Under the pieces are notes generated by a model that saw nothing but the letters and a program-made list of their open reading frames with translations, was not told where the DNA came from and did no database searches. Positions 1 through 32,000 of a DNA stretch of 32,000 bases are shown piece after piece. A program made the translations under genes and the position numbers. This DNA comes from Gemmata obscuriglobus (GTDB lineage Bacteria > Planctomycetota > Planctomycetia > Gemmatales > Gemmataceae), in contig NZ_CP042911.1 in the NCBI RefSeq assembly GCF_008065095.1, positions 7,620,001-7,652,000 on the forward strand, given 5' to 3'. How positions within the stretch are numbered: position 1 is the stretch's first letter; the number at the start of each line of letters is the position of its first letter.

Positions 1-368
1 ACGGCCCAGTCCAGGTCCGGGATCCCGGTGCGGAGCTCGTCCCCGAACCAGGCGCCGTCCTGGGCGTCCTCACGATCGCGGCACCGGGCCTGGGCGGCGG
101 CGAGCACGTCCGGGTGGTACGGGAGCGCGTCCAGCCGCTCCCGGAGCTGCGGGTTGGTGCGCGGGTTCCCGGCCGTCAGGGCCAGGTTCAGGACGTGCGT
201 GTGCAGGTCGCCCACCACGACCGACGACGCCTGGATGTGCAGTAATTCGCTCATTCCGCCGGCGAACGGCACGCCGACCCAGCGGCACCCGGCCAGGGCC
301 GCCCCCACGTTTTCGGCGAGAGTGCGGTTGCTGCCGAACCATGGTGCGAGTGCGGTGACCTTGCTCAT
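1..368 (-). CDS. DNA N6-adenine methyltransferase, Dam/D12-like (first 122 codons; gene runs off window start)
   Basis: Not in the ORF track because there is no stop in the window. My translation from ATG at 368: MSKVTALAPWFGSNRTLAENVGAALAGCRWVGVPFAGGMSELLHI... PWFGS resembles Dam KWAGGK. VPFAGG fits the FxGxG SAM-binding motif. ATGA overlap with the upstream ORF stop. Confidence 0.6.
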   Translation of the reverse strand, partial: MSKVTALAPWFGSNRTLAENVGAALAGCRWVGVPFAGGMSELLHIQASSVVVGDLHTHVLNLALTAGNPRTNPQLRERLDALPYHPDVLAAAQARCRDREDAQDGAWFGDELRTGIPDLDWA

Positions 369-610
369 GCGTCCCCCGTTTCCGTCCGCGACCACAGGAT
401 CAGGCCGACGTGCACCGGGCCGCCGTGTGGGGCTTGCACCGTGGCCCGGAAGTGCTGCATCCGGCCGTCGGCGGCCGCGACCGCGCGCCAGTTGGGGAGC
501 GCGGCGTCGAGCCCGGCCCGGACGTCCCGCAGCACCGCGGCCCGGGGCTGGTTGCAATTGATCGTCGGCAGGACCAGGCCCAGCGCCGCGATCAGGTCGT
601 TCAGGCTCAT
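365..610 (-). CDS. hypothetical phage protein (81 aa)
   Basis: Internal ATG of track ORF 365..775 (MSLNDLIAALGLVLPTINCNQ...). The N-terminal part of that ORF is Arg/Gly-rich off-frame sequence. ATGA overlaps at both ends. Confidence 0.5.
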   Translation of the reverse strand: MSLNDLIAALGLVLPTINCNQPRAAVLRDVRAGLDAALPNWRAVAAADGRMQHFRATVQAPHGGPVHVGLILWSRTETGDA

Positions 611-768
611 GCCGCGGCCCCCACGTTCCAGTCGCCCAGGTACACCACGTGCCGGACCGGCCCGCGGCCCCAGGCGCCCACCAGCTCGGCCAGCCCCACC
701 CGGCACACGCCCGCCGCCCCGAGGTCGACCGGCGTGGCCGGCTCGACGATGCGCAGGATCAGGGTCAT
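607..768 (-). CDS. hypothetical phage protein (53 aa)
   Basis: C-terminal segment of track ORF 607..2835 (MTLILRIVEPATPVDLGAAGV...). Its ATG overlaps the ParB-like stop (ATGA) and its stop overlaps the next start. Confidence 0.4.
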   Translation of the reverse strand: MTLILRIVEPATPVDLGAAGVCRVGLAELVGAWGRGPVRHVVYLGDWNVGAAA

Positions 769-2972
769 GCGGCACCCGCCTTCCGCTTGCCCTTCGGCTT
801 CGGGGCCGCGGCGGCCGCGGGAGCGCTCCTCGCGCTCTCCCAGTCCACCAGCGCGTCGCCGGCCTGGTAGACCACGTCGGGCGGCACCCCGAGCTCCTTG
901 AGCGCGGTGTACCGGTTGGCGGCCCCGTTCGGCCGGGCCGCGCCCCCGTCCCCGCGCTTCAGCCGCTCCACGACCGCGTCGAGGTCCGCGACGGTGTTCA
1001 CGCCCTTGGTCGCGAGGTGGGCGGCGGCCTGCTCCGGGAAGTTCGGGACGCCGTCCCAGGTGACGAGTGCGACCGGTGCGGGCGCCGGCACCCCGCCCCC
1101 GGCCGACTTCTTCTTGTCCTTCTTCTTGGAGGCCTTCGCGGCCTTCTTCTCGGCCGCGGCGTCCTGGGTGAGCGTCTTGCGGTCGATCCCGAACGCGGCG
1201 AAGAACGCCCGCTCCTCTTTGCTGACGTTGTCCCGGGCGTACTCGCTCGCCCAGCTCAAGGTGCGGTAAGTGGCGGCCAGTTCGGCGATCAGGGCGATCA
1301 GGTCCCGGGGCTCGGCGAGCGTGAACGCGAGTGCGGAGACCGCCTCGCGGTGCGCGTGCGGGTCTTTGAGCGGGAGGCCCCGGCGCTTGGCCACCGCCCG
1401 GCACACGTCGGACCCGCCGAAGCTCGCGACCGTCGCGGCCACGTGCTGGAGGAGCGGGACCCCGCCCTGGAACACCGGGAAGCCCGGCGGGAGCTTTTCC
1501 TTGACCCGGGCCGCGACGAGCCCGTTCGCGACCGCGGCCGCGGCCCGGCCGAGTTCGGCCTTCTTCTTCCGCTCCCGCTGCTCCTTCAGCCACTTGTCGT
1601 TGGACCCGGATAAGCTGGACCGCACCCCGATCTTGTATTTCGCCTTCAGCACCGTGTCGGCGAGGTCCTCCTTGACCAGCTCGAACGGCTTCCCGGTCTT
1701 CGGCCCGACCGCGATCGCCACCTGGTCGTCGGCCACGTGCCCCTTGAGGAGCGCCCCGTACGTGCGCTTCTCCTTGTCCTGGTAGCAGGTCGCGGCCAGG
1801 TCGACGTACCCGGACCGGTAGGCGAGGGAGTCGTCGCCGTACCGGTTGAACAGCTTCTCGGCGTCCTTCTTCGAGAGGATCGTCTTGCCGCTCGCCTTCG
1901 CCGCCTCGACCACCCGCGTGTTCCACACCTCTTCCTTGGCCCGGTAGCACTCCGGGTCCAGGCACATGTCGGCCCGCACCTTGGCTTCCACCGCGTCCGG
2001 GTCGTTGCCCGCCCGCTTCGGGCACGCGTCGCAGCTGCCGACGCCCTCCAGCAGGTCGAGGGCCTGGCGCGGGAACGGGGCCGACTTCAGCTCCCGCTGG
2101 AACTCGGACGCGAGCAGGTCCTTGAGCTCCCGGTAGGTCAGCGGCCCGTCGTAATCCCAGTCCTCCAACTCGGTCGGATCCTCGCCGCGGTCGAAGTGGT
2201 CGGCGATGAATGCGTCCACTTCCTCGTCGGCGTGGTGGAAGCCCAGGATGGCACACGCGGCGGCCCGCTTGCGGCTCGGCTCGCTGTGCAGCCCGGCCAC
2301 GAGCACCGCGGACGCCGGCTTCAGCTTCCCGGCATCGATGGCGGCCAGCGCCCACCCCGGCAGCCGGGCGAGCTTCAGCACGCCCCGCACGTGGGCGATC
2401 TCGTTCTTGCGGCCGAGGAACTCCGCCAGCTGCTCGACCGTGCGCCCCTCCGCCAGGGCCGTGTACCCGGCGACCAGCTCGCTCGTCCGCAGGTCCCGCG
2501 ACTGCTCGCGGGACACCAGCATCACCGCCCGCACGGCCTCGTCGGTCATGGGTCGCACGATCACCGGGACCTCGTTCGGCCGGGGGGCCTTCCCGATATC
2601 CCCGCCCGCCTGATGAATGAGCGCCAGCGCCCGGAACCGCCGCTCGCCGTCGGCCAGCTCGTAGGCGGGCTCGCCGAGGTAGATCCAGGAGTACCCGTTC
2701 CACTCCGGGGCCGGCCCGCCGGCCCGGCCCACGGGCCGCACCAGCAGCGGCTCCTTCAGCCCGAGCGCCCGGATCGAGTCCGCCAGGGACGCGAGGTCCG
2801 CCGGGTCGAAGTGCCGCCGCACGTTGAACGGGCACGGCGCGACGGCCGCGAGCGGCACGTCCTCGACGATCTCCGGCCCGGACGTCGCCGGCGGCCCGAC
2901 CGGGGCGCGCTCGGGTGCGGGCGCCCGCACCTCGGGGGCCGGCGCGGGAACGGGGTTCGTCTTCTTGGCCAT
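765..2972 (-). CDS. ParB-like N-terminal (ParB/Srx) domain protein, 735 aa, with internal Cys4 motif
   Basis: Track ORF 765..2972. PFNVRRHFDPADLASLADSIRALGLKEPLLVRPVG matches the ParB N-terminal box. CDAC...CLDPEC is a zinc-ribbon-like pair. Lys-rich C-terminal tail. GGAG RBS 8 nt upstream of the ATG. Confidence 0.85.
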   Translation of the reverse strand: MAKKTNPVPAPAPEVRAPAPERAPVGPPATSGPEIVEDVPLAAVAPCPFNVRRHFDPADLASLADSIRALGLKEPLLVRPVGRAGGPAPEWNGYSWIYLGEPAYELADGERRFRALALIHQAGGDIGKAPRPNEVPVIVRPMTDEAVRAVMLVSREQSRDLRTSELVAGYTALAEGRTVEQLAEFLGRKNEIAHVRGVLKLARLPGWALAAIDAGKLKPASAVLVAGLHSEPSRKRAAACAILGFHHADEEVDAFIADHFDRGEDPTELEDWDYDGPLTYRELKDLLASEFQRELKSAPFPRQALDLLEGVGSCDACPKRAGNDPDAVEAKVRADMCLDPECYRAKEEVWNTRVVEAAKASGKTILSKKDAEKLFNRYGDDSLAYRSGYVDLAATCYQDKEKRTYGALLKGHVADDQVAIAVGPKTGKPFELVKEDLADTVLKAKYKIGVRSSLSGSNDKWLKEQRERKKKAELGRAAAAVANGLVAARVKEKLPPGFPVFQGGVPLLQHVAATVASFGGSDVCRAVAKRRGLPLKDPHAHREAVSALAFTLAEPRDLIALIAELAATYRTLSWASEYARDNVSKEERAFFAAFGIDRKTLTQDAAAEKKAAKASKKKDKKKSAGGGVPAPAPVALVTWDGVPNFPEQAAAHLATKGVNTVADLDAVVERLKRGDGGAARPNGAANRYTALKELGVPPDVVYQAGDALVDWESARSAPAAAAAPKPKGKRKAGAA

Positions 2973-3000
2973 GACCGGCTCCTGCGTTCCGTTCGGAGGT

Positions 3001-3252
3001 TCAATCGGGGATGGTGCGGACCGCCACGTCGCCGCCCGGCGTGGGGTACGCGACGAAGCGCGCCGGCCGGCCCCCGGGCCGGCGCACCAGGATCACGTAG
3101 TCGGGGCAGATGACTTGCGGCCCCCACCGCTCGAGCTCGCGCTGGATGAACCGGCGGGCGTACTCGTCGGCGGCGTGCCGGGGCGTTTCCGCCTCCAGCA
3201 CCATCGCGTCGTCGCGGTCCTCGTGCTGCTCGTGCACCTTGAACGTCGTCAT
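3001..3252 (-). CDS. hypothetical phage protein (83 aa)
   Basis: Internal ATG of track ORF 3001..3414 (MTTFKVHEQHEDRDDAMVLEAE...). ATGA overlap with the upstream ORF stop at 3249. Confidence 0.55.
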   Translation of the reverse strand: MTTFKVHEQHEDRDDAMVLEAETPRHAADEYARRFIQRELERWGPQVICPDYVILVRRPGGRPARFVAYPTPGGDVAVRTIPD

Positions 3253-3452
3253 CGCGGCCCTTTCTTCCGTTTGCGTCGCCGGCGGCGGTTCGGGTCCCGG
3301 CCCTCCTCGAGCAGGAACCAGTCCCCGCCGCGGTCCATCAGCACCAGGGCAGCGGGTCGGGACCAGCCGGTGCCGTGGACCCGCCACCGCTCGTGGGGGC
3401 CGGCCCGGTACCACAGGACCCAGAGCCCGAACAGGGAGTCGGAGTCGGACAC
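3249..3452 (-). CDS. hypothetical phage protein (67 aa) with very basic C-terminus
   Basis: GTG at 3452 preceded by GGAG 8 nt upstream. High GC3 starts exactly here in this frame (VSDSDSLFGLWVLWYRAGPHERW...RRRRRKRKKGPR). Confidence 0.4.
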   Translation of the reverse strand: MSDSDSLFGLWVLWYRAGPHERWRVHGTGWSRPAALVLMDRGGDWFLLEEGRDPNRRRRRKRKKGPR

Positions 3453-3646
3453 GGCGCGGGCTCCGGGGCGTCCGGCAGGAACCGCTGGCACGCGATGCAC
3501 GAGGAGATCAGGCAGCTCCCGGTGTCCAGCCCGCACAGCACGCACGGCCGGGTGAAGCACTTCCAGCACGAGCCGTGCTCGTCGCGGGTGCGCTTGCACT
3601 GCGGGCACGGGGTGCCGTCGATCGGGGTGTTGCGCGGGGCGACCAT
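3338..3646 (-). CDS. small zinc-binding protein with four CxxC motifs (102 aa as an open frame)
   Basis: C-terminal part of track ORF 3338..4198: MVAPRNTPIDGTPCPQCKRTRDEHGSCWKCFTRPCVLCGLDTGSCLISSCIACQRF... GC3 in this frame collapses after about 3452, so the last ~38 codons are doubtful. Confidence 0.5.
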   Translation of the reverse strand: MVAPRNTPIDGTPCPQCKRTRDEHGSCWKCFTRPCVLCGLDTGSCLISSCIACQRFLPDAPEPAPCPTPTPCSGSGSCGTGPAPTSGGGSTAPAGPDPLPWC

Positions 3647-4233
3647 CAGAGGGACCCTCCGGGCCGCGTGGCCCGTTCGAGCAGCGCGGCCTGACCCGCC
3701 GCGAGCGCCGCCTCGGCCTCGCGGGTGCAGGTCGCCAGGTTGCGGAACTCGATCGCGTCCCGCCCGTGCCGGGCCACCACCGCCGCGAACCCGTCCCCCG
3801 CCGACCAGTCCCCGGGCACCGACTTCAGCGCCGGCCGCCCGAGGTCGTCCGACTCCCACCCCACCTCGGTCTGCCCGGTCGGCTGGTTGTCCCGGTCCAG
3901 CACCGGGCGCCGCCAGAAGTTCTTCAGCCGGATGTGGCTCAGCTCGTGGTCCAGCGTCGCCACCCGCTGCCCGTACCGGAGGTCGTTCCAGGCGCCCGCG
4001 TCGATCAGGAGCTCGGCGTCGTGGGCCTTGGTCACCCGGTCCTTGAGGGACACGATCTTGATGCACGCGAGCACCGGGTACCCGCCGTGCTTGAGCGCCG
4101 GCCCCTTGTCGTTGGCCGCGAACAGGCACGCCACCTTCACCCCCGCGTCCCGCAGGTCCGGGTGCCACGAGCCCATCACCTCGGCCAGCAGCGCGCACAC
4201 CTCGTCGTCGGCGATCGTGTAGGTCGTCGGCAT
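3646..4233 (-). CDS. putative phage metallopeptidase (HExxH)
   Basis: Internal ATG of track ORF 3646..4347 (MPTTYTIADDEV...). LDHELSHI is an HExxH zinc-protease motif. Overall layout resembles the phage putative-metallopeptidase family. Confidence 0.7.
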   Translation of the reverse strand: MPTTYTIADDEVCALLAEVMGSWHPDLRDAGVKVACLFAANDKGPALKHGGYPVLACIKIVSLKDRVTKAHDAELLIDAGAWNDLRYGQRVATLDHELSHIRLKNFWRRPVLDRDNQPTGQTEVGWESDDLGRPALKSVPGDWSAGDGFAAVVARHGRDAIEFRNLATCTREAEAALAAGQAALLERATRPGGSL

Positions 4234-4297
4234 GGGTCCGGGTCCGTGGGGGCGGGCGTTTCTCGGATTGTTCGGATAGTTCGGCGGGGTCCGGAAC

Positions 4298-6775
4298 TCA
4301 TTCGGCCTCGTTCTCCAGCTCCGGACCGGCCCGATCAATCCGAACAATCCGAGAAACGTCGGGCGAGGTGAACACCTGCGGGCTGACCTCGTACACCGGC
4401 GTCGGGGGCCGGCCCGCGGTCCGCTCGGCCGGGGGCGGCACCACCCGGATCGCGTTGTGCGCGTCCAGCAGCTGGAGCGGGGCGTTCAGGTCCTCGGGCT
4501 TGCGGAACATCGGGTTGCGCCGCAGGCTGTCGAACAGCTCGGCCCGCTTGAACGTGGGCTGCCGGCGGTCGCGGAGCCAGAGCAGGATCCGCTTGGCCCC
4601 GTCGAGCCGCGGGTCACTCCCGCACGAGCGGTGCACCCGGCGGGCGTGCGCCCCGAAGTAGAACACCATCTCGGCCGCGGCCGTCACCCACTGCGCCTCG
4701 ATGCACGCCGGCGGGTCGCTGTCGTCCGAGCCGGCGAGGGCGAGCAGCTGGAGCACCAGCGCGAGCCGGGCCGCCGAGCCCTCGAACTTGCCGTACGCGG
4801 ACCGCATCCACGGCGGGAAGTCCGGGTCCGACATGGTGGCGGCCAGCCGGTCGGTGTACGCCCGCCACGCCTCGCGGCCCGCGTCGGACAGCGGCAGCAC
4901 GTGCGCCCGGGGCCGCTTCTTGCCGAGGCCGGCCGGCTCCATCGTCATGCACCACAGGTTCTTCAGCACCTGCCCCCACTGACTCGACAGGGCGAACGGC
5001 ACCTCGTAGAACCGCTCGCCCCGGGGCGGCAGCGCGGCCGGGTACGCCCACAGGATGCGCTCGGCCAGCCCGTCCCGGCGGTCGAAGAACTCGCGCACCA
5101 CGTCCGGCTGGGTGGCCCCGACCATCGTGAGCGACGGGCGGGACACGTGGATCGCGGCCCCGCCCTTGCGGTGCACCGTGATCGGCTCCGAGTCGTACAC
5201 CTCCAGGAAGAACGACCGGTCCGACCCGACCCCCTTCGCCTTGTACTGGTTCTGGGCGAGGAGCCAGCCCACGAGTTCGGGCTTGTACAGGAGCAGCCCG
5301 CGGGGCTGGCGCTGGAGCATCTCGCCGAGCTTCTCGACGGTCACGTCCGAGACGAACAGCTCCCCCTCGCCCTCCTTGTACATCTCGGGCAGCTCGTCCC
5401 CGTACTCGTCCCGGATCTTCTCCACCCGGTCCGCCTGCTCCTTCTGCATCGGGCGGATCACGTGCTTGATGGGCGGGCTCTTCTTCGCGCTCGGGTCCCC
5501 CACCAGCGCGCAGAACAGGCCCGCCCCCTGGAAGAAATCGGCCTTCACCTTCGCGACGTACGAGGCCCCGATCGCGGCCGACGCGGCCGCCAGGGTGGCG
5601 AGCGCCGGGTAGTCGATCGGGCAGTAGACGGACTCGGCCACCGCGCGCACGTGCTCGGCCACCGCCGGCGGGAACGCGTGCAGCGGGAACGCCGGGGCCT
5701 CGTCGATCGGCGACTCCAGCGGGACGAAGTGCTCCCACTCCGCCGGGGCCGCCGGCTTGACGGTCCCGGTCGGGGCTGCCGGGGCCTCGCGCTTCGGCCG
5801 CCCGAACCCCTGCTGCGCGATCGCGGCGCTGGCCTTCGTGAAGTCGCCGCCGTGGTGCAGCTTCGTGTACGCCCCGAACTTGTCGTAGCACCGCCCCGCG
5901 TCGAGCCCCGGGATCGAGCCCGAGAACACGTACAGCGCGGGCGAGCCGTCGCGGGCGCGGTAGTGCCCGACGGTCACCGAGATCCCGGACCGCTTGCCCG
6001 GGCGGGTGAACCGCATCACCCCGTTCGCCTGCCCGGCCGGCGTGAACCCGGCCGGCTCGAGGATGTCGCGGTACCAGTCCGCGTCCCGGTTGAAGTCCTT
6101 CCCTTCGAGGAACGCCTCGCGGGCGCCCTGGTCGGTCCACTCCGGGCTGTTCGGCCGGCACATCTCGGCGACCAGCCAGTCGGGCATCGGGGCGACGGGG
6201 CACGCGGCCGGGTCCCGCCCCTCGACCCACTCGTAGAAGTTCCCGCTCGGGTGCAAGCTGGGCGGCATCACGCACTGGCTGCCGGTGGACTGGAACCGCA
6301 CCGCCTCGGACCCGCCGAGCTTCACCGCCCGGGTCGCGGGCGGCGCCGGCAGGTCCGCCGGGACCGCGTACAGGAGCCGGTGCCCCTTGCCCGTCCGGAA
6401 CAGCGCGGTCCGCTCGACCGCGTCGCCGGCGAGCTCCTTGACCAGCTGCTCGCCGGCCTTCGTGTCCACGTCGATGGCGACGACCCCGGACTCCGGGCCG
6501 AGCGCCACCCCGACGTTCGCCTCGGGCCACGCCGCCCACCACGTGCCCACCTGGGCGGGGTCCACGGACGCCTCCTTCTGCCACGCCTTCAGCCGCGGGT
6601 GCTTCCCCTGGCTGCCGCACTCCGGGTTCCCGCACGAGCACCCGACCTGCCCGTCGGTGCGGCGCTCGTCGGCGACGCAGCCGTGCAGCGGCACCACCCG
6701 CCAGCCGCGGCCGGCGTAGTCGAGGGCGGCGGCGAGGAGCGGGTTCTCGGCGTGCGACACGGCGGGCCTCGGCAC
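4298..6775 (-). CDS. bifunctional DNA primase-polymerase (Prim-Pol N-terminal domain) fused to a DUF3987-like helicase-loader region
   Basis: Track ORF 4298..6775. N-terminus LDYAGRGWRVVPLHG...GKHPRLKAW...AIDVD is typical of the bifunctional Prim-Pol domain. Long C-terminal region as in phage/plasmid primases. Start is GTG at 6775; an alternative GTG is at 6760. Confidence 0.85.
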   Translation of the reverse strand: MPRPAVSHAENPLLAAALDYAGRGWRVVPLHGCVADERRTDGQVGCSCGNPECGSQGKHPRLKAWQKEASVDPAQVGTWWAAWPEANVGVALGPESGVVAIDVDTKAGEQLVKELAGDAVERTALFRTGKGHRLLYAVPADLPAPPATRAVKLGGSEAVRFQSTGSQCVMPPSLHPSGNFYEWVEGRDPAACPVAPMPDWLVAEMCRPNSPEWTDQGAREAFLEGKDFNRDADWYRDILEPAGFTPAGQANGVMRFTRPGKRSGISVTVGHYRARDGSPALYVFSGSIPGLDAGRCYDKFGAYTKLHHGGDFTKASAAIAQQGFGRPKREAPAAPTGTVKPAAPAEWEHFVPLESPIDEAPAFPLHAFPPAVAEHVRAVAESVYCPIDYPALATLAAASAAIGASYVAKVKADFFQGAGLFCALVGDPSAKKSPPIKHVIRPMQKEQADRVEKIRDEYGDELPEMYKEGEGELFVSDVTVEKLGEMLQRQPRGLLLYKPELVGWLLAQNQYKAKGVGSDRSFFLEVYDSEPITVHRKGGAAIHVSRPSLTMVGATQPDVVREFFDRRDGLAERILWAYPAALPPRGERFYEVPFALSSQWGQVLKNLWCMTMEPAGLGKKRPRAHVLPLSDAGREAWRAYTDRLAATMSDPDFPPWMRSAYGKFEGSAARLALVLQLLALAGSDDSDPPACIEAQWVTAAAEMVFYFGAHARRVHRSCGSDPRLDGAKRILLWLRDRRQPTFKRAELFDSLRRNPMFRKPEDLNAPLQLLDAHNAIRVVPPPAERTAGRPPTPVYEVSPQVFTSPDVSRIVRIDRAGPELENEAE

Positions 6776-6806
6776 GGAAGTCGGGTGGGCAAAACGCGGG
6801 ACGCGG

Positions 6807-7193
6807 TCAGAAGAGCGGGCGGTCGGCGCCCAGGTCGTCGTCGCCCTCGTCGTCGTCCAGGTCGAGGTGGTGCATCGACCCGCCGCTCGCGCCGACCACG
6901 TTGGCGCTCGCCGCGGGCAGCTGTTTCGGCAGCTCCCACGGGCGCACCGGCTCGTGCTCGTTGGCGGCCGCCACGGCCCGGGCCGCGGCCTCGTCCACGA
7001 ACGAGATCGCGTACACGCTCGACCCGTGGAACAGCTTGGTCGTGAACCCGTCCGCCGCCGGGATGTCGAGCCGGCCCATCTTGGTGCCGAACATCTCCAC
7101 CTCGGACAGGCGGCCCGCGAGCCGCACGTGCCCCTTCAGCTCGACGACCGCCCACTGCTCCGGCGCGGTGGTGGTGGTGGTTTCGTTGCTCAT
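6807..7193 (-). CDS. hypothetical phage protein with SSB-like acidic C-terminal tail (128 aa)
   Basis: Internal ATG of track ORF 6807..7319 (MSNETTTTTAPEQWAVVELKGHVRLAGRLSE...). Ends ...HHLDLDDDEGDDDLGADRPLF. ATGA overlap with the YqaJ stop. Confidence 0.65.
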   Translation of the reverse strand: MSNETTTTTAPEQWAVVELKGHVRLAGRLSEVEMFGTKMGRLDIPAADGFTTKLFHGSSVYAISFVDEAAARAVAAANEHEPVRPWELPKQLPAASANVVGASGGSMHHLDLDDDEGDDDLGADRPLF

Positions 7194-7891
7194 GCGCGTC
7201 GTGCCTCCCGATCGAATGCGGCGCGCGCCGCGACCACCTCGAACCAGAACTTCGCCGCCGCTTCCAGGATCCACTGCTGGCGGTCCGGGTCGGGCGGGAC
7301 CGGCACCACCGCCAGCCACTCCGCCGGGCGCGGGGGGCGATCATTCACCGGTTTGTTCGACCACTTATTCCACCGGAGAGCGTTGCCCGGAGTGAACCGC
7401 TTCCCGGGGTTGAAGCTCGCGAAGTCGCACCGGGCGAGGCCGCACACGAACATCTGCCACTGGCACTGCACCTCGAAGTGCTCCGGGACGATCCCGTTCA
7501 GCGCCAGGTCGTGCGTCTCCCAGCCCGGGCACTTCAGCTCGAGGATCCACTCCTCCAGCTGGCTCGGGATCCGGGCCCCGTTCCCGCACAGCCCGTCGAG
7601 GCTGACCCGCGCCCACGGCAGGTCGGGGCGCTCGACGCACACCGGCGGGGCGTTGCACCGGCAGCGGTCCATGTACGCGGCCCGGGCGTGCGGCTCGAGC
7701 ACCGTGCCCCGGTACATGGCCCCGTTCTGCGGCCGCTCGATCCCGTGGACCTTCGCGTTGAACACCGCCTCGCGGGTCGCGTCCTCGTACGGCGAGATGC
7801 CCAGGATCGCGGCGATGTCGCTGCCGCCCAGCCCCTCCCGGCGCCACGCGAGCCACTCGGCGGAGCCCTGGCTGAGGTTGAGCCGCTTCAT
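7190..7891 (-). CDS. YqaJ-like viral recombinase/exonuclease
   Basis: Internal ATG of track ORF 7190..8410: MKRLNLSQGSAEWLAWRREGLGGSDIAAILGISPYEDATREAV... is the classic YqaJ N-terminal signature. Confidence 0.85.
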   Translation of the reverse strand: MKRLNLSQGSAEWLAWRREGLGGSDIAAILGISPYEDATREAVFNAKVHGIERPQNGAMYRGTVLEPHARAAYMDRCRCNAPPVCVERPDLPWARVSLDGLCGNGARIPSQLEEWILELKCPGWETHDLALNGIVPEHFEVQCQWQMFVCGLARCDFASFNPGKRFTPGNALRWNKWSNKPVNDRPPRPAEWLAVVPVPPDPDRQQWILEAAAKFWFEVVAARAAFDREARRA

Positions 7892-8157
7892 TGCGGGCGC
7901 TCCTCGGGCGCGTTGATCGACTCGATGACGCCGCACCGGTGCAGCGTGTCGACCAACTGGGCGGCCCCGGAGAACCGGCCCACGTCCTCGCACACCCGGG
8001 CCACGAGCGACCGGCAGCGGGTGACGAGCGCGGGGGCTCCCAGGTCGACGGTGCCCGCCGCGCCCACCGGCCCGAGCCGCAGGGAGCCGCAGCGCGGGCA
8101 CCAGAACACCGCCTCGACCACGGTCTGCATCGTGTGCGCGCAGGTCGGACAGCTCAC
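7888..8157 (-). CDS. small Zn-ribbon protein (89 aa)
   Basis: GTG at 8157 overlaps the upstream stop (GTGA). VSCPTCAHTMQTVVEAVFWCPRCGSLRL has a CxxC...CxxC pair. Its stop overlaps the YqaJ start. Confidence 0.5.
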   Translation of the reverse strand: MSCPTCAHTMQTVVEAVFWCPRCGSLRLGPVGAAGTVDLGAPALVTRCRSLVARVCEDVGRFSGAAQLVDTLHRCGVIESINAPEERPQ

Positions 8158-9686
8158 GACGCCACCGCCTCTCTGGCGGCCTTGTTCGCCGCCCGCTTCG
8201 CCGCCCGAGACTTCTTCTCCGCGACCCGCACCTCGAGCTCGGTGCGGAGCCGATTGCGGAGCGACAGCGCCAGCTCGGGCAGCACCAGGCCGGGGGTGCC
8301 GTAGATCCCGCACGCCGCCGCGATCTCCTCCCCCTTGCCCTCGGCCCGGTCGCGGACCTCCGGCCACGACAGGTCGAGCTGGTGCATGAGCGCGAGCAGC
8401 TCCGCGACATCGGCCCCCGGAGCGGGCGGCGCGGTGAACCGGCGGCCGAACGCCGGGGCGGGTTTCGGGGCAGGGTCAGTCGTTAGGGTCGTGGGTTTGG
8501 CCACTGCCGTCGTCGAGTTCAGCGGGGCGTTCGGGGTGGCCGCCGTCGTAGTAGGCGTCCTCGTCGCCCCCGTGGTAGGGTCCGAGCGATCCTCACCCTC
8601 CACGTCGTCGGTCGCGGCCGGCAGGGGTGCGGGCGCCGGCACCGGCCCGGGAGGGGGCGGCGGGGGCGGGCTCGCCGGCGGCGGCGGGGGCGGGGCGTCG
8701 GGCTGGTTCCCGAGCCACGCGGCGTACAGCGCGACGTGCTCCGCGGACACGCTGGCGAAGTCCGGCTTCGCCTCGAGGTGGGTGGTGCCGAACGACTTGT
8801 CGATCCAGCTCAGCGCGTTGCGCCACGTCTTGCCCTTGCGGGTCAGCAGCGCCGAGAACTCCTCCTTCGACCACTTCCGGGCGGTCACGCCCCGGGCCTT
8901 GGCCTTGCGGTACTCGGCGTCGAACGCCCGGTACAGCGCCACCGCGTTCGGCGCGCTGGTGACCTCGTCGGGCAGCCCGTACCGGTTCCCGGCCACGATC
9001 GCCGCGGACGGCTGGACCCGCAGGTACCGCTCCTCCTTGTACGCCTTATCGTCCTTGTTCACCTGCACCCGCAGCCCGTAGAACCCGATCACGTCGGCCC
9101 ACTTGTGGGTCAGCCCCCAGAGCCGCTCGTACCCCTCCGGCTTCCACTGCTCGTAGTCCTTGCCGGTCGGGTTGTTGAACTGCTTGGCCTTCGAGTGGTA
9201 CAGCAGCACCACCGCCATCCGGCGCCGCACCCGCACCTGGTCGAGCAGGTTCAGGAAGCCGGCCCAGACCGGGGCGCACCGCCGCTCCCCGCGGCCGAAC
9301 GAGTTGAACTCGCCCCAGTTGCCGAGGAACTCGGTGTCCGTGTCGCACACGTGCTGGGCGAGCAGGTTCTCGGCCCCGTTACCCGTGTCGACCAGCAGCG
9401 TGCGGTAGTCGTGCGGCTCGTTGATGACGGCCCGCACGGCGTCGGTCAGGTCGTCCCACTTCAGGAACCCGGTCGGGTTCTCCTCGGACGACGGGAGGTG
9501 CGCGGTCGGCCCCACCTGGCCCGATTCGATGAGGGTGAGCAGCCCGGTCTCACCGGCGGTCATCAGGAACAGCGGGTTCTCCCACTGCGCGCCGAAGCTG
9601 GTTTTGCCCGCCTTCTCGGGGGCGTACATGACGAACCGGGGCGGCAGGTTCGGCGCGGTCGTGGTGACGGACGAGAGGATACCCAT
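8154..9686 (-). CDS. AAA_24 / Sak4-like RecA-fold ATPase with long Pro-rich C-terminal extension (510 aa)
   Basis: Track ORF 8154..9722. ATG at 9686 is preferred because GAGG lies 7 nt upstream. Walker A-like YAPEKAGKTSF. Poly-Pro linker PPPPPPASPPPPPPPGPVPAPAPLP followed by a further ~170 aa. Confidence 0.75.
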   Translation of the reverse strand: MGILSSVTTTAPNLPPRFVMYAPEKAGKTSFGAQWENPLFLMTAGETGLLTLIESGQVGPTAHLPSSEENPTGFLKWDDLTDAVRAVINEPHDYRTLLVDTGNGAENLLAQHVCDTDTEFLGNWGEFNSFGRGERRCAPVWAGFLNLLDQVRVRRRMAVVLLYHSKAKQFNNPTGKDYEQWKPEGYERLWGLTHKWADVIGFYGLRVQVNKDDKAYKEERYLRVQPSAAIVAGNRYGLPDEVTSAPNAVALYRAFDAEYRKAKARGVTARKWSKEEFSALLTRKGKTWRNALSWIDKSFGTTHLEAKPDFASVSAEHVALYAAWLGNQPDAPPPPPPASPPPPPPPGPVPAPAPLPAATDDVEGEDRSDPTTGATRTPTTTAATPNAPLNSTTAVAKPTTLTTDPAPKPAPAFGRRFTAPPAPGADVAELLALMHQLDLSWPEVRDRAEGKGEEIAAACGIYGTPGLVLPELALSLRNRLRTELEVRVAEKKSRAAKRAANKAAREAVAS

Positions 9687-9726
9687 GACAGGGCCTCGGG
9701 ACGTGGACACGAACGGACACACACAG

Positions 9727-9798
9727 TCGCGGGGGCAGGGATCGAACCTGCGACCTGCGGGTTATGAGCCCGCCGAGCTGCCACTGCTCCACCCCGCG
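9727..9798 (-). tRNA. tRNA-Met (CAT), initiator-like, embedded in the prophage operon
   Basis: Manual cloverleaf: CGCGGGG TG GAGC AGTGGCA GCTC G GCGGG CTCATAA CCCGC AGGTC GCAGG TTCGATC CCTGC CCCCGCG A. It has A11:U24 and three G:C pairs closing the anticodon stem. No CCA; trailer is CTG. Confidence 0.85.
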
Positions 9799-9833
9799 GA
9801 ACCGAGCGGATACGCCCCGCCCGGCCGAACCGG

Positions 9834-10124
9834 TCACGTCCGCGCTTCGATCTGCTTCACCTTGGCGAGCACCAGGTCGAGGCCGGTGGTGTCGCCGGTG
9901 ACCGCGGCCCGGAGCGTCTCGCTCAGCAGGAACGCGCTCACCCGGGCCTGCTTCGCCAGCAGCAGGCACTGCGGGCACCGGCACGCCTCGAGCGCGGCCG
10001 TCCGGGCGTGCATCACGTTCGCGCTGGTGGCGACCAGCGCCAGGAACGCCGGCTCGGCGGTCGAGCGGTTCTGAGGGTGCGGGCTGCTCTCCGGTTGGGG
10101 TGCGTCGGCGTTCGGCATCACCAT
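9834..10124 (-). CDS. hypothetical phage protein (96 aa)
   Basis: Internal ATG of track ORF 9834..10637 (MVMPNADAPQPESS...EACRCPQCLLLAKQ...). The upstream part of that ORF is off-frame-like. Confidence 0.5.
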   Translation of the reverse strand: MVMPNADAPQPESSPHPQNRSTAEPAFLALVATSANVMHARTAALEACRCPQCLLLAKQARVSAFLLSETLRAAVTGDTTGLDLVLAKVKQIEART

Positions 10125-10159
10125 GAGGCTCTCCGTCTGGCGGTTGAAGGGGAACGGGG

Positions 10160-10540
10160 TCAGGCGGACGCGAGCTGCGCGTCGTCCGGGGCCGGGACGA
10201 ACGGGAGGGGTTCGGTCTCGGAGACCAAGTCCCCTTCGGTCGGATCGAACACGTAGCCGCCGCCGCGCAGGAGCGGCACGTACGGGCCGTCGTACCGGGC
10301 CTCGTCGTCCGGCTCCCACACCCGCAGCCGCGACAGGCCCCGCCCCTCGCGGGCCGCCTGCAGCTCCTCGGCCCGGTACCGGCGGCGCTCGTCGGCCGGG
10401 CGGTGGGGCGGCGGGCCGGCGGGCGCGAGGATCTCCGCCCGCTGCTCCGGGGTGCACTGCGAGAGGATCGCGCGCCCCACGTCCACGAGGTCGCCCTCGG
10501 CCAGGGGGTGCGTGTCGGACGAGTCGGTGTACAGTTGCAC
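10160..10540 (-). CDS. hypothetical phage protein (126 aa)
   Basis: Track ORF 10160..10540 (MQLYTDSSDTHPLAEGDLVDVGRAILSQCTPEQRAEIL...). Balanced composition, unlike the overlapping frames. Confidence 0.6.
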   Translation of the reverse strand: MQLYTDSSDTHPLAEGDLVDVGRAILSQCTPEQRAEILAPAGPPPHRPADERRRYRAEELQAAREGRGLSRLRVWEPDDEARYDGPYVPLLRGGGYVFDPTEGDLVSETEPLPFVPAPDDAQLASA

Positions 10541-10753
10541 GAGGCGTGCTCCGGTGAGCGGCCGGTCCGTGCCGCGAAGGTTGAAGAAAGCTCCCGTTCT
10601 GCGCCCCGCAACGCTCCGTGCGGGCGGGGCGCACCAACCACGAGCAGGCAGCGCCGACCCGGCGCTTCGAGGTGCCGCGAATCAGGTGGCGGCATCACCC
10701 TCCCGACGCCCGCCGTCCGTGGCGGGAGCTCCAGCGCCCGGCGGGCGCGTGTC

Positions 10754-10999
10754 TCAGTTCTGGTTCGTTCCCCACAGGTGCTGCTGCACCTGGGCGGCCT
10801 GGGTCTCCAGTTCCTTCAGCCGCGCGTTCTGGTCGCGGAGCTGCCGGTGCGCCCGCTCCAGGTGCGGCACCAGGTCGCTCGCCCGGCGCTCGGCGCGGTG
10901 GTCGGACCACGCGGCCCAGACCCACAGCGCGAGCCGCACGTCGATCAGCGCGCCGCCGGCGATCGCCAGCACCAGCACGGCCACCAGCAGCGTGTTCAC
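10754..10999 (-). CDS. small membrane-anchored coiled-coil protein (81 aa)
   Basis: GTG at 10999 with GGAGG 7 nt upstream. VNTLLVAVLVLAIAGGALIDVRLALWVWAAW is a TM helix, followed by a heptad-like segment LERAHRQLRDQNARLKELETQAAQVQ. Confidence 0.5.
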   Translation of the reverse strand: MNTLLVAVLVLAIAGGALIDVRLALWVWAAWSDHRAERRASDLVPHLERAHRQLRDQNARLKELETQAAQVQQHLWGTNQN

Positions 11000-11223
11000 G
11001 ACCGCGCCTCCTGGACCCGCTCGGCCTCGCGCTGCGCCGTCTGCTCCGTCTCGATCCCGCGCACCGCCACCTGGAGTTCGCCCAGGAGCAGCCGGGCCTC
11101 GTCGAGCGTCAGCCACCCGATCCCCTGCCCGGTCTCCATCCGCGTCAGCCGGACGACCGCGCCCGGGGTGCGACTGGGGCGCCCAGGGGCGCCGCGGTCC
11201 GCTCTCACTCGCCCGAGTGCCAT
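10996..11223 (-). CDS. hypothetical phage protein (75 aa)
   Basis: ATG at 11223 preceded by AAGGAGA 7 nt upstream. MALGRVRADRG...GWLTLDEARLLLGELQVAVRGIETEQ. Its stop overlaps the next GTG (GTGA). Confidence 0.5.
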   Translation of the reverse strand: MALGRVRADRGAPGRPSRTPGAVVRLTRMETGQGIGWLTLDEARLLLGELQVAVRGIETEQTAQREAERVQEARS

Positions 11224-11438
11224 CGCCGCTCTCCTTAGTGGTTCGTGAACGAACCGGGCCGGGGCCGCCGCCTGCGGGTGGAGGGTGCGGCGACCGACGC
11301 CGTGGAGCACCCGCAGTTGGCACCTCGCTCCCAGCTCGGGGCGCGTCCGTTCGCGCACCCCGGCCCGGTGTGTCTGGCCCGCCGGGGGAGTCACGGCCGG
11401 TCGCCCAACGCGGCGGACTCGACCCCGGACGGGTGCTC

Positions 11439-11768
11439 TCAGGGGTTTCGTGGTTTGCGTTTCTTCCGGGCCATGTGTTCGCGGGCGACATCCTCACCCA
11501 GGGCCAGCGCCGCGATCTCGTCCGGCAGGAAGTAGATCCGCTTGTTCGGCCCCCGCTGGCCGCTCGGCCGGATCACCGAACACAGGCCCATCGCCGCGTA
11601 CTTCCGGAGCGTGTTGCGGCAGACGCCCAGGGTCTCGCACGCTTGGCCCGAGGTCAGGCGTTTGGCGGTCGGCGCGGCGGTAGCGCGGGGAGCGGGCGAG
11701 AGCCGCGTGAGTGCGGCCTCGATCCGGTCCAGTCGCTCAATGACGGCATTGAAATCGGGCGAGGACAT
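11439..11768 (-). CDS. excisionase/AlpA-like helix-turn-helix DNA-binding protein
   Basis: Track ORF 11439..11768. LTSGQACETLGVCRNTLRKYAAMGL...RIYFLPDEI fits the HTH_17/excisionase pattern. Confidence 0.65.
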   Translation of the reverse strand: MSSPDFNAVIERLDRIEAALTRLSPAPRATAAPTAKRLTSGQACETLGVCRNTLRKYAAMGLCSVIRPSGQRGPNKRIYFLPDEIAALALGEDVAREHMARKKRKPRNP

Positions 11769-11771
11769 GGG

Positions 11772-12029
11772 TCACGCTCCCCCGCCGCTGTGTGCGATTT
11801 GCTCCGCCTCGTAGGCGGCCTTGATCGGCGCGACTGCGGGAACGCCGCCTCGCTTCCACGCTTCGAGTTCGGCAACTCGCAGGTAGATCGGGGGCCGCTT
11901 CTTGGCCGCGCCGAACTTGCCGCGGGTGAAAACCCCTTCGTGAACGAGGGCACAAAGCTGCTTGTAGTTGATGTCAAACAGCCTCGCCGCCTCGGGCGCC
12001 GGGAGCCAGGAAGCCACATTAGTTGGCAT
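11772..12029 (-). CDS. excisionase-family helix-turn-helix DNA-binding protein
   Basis: Track ORF 11772..12029. WLPAPEAARLFDINYKQLCALVHEGVF...PIYLRVAELEAW. AAGGAGAAGG RBS upstream. First gene of the leftward operon. Confidence 0.65.
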   Translation of the reverse strand: MPTNVASWLPAPEAARLFDINYKQLCALVHEGVFTRGKFGAAKKRPPIYLRVAELEAWKRGGVPAVAPIKAAYEAEQIAHSGGGA

Positions 12030-12060
12030 GCTTGTTACCCCTTCTCCTTTGCCACTAGTA

Positions 12061-12092
12061 GAAAAGTTAACTTTTCACCCCGGTAATGTCAA
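12061..12092 (-). promoter_or_regulatory. candidate leftward early promoter with overlapping 16-bp perfect palindromic operator
   Basis: Minus strand reads TTGACA (12092-12087), a 17-nt spacer, then TAACTT (12069-12064). The perfect palindrome GAAAAGTTAACTTTTC (12061-12076) overlaps the -10. Local GC is about 43%. Confidence 0.4.
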
Positions 12093-12112
12093 GCCATTCT
12101 GGGCGAAGAAAG

Positions 12113-12142
12113 TTGAAGTGTGGATGAGTGACCAATTAGATT
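12113..12142 (+). promoter_or_regulatory. candidate rightward promoter
   Basis: TTGAAG (12113-12118), an 18-nt spacer, then TAGATT (12137-12142), upstream of the GTG at 12161. Confidence 0.25.
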
Positions 12143-12160
12143 TGTTAACGGGGACGTGTC

Positions 12161-12463
12161 GTGCCTGAACTGTTGCTCAGGGAGCCGCCTGTGGCGAAAT
12201 CGCTTCAGCCACCGAAACCGGAAGACGAGAACAGCCCCTTAGCTGACGGTGGCGATGCCGAAGACCCGAAGTACACCGCGCACCTGAAGGTGCCGCTCGA
12301 GTTTATGGAGCGGCTCACCGAAATTGCTCACAAGATCAATAAGCGCCGTCGTCGGCAGGGGAGGAAGAAGCGAGCGCTCGGCTGGTTTGTGGTCACTCAC
12401 CTTGAGGGCTGGATGAACCGGGCTGAGGCGGAGCTTCAGATGGAAGAGGAGGAGGGCTCTTGA
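12161..12463 (+). CDS. putative ribbon-helix-helix (Arc/CopG-like) regulator (100 aa)
   Basis: Track ORF 12161..12463 (GTG start). AHLKVPLEFMERLTEIAHKINK resembles an RHH strand-helix. Divergent from the leftward operon. Confidence 0.45.
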   Translation: MPELLLREPPVAKSLQPPKPEDENSPLADGGDAEDPKYTAHLKVPLEFMERLTEIAHKINKRRRRQGRKKRALGWFVVTHLEGWMNRAEAELQMEEEEGS

Positions 12464-12629
12464 TCTTGATCGCCGTGCGGTAGTCGCACGACTCTTCCTC
12501 GCCCAACTCGCCGCTCCACGCCTCAAAGAGGATGAACCGGCAATCCGGTGAGACCTGCCTCGCGTACCGGGTTACGAATGCCCGGAACTGTTCTTCTGTG
12601 ATGTCCCCGTTGTTGTCCGAAACAGCCAC
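12393..12629 (-). CDS. hypothetical protein (78 aa), convergent with and overlapping the RHH gene
   Basis: GTG at 12629 with AAGGAG 8 nt upstream. VAVSDNNGDITEEQFRAFVTRYARQVSPDCRFILFEAWSGELGEEESCDY. The last ~24 codons lie antisense to 12161..12463 and look non-coding. Confidence 0.35.
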   Translation of the reverse strand: MAVSDNNGDITEEQFRAFVTRYARQVSPDCRFILFEAWSGELGEEESCDYRTAIKIKSPPPLPSEAPPQPGSSSPQGE

Positions 12630-12759
12630 GGTCCCACTCCTTTGGCCGACTCGACACCCGTTCACACGCGAACTGAACTCTAACCAACGATTCGCGCTCT
12701 GCCAACCGCCGTATGTGTTCCAAATGCTTTCGGAACACCCCGCTCAAAGGACACGCCCG

Positions 12760-13680
12760 ATGTTCGGACCGAACGCCAAGCCGCTTGACCTGTGCACCTG
12801 GTTCGTTCCCCACCTTGCGCGATCAATGGCTCTGTCAGGTTGCGACGAGATCGACGAGACCTACACGTGCGGCCCGTTCTCCATCACTTTCAAGGGGCGT
12901 AACGACGACATTGGGGCCGACCCGAGCTTGCCGCGAAAAGTCCGGCGAACATCGGATAAAGTGCAGGACGTGTACCGCGCGTTCGTGGCGATCTGGAACG
13001 ACCCGAACCGCCGGCCGGACCCGATCATGCCGAAGCCCATTCGGACCTGGCTGCTCGCCGAGTACGCTCGCGCAGAGCCGGACAAGACGCAGCGGAAAGA
13101 CGCCCCCCGGAGCAGTATTCAGCACGCGCTAAGCGATCTTCAGGAGCTTGGCATCATTCACCAGCACGGGGACGGCGGTTGGGTCATGGGTCCCCGGCCC
13201 GAGCCGAAACAGGGCACCATTACCGACGACGAGGGTGTTCCGAACGAAAACGGAACACATAGCCCACTTGAACAGGCGGCCACCATCACCCATGCTTCCC
13301 ACGTCGGCGGTGCGGATGTCGTGCCGCCGCGAACGGGAGCGCAGGACATGTTCGGTAAGCTGATCTGGGTGCCGGGCGAGAAGGACGACTTCGAGACGGG
13401 CGGGCTGGTGATCACCGACGACACCGGCACGAGTCACCTGGCCGAAGGGAAGCAAGAGCGGGTGCGGTACTCGGGCCGCACCGGACGGCCCGCGGCGCCC
13501 CTCGCGGTGCGGTGCGAACTGGTCACCGTCGACGACTCGGGGCGGCACAAGGTGGCGGTCGTCAAAATCAAGGGGCCGGAGGGCACCAAACAGATCCGCG
13601 TCCGCGTGCTGGGCGACTGGCAACTCGCGGGCCGCATGAGCGACCGCGAAGAGCCGGCCACACTCGCCGCGAGCAACTGA
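12760..13680 (+). CDS. hypothetical protein with winged-helix-like segment (306 aa), upstream of and overlapping the integrase start
   Basis: Internal ATG of track ORF 12532..13680 (MFGPNAKPLDLCTWF...); an alternative ATG is at 12724. IQHALSDLQELGIIHQHGDGGWVMG looks wHTH-like. Lower GC than its surroundings. Its TGA overlaps the integrase ATG. Confidence 0.6.
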   Translation: MFGPNAKPLDLCTWFVPHLARSMALSGCDEIDETYTCGPFSITFKGRNDDIGADPSLPRKVRRTSDKVQDVYRAFVAIWNDPNRRPDPIMPKPIRTWLLAEYARAEPDKTQRKDAPRSSIQHALSDLQELGIIHQHGDGGWVMGPRPEPKQGTITDDEGVPNENGTHSPLEQAATITHASHVGGADVVPPRTGAQDMFGKLIWVPGEKDDFETGGLVITDDTGTSHLAEGKQERVRYSGRTGRPAAPLAVRCELVTVDDSGRHKVAVVKIKGPEGTKQIRVRVLGDWQLAGRMSDREEPATLAASN

Positions 13681-14951
13681 TGGGGCGCGTTCACAGGAAG
13701 CAGTACACGAAGCCCATCCCCGCCGGGGCCGAGCGGGTCACGGTCAAGGGCGTGCCGTGCGTGCGCTGGCGCGGCAAGTCGAAGCAGTGGCAGGTGGGCG
13801 TCGTGCTGCCGGGCGGCCGGTGCCGCCTCGAATCGGCCAACTGGTACGTCACCTACTTCGACCACACCAAGGGCAAAGAGGTGACCGTTCCGGGATACGC
13901 CGACAAGGCGGCTTCAGAAGCGCTCCTCGCCCAGCTCGTCCGCACCAGCGCCCGCGTCGACGCGGGCCTGTTGCCCCCGGAAGCCGTCCGGCCCCGACTC
14001 TCGCTCACCGAACTCCTGGACCGCTGGCACCGCCACGTGAAGCACGGGGGCGCGTCGGACGAGGGCGCCCGCCGGCAGCGGCGGCACGCCCAGGCCGTGT
14101 GCGACGGGGTGAGCGCGGCCAAGCCGGCCGACCTGACGCCGTCGGCGGTCCTGGAGTGGATCGAGGCGCAGCGGGAGAGCGGCGGCCGATCGGGCGACGG
14201 CATCTCGGTCGGCACCGCCGCGAACTACATCGGCGCGGCCAAGTCCTTCACGCGCTGGTGCTGCGTCGTCGAGAAGTGCGAGCCGGTGGACCACCTGTCC
14301 GGACTCGAAAAGAGCGGCCCCGGGCCGGACGACCGTGTCCACGTCCGCCGATCGCTCTTGCCCGACGACCTGGACAAGCTCCTCGCGGCCGCCCGGGCGA
14401 GCACGGCGGAGGTGTACGGGCTCACCGGACCGGAGCGGCACGCGCTCTACCTCACGGCCTGCTCGACGGGGCTCCGCGCCTCGGAGCTGGCCCGCCTCAA
14501 GCCCGAGCACTTCGATTTGGTCGGCGCCACGGTTACCGTTCATCGGCCCGCGAAGACGAAGAAGCGAGCCACCGACGTGCTGCCGCTCGGCCCGGACGTC
14601 GTCGAGGCGCTCCGCCCGATCCTGGCCGCGGTGGGAAAGGGGACCGTCTGGCCGAACCGCGGCGCGGAGTCCCAGGCGTGGTGGCTGCTCGGCGCGCGGC
14701 TCATCCGCGCCGACCTGGTGGCCGCGGGCATTCCGCCGACCGCCCCGGACGGCCGGGTGTACGACTTCCACTCGCTCCGGGGCCAGTTCGCGACGGATCT
14801 GGACCGCGCTGGCGTCAGTCTGCCCCGCGCGCAAAAGCTGATGCGGCACTCGACGCCGGACCTCACCGCGAAGCACTACCACCGCCCGGAATCGGACGAG
14901 CTGGCCGCGGACGTGGCGAAGCTGCGCCGGGGCAAGCCGGCGGGCTCGTAG
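13680..14951 (+). CDS. int: tyrosine-type site-specific integrase
   Basis: Internal ATG of track ORF 13512..14951 (MGRVHRKQYTKPIP...). C-terminal catalytic signature ...HSLRGQFATDL...LMRHSTPDLTAKHY (HxxR...Y). Adjacent to a tRNA 3' end. Confidence 0.9.
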   Translation: MGRVHRKQYTKPIPAGAERVTVKGVPCVRWRGKSKQWQVGVVLPGGRCRLESANWYVTYFDHTKGKEVTVPGYADKAASEALLAQLVRTSARVDAGLLPPEAVRPRLSLTELLDRWHRHVKHGGASDEGARRQRRHAQAVCDGVSAAKPADLTPSAVLEWIEAQRESGGRSGDGISVGTAANYIGAAKSFTRWCCVVEKCEPVDHLSGLEKSGPGPDDRVHVRRSLLPDDLDKLLAAARASTAEVYGLTGPERHALYLTACSTGLRASELARLKPEHFDLVGATVTVHRPAKTKKRATDVLPLGPDVVEALRPILAAVGKGTVWPNRGAESQAWWLLGARLIRADLVAAGIPPTAPDGRVYDFHSLRGQFATDLDRAGVSLPRAQKLMRHSTPDLTAKHYHRPESDELAADVAKLRRGKPAGS

Positions 14952-15080
14952 CTTGCCGGCAAGCTTGCCGTCCGTTCGTGATTCCCGGTGCGTCTCAGTG
15001 AACAATCGGACATGCAAGCTGAAGGTGCGGAACTATGGTAATCCGCTTGATTTCGGTGCGAATCGCTTGGTTTTCAAGAG

Positions 15081-15152
15081 TGGGTCCGGTGGGAGTCGAA
15101 CCCACTTCCAAGGTGTTATGAGCACCCTGCTCGACCGTTGAGCTTCAGACCC
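15081..15152 (-). tRNA. tRNA-Met (CAT; elongator Met or lysidine-modified Ile2 cannot be distinguished by eye)
   Basis: Manual cloverleaf: GGGTCTG AA GCTC AACGGTC GAGC A GGGTG CTCATAA CACCT TGGAA GTGGG TTCGACT CCCAC CGGACCC A. No CCA; trailer is CTC. The 3' end faces the integrase. Confidence 0.85.
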
Positions 15153-15211
15153 GGTCACAGCATTCTAATGACTCGCGGCCGCGCGGGAACGGCAGTTCTC
15201 ACCGAACCCGC

Positions 15212-17452
15212 TCACTCCGGAACGCGCGCCAGTTTGCGCTTCACCTCGTCCAGTCGCCCGTCCCGCCGGCCCCGCGACGACAGCCGCAGGTCCGCCTCGT
15301 ACAGCTCCCGTGCCCGGGTCCACTTCTCCCGCGCGCCCGCCTTGTCCCCAGAGCGAAACAGCACGTCGCCCAGGTGGTCCCATGCCACCGGGTCTGTCGC
15401 GCCCTCCGACAGCGCCAGTGCCCCCTCCAGCTCTGCCCGCGCCTCCGCGAGCTTCCCCCGGCGGAACAGTACCCATCCCAGGCTGTCCCGGTACGCCGCG
15501 CTCTCGGGCTCGGCGCTACCCGCCCGGCGCCGTTCGATCCGGTCCAGCATCAGCGCGCGCCGCACCAGCCGCTCCGCCTCGTCCAGGTTGCGGCCCTGGT
15601 CCGCCAGGTGATACCCCAGGTCGTTGCACGCGCTCGCGTCGTCCGCGTCGTCGTCCAGCAGCGCCCGCAGCACCGCCTCCGCCTCGCGCGGCTTCTTGGC
15701 CGCCCAATAAGCCCCGGACTGCGCGTACCGGATGCGCTGCCGGTCCGCCGGGGCGTCGAACTCGTCCAGCAGCGCCGCCCCGTACTTAATCGCCTCGTCC
15801 CACCGGCCCAGCGCGCCCAGCACCCGGTGCTTGCGGAGCCGCACCGTGAGCCGGTCCGTGTCGCCCGCTTGCAGGATGCACCGGTCCGCCACCTTGACCG
15901 CTTCCTCTTCCTTCCCCTGTTCGGCCAGCGCCAGTGCCAGGTGGAAGTTGAAGAACACTTCCAGCACCTGCGCGTCCATCGCGCCGCGGCACACGCGCTC
16001 CACCTTGTCCGGCCGGCGGCGGCGCCACAGCACGTCGATCAGCCCCGACAGCGCGTCGAGCTGGGCCTCCTTCGGGGCCTCGCGGGCGGCCTGACCGAAC
16101 TGGAGCTCTGCGAGGTCGAGATGGTTGTGCCGGGCCGCCAGCGTTCCGATGAAATGGTGCGTGCCGTACGCCCGCTTGGTGCCGGCCTTGAAGTCGTCCG
16201 CCGCCGCCGTGACCAGCGCCTTCACCCCTTCCGGCTGTTCCTTCAGAGCGTCCGCCACCGCCCGCGCCTTGTCGGCGGCGAACCGCTTCTCGGCGTCGGT
16301 CGGGGCCGGCCCCTTTTCCTTCTTCCGGTCCTTGTCCTCGAGCAGCACGAACGTGCGGTCCAGGTCCGCGATGATGTCGCGCGCCCGCCCGGTGTCGAGG
16401 TGCGACTTCACCTGCACCGCGACGACCTTGGGGTCGACCTCGGGGTTGAGCCGGGCGCTGTACGTCGTGAGGGACTGGAACAGCTCGTCCCCCTCGCGCC
16501 GGGTGGGGAAGTCGGCGGCCAGTTCCGCGGCCAGCACGGCCGCCAGCGCCCGGTTCTCCTTGTCCCGCGCGAGGTGCTGGCGCAGTGCTGGTATGATGTC
16601 GTCGGGCCGGTTCGCCGCGCGGAACAACTCCGCGGCCCGCTGGTACGGTCCGGGCACCTGCGGTTTGAGCTTGAGGAACTCTTCGAGGTGCTTGAGCGCC
16701 GGCTCGGGCCGGCCGGCCTTCTGGAGCGCCCCCGACAGGTTCCAGCCGAGCCGGGCGGCGCCGAACGCGTCGCCGGCGCGGCGCGGGTCGGCGTACAGCG
16801 CGGCGGCGGACTCGAACGCGCGGGCGGCGGGGTCGAATTTCCCCGCCTTCACGCACAGGTGCCCGAGCCGCTCGAAGCACTCGGCCGCTTCGGTGTCGGC
16901 GTCCCGCGGGGTGAAGGCGCCGCCGCGGACCACCTCGGCGCGCCCGTCAGCGACGAGCGCCAGCGCCGCCCGGAGGGCGCGCTCGGCGAGGTCGAATTGC
17001 TTCGCCCGCTCCCCCAGCGCGGCCATCTCTTTGTACACGCGGACGGCCCGATCCGGGCGCTCGGGCAGGGCCGAGCTGGCCAGCGCGAGTTTCGCGGCGG
17101 CGAGCGCGTCGGCCGGCTCGCCCGCGTCGAACAGCAGTCGCGCGAGCAGCGCCGCGGTGTCGGCATCGGCCGGGTCGCTGGCGACGACCGTGCGGGCGGC
17201 CCGAATGGCGTCGGGGTCGCGCCCGAGCTGCGCGTAGAGGCGGGCCAACTCGCGGAGCGGTGCGGTCGCTCCGGGGTCCTGCTTGGCCGCCGACTCGAGC
17301 TGCCGGGCGGCGGTGAGCAGCCGCTCGCGCCGCAAGTTCCACACGGCGGCCCCGTAGCGCGCGAGGGCGTCGCGGCGGCCCTCGGCCATCGCGCCCGGCG
17401 CCGGGTCGGCCGACGGGCACAGCACCGCACCGATCAGAAGGCCCGCGACCAT
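15212..17452 (-). CDS. tetratricopeptide (TPR) repeat protein with N-terminal signal/anchor (746 aa)
   Basis: Track ORF 15212..17764. ATG at 17452 is preferred (MVAGLLIGAVLCPSADP...) because GC3 is low upstream of it. Repeated A/L/Y-rich 34-aa-like helices throughout. Confidence 0.85.
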   Translation of the reverse strand: MVAGLLIGAVLCPSADPAPGAMAEGRRDALARYGAAVWNLRRERLLTAARQLESAAKQDPGATAPLRELARLYAQLGRDPDAIRAARTVVASDPADADTAALLARLLFDAGEPADALAAAKLALASSALPERPDRAVRVYKEMAALGERAKQFDLAERALRAALALVADGRAEVVRGGAFTPRDADTEAAECFERLGHLCVKAGKFDPAARAFESAAALYADPRRAGDAFGAARLGWNLSGALQKAGRPEPALKHLEEFLKLKPQVPGPYQRAAELFRAANRPDDIIPALRQHLARDKENRALAAVLAAELAADFPTRREGDELFQSLTTYSARLNPEVDPKVVAVQVKSHLDTGRARDIIADLDRTFVLLEDKDRKKEKGPAPTDAEKRFAADKARAVADALKEQPEGVKALVTAAADDFKAGTKRAYGTHHFIGTLAARHNHLDLAELQFGQAAREAPKEAQLDALSGLIDVLWRRRRPDKVERVCRGAMDAQVLEVFFNFHLALALAEQGKEEEAVKVADRCILQAGDTDRLTVRLRKHRVLGALGRWDEAIKYGAALLDEFDAPADRQRIRYAQSGAYWAAKKPREAEAVLRALLDDDADDASACNDLGYHLADQGRNLDEAERLVRRALMLDRIERRRAGSAEPESAAYRDSLGWVLFRRGKLAEARAELEGALALSEGATDPVAWDHLGDVLFRSGDKAGAREKWTRARELYEADLRLSSRGRRDGRLDEVKRKLARVPE

Positions 17453-17819
17453 CACGAATTCCTGCCGGGAACGAGGGGCGGTACAATCCCCCGGATCATA
17501 CCGACACCGACCGAGTGTGCCAACGTGAACCCAACTCGCCCCGTGCCCCCGAACGAGTGCGGCGTGCTGTGCGGCGGTGGCGGCGCGGGCGTAGCGGGCC
17601 GGCGCCTCCTCGCAGCTCGCGCGTTCGGACGCCAGCCAGCCGAGCAGTTCCGGGCGTCCACGCCCCCGGCGCCGAAGTGATGCGGCCACAACCGGTTTGC
17701 GCCACGTGCGGTGACCGGCGGGAGAGGTTACGGCGCTTCTGCGTTGCCCCTCGCACTTCGGCATGGTTTAATCAGCACTCGCTTTTTTGCCCGCCTTCCA
17801 TCCCGCCGGAGGCCCGCGC

Positions 17820-20800
17820 ATGCGGACCGCCCTCTCCTTAGCGCTCGTCGCACTCGGGGGACTCACCTGTCCCGCTCGCTCGGTCGCGCAGCCTAAGCCG
17901 CCGAACCTGCCGCCCCACCTGATGGCTCCGACCGACCCGCTCTCGCCGGCCGACGAGCGGAAGCAGTTCACCGTGCCGCCGGGGTTCGACGTCCAGCTCG
18001 TCGCGAGCGAGCCCGACATCCAGAAGCCCATGCAACTGGCCTTCGACGCCAAGGGCCGGATGTGGGTGACATCGTCCTACCATTACCCGTTCCCGCCCGC
18101 GAACGCGAAAGCCACCGACAAGCTGTTCATCCTGTCCGACTTCGACCCGGAAACCGGCAAGGCCCGCAAGGTGCAAACCTTCGCCAGTGACCTGAACATT
18201 CCGATCGGCATTCTGCCGCTGCCGGACTGCAACAGTTGCCTCGTGTCGAGCGTCGGCGAGATCCGCAAGTACACCGACACCGACGGCGACGGCAAAGCCG
18301 ACAAGTCCGAGGTGCTGTTCAGCGGGTTCGGGTTCCGCGACACGCACGGCATGTACAACTCGTACACCCTCATGCCGGACGGCTGGGTGTACGCGTGCCA
18401 CGGGTTCAACAACGACAGCAAGGTGAGGGGCAAGGACGGGCACGAGATCCAGATGCAGTCCGGAAACACGTTCCGGTTCCGCCCGGACGGCTCGCGGCTC
18501 GAAACCTGGACCCGCGGGCAGGTGAACCCGTTCGGGATGGCGGTCGACCCGTGGTTCAACCTCTACACCGCGGACTGCCACTCGAAGCCCATCACGCAAC
18601 TCGTCCCCGGGGCGTACTACGAGAGCTTCGGCAAGCCGCACGACGGGCTGGGCTTCACCCCGCACGTCACCGCGCACCCGCACAAGAGCACCGGCCTGTG
18701 CGGGCTCGTGTGGTACGACGCTGACCACTTCCCGAAGGAATACAAGGACGTGATGCTGCTCGGCGACGTGGTGAGCAACTGCATCAGCGCCGACAAGATC
18801 GTGTGGAAGGGCTCGACCCCGGTGGCGCAAGAGCGGCCCGACTTCCTGACGAGCACGGACCGGTGGTTCCGCCCCGTGGACATCAAGCTCGGGCCGGACG
18901 GCGCGCTGTACGTCGCGGACTTTTACAACAAGATCATCGGGCACTACGAGGTGGACCTGAAGGACCCCCGGCGCGACAAGGACCGCGGGCGCATCTGGCG
19001 CATCGTGTGGAAAGGTACCGACGGCAAAGCGCCGGCGCCGAAGTTCGCGTACACGGACCTCACGACGGAGAAGCCCGAAGCGATCGACAAGCTGCTCGGG
19101 CACCCGAACCTCGCGGTGCGGCTGGCGGCAACGAACCAGCTCATCGCCCGCGACGTGAACGCAAAGTCCGTCGCAGACGGCTCGGACGTGTATCAGGTTC
19201 ACCGGCTATGGGTGGACGCGGCGCGCGCGTGGCGGCACGGGCAGGCGGCAGAAAAGGCAGAACCCAGGCGCGACTCGTCGCTCCTGGCCTCGCACGCCCT
19301 GCGGGCGCGGCGGGCGCACGACGAGTGGGGCCGTGAGCACCCTAACGGCGAGCAATCACGGCGTCAGCAGCCCCGGTTGGAAAGGGCCGACGCGCACACA
19401 CTCCGGGCCGCCGCGGAGTGGATGGGTTGGGGGGCGAAGGCCGAGCACATCAAGCCGCTGGTCGAGGTGCTCGCGAAGTGCCCCGCGGACGACACGCTCC
19501 TGCGCCAGGCGGCGCGGATCGCACTCCGGAACTGTCTGCGCGACAACCCGAAGGCGTGGCCGGACGGGTACGACGCGACCTACGCCGACGTCGCCCTCGC
19601 GATCCCTCAGTTCGAGGCCGCGAAGTACCTGACCGTGCAACTGTGTGAGAAAAAGCTCCCGGCGGAGCGGTTACCGGCCGCGGCCGAGCACATCACCCGG
19701 CACGGCGGGGAGGCGTTCGAAACGGTACTCTTCGCGGCGCTCGCAGAACAAGCGAACGCGGACGCGATACTGGCCGGGTTCCGCGGGGTGCAGGCTCGCG
19801 GCGCCAAGCTCAACGCTGCGGCCACCATCGATCTGTTCCGGAACGCACAGAAAGCACTCGCGGACACCAAGAGCGTTGCGTGGGGGCTGCGGGTGCTAAA
19901 CGCACTGCCCGCCGTCGGCACCGGTACGCTCAAGCTCACGCCGGACGCCGTCGCCGCCCTCACAACCATGCTCTCCACGAAAGCGCCTGACGAGGTGCGC
20001 GTCGGAGCGGCCGAGACGCTGCTGAAATACGTTCCGGCGGACGCGGTCGAAGCGATCCGCAAACAACTGGCCGACGGCACCACGCCAGAACCGGTCCGGG
20101 TCGGGTGCCTGCTCGCGCTGGCGGCGTCGAACTCGAAGGACGCGCAGTCTGTGGCCCGTGACGCACTCAAGGACGTGCCGTACCGCGTCGCGGTGCAGAT
20201 CGGCCTGAGCCTCGCCGGGACGAAGGAGGGCACGGGCGTGCTCTTCGCGACCGTCAAGGACGGCAAGGCCCCGCAGCGGCTCCTTCAGGAGAAGGCGATT
20301 CTGGAGCGGCTCAAGTCGTCGAATCTGCCCGGGTGGGACAAACAGGTCGCCGACCTCACCAAGAACATCCCGCCCGCGGACCAGCGGATCGCGGCCGTGT
20401 TGAAGGACCGTGCGACCGGATTCGCGCGATCAAAGGGGGACCCGAAGGACGGCGCGAAGCTGTTCACCAAGCACTGTGCCGCGTGCCACAAGATCGGCGA
20501 CGCCGGAGGGAAGATCGCGCCGCAACTGGACGGCATCGGCGTCCGCGGGGCCGAGCGCCTGCTCGAAGACGTGCTCGACCCGAACCGCAACGTGGACCAG
20601 GCGTTCCGGGCGCGGTCAATCACCACGACCGACGACCGCACCATCACGGCCCTGGTGCTCCGCGCGGACGGCGAGGTGCTGGTCGTCGCGGACCCGGAGG
20701 GCAAGGAAAAGCGCATCCCGCTGAAAGACATCGCGGAGAACCGCGAGACGCAGCTCTCCGCGATGCCGGCCAACTTCGCCGACGTGATCCCGGAGAGCGA

Positions 20801-20867
20801 GTTCTATAACCTGCTCGCGTACTTGTTGGAACAGAAGGCGAAGGAGCCGCCAAAGAAGGAGAAGTAA
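17820..20867 (+). CDS. PVC-type heme-binding CxxCH protein (membrane-bound-dehydrogenase-like beta-propeller + HEAT repeats + C-terminal cytochrome c)
   Basis: Track ORF 17787..20867, using the ATG at 17820 (MRTALSLALVALGG signal peptide). FTVPPGFDVQLVASEPDIQKPMQLAFDAKGRMWV and C-terminal FTKHCAACHKIGDAGGKIAPQLDG match the planctomycete family. Confidence 0.85.
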   Translation: MRTALSLALVALGGLTCPARSVAQPKPPNLPPHLMAPTDPLSPADERKQFTVPPGFDVQLVASEPDIQKPMQLAFDAKGRMWVTSSYHYPFPPANAKATDKLFILSDFDPETGKARKVQTFASDLNIPIGILPLPDCNSCLVSSVGEIRKYTDTDGDGKADKSEVLFSGFGFRDTHGMYNSYTLMPDGWVYACHGFNNDSKVRGKDGHEIQMQSGNTFRFRPDGSRLETWTRGQVNPFGMAVDPWFNLYTADCHSKPITQLVPGAYYESFGKPHDGLGFTPHVTAHPHKSTGLCGLVWYDADHFPKEYKDVMLLGDVVSNCISADKIVWKGSTPVAQERPDFLTSTDRWFRPVDIKLGPDGALYVADFYNKIIGHYEVDLKDPRRDKDRGRIWRIVWKGTDGKAPAPKFAYTDLTTEKPEAIDKLLGHPNLAVRLAATNQLIARDVNAKSVADGSDVYQVHRLWVDAARAWRHGQAAEKAEPRRDSSLLASHALRARRAHDEWGREHPNGEQSRRQQPRLERADAHTLRAAAEWMGWGAKAEHIKPLVEVLAKCPADDTLLRQAARIALRNCLRDNPKAWPDGYDATYADVALAIPQFEAAKYLTVQLCEKKLPAERLPAAAEHITRHGGEAFETVLFAALAEQANADAILAGFRGVQARGAKLNAAATIDLFRNAQKALADTKSVAWGLRVLNALPAVGTGTLKLTPDAVAALTTMLSTKAPDEVRVGAAETLLKYVPADAVEAIRKQLADGTTPEPVRVGCLLALAASNSKDAQSVARDALKDVPYRVAVQIGLSLAGTKEGTGVLFATVKDGKAPQRLLQEKAILERLKSSNLPGWDKQVADLTKNIPPADQRIAAVLKDRATGFARSKGDPKDGAKLFTKHCAACHKIGDAGGKIAPQLDGIGVRGAERLLEDVLDPNRNVDQAFRARSITTTDDRTITALVLRADGEVLVVADPEGKEKRIPLKDIAENRETQLSAMPANFADVIPESEFYNLLAYLLEQKAKEPPKKEK

Positions 20868-20897
20868 GCAGGCAGATCGAGGGCTGGCCACAAAAAG

Positions 20898-21045
20898 CAG
20901 CAGAGGATTGGCCGCAAAAAAGCACAAAGGGCACAAAAGGGAACCAGAGACCAAAGCAGATGAGTGAGTTCAACACACTTCTGCTGTTTTCGTCTTCGGC
21001 TTCCTTTTGTGCCCTTTGTGCTTTTTTGCGGCCAATCCTCTGCTG
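20898..21045. repeat. 43-bp perfect inverted repeat (20898-20940 / 21003-21045) with 62-nt spacer between convergent genes
   Basis: cagcagaggattggccgcaaaaaagcacaaagggcacaaaagg is exactly reverse-complementary to 21003-21045. AT-rich relative to the genome. It produces the mirrored peptide FCALCAFLRPILCC in ORFs on both strands. Confidence 0.9.
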
Positions 21046-21063
21046 TCATATTTCTTGCGGTTA

Positions 21064-21777
21064 CTATCTATCTTCGCCCAGACCTTCGAACAGTGTGGTG
21101 CCGACGCGAACTAGTGTCGCGCCCTCCTCCACGCCGATCTCGAAATCGTTGCTCATCCCCATCGACAGCTCGTTCAGCGCCAGCCCGGTGCGGGCGCGGA
21201 GCTGGTCGCGCAGCTCCCGCAGCCGTGCGAACGTCGGCCGCGCCGATGCGGGGTCGTCCGAGTAGGCGGCCATGGTCATTAGCCCGCGCACGTCCACGCC
21301 GCCGAGGCCCGCGAGCGTGTCGCCGAGCGCGGGCACCTCGGCCGGGGAGAAGCCCCCTTTGCTCTCTTCGCCGCTGCAATTCACTTCGAGCAGCACCGCG
21401 ACCGGCGCCCCGCGCTTCTGGCCGAACGCGTTCAGTGCATCCAGCACGCGCGCGCTGTCGACCGAGTGAACCAACGACACCAGCGGAACCGTGCGGTCGA
21501 TCTTGTTCCGCTGCAGGTGCCCGATCAGGTGCCAGTCCGCGCCGGCGACCGCCTCCGCTTTGCGCCACAGCTCTTGCGGGCGGCTCTCGCCGAGGGCGCG
21601 TACCCCTAACGGCGGCACCAGCGCGGCCACCGCCGGTGACACCGTCTTGGTGACCGCTACAAGTGTAACGCCGTCGGGCGTGCGCCCGGCGCGCCGGCAC
21701 GCCTCGGCGATGCGCCCCTTGACCGCCGCGAACCGCTCGGACAGTACCGTTTGCAGGTCGGATGTGTTCATGTTCAA
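21064..21777 (-). CDS. yggS: YggS-family pyridoxal-phosphate homeostasis protein
   Basis: Track ORF 21064..21777. VTLVAVTKT...HLIGHLQRNK...GLMTMA...ELSMGMSNDFEIGVEEGATLVRVGTTLF are the family hallmarks. Confidence 0.9.
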   Translation of the reverse strand: MNMNTSDLQTVLSERFAAVKGRIAEACRRAGRTPDGVTLVAVTKTVSPAVAALVPPLGVRALGESRPQELWRKAEAVAGADWHLIGHLQRNKIDRTVPLVSLVHSVDSARVLDALNAFGQKRGAPVAVLLEVNCSGEESKGGFSPAEVPALGDTLAGLGGVDVRGLMTMAAYSDDPASARPTFARLRELRDQLRARTGLALNELSMGMSNDFEIGVEEGATLVRVGTTLFEGLGEDR

Positions 21778-22118
21778 CCCGGGGGCCAGGTCATGTCGCG
21801 CCCGCCGAGCAGGTGCATGTGCAGGTGCGGCACCGTTTGCCCGCCGTGTTCGTCGCAGTTGATCACGAGCCGATACCCCTGCACCAGCCCGAGTTCATTC
21901 GCCAGTTTGGCCGCGACCAAATGCAGGTGCCCGATGAGGGCCTGGTCTTCGGGCGCGATGTCCGCGTGCGTGCGGATCACCTTCTTGGGGATGATCAGAA
22001 CGTGAACCGGCGCCTGTGGCATGATGTCGTGAAACGCGAGGCACAAATCGTCCTCGTGGGCGATTTTCGCGGGGATGCGTTTGTCGATGATCTTGAGGAA
22101 GAGGTTGTCGGCGAGCAT
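21774..22118 (-). CDS. HIT (histidine triad) family protein
   Basis: Internal ATG of track ORF 21774..22178 (MLADNLFLKIIDKRIPAKIAHEDD...). HLHMHLLGG histidine triad. ATGA overlap with the yggS start. Confidence 0.9.
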   Translation of the reverse strand: MLADNLFLKIIDKRIPAKIAHEDDLCLAFHDIMPQAPVHVLIIPKKVIRTHADIAPEDQALIGHLHLVAAKLANELGLVQGYRLVINCDEHGGQTVPHLHMHLLGGRDMTWPPG

Positions 22119-22324
22119 TCGAGGTCCCCTGCGGGTGCGGATGCGGTTACCATACGCGCGAAGAACCCCTCCCCCCAACCCCCTCTCCTAAAAAGAGGGA
22201 GGGGACCGAGCCCACAGCCCTTGATGAGGGAATCGGGACGCGAGGGCACCTCTGCCACTGGTTGCGGAACAGATCGATGGTTTTGGAGCCCCTCACCGTT
22301 CGGAGGGGTGGAAAGGTTCTTCTG

Positions 22325-23266
22325 ATGCCCTGGGTGGTCGGAATCGATGAGGCCGGATACGGGCCGAACCTCGGTCCGCTGGTGCAGGCCGCCATCGCGC
22401 TGCGCCTGCCCGAGAGCGACCCGGCCGGCTGGGACACCCTCAAGTCGGTGGTGCGGCGGGCGCACGAAAAGCCCGACGGGCGGGTTCTGATCGACGATTC
22501 CAAGAAGGTGTACACCCGCGGCGGGCTCGAAGCGCTCGAGCGCGGTGTGTGGGCCATTTCGGGCGCCGAACCGGCCCGCGTTCACGACTACCTCTGGCAC
22601 GGGGACGAATTGCCGCTCTGGGGCGAGCACCTGCGCGCGGAGTTCTGGTTCGACGGCGACGACCTCCTGCCGTTCCACATCGACGCGGAAACCGAATGGG
22701 CCGCGTCCGAACCGCTGCGCGCGGCGCTGAACGAAAGCTGGACTGGGGACTACCGCATCGTACCGACGCCCCGGTTCAATCAGATCGTGGACGGGTCCGG
22801 CTCGAAGGCCACGGTGCTGAGTTGCGGGCTGATCGACCTGATCGAGTCGGTGACGGCCGCCCTCCCGGACGACGGCGAACCGCTCCTCATCCTGTGCGAC
22901 AAGCAGGGCGGGCGGAACTTCTATTCGGCCATCGTGCAGGCGTCACTCCCGACCGGATGGGTCGTCACGGAGCGCGAGGGCGCAGCGGAGAGCCGCTACC
23001 GGGTCGAGAACTTGTCACGCCCCGTAACGGTCGTCTTCCGCCCGCGTGCCGACGGCGACAGCGTGGCGGTCGCGCTCGCATCAATGCTGTGTAAGTACCT
23101 GCGGGAGATGTGTATGCGGCAGTTCAACCGCTTCTGGGCGGCGCGCGTGCCGGGCCTCGCCCCGACCGCCGGCTACCCCGTGGACGCCAAGCGGTTCTAC
23201 GCCGCGATTCAGCCCACGATGGCCCGCCTCGGCCTCACCGCCGATCAGGTGTGGCGGAAGAAGTAA
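22325..23266 (+). CDS. RNase HII (type 2 RNase H)-like protein, atypically long (313 aa)
   Basis: Internal ATG of track ORF 22262..23266. MPWVVGIDEAGYGPNLGPLV matches the GIDEAGRGP catalytic motif. ALASMLCKYLRE resembles the C-terminal AASILAKVxRD motif. Confidence 0.65.
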   Translation: MPWVVGIDEAGYGPNLGPLVQAAIALRLPESDPAGWDTLKSVVRRAHEKPDGRVLIDDSKKVYTRGGLEALERGVWAISGAEPARVHDYLWHGDELPLWGEHLRAEFWFDGDDLLPFHIDAETEWAASEPLRAALNESWTGDYRIVPTPRFNQIVDGSGSKATVLSCGLIDLIESVTAALPDDGEPLLILCDKQGGRNFYSAIVQASLPTGWVVTEREGAAESRYRVENLSRPVTVVFRPRADGDSVAVALASMLCKYLREMCMRQFNRFWAARVPGLAPTAGYPVDAKRFYAAIQPTMARLGLTADQVWRKK

Positions 23267-23272
23267 TTCGGC

Positions 23273-23332
23273 ACGCGGAATTGAACGCGTATGACCGCCC
23301 CATTCTGGGGCTTGCGACTTTCAATTCCGCGT
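23273..23332. terminator. candidate bidirectional terminator hairpin between convergent genes
   Basis: 13-bp perfect inverted repeat acgcggaattgaa (23273-23285) / ttcaattccgcgt (23320-23332) with a 34-nt spacer. Confidence 0.35.
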
Positions 23333-23338
23333 TCCGCA

Positions 23339-24256
23339 CTACTCCAGGTCCCACACCACCACGTCGCCGGTGGCAGAACCGGCCGCAGCGAGACTGCCGT
23401 CCGGGCTGACCGCGATCGCACTCAGTCGGTCGAGTTGCCAGGTGTACCGATTGGTGCGGTCAAGGGTGTCGGCATCGAACTCGTTAACCGTTTCGTCGTT
23501 GCTCGTGACGAACAGGCGCCGCCCGTTCGGGTGGTACGCGAGGGCGGTGAAGTGCTTGCGGTTGTCGTTGCGCGTCAGCCGCGGGGCACCGCCGGCGGGC
23601 AGTGACCAGGAGAGCAGCGTCATTCCGTGAATGCCGACCACCGCCGCACCGGTCGGGCGGAACCACAGCTTCCCCGCGTAGCTGTACGGGTACGTGCCGT
23701 CGCTCAGGCCCGCCGACGAGGACAGGTCGCGCACCTCCAGGCGCATCGGCTGGTCCCACCAGCGCCCCGGGGCCGCCGGACGGGTCAGCATCGCGAACCG
23801 GTCTCCCGACGGCGAGATGGTCACGCTCTCGACGGACAACTCGCGCGTGGACAGCACCCACTGGCGAACCCAGTCGCCGTCTTTGAACTGCCACCCGGCG
23901 AGAAAGTGGTCCGGCATCCCGTGGCTCGAAACGATCCGGTCGCCGGCGGGGCCGACCTTCCAGACCGTGGCCGTGGTCAGGAACGATGGGTACTCGTTGG
24001 TCGCGTCGCGCTCGTCACGGTCGTAGACTCGGTACCCGGTAGCGAGTTGCCACTCCAACCGGCGCCCGGTGGCGGAGAACCGTAGGCCCCCGGCCCGGTA
24101 CTTCCCCCCCAGGTCCAGACGCACCGGGGCAATGTTGGGTGAGTCGAGGTTCCAGAGGAACACGTGCGCCCCGTCCACGGCGGCGGCGACGGCGCGACTG
24201 TCCGGGCTGAACGCCAGGTCGAGCACCTCCGCAGAAGCCGTTTTCAGGACGAGCAT
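23339..24256 (-). CDS. WD40/beta-propeller repeat protein
   Basis: Track ORF 23339..24256. Repeated ...SPDG/SPSG...hydrophobic...W(D/N)L motifs. Ends GSATGDVVVWDLE. Confidence 0.75.
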   Translation of the reverse strand: MLVLKTASAEVLDLAFSPDSRAVAAAVDGAHVFLWNLDSPNIAPVRLDLGGKYRAGGLRFSATGRRLEWQLATGYRVYDRDERDATNEYPSFLTTATVWKVGPAGDRIVSSHGMPDHFLAGWQFKDGDWVRQWVLSTRELSVESVTISPSGDRFAMLTRPAAPGRWWDQPMRLEVRDLSSSAGLSDGTYPYSYAGKLWFRPTGAAVVGIHGMTLLSWSLPAGGAPRLTRNDNRKHFTALAYHPNGRRLFVTSNDETVNEFDADTLDRTNRYTWQLDRLSAIAVSPDGSLAAAGSATGDVVVWDLE

Positions 24257-24324
24257 ACCCTTCCCCCACCGGGAACCTTAACTCGCGCCGCGCCCCCGCG
24301 CCAGAGGGGCGGCGCGAATCGGGG

Positions 24325-25179
24325 TCAGTCGTCCACGTCCCAAACGAGCGCGCCGGCACGACCGGCCGCCGCGGCGCACTGCCCGTTCTGATCAAACGCC
24401 ACAGCGTACACCGGGCCGAGGTCCCACTGAAACGTGCGCAGCGGCGGACCGGAGCCGGCCGCGTCCCACACGGCCACCGTGCCATCGATCCCGCCGGTCA
24501 CCACGCGCCGGCCGTGCGGTGCGAACGCCACCGACAGCCACCCGCCGTGCGTGCGCGCGTACCGATCGACCACGGCGGCGCGAGTTGGGAGGTGCCACAC
24601 CGAGAGGTTGCCGAGCGCGAGAACGGCCGCGAGGTCGCCGTCGGCCGAGCACGCGATTCGGTGCGGGCACCCAGAGACCGGAATCTGGTGCCCCGTGCCG
24701 CCCGATTCCGGTAGCACCGTAATGCCCTCCTCGCTCGCCACCAGAAGCCGCGAATCGCCCGTAAATGCTGCGTCACTCGCTGTGAAAATGTTGTGCCGCC
24801 GCCGCACGACCGGAACCGCGCCGCGCAGGCCCCAAGTGGTCACCACCGCCCCGACCGTTGCCAGACTACTGCCGTCGGGCGAACAGACCGCACGGCTCGA
24901 TCGCGGGAGGTCGCCTTGGAGGGACAGGGGGGCGCCCGCGCTCGCGAACTCGAAAACGAATGCTCGTTCGGTGGTCGCCAGCACGAGCCGACCGGCCGGG
25001 GTGAACTGCACCCGGATCACCGTCGCCGAAAACGGACCGACCCGCCGCGATGGGAGCGACGGCGCGTGCAGGTCCCAGAAGTCAACCGCAGAGCCGAGGC
25101 CACCCGCCGCCAGCCAGCGACCGTCCGGCGAAAACGCGACCGTGTAGTGAGGCTGACCGGACGGCGGGAGCTGGAGCAT
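24325..25179 (-). CDS. WD40/beta-propeller repeat protein
   Basis: Track ORF 24325..25179. VAFSPDGRWLAAGGLGSAVDFWDL, GGIDGTVAVWDA. Tandem with the previous gene. Confidence 0.75.
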   Translation of the reverse strand: MLQLPPSGQPHYTVAFSPDGRWLAAGGLGSAVDFWDLHAPSLPSRRVGPFSATVIRVQFTPAGRLVLATTERAFVFEFASAGAPLSLQGDLPRSSRAVCSPDGSSLATVGAVVTTWGLRGAVPVVRRRHNIFTASDAAFTGDSRLLVASEEGITVLPESGGTGHQIPVSGCPHRIACSADGDLAAVLALGNLSVWHLPTRAAVVDRYARTHGGWLSVAFAPHGRRVVTGGIDGTVAVWDAAGSGPPLRTFQWDLGPVYAVAFDQNGQCAAAAGRAGALVWDVDD

Positions 25180-25347
25180 CGCAGCACGCGGGGCGCGAAA
25201 GAGCGAGGTTGTTCAGGGTAACGGGGCCGCACGGTCGCTGGCGCGTTTTCTCCGCGCCGCGCGGGCGCCTCGGAACGCGACCGCGAACGGAAACACCACA
25301 CGAAGCCGAAGCCGTGCGATCAGAACGATCGCACCACGCCGGGCCGC

Positions 25348-26769
25348 TCACACCTCGATCTTCTTCCACTTTCCGCTTGCGAACCGCAGTGCGAAAAAGG
25401 TCCCCCGCAGCCACAGGTCGGCGCACATCGCGACCCACGCGCCCAGCAGGCCCATGTCCGCACCTCGGACCGTCCCGAGCGGGCCGAGATCCACCTGCGG
25501 GGCGGTCATCAGGTACGCCAGCGGAATCCGCACGCCCAAGAACCCGAGCCAACTGAACAGCACCGGCACGCGCGCGTCGCCGGCCCCGCGCAGCGCGGCG
25601 GTAAAAATGATCTGACTCGCCAGAGCCGGCATCGCGCACGCGATCAGCCGCAGCGCCGGTGCGCCGGTGTCGACGATGGGTTGCAGGTCGGCGCCCGGAC
25701 AGAACACCTTGAACATCGGTTCCGCCAGGAGCACGAACAGCACGCCCATGCAGCACATGAGCCCCCCGCCGATCGCGAACGCCACCCACACGCTCCGGGC
25801 GGCGCGGTCCGGGGTGCGGGCGCCCAGGTTCTGCCCCACCAGTGTCATCGCAGCGGTGCCGAACGCCGCCCCGGAGAGGAACCCGAGGGCTTCCCAGCGC
25901 AGCGCGATCCCGTGCGCGGACGCTGCGGTGTCGCCGAGCCGGTTCACGATGCTGAGGAACCACAACTGGCAGAACGCGGCCGACAGGCTGTCGATCGCGG
26001 CCGGAACGCTGACCCACAGCAAACGCCGGATCAGGCCGGTATCGGGAACCAAGTTGGCGAGGTGCAGCTTCAGCCCCGACCGGCCGCGCGAGAGAATGAC
26101 GAGTAGTGTGATGCACCCGATTACGTGACTGAGCCCCGTGCCCAGTGCGATCCCGATGAACCCGAAGCCCCGGAACGGCCCGAACCCGAAGCACAGCCCC
26201 CACGCCAACGGCACGTTCAGCACGGCCACGAGCCCGAGCACCTTCAGCCCGGTGCGCGTGTCCCCGGCGCCCGCGAGGCACGCGGCGCACGCGGACTCGG
26301 TGATTTGGAACGCGAGAAGGGCCGCCAGGGGCGTCAGGAACTCGACGCACACCCGCGCCGCGTCGCCCTCGAGCTTCAGGGCGCGGATCAGGTCCGGCAG
26401 CCCCACCAGTGCCGCGACCGCGCCCACAACGCCGAACACAACGGCCAAAACGATGGACTGGCCGGCGGCCCGGTTGGCGAGTGCGAAGTCCCGCGCCCCA
26501 ACGAAACGGGCCACAAGGGCGGTGCTCCCGACGCTGACCAGAACCGTGTAGCTCGACACGAACCAGTACAGGTATCCGGCCGTGTTCAACGCAGACAGGT
26601 ACCCGACCCGGGCCGCCGGATCGGATACCTGAAATCGTCCCGCGAGAAACTGGTCGGAGAGCTGCACGACGAGGTGCAGGTATTGCTGTGCAAGCGCGGG
26701 CAGAGCGAGGACGAGCACCTGCCGCCCGAGCGGGCGAGATAGCGCGTCCTGCGGAGCCGATGTGTCCAT
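25348..26769 (-). CDS. MATE-family multidrug/toxic-compound efflux transporter
   Basis: Track ORF 25348..26775 (GTG); ATG at 26769 is preferred. About 12 hydrophobic segments. N-terminal LALPALAQQYLHLVVQLSDQFLAG is typical of MatE. Confidence 0.85.
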   Translation of the reverse strand: MDTSAPQDALSRPLGRQVLVLALPALAQQYLHLVVQLSDQFLAGRFQVSDPAARVGYLSALNTAGYLYWFVSSYTVLVSVGSTALVARFVGARDFALANRAAGQSIVLAVVFGVVGAVAALVGLPDLIRALKLEGDAARVCVEFLTPLAALLAFQITESACAACLAGAGDTRTGLKVLGLVAVLNVPLAWGLCFGFGPFRGFGFIGIALGTGLSHVIGCITLLVILSRGRSGLKLHLANLVPDTGLIRRLLWVSVPAAIDSLSAAFCQLWFLSIVNRLGDTAASAHGIALRWEALGFLSGAAFGTAAMTLVGQNLGARTPDRAARSVWVAFAIGGGLMCCMGVLFVLLAEPMFKVFCPGADLQPIVDTGAPALRLIACAMPALASQIIFTAALRGAGDARVPVLFSWLGFLGVRIPLAYLMTAPQVDLGPLGTVRGADMGLLGAWVAMCADLWLRGTFFALRFASGKWKKIEV

Positions 26770-26816
26770 GCCCACATCTTAGTGACCGCGGCGCCGACCG
26801 CCGGTCGCCCCAACCC

Positions 26817-27200
26817 TTACTTCTTGGCGGTCTTCCGGCGGGTCTTGGCGACGGCAGCGGTCGGCGACACCGGCGGCGCCTCGGGCTTGGCCCGAAGCAC
26901 CACCCGGAAGCTCCCGAGCATCAGCACCCCGAGCACGTCGGGCGTGGTTCCCGGGGTGAAGATGTCCGGCCGCAGCCGGTAAATCACCCGGCGCCCGTCC
27001 TTCTCGTCTTCCAGCACGCCCGCCTGCCGCATCACCCCGAGATGGTGCGACATGTTGACCATCTTAATCTTCACTAGTTCTGCAAGGTTCCCGACGTGTT
27101 CGGGGCCTTTGGCCAACTGCCACAGGACACGCAGACGGGTCGGCTCGGCCACGGCGGCGAGCAGCGCGGCCACCTTGCGAGCTTCGGCAAACTCGGTCAT
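26817..27200 (-). CDS. ArsR/SmtB-family transcriptional regulator
   Basis: Track ORF 26817..27218 (GTG); ATG at 27200 is preferred. LLAAVAEPTRLRVLWQLAKGPEHVGNLAELVKIKMVNMSHHLGVMRQAGVLEDEKDGRRVIYRL is the HTH_20 pattern. Confidence 0.85.
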   Translation of the reverse strand: MTEFAEARKVAALLAAVAEPTRLRVLWQLAKGPEHVGNLAELVKIKMVNMSHHLGVMRQAGVLEDEKDGRRVIYRLRPDIFTPGTTPDVLGVLMLGSFRVVLRAKPEAPPVSPTAAVAKTRRKTAKK

Positions 27201-27481
27201 TTCGGCACCAGTGGACACCGCAACCTGCGGCGAGGGCGGGCAATTTGTGGAGTTGAAATAGTATAGATCGAAATGGCGTCATGCCACCGTCCAAACGGAA
27301 ATAGGAATGAATTGAGCCGCTTGGGGGCGGTGCATTTGCGTCGTTCGGACGGATCGGTAATGTGGTACAAGAATGAGGGCCGGCAGGAGTCGCACCCGCA
27401 TGTCCCGAGGTACGAACGCGGTGCCTTTCTGTGTCGTGCCACACTGGCGAATGATCTTGGAGGTAAACATTCGCTCTGTGG

Positions 27482-27498
27482 TGGGCAAAATTTGCCCA
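27482..27498 (-). terminator. 17-nt palindrome just 3' of the last tRNA of the array (possible terminator or protein-binding site)
   Basis: tgggcaaaatttgccca is a perfect palindrome 24 nt downstream of the tRNA-His 3' end. No clear U-tract follows. Confidence 0.25.
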
Positions 27499-27522
27499 TC
27501 ACTGCTTCATTCGTGCTCACAG

Positions 27523-27595
27523 GCGGCGCGGGGGGAGTCGAACCCCTCACCTGGGCCGTCACAGGGCCACGTGCTACCGCTACACCACATGCCGC
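27523..27595 (-). tRNA. tRNA-His (GTG)
   Basis: G-1 + CGGCATG TG GTGT AGCGGTA GCAC G TGGCC CTGTGAC GGCCC AGGTG AGGGG TTCGACT CCCCC CGCGCCG C. G-1:C73 is the His hallmark. One A5-C68 mismatch. No CCA. Confidence 0.75.
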
Positions 27596-27680
27596 ATCGC
27601 AAGAACTGAAGAATCCTCCGACCGACCGCTCCGGTTCAAAGCCGCGCGCGCGGCGTTCCGATTCGCGATTGTCAGTTGAG

Positions 27681-27754
27681 TGATCCCGGGTGGAATCGAA
27701 CCACCGACCTCCTCCGTGTCAGGGAGGCGCCTTGAACCACTGGGCCACGGGATC
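27681..27754 (-). tRNA. tRNA-Val (GAC)
   Basis: GATCCCG TG GCCC AGTGGTTCA AGGC G CCTCC CTGACAC GGAGG AGGTC GGTGG TTCGATT CCACC CGGGATC A. No CCA. Confidence 0.85.
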
Positions 27755-27847
27755 GACCGTTCGAGCGCGGAACGTAGCGTGCAGGGTTCGGAGCGTTCGC
27801 ATCTTACGTTCCGAACCCCGCGCGATACGTTCCGCGCGACCTTCAGG

Positions 27848-27936
27848 CGGAGGGGGTGGGATTCGAACCCACATACCCGTTTAAGGGCAACCGCTTTAGC
27901 AGAGCGGCCCGGCCAAGCCGTATCCGGCTCCCGTCC
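27848..27936 (-). tRNA. tRNA-Ser (GCT), class II
   Basis: GGACGGG AG CCGG ATACGGCTTGG CCGG G CCGCT CTGCTAA AGCGG, long variable arm TTGCCCTTAAACGGGTAT, then GTGGG TTCGAAT CCCAC CCCCTCC G. C4-C69 mismatch in the acceptor stem. Confidence 0.7.
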
Positions 27937-27984
27937 GTCGGCCCGCTCAAGTGAGCGGGCGGTGATCGGCGCGCGTGCGGCGAG

Positions 27985-28040
27985 TGCGGGGTGCGGAACT
28001 AACCCCAGTCGGCCGGACCTTTGGTAAGCCCGCACCCCGC
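27985..28040 (-). pseudogene. tRNA-like remnant (56 nt) lacking a D arm, CCA anticodon-like loop
   Basis: GCGGGGT ... ACCCCGC A forms a perfect 7-bp acceptor-like helix. Inside it are GGGCT TACCAAA GGTCC and a degenerate T region (GGGGTTAGTTC). Confidence 0.4.
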
Positions 28041-28065
28041 GCCCGCCGCACGCGCACCGATCGAG

Positions 28066-28137
28066 TGGACCCGCCGGGAGTCGAACCCGGGCTGCCGGCA
28101 TGCCATACCGGCGTCATCCCGCCTAGACCACGAGCCC
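28066..28137 (-). tRNA. tRNA-Ala (GGC)
   Basis: GGGCTCG TG GTCT AGGCGGGA TGAC G CCGGT ATGGCAT GCCGG CAGC CCGGG TTCGACT CCCGG CGGGTCC A. The G3:U70 Ala identity pair is present. Confidence 0.8.
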
Positions 28138-28177
28138 ACAGCAACAGGAGTCCGGCCCGGTGCGCCCCGAACTCCAG

Positions 28178-28245
28178 TGGAACCGCGGGGAGTCGAACCC
28201 CGTGGCCGTGCTTGCAAGGCACAGCCCTCGCCCGCGAGCGATCCC
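28178..28245 (-). tRNA. tRNA-Ala (TGC) with shortened D-arm region (68 nt)
   Basis: GGGATCG [CTCGCGGGCGAGGGC] TGTGC CTTGCAA GCACG GCCA CGGGG TTCGACT CCCCG CGGTTCC A. G3:U70 is present. Only 15 nt lie between the acceptor and anticodon stems. Confidence 0.55.
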
Positions 28246-28326
28246 GTTTGACGAGCTTCGAGTTCGGGTTCCGAGTTGAGAGCGGCGCCGATTCGCGCCC
28301 CAACTTGAAACCTGGAACCCGCTGAG

Positions 28327-28408
28327 TGACCTCGGTGGGAGTCGAACCCACACGCCTCGCGGCAGCCGGCTCTCAACCGACTCTGGCTACCAGTTACAGC
28401 ACGAGGTC
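28327..28408 (-). tRNA. tRNA-Leu (GAG), class II
   Basis: GACCTCG TG CTG TAACTGGTAGC CAG A GTCGG TTGAGAG CCGGC TGCCGCGAGGCGT GTGGG TTCGACT CCCAC CGAGGTC A. Confidence 0.85.
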
Positions 28409-28467
28409 ATTCGTCGCGAGCGGTGTCGTGAACGAACCGTCCGTTCACGACGCACCGCCACCAACAG

Positions 28468-28549
28468 TGGCCCAGGAGGGAGTCGAACCCTCACGCCTTA
28501 CGGCACCGGCTTCTGAGACCGGGGTGACTACCAGTTCCACCACCGGGCC
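28468..28549 (-). tRNA. tRNA-Leu (CAG), class II
   Basis: GGCCCGG TG GTG GAACTGGTAGT CAC C CCGGT CTCAGAA GCCGG TGCCGTAAGGCGT GAGGG TTCGACT CCCTC CTGGGCC A. Confidence 0.85.
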
Positions 28550-28575
28550 AACGTTCGCGCCGCTGCGGCGCGGAG

Positions 28576-28644
28576 TCGCGGAGCCTGGGACTCTAACCCA
28601 GCAACCGGGCATATGAAACCCAGCCGAGCGCCTGCCCGCCCGCG
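28576..28644 (-). tRNA. degenerate tRNA-Met-like (CAT): short D region, non-canonical T loop, acceptor bulge; possibly a pseudogene
   Basis: CGCGGGC [GGGCAGGCGCTCGGC] TGGGT TTCATAT GCCCG GTTG CTGGG TTAGAGT CCCAG GC(T)CCGCG A. The T loop lacks the TTCRA consensus. Confidence 0.4.
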
Positions 28645-28662
28645 AAACATCAGCTCGTCCAG

Positions 28663-28730
28663 TTGCGGGCCTCAGAGTCGAACTGAGCAGCCAGGCTTAT
28701 GAGACCCGGCCGAGCTCCGGCCCGCCCGCA
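28663..28730 (-). tRNA. tRNA-Met-like (CAT) with shortened D-arm region (68 nt)
   Basis: TGCGGGC [GGGCCGGAGCTCGGC] CGGGT CTCATAA GCCTG GCTG CTCAG TTCGACT CTGAG GCCCGCA A. Paralogous to 28576-28644. Confidence 0.5.
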
Positions 28731-28745
28731 ATCGTTTCGGTCCAG

Positions 28746-28820
28746 TGGTGACGGTGGGATTCGAACCCACACTGTCCACGTTCTGAGCGTGGCGACTCCT
28801 GCCAGTTGGTCTACATCACC
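28746..28820 (-). tRNA. class I (short variable arm) tRNA with Leu anticodon CAG
   Basis: GGTGATG TA GAC CAACTGGCAGGA GTC G CCACG CTCAGAA CGTGG ACAGT GTGGG TTCGAAT CCCAC CGTCACC A. The cloverleaf is well formed, but the variable region is only 5 nt. Confidence 0.7.
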
Positions 28821-28873
28821 TCATCAAACCTGCGGCGGCTCGACCGCCGCGCCGGCCGCTCTCGCGCCGGCAG

Positions 28874-28946
28874 TGACCCGTGGGGGAATCGAACCCCCGT
28901 TTACAGGTTGAGAACCTGTCGTCCTGAACCGCTAGACGAACGGGCC
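28874..28946 (-). tRNA. tRNA-Glu (CTC)
   Basis: GGCCCGT TC GTCT AGCGGTTCA GGAC G ACAGG TTCTCAA CCTGT AAAC GGGGG TTCGATT CCCCC ACGGGTC A. Confidence 0.85.
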
Positions 28947-28983
28947 GTATATCACACGCTCACATCACAACCGTCTCATCAGG

Positions 28984-29056
28984 CGACTCGTACGGGAGTT
29001 GAACCCGTGTCTCCAGGTTGACAACCTGACATCTTGAACCGTTAGACGAACGAGCC
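28984..29056 (-). tRNA. tRNA-Asp (GTC)
   Basis: GGCTCGT TC GTCT AACGGTTCA AGAT G TCAGG TTGTCAA CCTGG AGAC ACGGG TTCAACT CCCGT ACGAGTC G. G73 discriminator. Confidence 0.8.
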
Positions 29057-29090
29057 GTTAGTTCCCGGTCTGTACCCAACTCCTAACAAG

Positions 29091-29175
29091 TGCCCCGGGT
29101 GGGAATCGAACCCACATTGTCCGTGAGGACGGCTGCTTTACAGGCAGCCTGGCGGCCCACCGCGCGTCCGGAGGC
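29091..29175 (-). tRNA. tRNA-Tyr (GTA), class II, irregular acceptor/D region
   Basis: GCC(T)CCGG ... GCTGC CTGTAAA GCAGC CGTCCTCACGGACAAT GTGGG TTCGATT CCCAC CCGGGGC A. The acceptor pairs perfectly only if one T on the 5' strand is bulged. I could not fold the D arm canonically. Confidence 0.6.
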
Positions 29176-29195
29176 GTAACCGTCGGTCGTCGGAG

Positions 29196-29269
29196 TAGCA
29201 CGGGAGGGATTCGAACCCACACGCACCAAGGTTTGAGCTTGGCCGCACTCCCGGTTGGCGTACCGTGCC
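29196..29269 (-). tRNA. class I (short variable arm) tRNA with Leu anticodon CAA
   Basis: GGCACGG TA CGC CAACCGGGAGT GCG G CCAAG CTCAAAC CTTGG TGCGT GTGGG TTCGAAT CCCTC CCGTGCT A. 5-nt variable region. One U-U mismatch in the T stem. Confidence 0.65.
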
Positions 29270-29364
29270 ACACGATCATTGCGACATTCGGAACACGGAG
29301 TTCGGAATCAAGAACTCGAACACAACACCGATCAACTCACTCCGCTGATACACCCGCTCAGCCA

Positions 29365-29435
29365 AGCCCTCGGCGGGAATCGAACCCGCGCGTCCGTCAT
29401 ACCAAAACGGCAAGCTGCCACTACATCACAAGGGC
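29365..29435 (-). tRNA. tRNA-Thr (GGT)
   Basis: GCCCTTG TG ATGT AGTGGCA GCTT G CCGTT TTGGTAT GACGG ACGC GCGGG TTCGATT CCCGC CGAGGGC T. Mismatch at 11:24 in the D stem. Confidence 0.75.
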
Positions 29436-29491
29436 CGTACATATCACGTCTTCAACTTCATGTTCCGAACCCCTCGTTCCGAATTCGGGAG

Positions 29492-29562
29492 AGCGCCCAG
29501 CGGGAGTCGAACCCGCACATCCGCCATGGCAAGGCGATAGGCTACCGCTACATCATGGGCGC
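29492..29562 (-). tRNA. tRNA-Gly (GCC)
   Basis: GCGCCCA TG ATGT AGCGGTA GCCT A TCGCC TTGCCAT GGCGG ATGT GCGGG TTCGACT CCCGC TGGGCGC T. U73 discriminator. Confidence 0.8.
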
Positions 29563-29585
29563 GTATCAATCACATCACAAACCAG

Positions 29586-29659
29586 TGGAAGCGGTGGGAA
29601 TCGAACCCACGTACACCTGCTTAAGAGGCAGGCCCCTAGCCAACGTCGGACACACTTCC
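29586..29659 (-). tRNA. tRNA-Lys (CTT)
   Basis: GGAAGTG TG TCCG ACGTTGGCT AGGG G CCTGC CTCTTAA GCAGG TGTAC GTGGG TTCGATT CCCAC CGCTTCC A. Confidence 0.85.
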
Positions 29660-29678
29660 GGCTCGCCCTCGCGGGCAG

Positions 29679-29751
29679 CGGTCCACACGGGAGTCGAACC
29701 CGCACCCTTCCGCTCGACAGGCGGCTGCTCTACCAACGGAGCTTCTGGACC
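29679..29751 (-). tRNA. tRNA-Asp (GTC), second and structurally different copy
   Basis: GGTCCAG AA GCTC CGTTGGTA GAGC A GCCGC CTGTCGA GCGGA AGGGT GCGGG TTCGACT CCCGT GTGGACC G. Mismatches at 7:66 and 27:43. Confidence 0.7.
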
Positions 29752-29771
29752 GTACACGTCACTTCGACCAG

Positions 29772-29853
29772 CAGGTGGCGGAGGAATCGAACCCCACAGG
29801 ACGGAGCCGTCGGTTTTGGAGACCGAGTGCGTTCCCAGACGCGTTCACCACCT
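29772..29853 (-). tRNA. Trp-like tRNA (CCA) with 13-14-nt variable region and irregular D arm (82 nt)
   Basis: AGGTGGT(G) AACGCGTCTGGGAACGCAC TCGGT CTCCAAA ACCGA CGGCTCCGTCCTG(T) (T)GGGG TTCGATT CCTC(C) (C)GCCACCT G. A1:U72, G73 and the anticodon arm resemble tRNA-Trp. An alternative fold has an 8-bp acceptor and a 4-bp T stem. Confidence 0.6.
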
Positions 29854-29864
29854 GTAATTCCCAG

Positions 29865-29937
29865 TACCCCGTGCGGGAGTCGAACCCGACCTAAGCGGCT
29901 TGAAAGACCGCCGACCTCACCGGAAGTCGAACGGGGC
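29865..29937 (-). tRNA. tRNA-Glu (TTC)
   Basis: GCCCCGT TC GACT TCCGGTGA GGTC G GCGGT CTTTCAA GCCGC TTAGG TCGGG TTCGACT CCCGC ACGGGGT A. Mismatch at 49:65. Confidence 0.8.
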
Positions 29938-30368
29938 GTTCCCGTGTCGTCCGCCCCCCGGCCACAAAACGAAACCGGCCGGGGGTCGCTTGTACCCCCG
30001 GCCGGCGCGGTCGCCACTCACATGGCTCGCCAGGGGTTCATCCGCTCGTATCGCTCAGACCGCTCAGAGCCGCTTCGACTTCGACTTCAAGACGCGCGGC
30101 CGTATCAAGACCCAGACCTAACGCATAACCCGCTTCCCAACCGGCCGCGAGATACGTCGCCTTCGCGGCGACGGCATCACTCGTCGCTTGAAGTTCGGTG
30201 CTCGCGTGCCAGAGGGTCATGGTTGTATCGTGTGTAAGCTGTGATCCGTTGTTGTTGACCGCGGGGATTGTTGCCCCTCACTCGCGGTGTACGCTAGATA
30301 GACGCGGAACCTATAAGCGGGTTCGCACGAAACCGATTTTATTTTGTCCCCGTGTTGGGAACCGAACG

Positions 30369-31457
30369 GTGAGCGAGTTGGAACGCTGGATGCGGCACGC
30401 CCTGGCGCTGGCCGCCCGGGGCCGCGGGGCCGTCGAGCCGAACCCGATGGTCGGGGCGGTGGTGCTCGACCCGACCGGGAAGCCGGTCGGCGAGGGCTGG
30501 CACCAGAAGTTCGGCGGCCCGCACGCGGAGGTGTTCGCCCTTCAGGCCGCTGGGGCACGTGCCCGCGGCGGAACACTCCTCGTCACCCTTGAGCCGTGCT
30601 GCCACCACGGGAAAACGCCGCCCTGTACCGATGCGGTGCTGCGGGCCGGTGTGGCGCGCGTGGTCGCGGCGATGGCCGACCCCTTCCCGCGCGTCGCCGG
30701 GGGCGGGTTGGCGCTCCTCCGCGCCGCCGGGGTGGACGTTCAAGTCGGGTTGTGCGAAGCGGACGCGCGGGCGCTCAACGCGCCGTACCTGAAGTTGCTG
30801 AGCACCGGGCGCCCGTGGGTCCACGCAAAATGGGCCATGACGCTCGACGGCAAGCTCGCGGCCCGGACCGGCGACTCCAAATGGATCAGCGGTGCCGAGT
30901 CGCGCCGGCGCGTCCACGAGTTGCGCGGGCGGCTCGACGCGATCCTCGTGGGGCGCGGAACGGTCGTCGCGGACGACCCGCTCCTAACGGCCCGGCCCGC
31001 GGGCGTGCGCGTGCCCGCGCGGGTGGTGCTGACCGCGTCCGGAGAGCTACCGGCGGCGTGTCAGTTACGCGCCACCGCGCGCGAGGCGCCCGTCCTCGTG
31101 TACACCGCCAACCCCGGAAAGCTCGGCGGGTGGGCCGCCGACGGCGCGGAGGTCGTCGGCTTCGGTGAGCTGACCCTCGACGCCGTTCTCGCGGATCTGG
31201 GCCGGCGGCGCTTCACAAACGTGCTGCTGGAGGGCGGCGCGGGGCTATTGGGGGCGGCTCGTGATGCGGACGCGATCGACGAGTTTCACGTGTTTATCGC
31301 GCCAAAGGTGGTCGGCGGAAGTGCGGCGCTGACGCCCGTCGGCGGTACGGGCGCCGCGCGGATGGCGGAGGCGCTGACGCTCGAAGGGGTGACGTTCGAG
31401 CCGTCCGGCGCGGACGTGTACGTCCACGGGTTCGCGCCGGGTCGGGTCGTTGTGTAA
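30369..31457 (+). CDS. ribD: bifunctional riboflavin biosynthesis protein RibD (pyrimidine deaminase / uracil reductase)
   Basis: Track ORF 30198..31457. GTG at 30369 is preferred (VSELERWMRHALALAARG...); an alternative ATG is at 30390. NPMVGAVV, HAEVFAL and TLEPCCHHGKTPPC form the CMP/dCMP deaminase zinc site. The C-terminal part is an RibD_C reductase region. Confidence 0.9.
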   Translation: MSELERWMRHALALAARGRGAVEPNPMVGAVVLDPTGKPVGEGWHQKFGGPHAEVFALQAAGARARGGTLLVTLEPCCHHGKTPPCTDAVLRAGVARVVAAMADPFPRVAGGGLALLRAAGVDVQVGLCEADARALNAPYLKLLSTGRPWVHAKWAMTLDGKLAARTGDSKWISGAESRRRVHELRGRLDAILVGRGTVVADDPLLTARPAGVRVPARVVLTASGELPAACQLRATAREAPVLVYTANPGKLGGWAADGAEVVGFGELTLDAVLADLGRRRFTNVLLEGGAGLLGAARDADAIDEFHVFIAPKVVGGSAALTPVGGTGAARMAEALTLEGVTFEPSGADVYVHGFAPGRVVV

Positions 31458-31475
31458 CGTGCGGACGTTGCGCCC

Positions 31476-31495
31476 GGGCGGCGCTGCTGCCGCCC
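31476..31495. terminator. candidate bidirectional terminator hairpin between ribD and the kinase gene
   Basis: gggcggc gctgct gccgccc: a 7-bp GC stem with a 6-nt loop in the 41-nt convergent intergenic gap. Confidence 0.3.
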
Positions 31496-31498
31496 CAC

Positions 31499-32000
31499 TC
31501 ACTGCACGGCCTTGATGGTCATGGTGAACGTGCTGCCCTTTCCCGGCTCGCTGCGGACGGTGATCTGCCCGCCCATCGCGGCGCACAGCCGCTGACTAAT
31601 CGCCAGCCCCAGCCCGGTCCCGCCGAACTTGCGCCCGGCCGTCGAATCGACCTGGGTGAACGCCTGGAACAGCCGCCCCACCTGCTCCGGCGTCATCCCG
31701 ATACCGGTGTCGGACACCGCCACCTGGACCGAGTCCACCCCGGACACCGGCGCCCGCCGGGCGGTCACCTTCACCAGCCCGTCCCGCGTGAACTTGCACG
31801 CGTTGCCCACCAGGTTCAGCACGCACTGGCGGATGCGCGTCGGGTCGCCCATCGCGCGGCCCAGGTCCGGCGGGCAGTCCAGCTCGATCCGGTTGTTGTT
31901 TTTCTTCGCCAGCGGCTCCACCGACACCATCAGGTCGTGGATCAGGCTCGCGGGCGCGTACGGGTCGTTGGCGATCTCGAGCTTGCCCGCCTCGATCTTC
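31499..32000 (-). CDS. sensor histidine kinase, C-terminal HATPase_c part (gene continues beyond window end)
   Basis: Track ORF 31499..31930 plus open frame to 32000 (my translation KIEAGKLEIANDPYAPASLIHDLMVSVEPL...). N box LVGNACKFT, G1 box DTGIGM, G2 box GGTGLGLAI. Confidence 0.8.
   Translation of the reverse strand, partial: KIEAGKLEIANDPYAPASLIHDLMVSVEPLAKKNNNRIELDCPPDLGRAMGDPTRIRQCVLNLVGNACKFTRDGLVKVTARRAPVSGVDSVQVAVSDTGIGMTPEQVGRLFQAFTQVDSTAGRKFGGTGLGLAISQRLCAAMGGQITVRSEPGKGSTFTMTIKAVQ

Follow-up and report, generated by a model that had tools for sequence, protein, structure and literature searches.

The tRNA array and its surroundings

Within the analysed window, a 32,000-nt stretch of the Gemmata obscuriglobus genome, default ARAGORN settings yield 19 tRNA genes between 27522 and 29937, all on the minus strand; a 20th, the second of two genes with a CAT anticodon (28578–28644), appears only at -ps90. 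Number, strand and order match exactly those read earlier from the sequence alone (the sequence-only reading), as does the dense packing: spacers measure 10–128 nt (from default ARAGORN coordinates) and the 2.4-kb operon holds 8.3 tRNA genes per kb, with two further tRNA genes only in the other 29.6 kb of the window. The locus, listed in the direction of array transcription, comprises the following features.

30369–31457, plus strand: ribD (Pfam), divergently transcribed, syntenic anchor
29864–29937, minus strand: tRNA-Glu(UUC), array gene 1, 7-bp D stem with CGGU tetraloop, 41 bits
29771–29853, minus strand: tRNA with CCA anticodon (Trp-83), 8-bp acceptor and 4-bp T stem, long variable arm
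29678–29751, minus strand: tRNA-Asp(GUC), ordinary cloverleaf
29585–29659, minus strand: tRNA-Lys(CUU), ordinary cloverleaf
29491–29562, minus strand: tRNA-Gly(GCC), ordinary cloverleaf, weak D stem
29364–29436, minus strand: tRNA-Thr(GGU), ordinary cloverleaf, weak D stem
29195–29269, minus strand: tRNA-Leu(CAA)-75, class I, short variable region, A73, RF00005 43.6 bits
29092–29175, minus strand: tRNA-Tyr(GUA), class II, UGGG tetraloop in the D arm, 5' acceptor strand with a conserved 1-nt bulge
28982–29056, minus strand: tRNA-Asp(GUC), Glu-like body
28873–28946, minus strand: tRNA-Glu(CUC)
28745–28820, minus strand: tRNA-Leu(CAG)-76, class I, A73, RF00005 55.5 bits
28662–28730, minus strand: mini-D tRNA(CAU), CAT-A (ARAGORN, alignment), 8 double changes
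28578–28644, minus strand: mini-D tRNA(CAU), CAT-B, 1-nt bulge in the 3' acceptor strand
28467–28549, minus strand: class II tRNA-Leu(CAG)
28326–28408, minus strand: class II tRNA-Leu(GAG)
28177–28245, minus strand: mini-D tRNA-Ala(UGC), G3:U70, 8 double changes
28065–28137, minus strand: tRNA-Ala(GGC)
27964–28062, no strand assigned: hairpin (inverted repeat, 33-nt arms) between Ser and Ala(GGC)
27846–27936, minus strand: tRNA-Ser(GCU)
27765–27837, no strand assigned: another inverted repeat, also long (arms of 32 nt), separating Val from Ser
27680–27754, minus strand: tRNA-Val(GAC)
27522–27594, minus strand: tRNA-His(GUG), G-1:C73
about 27375–27448, minus strand: decayed Thr(CGT), outside the span first described, located by local alignments to 8 orthologs
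26817–27218, minus strand: arsR-family regulator (Pfam), co-directional, directly downstream of the array
25348–26775, minus strand: MATE efflux transporter, matE (Pfam), co-directional, downstream of the array

All array anticodons are ordinary sense anticodons, skewed to G/C-ending codons in a genome of 68–70% GC, and stop anticodons are absent from the array. An apparent CTA anticodon in a related array (L009) was rejected as an ARAGORN mis-registration, and the suggested reservoir of recoding tRNAs finds no footing in these anticodons. GTC, CAG and CAT each occur twice on different bodies, as had been noticed. The Leu(GAG) gene is of class I and 74–76 nt long in 11 of 15 aligned sequences. 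The genes do lack an encoded CCA; the encoded 3' end is N73-C-T in every Gemmataceae tRNA gene checked, inside and outside arrays alike, and on these sequences the trait is the norm of the lineage and not distinctive of the array.

What had been taken for a tRNA remnant between Ser and Ala is the 33-nt-arm hairpin; the 128-nt stretch containing it (27937–28064) folds at −104.7 kcal/mol (z = −11.9). Because the hairpin does not resemble the Arg(TCG) gene found nearby in relatives, it is no tRNA relic. In relatives, the gene orthologous to the decayed Thr(CGT) closes the array; in the window's copy the acceptor 3' strand is damaged, and ARAGORN makes no call there at default or -ps90 settings.

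Eight array members have non-canonical folds

Non-canonical members number eight of 20, about 40%, in keeping with the six to eight (about one third) counted by manual folding. With covariance models, 14 of the 20 pass the RF00005 gathering score, Trp-83, Tyr-82 and Ser-91 match the tRNA-Sec model best but below its threshold (39.4 bits for Trp-83), and the two CAT genes and Ala(TGC) have no RF00005 match (Rfam). Consensus folds of the ortholog groups contain 19–26 pairs, up to eight of them with double changes, and very few unpaired cells.

Three tRNAs of about 68 nt (CAT-A, CAT-B and Ala(UGC)) have a mini-D plan in common, represented in CAT-A by a 7-bp acceptor, no 8/9 linker, a 4-bp D stem closed by an NGGN tetraloop, a 3-nt linker and a 4-nt variable region. 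In orthologs, 123 of 124 cells of the mini-D stem are paired, with two to five pair types per position. The window's copy of CAT-B has the T loop TTAGAGT, and its ortholog in L010 carries the anticodon GAU. Trp-83 combines A1-U72 and G73, which with the CCA anticodon are elements recognized by bacterial TrpRS, with a variable stem of only 2–4 bp. Its 8/4 fold is indicated by pair 8:75, G-C in nine of nine sequences; a 7/5 fold was rejected, the alternative pair 59:75 forming in none of the nine. The two short Leu tRNAs lack the long variable arm and have a Leu-type D loop and A73; Leu(CAA)-75 shows double changes at five pairs among 15 unique orthologs, and Leu(CAG)-76 at seven pairs with 0 of 231 cells unpaired. 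Conservation is strict in the anticodon loops, T loops (TTCGAnT) and discriminator bases of the odd members. Comparison of orthologs shows the eight to be conserved RNAs, their odd stems kept by compensatory substitutions.

At least two of these body plans, the mini-D tRNA-CAU and the class I tRNA-Leu, are shown by sequence comparison to belong to tRNA types found in clustered phage tRNA genes as well. The mini-D plan is present in at least 18 of 61 IMG/VR contigs having the same CAU anticodon arm, Leu(CAG)-76 shares 82–86% identity with short genes annotated as tRNA-Leu in Microcystis, Streptomyces and Erwinia phages, and Leu(CAA)-75 can be aligned to the 75-nt tRNA-Leu(caa) of Streptomyces phage Comrade.

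The array is fixed beside ribD across Gemmataceae

Instead of the patchy, mobile distribution that had been considered, we find ribD next to the array in some 20 loci from Gemmataceae (Gemmata, Frigoriglobus, Fimbriiglobus and MAGs). Order and odd members, including the 69-nt CAT, the 75–76-nt Leu(CAG/CAA) and the 82–84-nt Trp, are the same in L001–L014, L020, L025, L046, L111, L264 and L265, and they are conserved between genomes whose RibD proteins are just 63–78% identical. (RibD matches of relatives start at residues 21–65 of the longest ORF; the JC717 gene encodes 362 aa.) From ribD, the layout runs through a promoter-like motif, a leader ORF, a terminator and the tRNA array to arsR-matE, and the comparison shows it to be inherited vertically across genera. 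arsR lies 3' of the array in 10 loci (L004, L006–L011, L013, L111, L265) and matE in nine of these, L008 having no tblastn match; neither is present in those loci without an array that were tested. The conserved neighbourhood holds no nuclease, toxin or tRNA-dependent transferase gene. Array size differs by genome, from 14 to 25 genes, and variation and decay are confined to individual members, such as the Thr(CGT) pseudogene here and the distal end, deleted in G. algarum strains JC673 and JC717.

G. algarum strains have 81–87 tRNA genes (PMC10817699) and Frigoriglobus has 83, and canonical, well-scoring tRNA(CAU) genes lie elsewhere in the window, at 9726 and 15080 (ARAGORN, Rfam). From these gene counts and CAU tRNAs we infer that the array comes on top of a complete housekeeping set. 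Gemmata and allied Gemmataceae would carry it as an auxiliary tRNA operon fixed in the chromosome, with 20 intact genes and one decayed gene in the window. That such an array had not been described in a planctomycete, as the sequence-only reading believed, is true only in part: two surveys already place the phylum among those with tRNA arrays, without describing them (PMC4758250, PMC8421152).

A conserved leader region precedes the array

Between ribD and the first tRNA gene, four elements were identified.

30290–30326, minus strand: promoter-like motif GCGAACC-N14-GCGTCT-N7-GTA, upstream of the leader
30038–30220, minus strand: leader ORF MTLWHASTELQ...SDTSG*, 60 codons plus stop
30029–30037, minus strand: proposed antiterminator 5' strand ACCCCUGGC, directly after the leader stop codon
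29965–30006, minus strand: intrinsic terminator (terminator scan), 12–13-bp GC stem, 7-nt loop and U-run

The promoter-like motif, whose core AAC-N16-CGTC has what we take to be ECF-sigma-like spacing, occurs once in the window against 0.01 expected, and once each in 18 of 265 fetched loci, always at the same position. A similar motif stands directly 5' of the single canonical tRNA-Glu(UUC) that L015 and L016, relatives without the array, have beside ribD; leader and terminator are absent there. Both are present in L020, whose first array gene is Gly.

An ORF of 17–64 codons occupies the leader position in all 19 related loci that cover the array 5' end. Differences by codon position (2.0/3.3/4.3, compared with about 6/6/6 in the 5' UTR) and 12 invariant peptide columns indicate that it is translated; a protein search returned 17 clusters, all annotated as hypothetical. 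We compared its codons with the array anticodons in the eight arrays that span the 5' end to Val or beyond, taking local codon usage as expectation. Anticodons of the array can read 86–95% of leader codons versus 59–74% expected in six of the eight, and 71–73% versus 57–59% in L005 and L009, a modest enrichment among orthologs that are not independent samples.

The terminator ends 27 nt before the first tRNA and has a predicted energy of −30.6 kcal/mol (−27 to −42 kcal/mol across loci; RNAfold). In every locus, a hairpin with U-run precedes the first tRNA by 0–45 nt; in several the U-run abuts the tRNA and therefore leaves no room for a separate promoter. The hairpin sequence as such is generic in GC-rich DNA, just two of 120 metagenome matches adjoining arrays. 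The distance from leader end to terminator 5' strand is 27–32 nt in 17 sequences (the window and 16 loci), and L020 and L111 are arranged alike. ACCCCUGGC is complementary to 29994–30002, part of the terminator 5' strand, and the resulting helix is predicted at −14 to −27 kcal/mol in orthologs where RNAfold input is restricted to the antiterminator segment. In the alignment, 93.8% of antiterminator and 98.3% of terminator cells are paired, the latter with two double changes among 15 sequences. Both elements are highly conserved, and covariation comes essentially from one divergent locus, L046, where column 57 covaries with column 18 (antiterminator) and column 75 (terminator).

A model of attenuation and its alternatives

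The leader ORF, terminator and antiterminator lend support to the earlier idea of a stress-specific reservoir, and the arrangement may well reflect ribosome-mediated attenuation of an auxiliary tRNA set, a reading to which we give an even chance. Transcription would start at the conserved motif near 30290 and then meet the strong intrinsic terminator 27 nt ahead of the first tRNA. A leader ribosome reaching the stop codon would cover ACCCCUGGC, allowing the terminator to form and keeping the array off. Were the ribosome slow, stalled or absent, for which scarce charged tRNA, damaged tRNA or ribosome-targeting antibiotics are candidate triggers, ACCCCUGGC could pair with GCCGGGGGU in the terminator 5' strand, and polymerase would continue past the terminator into the array and perhaps further, into arsR-matE. 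Processing of the polycistron would fall to RNase P and a 3' endonuclease, with CCA added as for all tRNAs of the lineage. Because the leader contains no run of regulatory codons, is long (17–64 codons) and has a peptide more conserved than a pure 'sampler' would require, it could instead encode an arrest peptide or a micro-protein with a function of its own.

Constitutive expression of a housekeeping operon, with an unrelated micro-gene, a hairpin serving as leaky terminator or RNA-stability element, and everyday tRNAs for abundant codons, is unlikely. Such an operon would agree with the single chromosomal site across genera, with anticodons that fit the preferred G/C-ending codons and with the similar promoter-like motif serving an ordinary tRNA-Glu(UUC) in relatives without the array. 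It would not lead one to expect, in every locus, a hairpin of −30 to −42 kcal/mol with a U-run so close to the first tRNA, a stop codon of conserved position relative to the competing helix, 81–87 tRNA genes per genome, eight members off the canonical fold, or members lost or deleted between close strains.

That the odd members escape use by the ribosome, as decoys or resistant substitutes for anticodon nucleases or as donors for tRNA-dependent non-ribosomal enzymes, with the canonical ones merely co-transcribed, is rather improbable, and compatible with the attenuator model, not opposed to it. Phage tRNA clusters, too, contain mini-D CAU and class I Leu tRNAs, phage tRNAs counter tRNA-cleaving defences (PMC10264068, PMC11464382, PMC11555353), and some irregular 8/4 tRNAs are charged yet not used in translation (PMC5389517). 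The strict conservation of anticodon loops, T loops and discriminators is, however, that expected of decoding tRNAs, and the conserved neighbourhood offers no enzyme or toxin for such a role.

Deliberate mistranslation or recoding, through charges that do not match the anticodon (a serylated 8/4 CCA tRNA, for instance, or a short 'Leu' charged otherwise), appears very unlikely. [quoted passage not shown] A decaying, horizontally acquired cluster with pseudogenes as odd members, as the sequence-only reading had allowed, is scarcely tenable and for the array as a whole contradicted by sequence comparison: the Thr(CGT) pseudogene, the mutated T loop of CAT-B, the distal deletion in G. algarum and the affinity to phage tRNAs are outweighed by order and odd folds kept beside ribD across genera at 63–78% RibD identity, with abundant compensatory change and hardly a broken pair.

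Two further considerations count against the attenuation model. Transcription and translation are reported to be spatially separate in G. obscuriglobus (Gottshall 2014, as cited in PMC6212462), and a strict separation would preclude ribosome-mediated attenuation; and if the array Glu(UUC) were the sole such gene, the operon could not be wholly off. The L-array of Anabaena, which is induced by translational stress (PMC8421152), provides a precedent for an inducible array in Gemmata. If attenuation does operate here, the array would give Gemmata and its relatives an inducible second decoding set for their most-used G/C-ending codons.

Composition of the tRNA array

With default settings, ARAGORN reported 21 tRNA genes in the window, 19 of them crowded on the minus strand at 27522–29937; the 20th member of the array is a second CAT gene (28578–28644), recovered with -ps90 and backed by its orthologs. 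The resulting order (His, Val, Ser, Ala, Ala, Leu, Leu, CAT, CAT, CAG, Glu, Asp, Tyr, CAA, Thr, Gly, Lys, Asp, CCA, Glu) matches exactly that of a sequence-only reading of this DNA, which had described a dense single-strand array of 20 genes. The genes occupy 2,416 bp (8.3 per kb), are all co-oriented on the minus strand and are separated by spacers of 10–128 nt, and a terminator scan detected no intrinsic terminator within the array. Its size and density are those of a tRNA array unit (at least 20 genes, at least 2 per kb; Tran et al, 2016, PMC4758250), and its co-orientation and spacing, fit for one operon, are those of an L-array (PMC8421152).

Fourteen of the 20 genes passed the RF00005 gathering threshold. 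CAT-A (28662–28730), CAT-B (28578–28644), Ala(UGC), Trp-83 (the CCA-anticodon tRNA at 29771–29853), Tyr-82 and Ser-91 fell below it, in agreement with the earlier estimate that about a third of the members are structurally non-canonical; the covariance models thus fold 14 members, and not all 20, as standard tRNAs. For the CCA, Tyr and Ser genes the top Rfam model was tRNA-Sec, at sub-threshold scores, and the two CAT genes and Ala(TGC) had no RF00005 match. In the combined tally of canonical and non-canonical genes, eight of 20 (~40%) depart from the standard fold, and the other 12 are ordinary cloverleaves with occasional conserved mismatches.

None of the array genes encodes CCA, as the sequence-only reading had noted, but this does not set the array apart: an N73-C-U(-N) trailer follows all Gemmataceae tRNA genes checked, in or out of arrays, including two tRNA(CAU) genes elsewhere in the window (9726 and 15080), which rules out the lack of CCA as a peculiarity of the array. 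At the DNA level the discriminator is followed by C-T and sometimes by C-C-T (window genes 9726 and 15080; L010, L032, L054, L066 and others; L numbers denote fetched loci from genomes, MAGs, metagenome or phage contigs). The C-T signature is perhaps a determinant of 3′ processing.

The stretch 27964–28062 between Ser and Ala(GGC), previously taken for a tRNA remnant, is a hairpin with 33-bp arms that bears no similarity to the Arg(TCG) gene of the relatives, which rules out a tRNA relic. It is one of two near-perfect long hairpins in the array spacers (27964–28062, 33-nt arms; 27765–27837, 32-nt arms, between Val and Ser), and the 128 nt around it fold with −104.7 kcal/mol. The spacer hairpins may serve as RNase III processing sites or be palindromic elements that inserted there. 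The octamer TTCGGAAC occurs six times in the window against 0.97 expected; four of the six sites (27808, 29287, 29462 and 29476) lie in spacers of the 2.4-kb array, often within local inverted repeats.

Conservation of the array beside ribD

The array is flanked by the following genes:

start 30369, divergent from the array: ribD
25348–27218, co-directional with the array, on the other flank from ribD: ArsR-family regulator and MATE transporter

Among ribD loci fetched from species-representative genomes, the array lies directly upstream of ribD in G. algarum, in the Gemmataceae isolate CJuql4 and in many MAGs labelled Gemmata, Frigoriglobus, Fimbriiglobus or Gemmataceae; it is further present in the metagenome contig L111, in JC717 and in a Logan assembly. 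The order is kept throughout, running from Glu-UUC, Trp, Asp, Lys, Gly, Gly, Thr, Leu-CAA, Tyr, Asp, Glu-CUC and Leu-CAG in the first half to CAT, CAT, Leu, Leu, Ala, Ala, Ser, Arg, Val, His and Thr-CGU in the second, with 14–25 genes per array. Beside ribD, more distant Gemmataceae lack the array and carry at most a lone canonical tRNA-Glu(UUC) (L015 and L016). RibD of the window is 96% identical to that of G. algarum JC673, and the G+C content of the window is ~70%; with the leader peptide described below, the RibD identity marks the source of the window as closely related to G. algarum. Downstream, arsR is syntenic in ten array-bearing loci (L004, L006–L011, L013, L111 and L265) and matE in nine, with no matE match in L008, the genes lying on the same strand as the array; the array-less relatives tested had neither gene next to ribD.

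In both G. algarum strains, JC673 and JC717, a deletion has removed the distal end (Val, His, arsR and matE), and the last gene, Thr(CGU), survives in the window only as a damaged copy (~27375–27448). Conserved order together with the distal deletions and the damaged Thr(CGU) indicates that the array is stable as a unit while single members are dispensable. The array is old and inherited, vertically fixed across genera, rather than a recent import. The proposal that it is a decaying acquired cluster is rejected by synteny, conserved order and the covarying odd folds described below, and the patchy distribution expected of a mobile array is not seen.

G. algarum strains have 81 and 87 tRNA genes (PMC10817699), against 17–20 in the array. 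Frigoriglobus has 83, and more than 60 genes are left in these genomes when the 17–21 array genes are subtracted. From these high totals, the canonical CAU tRNAs elsewhere in the window (9726 and 15080) and the strain-level losses, we infer that the array is supernumerary to the housekeeping tRNA set.

Two neighbouring regions deserve description in their own right. Two adjacent WD40 ORFs at 23339–25179 (305 and 284 aa) are fragment-like and resemble a single sigma70-WD40 protein (1,182–1,348 aa) that adjoins the array in the G. algarum strains. A prophage-like or integrative element occupies 1–15152, 12 kb from the array and unrelated to it, and contains:

765–2972: ParB-N protein
3646–4347: phage metallopeptidase
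4298–6775: PrimPol/DUF3987 primase
8154–9722: AAA_24 protein
13512–14951: tyrosine integrase, abutting the 3′ end of tRNA-Met(CAU) at 15080–15152

A search of the window for an att repeat belonging to the integrase-linked element found none. The element also carries an initiator-like tRNA(CAU) (9726–9798) with a GGG/CCC anticodon stem, yet with a C1-G72 pair.

Conserved non-canonical folds

Orthologs were assigned to each window gene, aligned and folded into consensus structures. These comprise 19–26 pairs, of which up to eight show changes on both sides, and broken cells are nearly nil: Leu(CAG)-76 has seven double changes with 0/231 unpaired cells, CAT-A eight with 1/308 and Ala(UGC) eight with 3/230. 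The odd members are hence conserved with double changes rather than pseudogenes, the exception being Thr(CGU), which has decayed here and lies outside the span of the 20 genes. The array and its odd members are very probably conserved functional RNAs.

Three genes, CAT-A, CAT-B and Ala(UGC), share a plan of 68 nt up to the discriminator, which we call mini-D. A 7-bp acceptor is followed, with nucleotides 8/9 absent, by a 4-bp D stem, an NGGN tetraloop and a 3-nt linker; the anticodon arm is normal, the variable region has 4–5 nt and the T arm is normal. Across 31 unique sequences, 123 of 124 cells of the mini-D stem are paired, and each position shows two to five kinds of pair. Ala(UGC) keeps G3:U70. 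A conserved single-nucleotide bulge interrupts the 3′ acceptor strand of CAT-B, and its ortholog in L010 has the anticodon GAU, which hints that CAT-B may have isoleucine (lysidine-type) identity.

In Trp-83 and its orthologs (82–84 nt) the acceptor has 8 bp and the T stem 4 bp, and the variable arm is long. All nine sequences have G-C at pair 8:75, and the pair that a 7/5 fold would require is present in none of them; within the array Trp-83 alone shows the 8/4 split of the 12-bp acceptor branch (PMC5389517). A1-U72 and G73 are kept; the D arm is ordinary (4-bp stem, 6-nt loop) and the anticodon stem has 5 bp, and Trp-83 thus lacks the tRNA-Sec-like D arm and longer anticodon stem of allo-tRNAs. 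Two Leu genes, Leu(CAA)-75 and Leu(CAG)-76, belong to class I, with a 5-nt variable region in place of the long variable arm of class II tRNA-Leu, and retain A73 and a Leu-type D loop; the Leu GAG gene is class I in 11 of 15 aligned sequences. In Tyr the 5′ acceptor strand has a conserved bulge and the D loop is a UGGG tetraloop, and Glu(UUC) has a D stem of 6–7 bp closed by a CGGU tetraloop.

Several further peculiarities were seen. The body of the second Asp(GUC) (28982–29056) is nearer to the neighbouring Glu(CUC) (28873–28946) than to the other Asp and has a Glu-type D arm (TTCGTCTAnCGGTTCA), which suggests that it may be a duplicate made within the array whose anticodon and discriminator later shifted. 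Thr(CGU), the last array gene of the relatives (L004, L006–L011 and L013), has a UGCGAAN T loop with G for U at 55 and a long D loop with no obvious GG, making it a further non-canonical conserved member. An apparent amber-suppressor Ser in L009 proved to be an ARAGORN mis-registration.

Comparison with known tRNA arrays and unusual tRNAs

Like tRNA array units and L-arrays (PMC4758250; PMC8421152), the Gemmata array has at least 20 co-oriented genes at more than 2 per kb, apparently offers isodecoder redundancy rather than new anticodons, occurs in hosts with a high tRNA total and is apparently supernumerary. Whereas L-arrays are sprinkled by HGT or carried on a plasmid, it occupies a fixed chromosomal site inherited vertically across genera, and it has no linked homing endonuclease or mobile gene. 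Also unlike L-arrays, it has conserved non-canonical folds in ~40% of its members. The Anabaena PCC 7120 trn operon is silent until induced by translational stress (Santamaria-Gomez et al, 2021, PMC8421152); its promoter has direct repeats, whereas control in Gemmata is apparently by a leader-ORF attenuator. The sequence-only reading knew of no such array in planctomycetes. This holds for descriptions, which are absent from the surveys of array-bearing phyla, but not for occurrence, as the same surveys name Planctomycetes (PMC4758250; PMC8421152). The taxonomic papers on Gemmataceae that were consulted give tRNA counts only.

Some of the odd members have counterparts in phage tRNA clusters. 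Scanning IMG/VR with the CAT anticodon arm returned 61 contigs, of which at least 18 carry a mini-D tRNA with 0–1 nt at 8/9; these contigs have 35–62% G+C, and most of the genes lie within phage tRNA clusters. Mini-D tRNA(CAU) loci include L209, L221–L223, L226, L228, L229, L234, L235, L238, L239, L242, L244, L248, L250 and L260; CCA is usually encoded, and L206 and L208 look Gemmataceae-type with an ACT trailer. Leu(CAG)-76 is 82–86% identical to annotated 75–78-nt phage tRNA-Leu genes (Streptomyces phage Comrade, Microcystis phage Mwe-JY26 and Erwinia phages), and Comrade also has a 75-nt tRNA-Leu(caa). A low-GC phage mini-D tRNA used as BLAST query had no match among GenBank phages, and the class I Leu D-arm pattern found nothing in the viral scan. 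The clusters resemble the array in being dense, in mixing canonical and odd genes and in their identical mini-D plan and CAU anticodon arm. They differ in that phage copies mostly encode CCA and the array genes never do, and the flanks in Gemmata are chromosomal rather than phage.

Because a BLAST search with the whole array returned no phage record matching more than one array gene, the array is not a recent phage insertion, and with single-tRNA matches only, none of the phage records qualifies as a donor. Judged by sequence and fold, the unusual members are tRNA types that circulate in phage clusters, and an ancient phage-like source of the array is plausible.

Animal mitochondria have a tRNA-Leu without the long variable arm, and to our knowledge there is no other cellular example of class I tRNA-Leu; such genes are annotated in phage genomes. 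Animal mitochondrial tRNAs also have reduced D arms (PMC7609411), and the array shares with them shrunken D arms, a reduced acceptor-to-D linker and tRNA-Leu without a long variable arm. The array tRNAs nevertheless keep the T arm and a G18G19-like GG, and their host, a free-living bacterium, presumably has a complete set of canonical tRNAs besides. Allo-tRNAs, or (8/4) tRNAs (Mukai et al, 2017, PMC5389517), are matched in the 8/4 acceptor/T branch and long variable arm of the CCA tRNA, in D arms that resemble those of tRNA-Sec by a long stem or a tetraloop (Glu(UUC), Tyr and the mini-D genes), and in polycistrons of irregular tRNAs; unlike them, Trp-83 has an ordinary D arm and an anticodon and acceptor that match Trp identity. 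Allo-tRNAs come from Clostridia, Proteobacteria and Acidobacteria, are often linked to toxin–antitoxin genes and have not been reported from Planctomycetes (PMC5389517). What is new here is a vertically fixed long tRNA array, largely of phage-type and non-canonical members, with a candidate translation-sensing attenuator.

A leader ORF and terminator upstream of the array

The same five elements lie between ribD and the first tRNA in every array-bearing locus. Three of them have the following positions in the window:

30220 to 30038, minus strand: leader ORF (60 codons here, 17–64 elsewhere)
30029–30037: 5′ strand of the candidate antiterminator
29965–30006: terminator

Furthest upstream, at about 30290, is the motif GCGAACC-N14-GCGTCT-N7-GTA, which occurs once in the window against 0.01 expected, and of 265 fetched loci 18 carry such a promoter-like motif, nowhere but at this position; its AAC-N16-CGTC core we take to be ECF-sigma promoter-like. 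A similar motif stands directly 5′ of the lone tRNA-Glu in L015 and L016. A 5′ UTR of ~70 nt, rich in A and C, leads to the ORF, whose peptide begins M-T/N-L-W-H-A-S-T-E-L and ends D-T-S-G-stop. The leader proteins form 17 clusters, all "hypothetical", with 12 invariant columns in common, and the peptide is 90% identical to that of Gemmata sp. JC717. Nucleotide differences at codon positions 1, 2 and 3 are 2.0, 3.3 and 4.3 and flat in the UTR at ~6; this third-position bias and the invariant peptide motif indicate that the ORF is probably translated.

The sequence ACCCCYGGC starts at the stop codon or 0–1 nt after it and is complementary to GCCGGGGGU, the 5′ strand of the terminator hairpin, 9 nt being common to both helices. 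The terminator itself, a 12–13 bp GC hairpin followed by a U-run, comes 27–32 nt further on and ends 0–45 nt 5′ of the first tRNA. With RNAfold the alternative helix has −14 to −27 kcal/mol against −27 to −42 kcal/mol for the terminator, in those orthologs whose fold could be confined to that segment. In a 15-sequence alignment, 98.3% of terminator cells and 93.8% of alternative-helix cells are paired. In L046 the shared strand has C in place of G, and both of its partners have G in place of C; covariation of the attenuator comes from this one divergent locus, the element being otherwise almost invariant. The equilibrium fold of the whole leader gives the terminator state only and is silent on kinetics. 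Leader and terminator are absent in L015 and L016, which have no array, and present in L020, where the first array gene is Gly and not Glu.

In six of the eight arrays that reach Val or beyond, 86–95% of leader codons are readable by array anticodons against 59–74% expected, and in the other two 71–73% against 57–59% expected from local codon usage. The first ten codons of the window leader are all readable, and the enrichment overall is modest. There is no tandem run of one regulatory codon.

Leader-peptide attenuators are known from the trp, his, leu and pheST leaders, and antibiotic-responsive leader-ORF attenuators precede resistance genes. The candidate shares with them a short upstream ORF, an intrinsic terminator and, in the predicted helices, a mutually exclusive antiterminator placed so as to be masked at the stop codon, with ~30 nt from stop to terminator. 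It differs in lacking a cluster of regulatory codons, in its long leader with a conserved peptide and in belonging to no Rfam leader family; known attenuators regulate amino-acid biosynthesis, aaRS or resistance genes, and this one would regulate tRNAs. We found no precedent in the literature searched for a leader-peptide attenuator on a tRNA operon. A T-box or other known leader RNA is ruled out by the lack of any hit to RF00230 or another Rfam leader family at E ≤ 10 over 27000–30600; the UGGC-containing segment is an arm of a small hairpin, and different hairpins stand there in L008, L009 and L012. Scanning metagenomes with the terminator pattern gave arrays at two of 120 loci and one new ortholog, L111: the hairpin sequence is generic in GC-rich DNA. 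In the soil contig Ga0210388_10061227 (L098) an unrelated 10-tRNA array (Ser, Ile, Glu, Asn, Asp, Val, Arg, Val, Arg, Arg) is followed by the same generic CCGGCCGGGGG hairpin.

Proposed regulation and significance

That the leader element gates the array as a ribosome-mediated attenuator has, in our judgement, about an even chance of being correct. A ribosome at the leader stop codon would mask the 5′ strand of the antiterminator, the terminator would form and the array would stay silent; if the ribosome were slow, stalled or missing, this strand would be free and RNA polymerase would enter the array. Read-through should depend on ACCCCUGGC, whose mutation is predicted to abolish it. The leader would then be a general elongation sensor, perhaps tuned to the isoacceptors that the array supplies, though its peptide is more conserved than a passive sensor would need.

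Of the two roles suggested in the sequence-only reading, a reservoir of recoding tRNAs is unsupported, and a stress-specific one is favoured by the leader ORF, terminator and candidate antiterminator, if these act as predicted. The arsR–matE pair and the ECF-like motif would fit a response to stress or antibiotics. The long array of Anabaena is induced by ribosome-targeting antibiotics (PMC8421152), and phage tRNAs can rescue translation from tRNA-cleaving defences (PMC10264068, PMC11464382, PMC11555353); that host-owned, inducible phage-type tRNAs might likewise rescue the translation of the cell is speculation. More tentatively than for the attenuator itself, we propose that it gates a phage-type, non-canonical tRNA operon as a domesticated backup decoding set, possibly co-induced with the MATE transporter and deployed when the leading ribosome reports failing translation, and that mini-D is an unremarked functional architecture common to bacteria and many phages.

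With its mini-D, 8/4 Trp, class I Leu and bulged-acceptor members, the array provides a natural set of non-canonical bacterial tRNAs that are conserved and covary. They bear on which tRNA structures RNase P, RNase Z, aaRSs, EF-Tu and the ribosome can accept, as well as on orthogonal-tRNA engineering and the purpose of phage tRNA clusters. Among long tRNA arrays a role has so far been proposed for that of Anabaena alone; here the regulatory logic is readable from sequence. If the model is true, a leader ORF monitors translation quality and the response is a larger supply of tRNA, which is directly testable in culturable organisms with genetic tools. Transcription and translation in G. obscuriglobus are described as spatially segregated (Gottshall et al, 2014, as cited in PMC6212462). 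[quoted passage not shown]

Follow-up and report, generated by a model that had tools for sequence, protein, structure and literature searches.

A class I tRNA-Leu(CAG) in a Gemmata obscuriglobus tRNA array belongs to a family of short-variable-loop leucine tRNAs of phages and bacteria

The window analyzed here, a stretch of 32,000 nucleotides of Gemmata obscuriglobus DNA, carries a clean 75-nt class I tRNA gene with the leucine anticodon CAG. This gene is one of a large and seldom discussed family that phages and tRNA gene clusters have spread. The gene is characterized by its structure, its family membership, the covariation and the restriction to Leu anticodons seen in that family, its synteny and its conservation. 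We consider it likely that this class I Leu(CAG) is functional, is charged by the host LeuRS and reads CUG as leucine, and that the family is old and was spread horizontally.

Structure of the gene and of its array

ARAGORN called a tRNA-Leu(cag) on the minus strand (28745-28820), and Rfam RF00005 covers positions 28746-28820 end to end with 55.5 bits (model positions 1-71; gathering score 29), the fourth best score within the array. Read on this strand, the gene (GGUGAUG UA GAC CAACUGGCAGGA GUC G CCACG CUCAGAA CGUGG ACAGU GUGGG UUCGAAU CCCAC CGUCACC A) comprises a 7-bp acceptor stem including one U6.G67 pair, a D arm with a 3-bp stem (GAC/GUC) and a 12-nt loop, and anticodon and T stems of 5 perfect base pairs each. 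The variable loop is 5 nt long (ACAGU), the long arm of class II tRNAs (a stem-loop of more than 10 nt) is absent, the discriminator is A73, and CCA is not encoded. The first-pass annotation had described a well-formed tRNA of class I with a Leu CAG anticodon, a 3-bp D stem, A73 and a short ACAGT variable region, and had named a different anticodon or a pseudogene score from a software fold as grounds for giving this up; the ARAGORN cloverleaf, with its CAG anticodon, and the Rfam score both bear the description out. The canonical Leu neighbors and the Leu-type D arm are also as it had described them, the D loops of the neighbors being GAACUGGUAGU and UAACUGGUAGC. Canonical bacterial Leu(NAG) tRNAs, and usually CUN decoders, have G37. 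In the class I Leu(CAG), G36 is instead followed by A37, which is also present in the class II Leu genes of the array, so that reading-frame maintenance by this tRNA may differ.

Table 1. Leucine tRNA genes, surrounding array and synteny anchors in the window
Feature	Position	Strand	Evidence or remark
tRNA array, 19 ARAGORN calls	27522..29937	-	2,416 bp, 7.9 genes per kb, none with encoded CCA
Class I tRNA-Leu(CAG)	28746..28820	-	ARAGORN; Rfam 55.5 bits; model R1 91.1 bits
Class I Leu(CAG), acceptor 5' strand	28820-28814	-	
Class I Leu(CAG), D arm	28811-28794	-	
Class I Leu(CAG), anticodon arm	28792-28776	-	anticodon CAG at 28785-28783
Class I Leu(CAG), variable loop ACAGU	28775-28771	-	
Class I Leu(CAG), T arm	28770-28754	-	
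Class I Leu(CAG), acceptor 3' strand	28753-28747	-	
Class I Leu(CAG), A73	28746	-	
Class I tRNA-Leu(CAA)	29195..29269	-	ARAGORN; Rfam 43.6 bits; R1 59.6 bits
Class II tRNA-Leu(CAG)	28467..28549	-	ARAGORN; Rfam 49.5 bits; D loop GAACUGGUAGU
Class II tRNA-Leu(GAG)	28326..28408	-	ARAGORN; Rfam 41.1 bits; D loop UAACUGGUAGC
MatE-family transporter, array flank, synteny anchor	25348..26775	-	Pfam MatE, E 6e-38
ribD (deaminase + reductase), other array flank, synteny anchor	30198..31457	+	Pfam RibD_C, dCMP_cyt_deam_1

Along the minus strand, from 29937 to 27522, the array reads Glu, Trp, Asp, Lys, Gly, Thr, Leu(CAA) class I, Tyr, Asp, Glu, Leu(CAG) class I, Met, Leu(CAG) class II, Leu(GAG) class II, Ala, Ala, Ser, Val, and His. 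The Rfam tRNA gathering score is passed by 14 of the 19 calls. Some members look degenerate, namely the 69-nt Ala(UGC) and the Met(CAU), for which an Rfam match is absent at E values up to 1, and the Trp call has a 13-nt unpaired variable region. Tran et al. [quoted passage not shown] A consensus scan for promoters and terminators was uninformative: it assigned no promoter to the array, and its hits were a weak promoter-like site on the downstream side and a terminator-like hairpin on the upstream side. A BLAST search of the array against the PLSDB plasmids returned generic single-tRNA matches and no related array. An attachment-site duplication involving the tRNA-Met genes at 9726 and 15080 was also considered and rejected, one gene being initiator-like and the other elongator-like.

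The class II Leu(CAG) gene, whose variable arm consists of 4 bp and a 4-nt loop, has the same anticodon and lies 200 nt away, which makes the class I Leu(CAG) redundant within the array. The class II Leu(CAG) is poorly conserved across Gemmataceae loci (65 to 86%), and the best-matching anticodon differs from locus to locus; the array Leu(GAG) is class I instead in five of these loci (L138, L142, L147, L149, and L166). In the class I Leu(CAA) gene, the D arm combines a 3-bp stem with the loop CAACCGGGAGU, the T stem contains a single U.U mismatch, the variable loop is UGCGU, and the discriminator is A73; the gene is 83 to 92% identical to the Leu(CAA) genes of four Gemmataceae loci. Both this gene and the 19-gene array had been overlooked in the first-pass annotation.

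A family of short-arm leucine tRNAs

Viral contigs were searched with the D-arm motif while the anticodon was left unconstrained, yielding at least 120 viral loci. Among the matches listed, all 138 motif-bearing viral tRNAs carry Leu anticodons from both codon boxes (UAG, 41; UAA, 40; CAA, 27; CAG, 15; GAG, 12; AAG, 3) and are 75 to 80 nt long. Since leucine alone links the CUN and UUR boxes, the restriction of the family to all six Leu anticodons counts for Leu identity. Class I Leu genes were also found at 54 bacterial genome loci of several phyla, in a scan of bacterial contigs that took 8 kb per locus from genomes other than that of the window, and class I Leu genes annotated as tRNA-Leu also occur in cultured phages that infect Mycobacterium, Erwinia, Streptomyces and cyanobacteria. 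The earlier statement that the tRNA-Leu of bacteria is always class II is thus wrong, given the Streptomyces coelicolor tRNALeu(CAA), a Mycobacterium tRNALeu(TAG) and hundreds of phage and array genes that share the short-variable-loop Leu shape.

A73, U48, G47 and A35 are invariant in the unique family cores (162/162), and the selection pattern had left all four positions free. Family members were recognized by a variable region of 4 to 6 nt (consensus, ACAGU) and by a D arm with a 3-bp stem and an 11- to 12-nt loop of the type C13 A14 A15 Y U G18 G19 Y A G R A22; the distribution of variable-region lengths peaks at 5 nt. In a seed made of viral members only (n = 60), 98.4% of cells are paired, compared to 63% in shuffles and 36 to 45% in slid controls, and 17 of 20 pairs change on both sides. 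A covariance model, R1, was built from viral members without the Gemmata gene or its orthologues. This model gave the class I Leu(CAG) 91.1 bits (E 1.7e-27), compared to 59.6 for the class I Leu(CAA), 47.6 for the best non-Leu tRNA of the window and 41.9 for the class II Leu(CAG). The Gemmata gene therefore resembles the family in its Leu anticodon, in ACAGU with G47 and U48, in its D arm, in A73 and in its R1 score.

Isotype was judged by R1 and D-arm statistics in place of tRNAscan-SE isotype models. A D arm of Leu type, with a 3-bp stem, 10 nt or more in the loop and N13-A14-A15, is present in 93 to 94% of class I and 88 to 90% of class II Leu tRNAs; in any other isotype represented by at least 20 tRNAs, the stem-and-loop geometry reaches 47% at most and N13-A14-A15 14% at most. 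At the same loci, class II architecture was found in 202/202 Ser and 77/78 Tyr tRNAs, while 419 Leu tRNAs are class I and 109 are class II. Loss of the arm is thus confined to Leu, as expected if LeuRS alone can dispense with it. Counts for the family derive from loci that its own motif had retrieved; in a class-agnostic sample of viral contigs, class I makes up roughly 40 to 45% of Leu tRNAs (about 46% in one set of class-agnostic viral loci), and one viral contig (L010) carries an array composed almost wholly of Leu, Ser and Tyr genes.

A viral contig and an Alcaligenaceae MAG carry class I Leu(CAG) genes that match the Gemmata gene at 87 to 91% identity, and Leu(TAG) of Microcystis phage Mwe-JY26 matches it at 77% over 75 nt and 86% over a 64-nt core. 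The class II Leu neighbors of the Gemmata gene are only 69 to 73% identical to it, a level that does not support the earlier proposal that the arm was lost locally from the adjacent canonical gene; a local deletion derivative of that gene was accordingly rejected (69% identity). If the arm was lost at all, the sequences indicate that this happened long ago and affected the whole family. The tRNA-array papers PMC4758250 and PMC5966550 do not mention class I Leu tRNAs, the absent arm goes uncommented in the phage-tRNA and tRNA-array literature consulted for comparison, and a literature search on type I or class I tRNALeu matched Fan et al. (2019) alone.

Conservation of the array in Gemmataceae

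Gene order and flanks of the array are common to the Gemmataceae loci L135, L138, L142, L149, L166, and L174. The MatE gene aligns beside the arrays of L138, L166 and L142 with 73 to 78% nucleotide identity, and ribD, whose product has PDB RibD homologues at E 1e-71, aligns beside those of L174 and L149. A search for orthologues in related genomes, as suggested in the first-pass annotation, showed that all eight Gemmataceae loci have a class I Leu gene with the anticodon CAG. Five of these loci have copies 100, 99, 99, 97 and 96% identical to the gene of the window, compared to 72 to 78% for the flanks, and the loci with identical or nearly identical copies fall into different Gemmataceae genera by their assignment. 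No other gene of the array is as well conserved among these loci, and the L142 orthologue differs by compensatory changes (U-A for C-G and A-U for G.U). As judged from these alignments, the class I Leu(CAG) is under purifying selection.

Charging, decoding and alternative roles

The housekeeping type I tRNALeu(CAA) of S. coelicolor, with the variable loop ACAGC, is leucylated by its own LeuRS with a kcat/Km of 6.25 s-1 uM-1, compared to 14.2 s-1 uM-1 for type II tRNALeu (PMC6614811). Like the Gemmata tRNA, it has a 5-nt loop (A44 C45 A46 G47 N48) and A73; U8:A14 was important for its experimentally demonstrated charging, and its host has class II Leu tRNAs as well but only one LeuRS. It differs in anticodon (CAA versus CAG), in position 48 (C48 versus U48) and in host (actinomycete versus planctomycete), is one of five tRNALeu isoacceptors rather than an array member, and was compared with the Gemmata tRNA in the variable loop only. 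The E. coli LeuRS relies on A73, A14, A15-U48 and G18G19, with the anticodon and the long arm being dispensable (reviewed in PMC9976931), and the invariants of the class I Leu tRNAs match these determinants. Nonetheless, neither the E. coli LeuRS nor that of S. purpurogeneiscleroticus was able to charge the S. coelicolor type I tRNA. Since the E. coli enzyme tolerates arm deletions in its own tRNA yet fails on the S. coelicolor one, charging depends on the host enzyme. The E. coli argument of the first-pass annotation consequently holds for arm deletions in the cognate tRNA and breaks down for the S. coelicolor type I tRNA, while its suggestion that LeuRS charges the Gemmata tRNA is the best-supported reading.

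We infer that the class I Leu(CAG) is transcribed, processed, leucylated by the host LeuRS and used by the ribosome. It would probably be cotranscribed with the rest of the minus-strand array and mature through RNase P, 3' trimming and CCA addition, the last being proposed because CCA is not encoded. The host LeuRS would ignore the anticodon and the long arm and load leucine after recognizing A73 and the core shape (U8:A14, A15:U48, the placement of G18G19, and a 3-bp D stem with a large D loop), all of which the tRNA retains. Once charged, it would read CUG, the commonest Leu codon of this high-GC genome, as leucine, and ordinary Leu decoding of CUG is its most likely role. The family probably consists of old, horizontally spread short-variable-loop Leu tRNAs of phage clusters and bacterial arrays, and the Gemmataceae array has been held at one chromosomal site with the class I Leu(CAG) as its most strongly conserved gene.

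CUG recoding, the other outcome envisaged in the first-pass annotation, is unlikely for this tRNA. It would have a synthetase other than LeuRS charge the tRNA and some CUG codons read as another amino acid, a reading to which we give extremely little credence even though the class I shape is uncommon for bacterial tRNA-Leu, a canonical Leu(CAG) gene is adjacent, and deliberately mistranslating bacterial tRNAs exist, such as tRNAProX in Streptomyces. A mistranslating tRNA would have the body of another amino acid, whereas here A73, U8:A14, A15:U48, G18G19 and a Leu-type D arm were found, which are Leu features; G3:U70, the Ala element, is absent, identity elements of other amino acids are not conspicuous, and the CAG anticodon is unsuited to anticodon-reading synthetases. 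The family is restricted to the six Leu anticodons, and the S. coelicolor type I tRNA accepts leucine. Moreover, across ten ORFs of the window, CUG accounts for 5.1% of the codons overall and for 50% of those for Leu, and its 12 occurrences in the window RibD align with LLILMYLLWVLP in E. coli RibD, mostly Leu, Ile, Val or Met. Because the class I Leu(CAG) falls within a known family, it gives no sign of an altered genetic code. One base change could also yield CAG from several anticodons, and the tRNA might thus be a point mutant of another class I isotype, e.g., Val CAC, Met CAU or Gln CUG. We attach practically no probability to this, and it is refuted by an R1 score 43 bits above that of the best non-Leu tRNA of the window, the 87 to 91% identity to its nearest class I Leu(CAG) matches beyond Gemmataceae, the Leu-specific D-arm geometry and the CAG anticodon of all eight Gemmataceae orthologues.

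Two further alternatives accept the Leu identity of the tRNA. It is very unlikely to be a decaying remnant of an old array that came from phages, unexpressed or unused and intact in appearance only. The degenerate-looking Ala(UGC), Met(CAU) and Trp members, the redundant class II Leu(CAG) next to it and the negative promoter scan speak for such a relic, but the four stems are intact, the family model gives 91 bits, and the gene is the best conserved of the array, being identical or nearly so across Gemmataceae genera with compensatory changes and with flanks at 72 to 78%. Broken stems, a low score and neutral drift, the hallmarks of tRNA pseudogenes, are all absent, and a pseudogene was rejected on the 96 to 100% identity in five loci. 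An improbable alternative is that the tRNA is kept mainly as a countermeasure: evolved by mobile elements, armless and often lacking G37, such tRNAs would evade host or competitor toxins and defense nucleases that recognize the class II architecture, and the array would sustain translation while canonical tRNA-Leu is under attack. The concentration of the family in phage tRNA clusters and bacterial arrays, its share of about 46% of the Leu tRNAs in class-agnostic viral loci and the L010 viral array are consistent with this idea. In addition, tRNA arrays have been discussed as putative antidefense systems (PMC12803027), phage tRNAs can evade tRNA-targeting defenses (PMC10264068), and human SLFN11 cleaves type II tRNAs while bacterial Schlafens are antiphage tRNases (PMC13056530). 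However, a toxin aimed at the tRNA-Leu arm is not known in these hosts, the bacterial Schlafen studied cut Lys, Met and other tRNAs rather than class II tRNAs specifically, and MenT3 favors Ser over Leu. Ser and Tyr tRNAs of the same loci also retain their arms, the type I Leu(CAA) is an ordinary chromosomal tRNA in S. coelicolor, and no defense or toxin gene was seen beside the array. It is equally doubtful that short-arm Leu tRNAs, while chargeable by LeuRS, were a mobile-element invention against toxins or nucleases recognizing the long arm, domesticated by Gemmataceae and perhaps by Micromonosporaceae and Nocardia; were this true, a class I tRNA would be the main decoder, or one of the main decoders, of the commonest Leu codon.

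With ordinary Leu decoding as the preferred role, the single gene is one more type I tRNA-Leu, of a kind already shown to take leucine in Streptomyces. The coverage of six anticodons, the class-agnostic viral share of roughly 40 to 45%, the occurrence in arrays of several phyla and the (almost) constant retention of Ser and Tyr arms go beyond the literature consulted. They make two questions testable, namely, which LeuRS features permit armless substrates, with the leucine-specific domain implicated by Fan et al., and why mobile elements favor the short-arm Leu architecture. For annotation, short-arm genes should be accepted as tRNA-Leu, without isotype-conflict or recoding flags.

The features that the Gemmata tRNA has in common with canonical class II tRNA-Leu are a Leu anticodon, A14, A15, G18G19, A73 and a D arm built from a 3-bp stem and a large loop; it departs from the canonical tRNA in having 5 nt in place of an arm of more than 10 nt, and a D loop of 12 nt where 10 to 11 are usual. 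Animal mitochondrial type I tRNALeu also has a short variable loop, with A73 and A14 as identity elements; it is served by a different synthetase, has a loose, reduced structure and is not charged by the S. coelicolor LeuRS, and we saw no sign of common descent. Like tRNA array units (Tran et al. 2016, PMC4758250; Morgado and Vicente 2018, PMC5966550), the array of the window is a dense one-strand run of many isotypes, with redundant, partly aberrant members and kinship with phage and mobile-element arrays; it differs in having 19 calls against the 20 of the definition and in occupying a chromosomal site conserved across Gemmataceae loci, with no obvious mobile element. The short-variable-loop tRNALeu(TAG) of a tRNA cluster in Mycobacterium mucogenicum and M. 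phocaicum (Behra et al. 2019, PMC6582537), likened here by its one-sentence description only, is similarly class I and located in an accessory cluster, in genomes that also have a normal class II isoacceptor, but has another anticodon and comes from another phylum. The short tRNA-Leu genes of phages, for instance of Mycobacterium phage Rey, Erwinia phage Hena2, Streptomyces phage Comrade, Synechococcus phage S-CRM01 and Microcystis phage Mwe-JY26, lie in tRNA clusters and share the cloverleaf of the Gemmata gene, with A73, a variable loop of 5 nt, (N)CAGU, and a D arm that joins a 3-bp stem to a loop of the CAAYUGGYAGRA type. Unlike the Gemmata gene, they are located on phage genomes, mostly have other Leu anticodons and in many cases encode CCA, and GenBank labels them plainly as tRNA-Leu.

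Structure and precedents of the short-armed tRNA-Leu(CAG)

ARAGORN predicted 21 tRNA genes in the whole window (GC 70-75%), and 19 of them form an array flanked on one side by a MatE transporter gene and on the other by ribD. The tRNA-Leu(CAG) gene on the minus strand of this array reads GGUGAUG-UA-GAC-CAACUGGCAGGA-GUC-G-CCACG-CUCAGAA-CGUGG-ACAGU-GUGGG-UUCGAAU-CCCAC-CGUCACC-A. It comprises a 7-bp acceptor stem including one G.U pair, a D arm with a 3-bp stem and a 12-nt loop, perfect anticodon and T stems, the anticodon CAG at 28785-28783, a 5-nt variable loop (ACAGU) and discriminator A73, with CCA not encoded. The Rfam general tRNA model matched it end to end over 28746-28820 at 55.5 bits (gathering score 29), the fourth best score of the array. 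ARAGORN, Rfam and the cloverleaf parts confirm the description in the first-pass annotation of a well-formed class I tRNA (short variable loop) with a leucine anticodon, and the two nearby class II Leu genes (long variable arm) and their D loops are also as described there. A second class I Leu gene of the same build, Leu(CAA), is absent from that annotation. Its D arm has a 3-bp stem and the loop CAACCGGGAGU, its variable loop is UGCGU, position 73 is A (A73) and the T stem contains one U.U mismatch; conservation across four Gemmataceae loci is 83-92%.

Features of the window
Feature	Position	Strand	Remark
ParB_N protein	765-2972	-
Gene content as in an integrated element	765-15152
PrimPol/DUF3987 primase-helicase	4298-6775	-
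AAA_24 protein	8154-9722	-
Initiator-type tRNA-Met	9726-9798
Tyrosine-type integrase	13512-14951	+	Adjoins elongator-type tRNA-Met
Elongator-type tRNA-Met	15080-15152
MatE transporter	25348-26775	-	Flank of array
tRNA array	27522-29937	-	19 genes (ARAGORN)
Inverted repeat	27964-27996 / 28030-28062		Between Ser(GCU) and Ala(GGC)
tRNA-Ala(UGC)	28177-28245	-	69 nt (ARAGORN)
tRNA-Leu(NAG)	28326-28408	-	A37
tRNA-Leu(NAG)	28467-28549	-	A37
tRNA-Met(CAU)	28662-28730	-	69 nt (ARAGORN)
Class I tRNA-Leu(CAG)	28745/6-28820	-	A37 (ARAGORN)
Class I tRNA-Leu(CAA)	29195-29269	-	ARAGORN
tRNA-Trp(CCA)	29771-29853	-	83 nt (ARAGORN)
Terminator-like hairpin	30006-29974	-	Directly upstream of first array gene
ribD	30198-31457	+	Flank of array

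Contrary to the premise of the first-pass annotation, not every bacterial tRNA-Leu is class II: counterexamples are type I tRNALeu(CAA) in Streptomyces coelicolor (PMC6614811) and tRNALeu(TAG) in Mycobacterium (PMC6582537). Fan et al. 2019 described the former among five S. coelicolor tRNALeu isoacceptors, and its variable loop (A44 C45 A46 G47 C48) is one base off that of the Gemmata gene (PMC6614811). Behra et al. 2019 mention in passing that the latter is cluster encoded and has a short variable loop (PMC6582537). Within the literature searched, the term "type I tRNALeu" was used by Fan et al. only, and the surveys of tRNA arrays and viral tRNAs that were consulted did not mention the short-arm Leu feature.

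Class I Leu tRNAs of phages and viral contigs

A BLAST search of the array against phage genomes matched the "tRNA-Leu" of Microcystis phage Mwe-JY26, a class I tRNA of 78 nt (anticodon UAG) whose D arm and ACAGU variable loop are those of the Gemmata gene. Viral contigs were then scanned with the D-arm motif alone (TAGNCCAAYTGGYAGSAGNC), leaving the anticodon unconstrained, which gave at least 120 loci. Among the matches listed, all 138 motif-bearing tRNAs carried a leucine anticodon (UAG 41, UAA 40, CAA 27, CAG 15, GAG 12, AAG 3) and all measured 75-80 nt. Since the CUN and UUR boxes share leucine alone, this coupling of motif and anticodon is strong evidence that leucine identity resides in the tRNA body. 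The 62-nt family core also matched 124 cultured-phage records, with hosts among Streptomyces, Pseudomonas, Erwinia, Mycobacterium, Cellulophaga, Enterococcus, Gordonia, Rhodococcus and cyanobacteria; annotation under these matches, where present, was tRNA-Leu. Examples are Mycobacterium phage Rey (Leu(UAG), 75 nt; Leu(CAA), 76 nt), Streptomyces phage Comrade (Leu(CAA), 75 nt) and a 5-kb stretch of Erwinia phage Hena2 with 24 tRNA genes, in which all three Leu genes (CAA, AAG, UAA) are class I and none is class II. One viral-contig array (L010, IMGVR_UViG_3300037264_002724, 2481-5635) consists almost entirely of long-armed isotypes, namely 7 Leu (4 of them class I), 5 Ser and 2 Tyr, with 1 unassigned ARAGORN call (tRNA-???); the D and anticodon arms of its class I Leu(CAG) and Leu(UAG) are those of the Gemmata gene, bar one or two D-loop bases.

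Across 162 unique 75-nt cores of the family, standard pairs occupied 98.6% of the 20 cloverleaf pairs, and A73, U48, G47 and A35, positions left free by the selection motif, were present in every core. We examined covariation in a seed of 60 viral sequences, each less than 80% identical to the others, from which the window and its closest relatives were left out. In this seed 98.4% of cells were paired, compared to 63% when shuffled and 36-45% with slid partners, both sides had changed in 17 of the 20 pairs, and the covariation score was 0.95 versus 0.23. The covariance model built from this seed (R1) scored the Gemmata gene at 91.1 bits (E 1.7e-27); the other window tRNAs reached 59.6 (Leu(CAA)), 47.6 (Val, the best non-Leu) and 41.9 bits (class II Leu(CAG)). 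R1 served in place of the isotype-specific scoring proposed in the first-pass annotation, and ranks the gene above the best non-Leu tRNA.

D-arm geometry was tabulated for 1,937 tRNAs, and other isotypes were compared only if represented by at least 20 tRNAs. The combination of a 3-bp D stem and a D loop of 10 nt or more was found in 93% of class I and 88% of class II Leu tRNAs, and in no other isotype did it exceed 47%; for N13-A14-A15 the figures were 94%, 90% and at most 14%, respectively. These frequencies point to a Leu-specific core common to class I and ordinary Leu tRNAs. E. coli LeuRS needs A73, A14, the A15-U48 pair, G18G19 and D/T-loop contacts, all present in the Gemmata gene, and does not require the anticodon or the long arm (PMC9976931). 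The latter point, made in the first-pass annotation, holds in that review but does not extend to S. coelicolor type I tRNALeu, which neither E. coli nor S. purpurogeneiscleroticus LeuRS charges (PMC6614811). The single S. coelicolor LeuRS does accept it (kcat/Km 6.25 versus 14.2 s-1 uM-1 for a type II isoacceptor); acceptance is determined by the leucine-specific domain of the enzyme, good activity needs at least five variable-loop nucleotides, and U8:A14 matters (PMC6614811). Since type I substrates are rejected by some bacterial LeuRS, leucylation of the Gemmata tRNA by the LeuRS of its host is predicted with caution.

If the arm is dispensable because LeuRS ignores it, other long-armed isotypes would be expected to keep theirs. 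Bacterial TyrRS contacts the long arm, and in the class I Leu loci 77 of 78 Tyr tRNAs were class II, as were all 202 Ser tRNAs; the Leu tRNAs there comprised 419 class I and 109 class II. [quoted passage not shown] In a class-agnostic sample, collected with a D-loop and anticodon-loop pattern that matches both classes, 20 pattern-bearing tRNAs were class I versus 28 class II (48 versus 57 for all Leu tRNAs of the loci), indicating that short-arm Leu tRNAs are common in viral sequence. Most of the interest of the finding lies in this family-wide pattern, less in the single gene. An advantage of the family on mobile elements, through escape from long-arm-reading toxins or defence nucleases, seems improbable on the present, circumstantial evidence.

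Conservation, origin and decoding

A scan of one genome per species yielded 54 class I Leu(CAG) loci, with the window not among them, in Micromonosporaceae, Nocardia, Actinomadura, Nonomuraea, Gemmataceae, Phycisphaerales, Tepidisphaerales, Myxococcales, Alphaproteobacteria, Gemmatimonadota, Acidobacteriaceae and Verrucomicrobiales. At 33 of them at least eight tRNA genes lie within 8 kb, and the Leu genes of these are mostly class I. The Micromonosporaceae and Nocardia loci (L139, L143, L154, L160, L164, L173, L177, L178 and others) carry class I Leu(GAG) and Leu(CAG) in small clusters of 2-9 tRNAs, with acceptor stems near-identical across genera. These look like ordinary chromosomal tRNA genes rather than large arrays, so type I Leu tRNAs may serve a housekeeping role for CUN codons in those actinomycetes, beyond the Streptomyces CAA case.

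Within Gemmataceae, the MatE side of the window is 73-78% identical in nucleotides to a Frigoriglobus MAG (L138), a Gemmataceae MAG (L166) and a Gemmata MAG (L142), the ribD side aligns to two further loci (L149 and L174), and tRNA gene order is common to the array and the related loci. From these alignments, the array appears to have been inherited at one chromosomal site. The search for orthologues suggested in the first-pass annotation recovered counterparts of class I Leu(CAG), the best conserved array gene across eight loci: best matches were 100% in L138, 99% in L166 and L149, 97% in L135, 96% in L142, 88% in L145, 86% in L174 and 76% in L147, the last being a Leu(GAG) gene. In L142 the gene differs by compensatory changes, with C-G replaced by U-A and G.U by A-U. 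For the class II Leu(CAG) of the array, matches reached 65-86% only, with a different anticodon each time, and the array Leu(GAG) gene is class I in L138, L142, L147, L149 and L166.

The short-armed gene had been read as a Leu tRNA that lost its variable arm, next to a canonical Leu(CAG). It is only 69-73% identical to its class II neighbours, compared to 87% with the viral-contig gene of L010 and 91% with a gene of an Alcaligenaceae MAG (L157), where a 64-nt core is identical, which rules out recent deletion from the adjacent gene. The L157 gene (2145-2220) differs in the acceptor stem only; as that MAG is assigned to a different phylum, the likeness points either to a recent horizontal transfer of the array or to an error in binning. 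The other proposal, CUG recoding, found no support in the tRNA body, which bears no sign of another identity. In ten Pfam-supported window ORFs, CUG makes up 50% of the Leu codons and 5.1% of codons overall. The aligned part of RibD contains 12 CUG codons, opposite which E. coli RibD has L, L, I, L, M, Y, L, L, W, V, L and P. A codon this common is unlikely to be reassigned or ambiguous. An ordinary function in an unusual shape is the most likely reading of these sequences: the gene probably encodes a leucine-accepting, CUG-decoding tRNA of the phage/array class I Leu family, under purifying selection in Gemmataceae.

Other features of the array and window

Canonical bacterial CUN-reading Leu tRNAs carry G37, the site of m1G37. 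All three array Leu(NAG) genes have A37 after G36. Across all loci, A37 is present in 117 of the 208 Leu(NAG) genes of class I and in 16 of the 32 of class II. The tRNA-Trp(CCA) has G73 and a 13-nt unpaired variable region, long for an isotype that is normally class I; it did not match the Rfam general tRNA model, scored 39.4 bits with the tRNA-Sec model (gathering score 47) and is 94% conserved in L142. The D arms of Ala(UGC) and Met(CAU) are stunted, and neither gene has an Rfam match at E up to 1, yet each has counterparts of 76-90% identity in five Gemmataceae loci. They represent either tRNAs with a reduced D arm or genes in slow decay.

The inverted repeat has 33-nt arms that are 91% complementary and 33 nt apart, and this long hairpin accounts for the weak microRNA-precursor matches that alone were returned by Rfam; other array spacers contain GC-rich hairpins too. 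A consensus scan found no array promoter, and the strong terminator-like hairpin has 13 pairs (11 G-C) followed by a T-rich tail. In the region resembling an integrated element, the two tRNA-Met genes were considered as attachment-site repeats and rejected, as they are two different genes. GC content dips to 0.58 at 12-13 kb of the window.

Follow-up and report, generated by a model that had tools for sequence, protein, structure and literature searches.

The gene on the minus strand at positions 29196-29269 of the window (the whole 32,000-nucleotide stretch of the Gemmata obscuriglobus chromosome analysed here) is a tRNA-Leu(CAA) of class I, or type I, architecture. Judging from comparative sequence analysis, it is probably a functional tRNA that decodes UUG and is charged by the host leucyl-tRNA synthetase (LeuRS). 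The tRNA would be transcribed together with the other genes of a chromosomal tRNA array that is conserved, and processed, with CCA added post-transcriptionally; the host LeuRS, which does not read the anticodon, would charge it with leucine, and the leucylated tRNA would then decode UUG. Expression, leucylation by the Gemmata LeuRS and use on the ribosome are what we infer; the structure, conservation, core and distribution of the gene are documented directly in the sections below.

Structure of the tRNA-Leu(CAA) gene

ARAGORN calls a tRNA-Leu(caa) at 29195-29269 on the minus strand, and the sequence matches the Rfam family RF00005 with 43.6 bits, above the gathering score of 29 that sets membership of the family (E = 4e-7 over 5 kb; the match covers model positions 1-71 and is confined to the minus strand). 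Both calls agree with an earlier note on this stretch, which had proposed a class I tRNA with the leucine anticodon CAA and had not stated its strand. With A73 counted, the gene is 74 nt long. Read 5' to 3' from 29269 to 29196, its first half is GGCACGG UA CGC CAACCGGGAGU GCG G CCAAG CUCAAAC and its second half, up to 29196, is CUUGG UGCGU GUGGG UUCGAAU CCCUC CCGUGCU A, with the following parts.

29269-29263 / 29203-29197, minus strand: acceptor stem
29260-29244, minus strand: D arm
29242-29226, minus strand: anticodon arm, with CAA at 29235-29233
29225-29221, minus strand: variable loop UGCGU, 5 nt
29220-29204, minus strand: T arm, with U50·U64 at 29219/29205
29196, minus strand: discriminator A73

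The D stem is formed by 3 bp (CGC/GCG), with C13 and U22 unpaired, and the D loop is the 11-nt string CAACCGGGAGU. The T stem has U50·U64 as its only mismatch, G1 and U72 form a wobble, the elbow is fully canonical (G18G19, UUCGAAU), and CCA is not encoded in the gene. This parse bears out the A73, the 3-bp D stem, the 5-nt variable region and the one T-stem U-U mismatch described in the earlier note, together with the architecture it had recognised in common with the gene at 28746-28820, whose variable loop is ACAGU. Folded without constraints, the bare transcript has a minimum free energy (MFE) structure other than the cloverleaf (-27.7 vs -22.7 kcal/mol, z = -0.7), and the same is true of several orthologs. 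Because thermodynamic folding is uninformative for unmodified GC-rich tRNAs, the MFE fold was left out of the evidence.

The tRNA array

The gene is part of an array of tRNA genes, flanked by ribD on the upstream side and by genes for an ArsR-type regulator and a MatE transporter on the other. The features of this region are listed here, with the basis of each call in brackets.

27522..29937, all genes on the minus strand: tRNA array, 19 genes in 2.4 kb (ARAGORN)
29196..29269, minus strand: class I (type I) tRNA-Leu(CAA) (ARAGORN, Rfam, hand parse, ortholog covariation, Leu core signature)
28746..28820, minus strand: sibling class I tRNA-Leu(CAG), variable loop ACAGU, A73 (ARAGORN, Rfam)
28467..28549, minus strand: canonical class II tRNA-Leu(CAG) of the same array, 13-nt variable arm
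28326..28408, minus strand: class II tRNA-Leu(GAG) of the same array, 13-nt variable region
30198..31457, plus strand: ribD (deaminase and RibD_C), upstream-side flank and synteny anchor (Pfam, tblastn)
26817-27218, minus strand: ArsR-type HTH regulator, other-side flank (Pfam)
25348-26775, minus strand: MatE transporter, other-side flank (Pfam)

The gene order is Glu-Trp-Asp-Lys-Gly-Thr-Leu(caa)-Tyr-Asp-Glu-Leu(cag,short), followed by Met-Leu(cag)-Leu(gag)-Ala-Ala-Ser-Val-His, and none of the 19 genes encodes CCA. Two class II Leu genes thus coexist in the array with the short Leu(CAA), as in the definition of type I tRNA-Leu. The sibling short Leu(CAG), which lies 450 bp from tRNA-Leu(CAA), has a Leu-type D loop, CAACUGGCAGGA. 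It is kept at 75-76 nt, after a 69-nt Met gene, in 14 related arrays. The slot of the class II Leu(GAG) is occupied in 12 related genomes by a class I Leu(GAG) of 74-76 nt, which shares with the class II Leu(GAG) of the window the GAC start (positions 1-3), the GUC end (positions 70-72), A73 and the T arm.

Conservation in the Gemmataceae

Synteny was assessed by running ARAGORN on 80 ribD loci and by checking the flanks of the array by tblastn. In at least 17 species-level Gemmataceae genomes, ribD is immediately preceded by a tRNA array that has the same orientation and nearly the same gene order; ArsR and MatE are both encoded beyond the array in seven genomes, and ArsR without MatE in two more. 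At least 15 other Gemmataceae or Gemmatales have no tRNAs at the ribD site, and in one of the genomes that lack the array (L167) arsR is directly beside ribD, in what looks like an empty site. The sharing of array and flanks indicates that the locus was inherited vertically within a clade centred on Gemmata and Frigoriglobus. The RibD of the window shares 96% identity with the protein of Gemmata algarum JC673, and its next relatives are from Frigoriglobus, Fimbriiglobus and other Gemmataceae.

The slot between Tyr(GUA) and Thr(GGU) holds a Leu(CAA) gene of 74-77 nt in the window and in 14 related genomes; in one further relative, it holds a 75-nt Leu(UAA). The RibD proteins of the 14 slot-sharing genomes are only 59-78% identical to that of the window. 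We aligned the 15 Leu(CAA) sequences and used 500 shuffles and slid alignments as controls. In the alignment, 97.7% of the stem cells are paired, compared with 30-46% in the slid controls, and five pairs have substitutions in both partners (mean of 0.7 in the shuffles); no shuffle out of the 500 reached any of these measures. Examples of compensatory changes are A29:U41 to G:C, C10:G25 to A:U and U50:A64 to C:G. The acceptor stem, GGCACGG/CCGUGCY, is essentially invariant, A73 is present in 15/15 orthologs, and U8 and A14 do not vary across the 15. The U50·U64 mismatch is common to five distinct sequences of the Gemmata/Frigoriglobus subclade, the other orthologs having U:A or C:G, and is a derived state. 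The degree of pairing and the compensatory changes argue for purifying selection on a working cloverleaf and not for decay. The view that the short genes form a maintained subfamily, put forward in the earlier note, is therefore strengthened by an ortholog in the same slot of at least 15 genomes. As Gemmataceae genomes have 83-88 tRNA genes, and the array is missing from this locus in at least 15 relatives, tRNA-Leu(CAA) may be a supernumerary copy.

A leucine-type core coupled to leucine anticodons

We parsed 1,888 tRNAs from all the fetched loci into standard positions; the sample of short-arm Leu genes comprised 36 unique sequences from Gemmataceae and 190 unique sequences from phages, among the matches listed. 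A73 is present in 35/36 of the Gemmataceae genes and in 172/190 of the phage genes; the counts are 35/36 and 156/190 for A15:U48 and 35/36 and 168/190 for U8:A14 (all three phage counts among the matches listed). In the short Leu genes, moreover, positions 13 and 22 are unpaired, 2 nt separate position 15 from G18G19, and the 3' half of the D loop is long. The long-arm Leu genes have this same core, whereas in most other class I isotypes 13 pairs with 22, and positions 15 and 48 are G15:C48. The variable loop is of 5 nt in 33 of the 36 Gemmataceae short Leu genes.

The core was expressed as a signature: A14A15, then 1-3 nt, GG, N, A, G/U, an optional G, and A/U22 unpaired with 13, together with A73 and U48. 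The signature was defined after the family had been viewed, and what counts as evidence is its specificity only: it occurs in 0/999 non-Leu class I tRNAs of the fetched loci, and its carriers among class I tRNAs have Leu anticodons exclusively. The gene at 29196-29269 carries it, as do 151 of the 226 class I Leu tRNAs (28/36 from Gemmataceae and 123/190 from phages, among the matches listed). Long-arm tRNAs show it in 37/73 cases for Leu, 0/104 for Ser and 0/45 for Tyr. Forty of the phage carriers, among the matches listed, have UAG, GAG, UAA or AAG anticodons, which were outside the search pattern. These results indicate that the body is that of a tRNA-Leu minus the arm, coupled only to leucine anticodons. 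In terms of class II features, the gene has the class II Leu core and lacks the long arm, defined as a stem-loop of more than 10 nt (5 nt vs 13 nt). The D loop, described as Leu-like in the earlier note, belongs to a core that is absent from the 999 sampled class I tRNAs of other isotypes. The same note had allowed for a misassigned anticodon and a different isotype; the signature ties the body to Leu.

A naive-Bayes isotype classifier based on 60 fixed positions, with the anticodon and the variable region excluded, recovers most isotypes. Trained with no short-Leu class, it gave weak and scattered assignments of the CAA orthologs to Tyr, Glu and Ile (about 30 bits), and it assigned the phage short Leu genes most often to Leu_long. 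In E. coli, the identity of tRNA-Leu is determined by A73 and the tertiary core U8-A14, A15-U48, G18-U55 and G19-C56, and in Aquifex the deletion of the arm mainly lowers affinity (PMC2377443).

A family of short-arm Leu genes in phages

A search of IMG/VR with one pattern for the Leu D loop, an anticodon (CAA or CAG), a variable region of short length and the T arm returned at least 120 contigs, from phages. Counts of short and long Leu genes were taken over these loci (at least 120), two loci from phage records and the window. Among the matches listed, the numbers of short/long genes are 49/6 for CAG, 103/2 for CAA, 27/19 for GAG, 25/23 for UAA, 29/27 for UAG and 3/5 for AAG, so that the family of short-arm Leu genes covers all six Leu anticodons. 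The totals, also among the matches listed, are 236 short vs 82 long for Leu, 2 vs 124 for Ser and 2 vs 37 for Tyr; these counts fit the idea that the variable arm would be dispensable only for Leu. Some of the phage clusters consist almost entirely of Leu, Ser and Tyr genes (12/12 in L085, 13/14 in L078, 7/8 in L118 and 12/14 in L039), with short and long Leu genes mixed. In GenBank, genes 85-87 of Mycobacterium phage Mangeria are annotated as tRNA-Leu (cag) of 75 nt, (gag) of 75 nt and (caa) of 74 nt, and genes 113-114 of phage Wildcat as two tRNA-Leu of 74 and 73 nt. In the open literature, we found phage short Leu genes as annotations only, and no description of them as a class.

The phage genes of 73-77 nt share the architecture of the Gemmata gene, with a D loop of the form C13, AAYUGGYAG, A22, and with A73 and U48. 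Their overall identity to tRNA-Leu(CAA) is 72-78%, and phage short Leu genes are 81-87% identical to the sibling Leu(CAG) (both among the matches listed). Short Leu genes make up 28 of the top 40 nearest sequence neighbours of tRNA-Leu(CAA). The exact acceptor stem GGCACGG/CCGUGCU of the Gemmata gene is found in the phage loci L078 and L085, and a short Leu gene of L078, a phage contig of 44% GC, has both this stem and the exact T arm, including U50·U64, a mismatch present in 10/190 phage members (among the matches listed). The Leu(CAG) of L078 is a composite: its acceptor and T arms are those of tRNA-Leu(CAA), and its D, anticodon and variable parts are those of the sibling. This composite indicates that the two short genes of the window are paralogs of one older and widespread family, drawn from an old shared pool and not from two independent deletions. 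The earlier note had taken two independent arm-less genes in one array as an argument against a random deletion; the rejection of a random deletion stands, whereas the independence of the two genes does not. The phage genes differ in their setting: they are carried by phages, many of which have low-GC genomes, and cover all six Leu anticodons, whereas the Gemmata gene is chromosomal and vertically inherited with its flanks.

Comparison with known short tRNA-Leu and with tRNA arrays

The textbook view is that bacterial tRNA-Leu belongs to class II, and to our knowledge the tRNA-Leu(CAA) of Streptomyces coelicolor is the only bacterial exception characterised so far. This tRNA, the sole tRNA-Leu(CAA) of the organism, is of type I and has the variable loop ACAGC (Fan, Huang, Ji & Wang, Nucleic Acids Res 2019; PMC6614811). 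The single LeuRS of S. coelicolor, ScoLeuRS, leucylates it about half as efficiently as a type II tRNA-Leu, and charging requires U8:A14 and a loop of exactly 5 nt; an attempt to knock out the gene failed, and the tRNA is apparently essential and housekeeping (PMC6614811). It is not a substrate of the E. coli LeuRS, nor of one LeuRS from Streptomyces, and the competence for type I tRNA-Leu maps to the leucine-specific domain of LeuRS and varies even within Streptomyces (PMC6614811).

Both the S. coelicolor and the Gemmata genes are chromosomal, have the anticodon CAA, U8:A14, A73 and a 5-nt loop (ACAGC vs UGCGU, with ACAGU in the Gemmata sibling), and coexist with class II tRNA-Leu isoacceptors in a high-GC background in which UUG is a minor but used codon. 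They differ in phylum (Planctomycetota for Gemmata and Actinomycetota for S. coelicolor), at position 48 (U48 in Gemmata, C48 in S. coelicolor) and in genomic context, since the Gemmata gene is part of a 19-gene array that has a second short Leu gene (and, in relatives, a third) with a different anticodon. Leucylation, LeuRS competence and essentiality are experimental findings in S. coelicolor, whereas the Gemmata gene is known from its sequence and is compared by features; on every sequence criterion compared, it appears to be like the S. coelicolor type I tRNA-Leu. Animal mitochondrial tRNA-Leu, also of type I, likewise has a short variable loop. Its main identity elements are A73 and A14, and its charging by a LeuRS of bacterial type needs no extra arm (PMC9976931). 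Mitochondrial tRNAs, however, have relaxed, A/U-rich cores, in contrast to the fully canonical elbow of the Gemmata gene, and a human mitochondrial tRNA was not charged by ScoLeuRS (PMC6614811).

The Gemmata array also resembles the tRNA array units described before (PMC4758250), including those of mycobacteria (PMC12803027): it is dense, on one strand, of about 20 genes, and has redundant isoacceptors and structural variants. Array units are defined by at least 20 tRNA genes and at least 2 genes per kb (Tran et al. 2016, PMC4758250). The density in the window, 7.9 per kb (19 genes in 2416 bp), is above 2 per kb and the count is one below 20; orthologous arrays in four relatives have 20-24 genes. 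Arrays are on record in a few Planctomycetes (PMC4758250). The arrays described so far are generally regarded as mobile or as recent insertions, whereas the Gemmata array is syntenic, between arsR-matE and ribD, across genera.

The exception known from S. coelicolor is thereby extended to a second phylum, the Planctomycetota, in which short Leu genes have been retained for long, with up to three anticodons, in a syntenic chromosomal array; the same family abounds in the tRNA clusters of phages, where it covers all six Leu anticodons. The set of sequences offers comparative data on how LeuRS recognises its substrate without the arm and on why phages so often carry the armless form. The armless type itself is already known, and it is the phylum and the genomic setting that are new; the novelty is modest, given the Streptomyces precedent and the routine annotation of such genes in phage genomes. 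For the window itself, the practical consequence is small: the tRNA-Leu(CAA) call is correct and no pseudogene flag is warranted.

Alternative readings of the gene

That the gene is a decaying tRNA-Leu pseudogene, which lost its arm by deletion and is unused, could be suspected from the T-stem U·U mismatch, the G1·U72 wobble and an MFE fold other than the cloverleaf, and from the pseudogenes that tRNA arrays often hold (PMC4758250). However, the gene keeps the same slot in 15 genomes, despite the divergence of RibD in 14 of them; compensatory changes have occurred among its orthologs, whose acceptor stem hardly varies; hundreds of phage genes have the same architecture, and U50·U64 is itself found again in phage members. 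On this comparative evidence the pseudogene reading is strongly disfavoured, with very little probability left to it. Equally a matter of sequence is whether the Leu call could be a mirror-image artefact, with a plus-strand tRNA-Gln(UUG) as the true gene: CAA is the reverse complement of UUG, and ARAGORN confirms the earlier observation that the array has no Gln gene. A plus-strand tRNA-Gln(UUG) can be rejected, as the plus strand gave no tRNA match even at E <= 10 and ARAGORN called the minus strand only; only the minus-strand reading places UUCGAAU and G18G19 in the loops where they belong, and all 19 genes of the array are on that strand. We regard this reading as next to impossible. The earlier note had itself judged the relation to the Gln anticodons a coincidence, and this judgement is supported by the absence from the array of six other isotypes (Phe, Ile, Pro, Cys, Asn and Arg) and by phage Wildcat, which has its two short Leu genes alongside a tRNA-Gln. 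It is also very improbable, in our view, that the leucine anticodon is joined to another aminoacyl identity, in a mistranslating or recoding tRNA shifted from a class I isotype, for example from Trp by a change of CCA to CAA. Mistranslating tRNAs are known from other bacteria, the architecture is of class I, CAA is one substitution away from CCA, and the classifier trained without a short-Leu class placed the CAA orthologs nearest Tyr, Glu and Ile. Yet the Leu core, shared otherwise with class II Leu only, was found in none of the 999 class I tRNAs with a non-Leu anticodon, and short Leu genes dominate the nearest neighbours. The Trp genes of the same arrays have G73 against the A73 of this gene, and for this reason and the unpaired 13·22 a Trp ancestry was rejected; the G3:U70 that would mark an Ala tRNA and the long arm that would mark a Ser tRNA are both missing, and most of the other synthetases recognise the anticodon and would not accept CAA (PMC9976931).

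A further alternative accepts a real and chargeable tRNA and differs in its selected role, which would be that of a back-up or a counter-defence and not routine decoding. The array would then be a domesticated phage tRNA island, that is, a phage-derived and toxin-resistant second set for translation, with the armless Leu tRNAs as an escape form, poor substrates for toxins or nucleases that read the class II arm. Possibly, phages could delete the arm only from tRNA-Leu, because LeuRS alone of the three synthetases for class II tRNAs manages without it; if so, arm loss would allow evasion of nucleotidyltransferases like MenT3 or AbiEii that recognise class II tRNAs by the arm. The great majority of the family is carried by phages (at least 120 IMG/VR contigs), some phage clusters hold almost only Leu, Ser and Tyr genes, and MenT3 and AbiEii are reported to prefer long-armed tRNAs. 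The Gemmataceae array includes several more non-canonical tRNAs, it is missing in many relatives, one of which has a locus that looks like an empty site, and Gemmataceae genomes have 83-88 tRNA genes; tRNA array units have also been discussed as putative anti-defence systems (PMC12803027). Nevertheless, nothing points to a class II-targeting system in Gemmata, the anticodons of the array fit the preferred codons of the host, as in ordinary translation, the precedent in S. coelicolor is housekeeping and apparently essential (PMC6614811), and long vertical retention with both flanks needs no role in defence. We consider both the counter-defence role and the origin of the array as a toxin-resistant phage island unlikely.

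Codon usage and other features of the array and the window

A UUG-decoding tRNA-Leu, as we prefer to read the gene, would serve a minor codon: in the ORFs of the window, the fractions of Leu codons are 0.50 for CUG, 0.40 for CUC and 0.05 for UUG, the third most used, and the Leu anticodons of the array (CAG twice, GAG and CAA) match this usage. A megablast search of the array against cultured phages and a blastn search against plasmids returned no match, suggesting that the array is not a recent insert from a known element. A scan for sigma-70 promoters and terminators revealed no convincing promoter for the array. A look-up of contigs encoding the MatE ORF gave none on record, which probably reflects the choice of start codon. 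The other non-canonical tRNAs of the Gemmataceae array are a long-armed Trp, Met and Ala genes of 69 nt, and an Asp with a Glu body. The window has a GC content of 69.6%, as part of a bacterial chromosome, and also encodes a DUF7133/cytochrome c/HEAT protein, TPR and WD40 proteins, and RNase HII-like and HIT proteins. Lastly, an integrase-bearing element adjoins a tRNA-Met in the window.

Two architectures at the Leu(GAG) position of the array

When the ribD loci of the related genomes L126-L136, L147 and L168 were compared with the window, the Leu(GAG) position of the tRNA array was found to be occupied by a class I gene of 74-76 nt in 12 genomes, and by a class II gene of 83-84 nt in the window (28326-28408), G. 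algarum, L128 and L135. The two forms have in common acceptor-arm positions 1-3 (GAC) and 70-72 (GUC), A73 and the T arm. The comparison points to a switch from one architecture to the other, or to gene conversion between them, within one locus.

Class I and class II Leu genes are also mixed in the tRNA clusters of four phage contigs, L078 (IMGVR_UViG_3300037264_002724), L085 (IMGVR_UViG_3300014202_000478), L118 and L039. Leu, Ser and Tyr together make up 13/14, 12/12, 7/8 and 12/14 of these clusters, respectively, which suggests that it is the long-armed isotypes in particular that are under pressure.

Other unusual tRNA genes of the array

The genes concerned are:
29771-29853 (-), tRNA-Trp(CCA), 83 nt, 13-nt variable region, A1:U72, G73
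28982-29056 (-), gene called Asp(GUC), G73
29678-29751, second Asp(GUC), ordinary in appearance
28662-28730 (-), Met(CAU), 69 nt, D loop of about 5 nt, without G18G19
28177-28245 (-), Ala(UGC), 69 nt, D loop of about 5 nt, without G18G19

The Trp gene belongs to a class I isotype and carries a long variable region, the converse of the short-arm Leu genes. At least 10 Gemmataceae arrays conserve versions of 82-84 nt, and a normal Trp gene of 71-74 nt is additionally present in a few arrays. The 5' half of the Asp(GUC) gene at 28982-29056 is almost identical to that of the adjoining Glu(CUC) gene (28873-28946, minus strand); the gene is a Glu-type body bearing an Asp anticodon. The 69-nt Met gene was found in nearly all related arrays scanned and, where an array has a short Leu(CAG), lies directly before it.

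Surroundings of the array and the integrated element

In L167 (JANWVV010000036.1, 5229-6001), ribD is immediately preceded by an arsR-like gene and the interval contains no tRNA gene, so that this junction is a possible empty site of the array. In the window, the interval that separates ribD from the first gene of the array contains a GC-rich hairpin of 13 bp with a T-rich run after it (29974-30006, minus strand). Read on the strand that carries the array, this element is upstream of the tRNA genes. Within the array, the gap that separates the Ser gene from Ala(GGC) holds a hairpin-like stretch of about 100 nt (27963-28062), to which miRNA-precursor models gave weak matches on both strands, far under the model thresholds. 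This stretch may represent what is left of a tRNA gene, or else a long inverted repeat.

An integrated mobile element occupies 765-15152 and includes:
13512-14951 (+), tyrosine integrase, adjoining a tRNA-Met
15080-15152 (-), tRNA-Met beside the integrase
9726-9798, further tRNA-Met

Its other genes encode Prim-Pol/DUF3987, ParB-like, AAA_24 and phage-metallopeptidase proteins.

Follow-up and report, generated by a model that had tools for sequence, protein, structure and literature searches.

Does a bacterial tRNA gene that combines the anticodon CCA with a long variable region encode a tRNA-Trp, a serine-inserting relative of the allo-tRNAs, or an RNA with another role? The question is raised by a gene, here called tRNA(CCA), in a 32,000-nt stretch of Gemmata obscuriglobus DNA (the window, about 72% G+C, bacterial chromosome). 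The first-pass annotation, made from the letters of the window, had offered two readings: an allo-tRNA-like molecule serylated through its long variable arm, by which UGG would be read in part as Ser, or a Trp tRNA with an unusual insertion. Comparison with related sequences indicates a genuine, conserved tRNA of the 8/4 type (8-bp acceptor stem, 4-bp T stem) that carries a Trp identity set and a short Tyr-like extra arm and lies in a conserved planctomycete array.

The tRNA(CCA) gene, its array and its relatives

The transcript of the gene is AGGUGGUGAACGCGUCUGGGAACGCACUCGGUCUCCAAAACCGACGGCUCCGUCCUGUGGGGUUCGAUUCCUCCGCCACCUG; its 82 nt and its variable region (14 nt; 13–14 nt had been counted at first) are as originally described, and its parts are listed in Table 1. 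The CCA end is not encoded, and C-T-G comes next. ARAGORN calls the gene as tRNA-Trp(cca) at 29771-29853, one 3' base more than Rfam; in these minus-strand coordinates the additional base lies beyond the discriminator. The elements said to mirror bacterial tRNA-Trp, namely A1:U72, G73 and the anticodon arm (UCGGU-CUCCAAA-ACCGA), are all present. So is the displaced D region, in which the GCGU/ACGC stem has extra nucleotides on either side; the D-stem pairs of the window gene are C11.A26, G12-C25, C13-G24, G14-C23 and U15-A22. The anticodon stem is limited to 5 bp, the next position being C27.C45; 6-bp anticodon stems occur in some other subfamilies. In the T arm, U.C stands at 49:65, where a fifth pair would lie. 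Because the gene has neither U8 nor A14, its tertiary core must differ from that of the canonical type I cloverleaf (7/5, 4–5-nt variable loop, U8, A14), from which tRNA(CCA) departs.

Table 1 Features of the tRNA(CCA) gene and its chromosomal surroundings (window coordinates)
Feature	Coordinates	Strand	Description and basis
Whole tRNA(CCA) gene	29772..29853	-	82 nt; sequence, ARAGORN tRNA-Trp, model R1 107.9 bits
Acceptor stem, 5' strand	29846..29853	-	RNA positions 1-8, AGGUGGUG; position 8 pairs with 74 (canonical 65)
Connector A9 A10 (two bases) and D arm	29828..29845	-	stem 11-15/22-26, loop CUGGGA
Anticodon arm	29810..29826	-	5-bp stem UCGGU/ACCGA, loop CUCCAAA
Anticodon CCA	29817-29819	-	reads TGG on the + strand
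Variable region	29796..29809	-	14 nt, CGGCUCCGUCCUGU; 1-nt spacer, 2-3-bp stem (GG/CC or GGC/GUC), loop, 3-nt tail
T arm	29781..29795	-	4-bp stem GGGG/CCUC including one G.U; loop UUCGAUU
Acceptor stem, 3' strand	29773-29780	-	CGCCACCU; discriminator G73 at 29772
tRNA array	27522..29937	-	19 tRNA genes, one strand; ARAGORN
ArsR-type HTH gene	26817-27218	-	conserved downstream neighbour; Pfam, blastn synteny
MatE transporter gene	25348-26775	-	conserved downstream neighbour; Pfam, blastn synteny
ribD (deaminase + RibD_C)	30198..31457	+	conserved upstream, divergent from array; Pfam

Standard software does not recover a regular cloverleaf. The 7/5 drawing of ARAGORN places three bases between the acceptor and D stems, a C.A in the D stem and a U.C as the first T-stem pair, and leaves a 13-nt variable loop unpaired; the mismatched T stem that the first reading had expected of a 7/5 fold is thus borne out, and no canonical cloverleaf emerged. 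A search with covariance models, which had been proposed as a check, gave a similar picture: at the gathering threshold the general tRNA model of Rfam reported 14 of the 21 window tRNAs and tRNA(CCA) was not among them, and no Rfam family reached its threshold for this gene, the best clan match being tRNA-Sec with 39.4 bits (cut-off 47). The minimum-energy fold of the single sequence is not a cloverleaf (z=-1.07) and is uninformative, as usual for tRNAs. For the tRNA(CCA) sequence, the 8/4 cloverleaf is 2.6–2.7 kcal/mol better than a 7/4 one.

tRNA(CCA) is the second gene of its array, after Glu-UUC. The array holds 19 genes in 2.4 kb (18–25 in the fetched stretches of relatives), with spacers of 5 to 116 nt; for comparison, Tran 2016 (PMC4758250) sets at least about 20 tRNA genes on one strand, at a density of at least 2 per kb, for a tRNA array unit or L-array. 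Several members are irregular. Ala-UGC and Met-CAU are 69 nt long with reduced D arms, the Ala gene being drawn as 8/4 by ARAGORN, and two tRNAs with Leu anticodons have short-variable-loop bodies and no long extra arm. The array also encodes Ser-GCU.

In the related loci the order MatE-ArsR-array-RibD is kept across Gemmataceae-like planctomycetes. The blastn alignment of many of these loci runs past the array into the MatE and ArsR genes on one side and into ribD on the other, where in most it extends to about 31439; because it continues beyond both flanks, the array sits at a fixed chromosomal site in the clade. No mobility gene was seen next to the array in a Pfam search of the window, and blastn of the region against 50,697 phage records gave no match. 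Elsewhere the window encodes TPR and WD40 repeat proteins and a DUF7133/cytochrome c protein in addition to MatE and RibD, and an integrated phage-like element lies at about 765-15000.

Relatives of tRNA(CCA) were collected by a pattern scan for CCA tRNAs with long variable regions, which returned 45 loci from 185,579 species genomes. Ten of these are planctomycete arrays. Nine (L006, L007, L008, L010, L017, L018, L020, L031 and L040, according to ARAGORN) have the gene order of the window (Glu-UUC, Trp-CCA, Asp, Lys, Gly, Gly, Thr, Leu, Tyr and onward); in the remaining one, L003, a divergent Gemmataceae array, the genes are ordered differently. Among planctomycetes the pattern was matched by only about 10 species genomes and by a single named isolate, Gemmata algarum; across 4 kb, the locus of its strain JC673 (L010) and the window share 95.8% identity. 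Many further, divergent members came from a scan of metagenomes. In all, 47 distinct sequences were parsed with the D loop CUGGGA, 37 of them with the T arm GGGG-UUCGAUU-CCUC; G73 and A1-U72 are each found in 46 of the 47, and nearly all lie in dense arrays of up to 25 tRNAs per fetched stretch. A covariance model built from eight window-type sequences with the 8/4 structure retrieved 39 relatives at 49–111 bits. CCA is the anticodon in 38 of the 39 matches (38 of 8/4 type), the exception being a CUG (Gln) paralogue in L067.

Variation within this set is restricted. The 17 distinct window-type sequences agree throughout the acceptor, anticodon and T arms except for a base-65 variant in L040 and L093, and the remaining changes are limited to the connector, the 11:26 pair, the variable loop and tail, and a compensatory replacement of U15-A22 by C15-G22; the flanking coding DNA of related loci is merely about 78–82% identical. 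The T arm is invariant across the subfamily, as is the D loop CUGGGA, although this loop belonged to the second search pattern. Judged by this pattern of conservation, the tRNA(CCA) gene is real and under selection.

The acceptor/T branch and the variable arm

Two pairs compete for base 65: 8:65 (G8-C74 in gene numbering), which gives an 8/4 split of the acceptor/T branch, and 49:65, which gives 7/5. A plain MAFFT alignment (A1) misaligned the acceptor stem, length differences being pushed to the 5' side, and was replaced by two others. A2 is a model-free, ungapped mini-helix made of the first eight and last 25 bases, with positions set by distance from the ends. Among its 21 distinct branches, 8:65 is G-C in seven, A-U in four, U-A in two and U-G in one, and is unpaired in seven, each of them G.A, whereas 49:65 is paired in seven and unpaired in 14; by column permutation, pairing at 8:65 has p=0.009 and that at 49:65 p=0.65. 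The second alignment, A5, is model-guided and biased towards its model, but both competing pairs are read from identical columns. Here 8:65 is paired in 28 of 36 sequences (20 GC, 4 AU, 2 UA, 2 UG and 8 others, all of these exceptions being G.A), as against 7 of 36 for the canonical 49:65. Since 8:65 pairs widely and 49:65 seldom, the 8-bp acceptor and 4-bp T stem proposed at first sight are upheld: by alignment, an 8/4 split of the 12-bp branch is supported for the tRNA(CCA) subfamily. The G.A variants, some of which have U49-A65, may adopt a 7/5 fold or a non-canonical terminal pair.

A control set of 107 further CCA tRNAs with long variable regions, most of them phage-derived, consists of ordinary 7/5 molecules: 49:65 is the only possible pair in 95 of the 107, and all but 7 have U8 or C8. 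The 8/4 signal is thus specific to the family of the window tRNA. Over the 39 members of that family, 97.3% of the cells of the whole cloverleaf are paired and 20 of its 24 pairs show compensatory changes, a result that none of 500 shuffles equalled. In the model-guided alignment all five D-stem pairs show compensatory changes, as do four of the five pairs of the anticodon stem. The 11:26 pair is UA in 17, UG in 10, CG in 2 and something else in 10 (C.A in sequence parses).

The variable region ranges from 11 to 18 nt in the subfamily, with a stem of 2–4 bp and a loop of 3–8 nt, and its format is constant: one spacer base, stem, loop and a three-base Y-R-Y tail. The stem covaries (GG/CC, GC/GC, GU/AC, GGC/GCC, GUGC/GCAC), and the two pairs included in the model are paired in every sequence, with GC, CG, UA, AU and GU types. 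In this layout the variable arm is that of bacterial tRNA-Tyr and not that of tRNA-Ser, as far as sequence and covariation define it. A random insertion into a tRNA-Trp was considered and rejected, the arm format being conserved and covarying across 37 sequences; the fallback of the first-pass annotation, a Trp tRNA with an unusual insertion, undersells a conserved structural class in so far as it implies a one-off event.

Amino-acid identity and role

CCA and G73 are the major determinants of bacterial Trp identity (PMC9976931), and tRNA(CCA) has both. Of the acceptor determinants given in the same source, four of five are present (A1-U72, G2-C71, G3-C70 and G5-C68), as is U31-A39, a determinant predicted by a comparative analysis that it cites (PMC9976931). 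In the subfamily, 1:72 is AU in 38 of 39 members, and 2:71 and 3:70 are each GC in 36 of 39. The missing determinant is 4:69, where U-A replaces G4-C69; against Trp, G4-C69 is important for B. subtilis TrpRS. With these features, tRNA(CCA) is probably a functional UGG-reading tRNA, if a structurally non-canonical one, and the host TrpRS most likely charges it with tryptophan. Tryptophan charging, use in translation and supernumerary status are predictions made from sequence comparison.

The molecule folds as a cloverleaf with a 12-bp acceptor/T branch split 8/4, a two-base connector and a normal 5-bp anticodon stem. Its 5-bp D stem carries a short, GG-containing loop still able to dock on the T loop, and its short, structured variable arm has tRNA-Tyr-like geometry. 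At 12 bp, the branch keeps the length that EF-Tu, RNase P and the CCA-adding enzyme measure. The array of about 19–20 tRNAs is inherited together with its neighbours, in the order MatE-ArsR-array-RibD, within a Gemmata-related clade, and most likely constitutes an extra, parallel tRNA set, tRNA(CCA) not being the only tRNA-Trp.

A firm call for Trp is tempered by two overlaps with Ser: tRNA-Ser likewise has G73 and an extra arm, and the nearest structural relatives are Ser tRNAs. These came from a viral scan in which the D loop and T arm were fixed and the anticodon was left free, and which returned phage tRNA-Ser genes with the anticodons GCU, GGA and CGA. Phage (8/4) tRNA-Ser have been described and grouped with the 8/4 allo-tRNAs by Mukai et al. 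2017 (PMC5389517). By sequence, and among those found, they are the nearest known relatives of tRNA(CCA). They share an 8-bp acceptor with G8-C65, a two-base A-N connector (A-U in the phage genes), a 5-bp D stem, the D loop CUGGG(A), a one-base linker, a 5-bp anticodon stem, G73, the T arm GGGG-UUCGAUU-CCUC and a location in tRNA clusters. They differ in having Ser anticodons in place of CCA and a variable stem of 4–6 bp with 0–1 tail bases, compared with 2–3 bp and a 3-nt 3' tail in tRNA(CCA); moreover, tRNA(CCA) resides in cellular chromosomal arrays, and no viral 8/4 CCA member was found. A phage-borne origin of the 8/4 CCA type was accordingly tried and rejected: the viral scan with the family pattern gave one contig, and this was of the 7/5 type.

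The kinship with phage (8/4) tRNA-Ser lends weight to an allo-tRNA-like missense tRNA, in which SerRS would use G73 and the extra arm, alone or in competition with TrpRS, and some UGG codons would be read as Ser when the array is expressed. The 8/4 architecture is supported and G73 invariant, and the shared acceptor, connector, D-loop and T-arm design is reflected in covariance-model scores of 40–55 bits for phage 8/4 tRNA-Ser against 23 for the window's own tRNA-Ser. The anticodon arm of the phage tRNA-Ser(CGA) in L229, CCGGUCUCGAAAACCGG, differs from a Trp arm by one base. A1-U72 also occurs in two phage 8/4 tRNA-Ser, both on contig L225, so that this pair alone is no proof of Trp identity. 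There is precedent in E. coli, where 8/4 allo-tRNAs were shown to insert Ser despite their Leu anticodons, and allo-tRNAs cover 35 codons because SerRS ignores the anticodon (Mukai et al., PMC5389517).

Serylation through the long variable arm, with UGG partly read as Ser, nevertheless fares poorly as a description of tRNA(CCA) itself, in view of a variable stem of just 2–3 bp followed by a 3-nt 3' tail, a 5-bp anticodon stem, a CCA anticodon in 38 of 39 relatives and the Trp identity set. In work by Himeno et al. in 1990, E. coli tRNA-Tyr, with its 3-bp variable stem, is said to have been serylated only after the stem was lengthened. G1-C72 is near-universal in bacterial tRNA-Ser, whereas tRNA(CCA) has A1-U72. 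Besides tRNA(CCA), its arrays contain ordinary tRNA-Ser as separate genes, which have G1-C72 and longer variable arms. The anticodon is fixed and shows no drift, and the clade conserves the gene at a fixed site although Trp-to-Ser errors made constitutively would do harm. We consider charging with serine, whether exclusive or dual, unlikely. CCA/G73 tRNAs with a long variable arm occur on more than 120 phage contigs; provided that they function, the Trp system tolerates extra arms widely.

The irregularity of the array raises a different doubt, namely that its members have a conserved role other than that of adaptor (as toxin decoys or substrates, non-ribosomal donors or regulatory RNAs) or are nearly silent cargo. 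The 69-nt tRNAs with reduced D arms and the Leu anticodons on short-loop bodies fit such a role. Mukai et al. report irregular polycistronic tRNAs that are charged but unused in translation, or uncharged, and PMC8421152 describes poor transcription of long arrays in the few cases studied. Against this, purifying selection acts on every part of tRNA(CCA) that translation requires (the discriminator, the 12-bp branch, the elbow bases of GG and T loop, U33, A37 and the 7-nt anticodon loop), and the anticodon itself is conserved; array tRNAs of Anabaena are functional under translational stress (PMC8421152). We regard a role outside decoding as rather improbable, if slightly less so than serine charging.

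If tRNA(CCA) is a tryptophan tRNA, it could be the only one, so that the lineage would decode every UGG with an 8/4, extra-arm molecule. Its fixed position beside ribD in related genomes argues for vertical inheritance, and neither the window nor any fetched window-type locus contains a second tRNA-Trp. Long arrays are described by Santamaria-Gomez 2021 (PMC8421152) as spreading horizontally with a patchy distribution. The present array is also patchily distributed among species genomes, but its flanking synteny is conserved, unlike that of horizontally moving arrays, which leaves room for a housekeeping role. Even so, only about 10 planctomycete genomes matched a pattern whose positions are invariant in the window-type sequence, so that some other tRNA-Trp must serve in the remaining Gemmataceae. 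With no tRNAs for Arg, Pro, Phe, Ile, Asn, Gln and Cys, the array is not a complete set, and it duplicates Met, for which the window has a canonical initiator and a canonical elongator outside the array and the irregular 69-nt gene inside it. A sole, housekeeping tRNA-Trp is very unlikely.

By sequence comparison, the evidence points to a supernumerary copy, which agrees with published descriptions of long tRNA arrays. In addition to the Met genes outside the array and the rarity of matching genomes, the metagenomic contig L069 carries a canonical 74-nt tRNA-Trp together with an 8/4 tRNA-Trp, and two Gemmataceae genomes have been reported with 83–88 tRNA genes. In L059, an adjacent 7/5 paralogue has a short variable loop and the same D arm. 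A more elaborate history, which we put forward as speculative and on balance improbable, though less so than any of the alternatives above, would be that a lineage related to phage (8/4) tRNA-Ser switched to Trp identity, or became ambiguous between Ser and Trp, its short remodelled arm being kept functional, and that together with the 8/4 tRNA-Ala and the short-loop 'Leu' tRNAs it forms a vertically inherited second tRNA set of non-canonical structure in Gemmata-like planctomycetes. Such a second set might be induced under particular conditions, or might escape tRNA-targeting nucleases.

To our knowledge, only tRNA-Ser, tRNA-His and the allo-tRNAs that accept serine or alanine have an 8/4 split of acceptor and T stems. 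The literature searched contains no report of an 8/4 tRNA with the full tryptophan identity set or of an extra-arm tRNA-Trp, and what it says of Planctomycetes tRNA arrays, allo-tRNAs and tRNA-Trp with long variable arms does not cover this tRNA or array; the main text of Mukai 2017 mentions neither Trp nor Planctomycetes. If tRNA(CCA) is charged with tryptophan, then TrpRS, EF-Tu and the ribosome accept 8/4 geometry for a further amino acid. It would also represent a natural change of identity of a tRNA body by a one-base step in the anticodon between Ser (CGA) and Trp (CCA) with G73 shared, and could serve genetic-code engineering as a natural scaffold. Serine charging would make it a source of Trp-to-Ser mistranslation that is conserved and fixed in the chromosome. 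In either case, the gene draws attention to an unexamined, conserved planctomycete array of irregular tRNAs and to the >120 phage contigs with extra-arm tRNA-Trp genes.

Comparison with known arrays and tRNA classes

Long tRNA arrays have been mentioned in Planctomycetes without detail in PMC4758250 and by Santamaria-Gomez et al. 2021 (PMC8421152). As characterized there, such arrays share with that of Gemmata a dense, single-strand arrangement of about 19–25 tRNAs with little periodicity, and probably the addition of supernumerary genes. Relative to them, the Gemmata array has no adjacent mobility gene, keeps its neighbours and contains many irregular members.

The allo-tRNAs, as defined by Mukai 2017, have an anticodon stem of >5 bp (6-bp), a long tRNA-Sec-like D stem with a tetraloop, a 12-bp branch split 8/4 (or 9/3) and G73 or U73 as discriminator. 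tRNA(CCA) shares the split, with G8-C65, and G73, but its anticodon stem has 5 bp and its D arm 4–5 bp with the 6-nt loop CUGGGA. The allo-tRNA group has a long variable arm of Ser/Sec type; the variable region of tRNA(CCA) is type II by length (14 nt), with a stem of just 2–3 bp and a 3-nt 3' tail. The allo-tRNA-like geometry of the first-pass annotation thus stands for the 8/4 split, and the kinship with phage (8/4) tRNA-Ser, which share the design, made it a good call; it does not extend to the length of the anticodon stem or to the D arm, and the extra arm is much shorter than in the Ser relatives.

Bacterial tRNA-Sec (RF01852), the best Rfam match, shares an 8-bp acceptor, an extra arm and G73. 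It differs in having a 13-bp branch instead of 12 bp, UCA instead of CCA, and a D stem of 6 bp with a 4-nt loop instead of 4–5 bp with a 6-nt loop. Since the ordinary Tyr and Ser tRNAs of the array match the tRNA-Sec model too, the similarity mostly stems from the extra arm. Sec identity was rejected on the 12-bp branch, the wrong anticodon and D arm, and the sub-threshold score (39.4 bits against 47).

Canonical bacterial tRNA-Trp shares the anticodon arm GGUCUCCAAAACC, A1-U72, G2-C71, G3-C70, G5-C68, G73 and U31-A39. It is about 76 nt long as against 82 nt, is split 7/5 as against 8/4 and has a 5-nt variable region as against a structured one of 14 nt; tRNA(CCA) further lacks U8 and A14 and has a short, 6-nt D loop and U4-A69. 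Bacterial tRNA-Tyr has the same arm format, with a 1-nt spacer, a stem of about 3 bp, a 3–4-nt loop and a 3-nt tail, and the covariance model gives 43.9 bits to the tRNA-Tyr of the related array L089, which has this format and a T stem of 4 bp (GAGG/CCUC). The two classes are distinguished by A73, GUA and G1-C72 in tRNA-Tyr versus G73, CCA and A1-U72 in tRNA(CCA), and G73 is listed as an antideterminant for TyrRS (PMC9976931).

Irregular tRNA genes of the array

The tRNA array that holds the 82-nt tRNA-Trp(CCA) gene (the CCA tRNA, with an 8-bp acceptor stem and a 4-bp T stem (8/4; canonical, 7/5) and a short extra arm) includes several other irregular members (Table). Two type I tRNAs, that is, with a short variable loop, carry the Leu anticodons CAA and CAG; both have A73 and are 75–76 nt in length. 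Reduced D arms are seen in two 69-nt tRNAs, Ala-UGC and Met-CAU, that of Met-CAU being very small. As drawn by ARAGORN, Ala-UGC (G3.U70, A73) has an acceptor stem of 8 bp and a T stem of 4 bp; the 8/4 design is therefore not confined to the CCA tRNA in the array. The ARAGORN frame of tRNA-Tyr has an odd start, C1, together with C73. With this frame moved by two bases, the gene has G1-C72 and A73, as is normal for bacterial Tyr identity, and a single C.C mismatch in the acceptor stem.

Features of the window discussed in this part
Feature	Positions	Remarks
Phage-like element, integrated	765–15152	Adjoins elongator tRNA-Met
tRNA-fMet, initiator-type	9727–9798	Within phage-like element; C1.A72, GGG/CCC anticodon stem
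Tyrosine integrase	13512–14951	Gene of phage-like element
Elongator tRNA-Met	15080–15152	Beside phage-like element
Near-perfect hairpin	27963–28062	tRNA-Ala-GGC/tRNA-Ser-GCU spacer
Ala-UGC and Met-CAU	28177–28245 and 28662–28730	Reduced D arms
Leu-GAG, ordinary long-arm	28326–28408	Same array as type I Leu-anticodon tRNAs
Leu-CAG, ordinary long-arm	28467–28549	Same array as type I Leu-anticodon tRNAs
tRNA-Tyr, ARAGORN frame	29092–29173	
tRNA-Tyr region	29090–29175	
Leu anticodons CAA and CAG, type I	29195–29269 and 28745–28820	
Terminator-like hairpin	29974–30006	Minus strand

Flanks, hairpins and the phage-like element

An encoded CCA end is absent from all 21 tRNA genes of the window. C-T-(G/C) comes after the discriminator in 19 of them, all but Thr-GGU and Tyr, and (T)AC precedes many. 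The recurrence of these flanks where no CCA is encoded suggests shared processing signals. The near-perfect hairpin of about 100 nt has a folding energy of −104.7 kcal/mol (z = −11.9) and is followed by a second, small hairpin; on either strand, its matches were to microRNA families only, all sub-threshold. The terminator-like hairpin (13 bp, G+C-rich, with a U-rich tail) sits upstream of the array, with ribD on one side and the first array tRNA on the other. The gene content of the phage-like element also includes a ParB-like gene, a phage metallopeptidase, PrimPol/DUF3987, a YqaJ recombinase and AAA_24.

Relatives in metagenomes and phages

Another array (L067) contains both a CCA copy and, at 1553–1631, a tRNA with the anticodon CUG (Gln). 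The latter has the 8/4-type body of the CCA tRNA, with A1-U72 and G73, CUGGGA as its D loop and a short extra arm, and looks like an anticodon-shift paralogue. On a metagenomic contig (L069:1423–6170), tRNA genes lie on both sides of an EF-Tu gene (3273–4451) and include two for tRNA-Trp, one canonical (74 nt) and the other of the 8/4 type with an extra arm; the other open reading frames there are small and without annotation. In a subfamily of 90-nt CCA tRNAs (L046, L049, L062–L064, L072, L074, L091 and L094), the acceptor stem may comprise 9 bp, the variable arm is 25 nt long and the T stem has no more than about 2–3 pairs (CCGG-UUCGAAU-CCUC); this subfamily may represent a 9/3-like variant.

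No description of extra-arm tRNA-Trp in phages was found in the searched literature. Among the matches listed, more than 120 viral contigs (IMG/VR, L096–L215) carry ordinary 7/5 CCA tRNAs with a long variable region (9–26 nt), G73 and A/G1-U72, and extra-arm tRNA-Trp thus appears to be common in phages.
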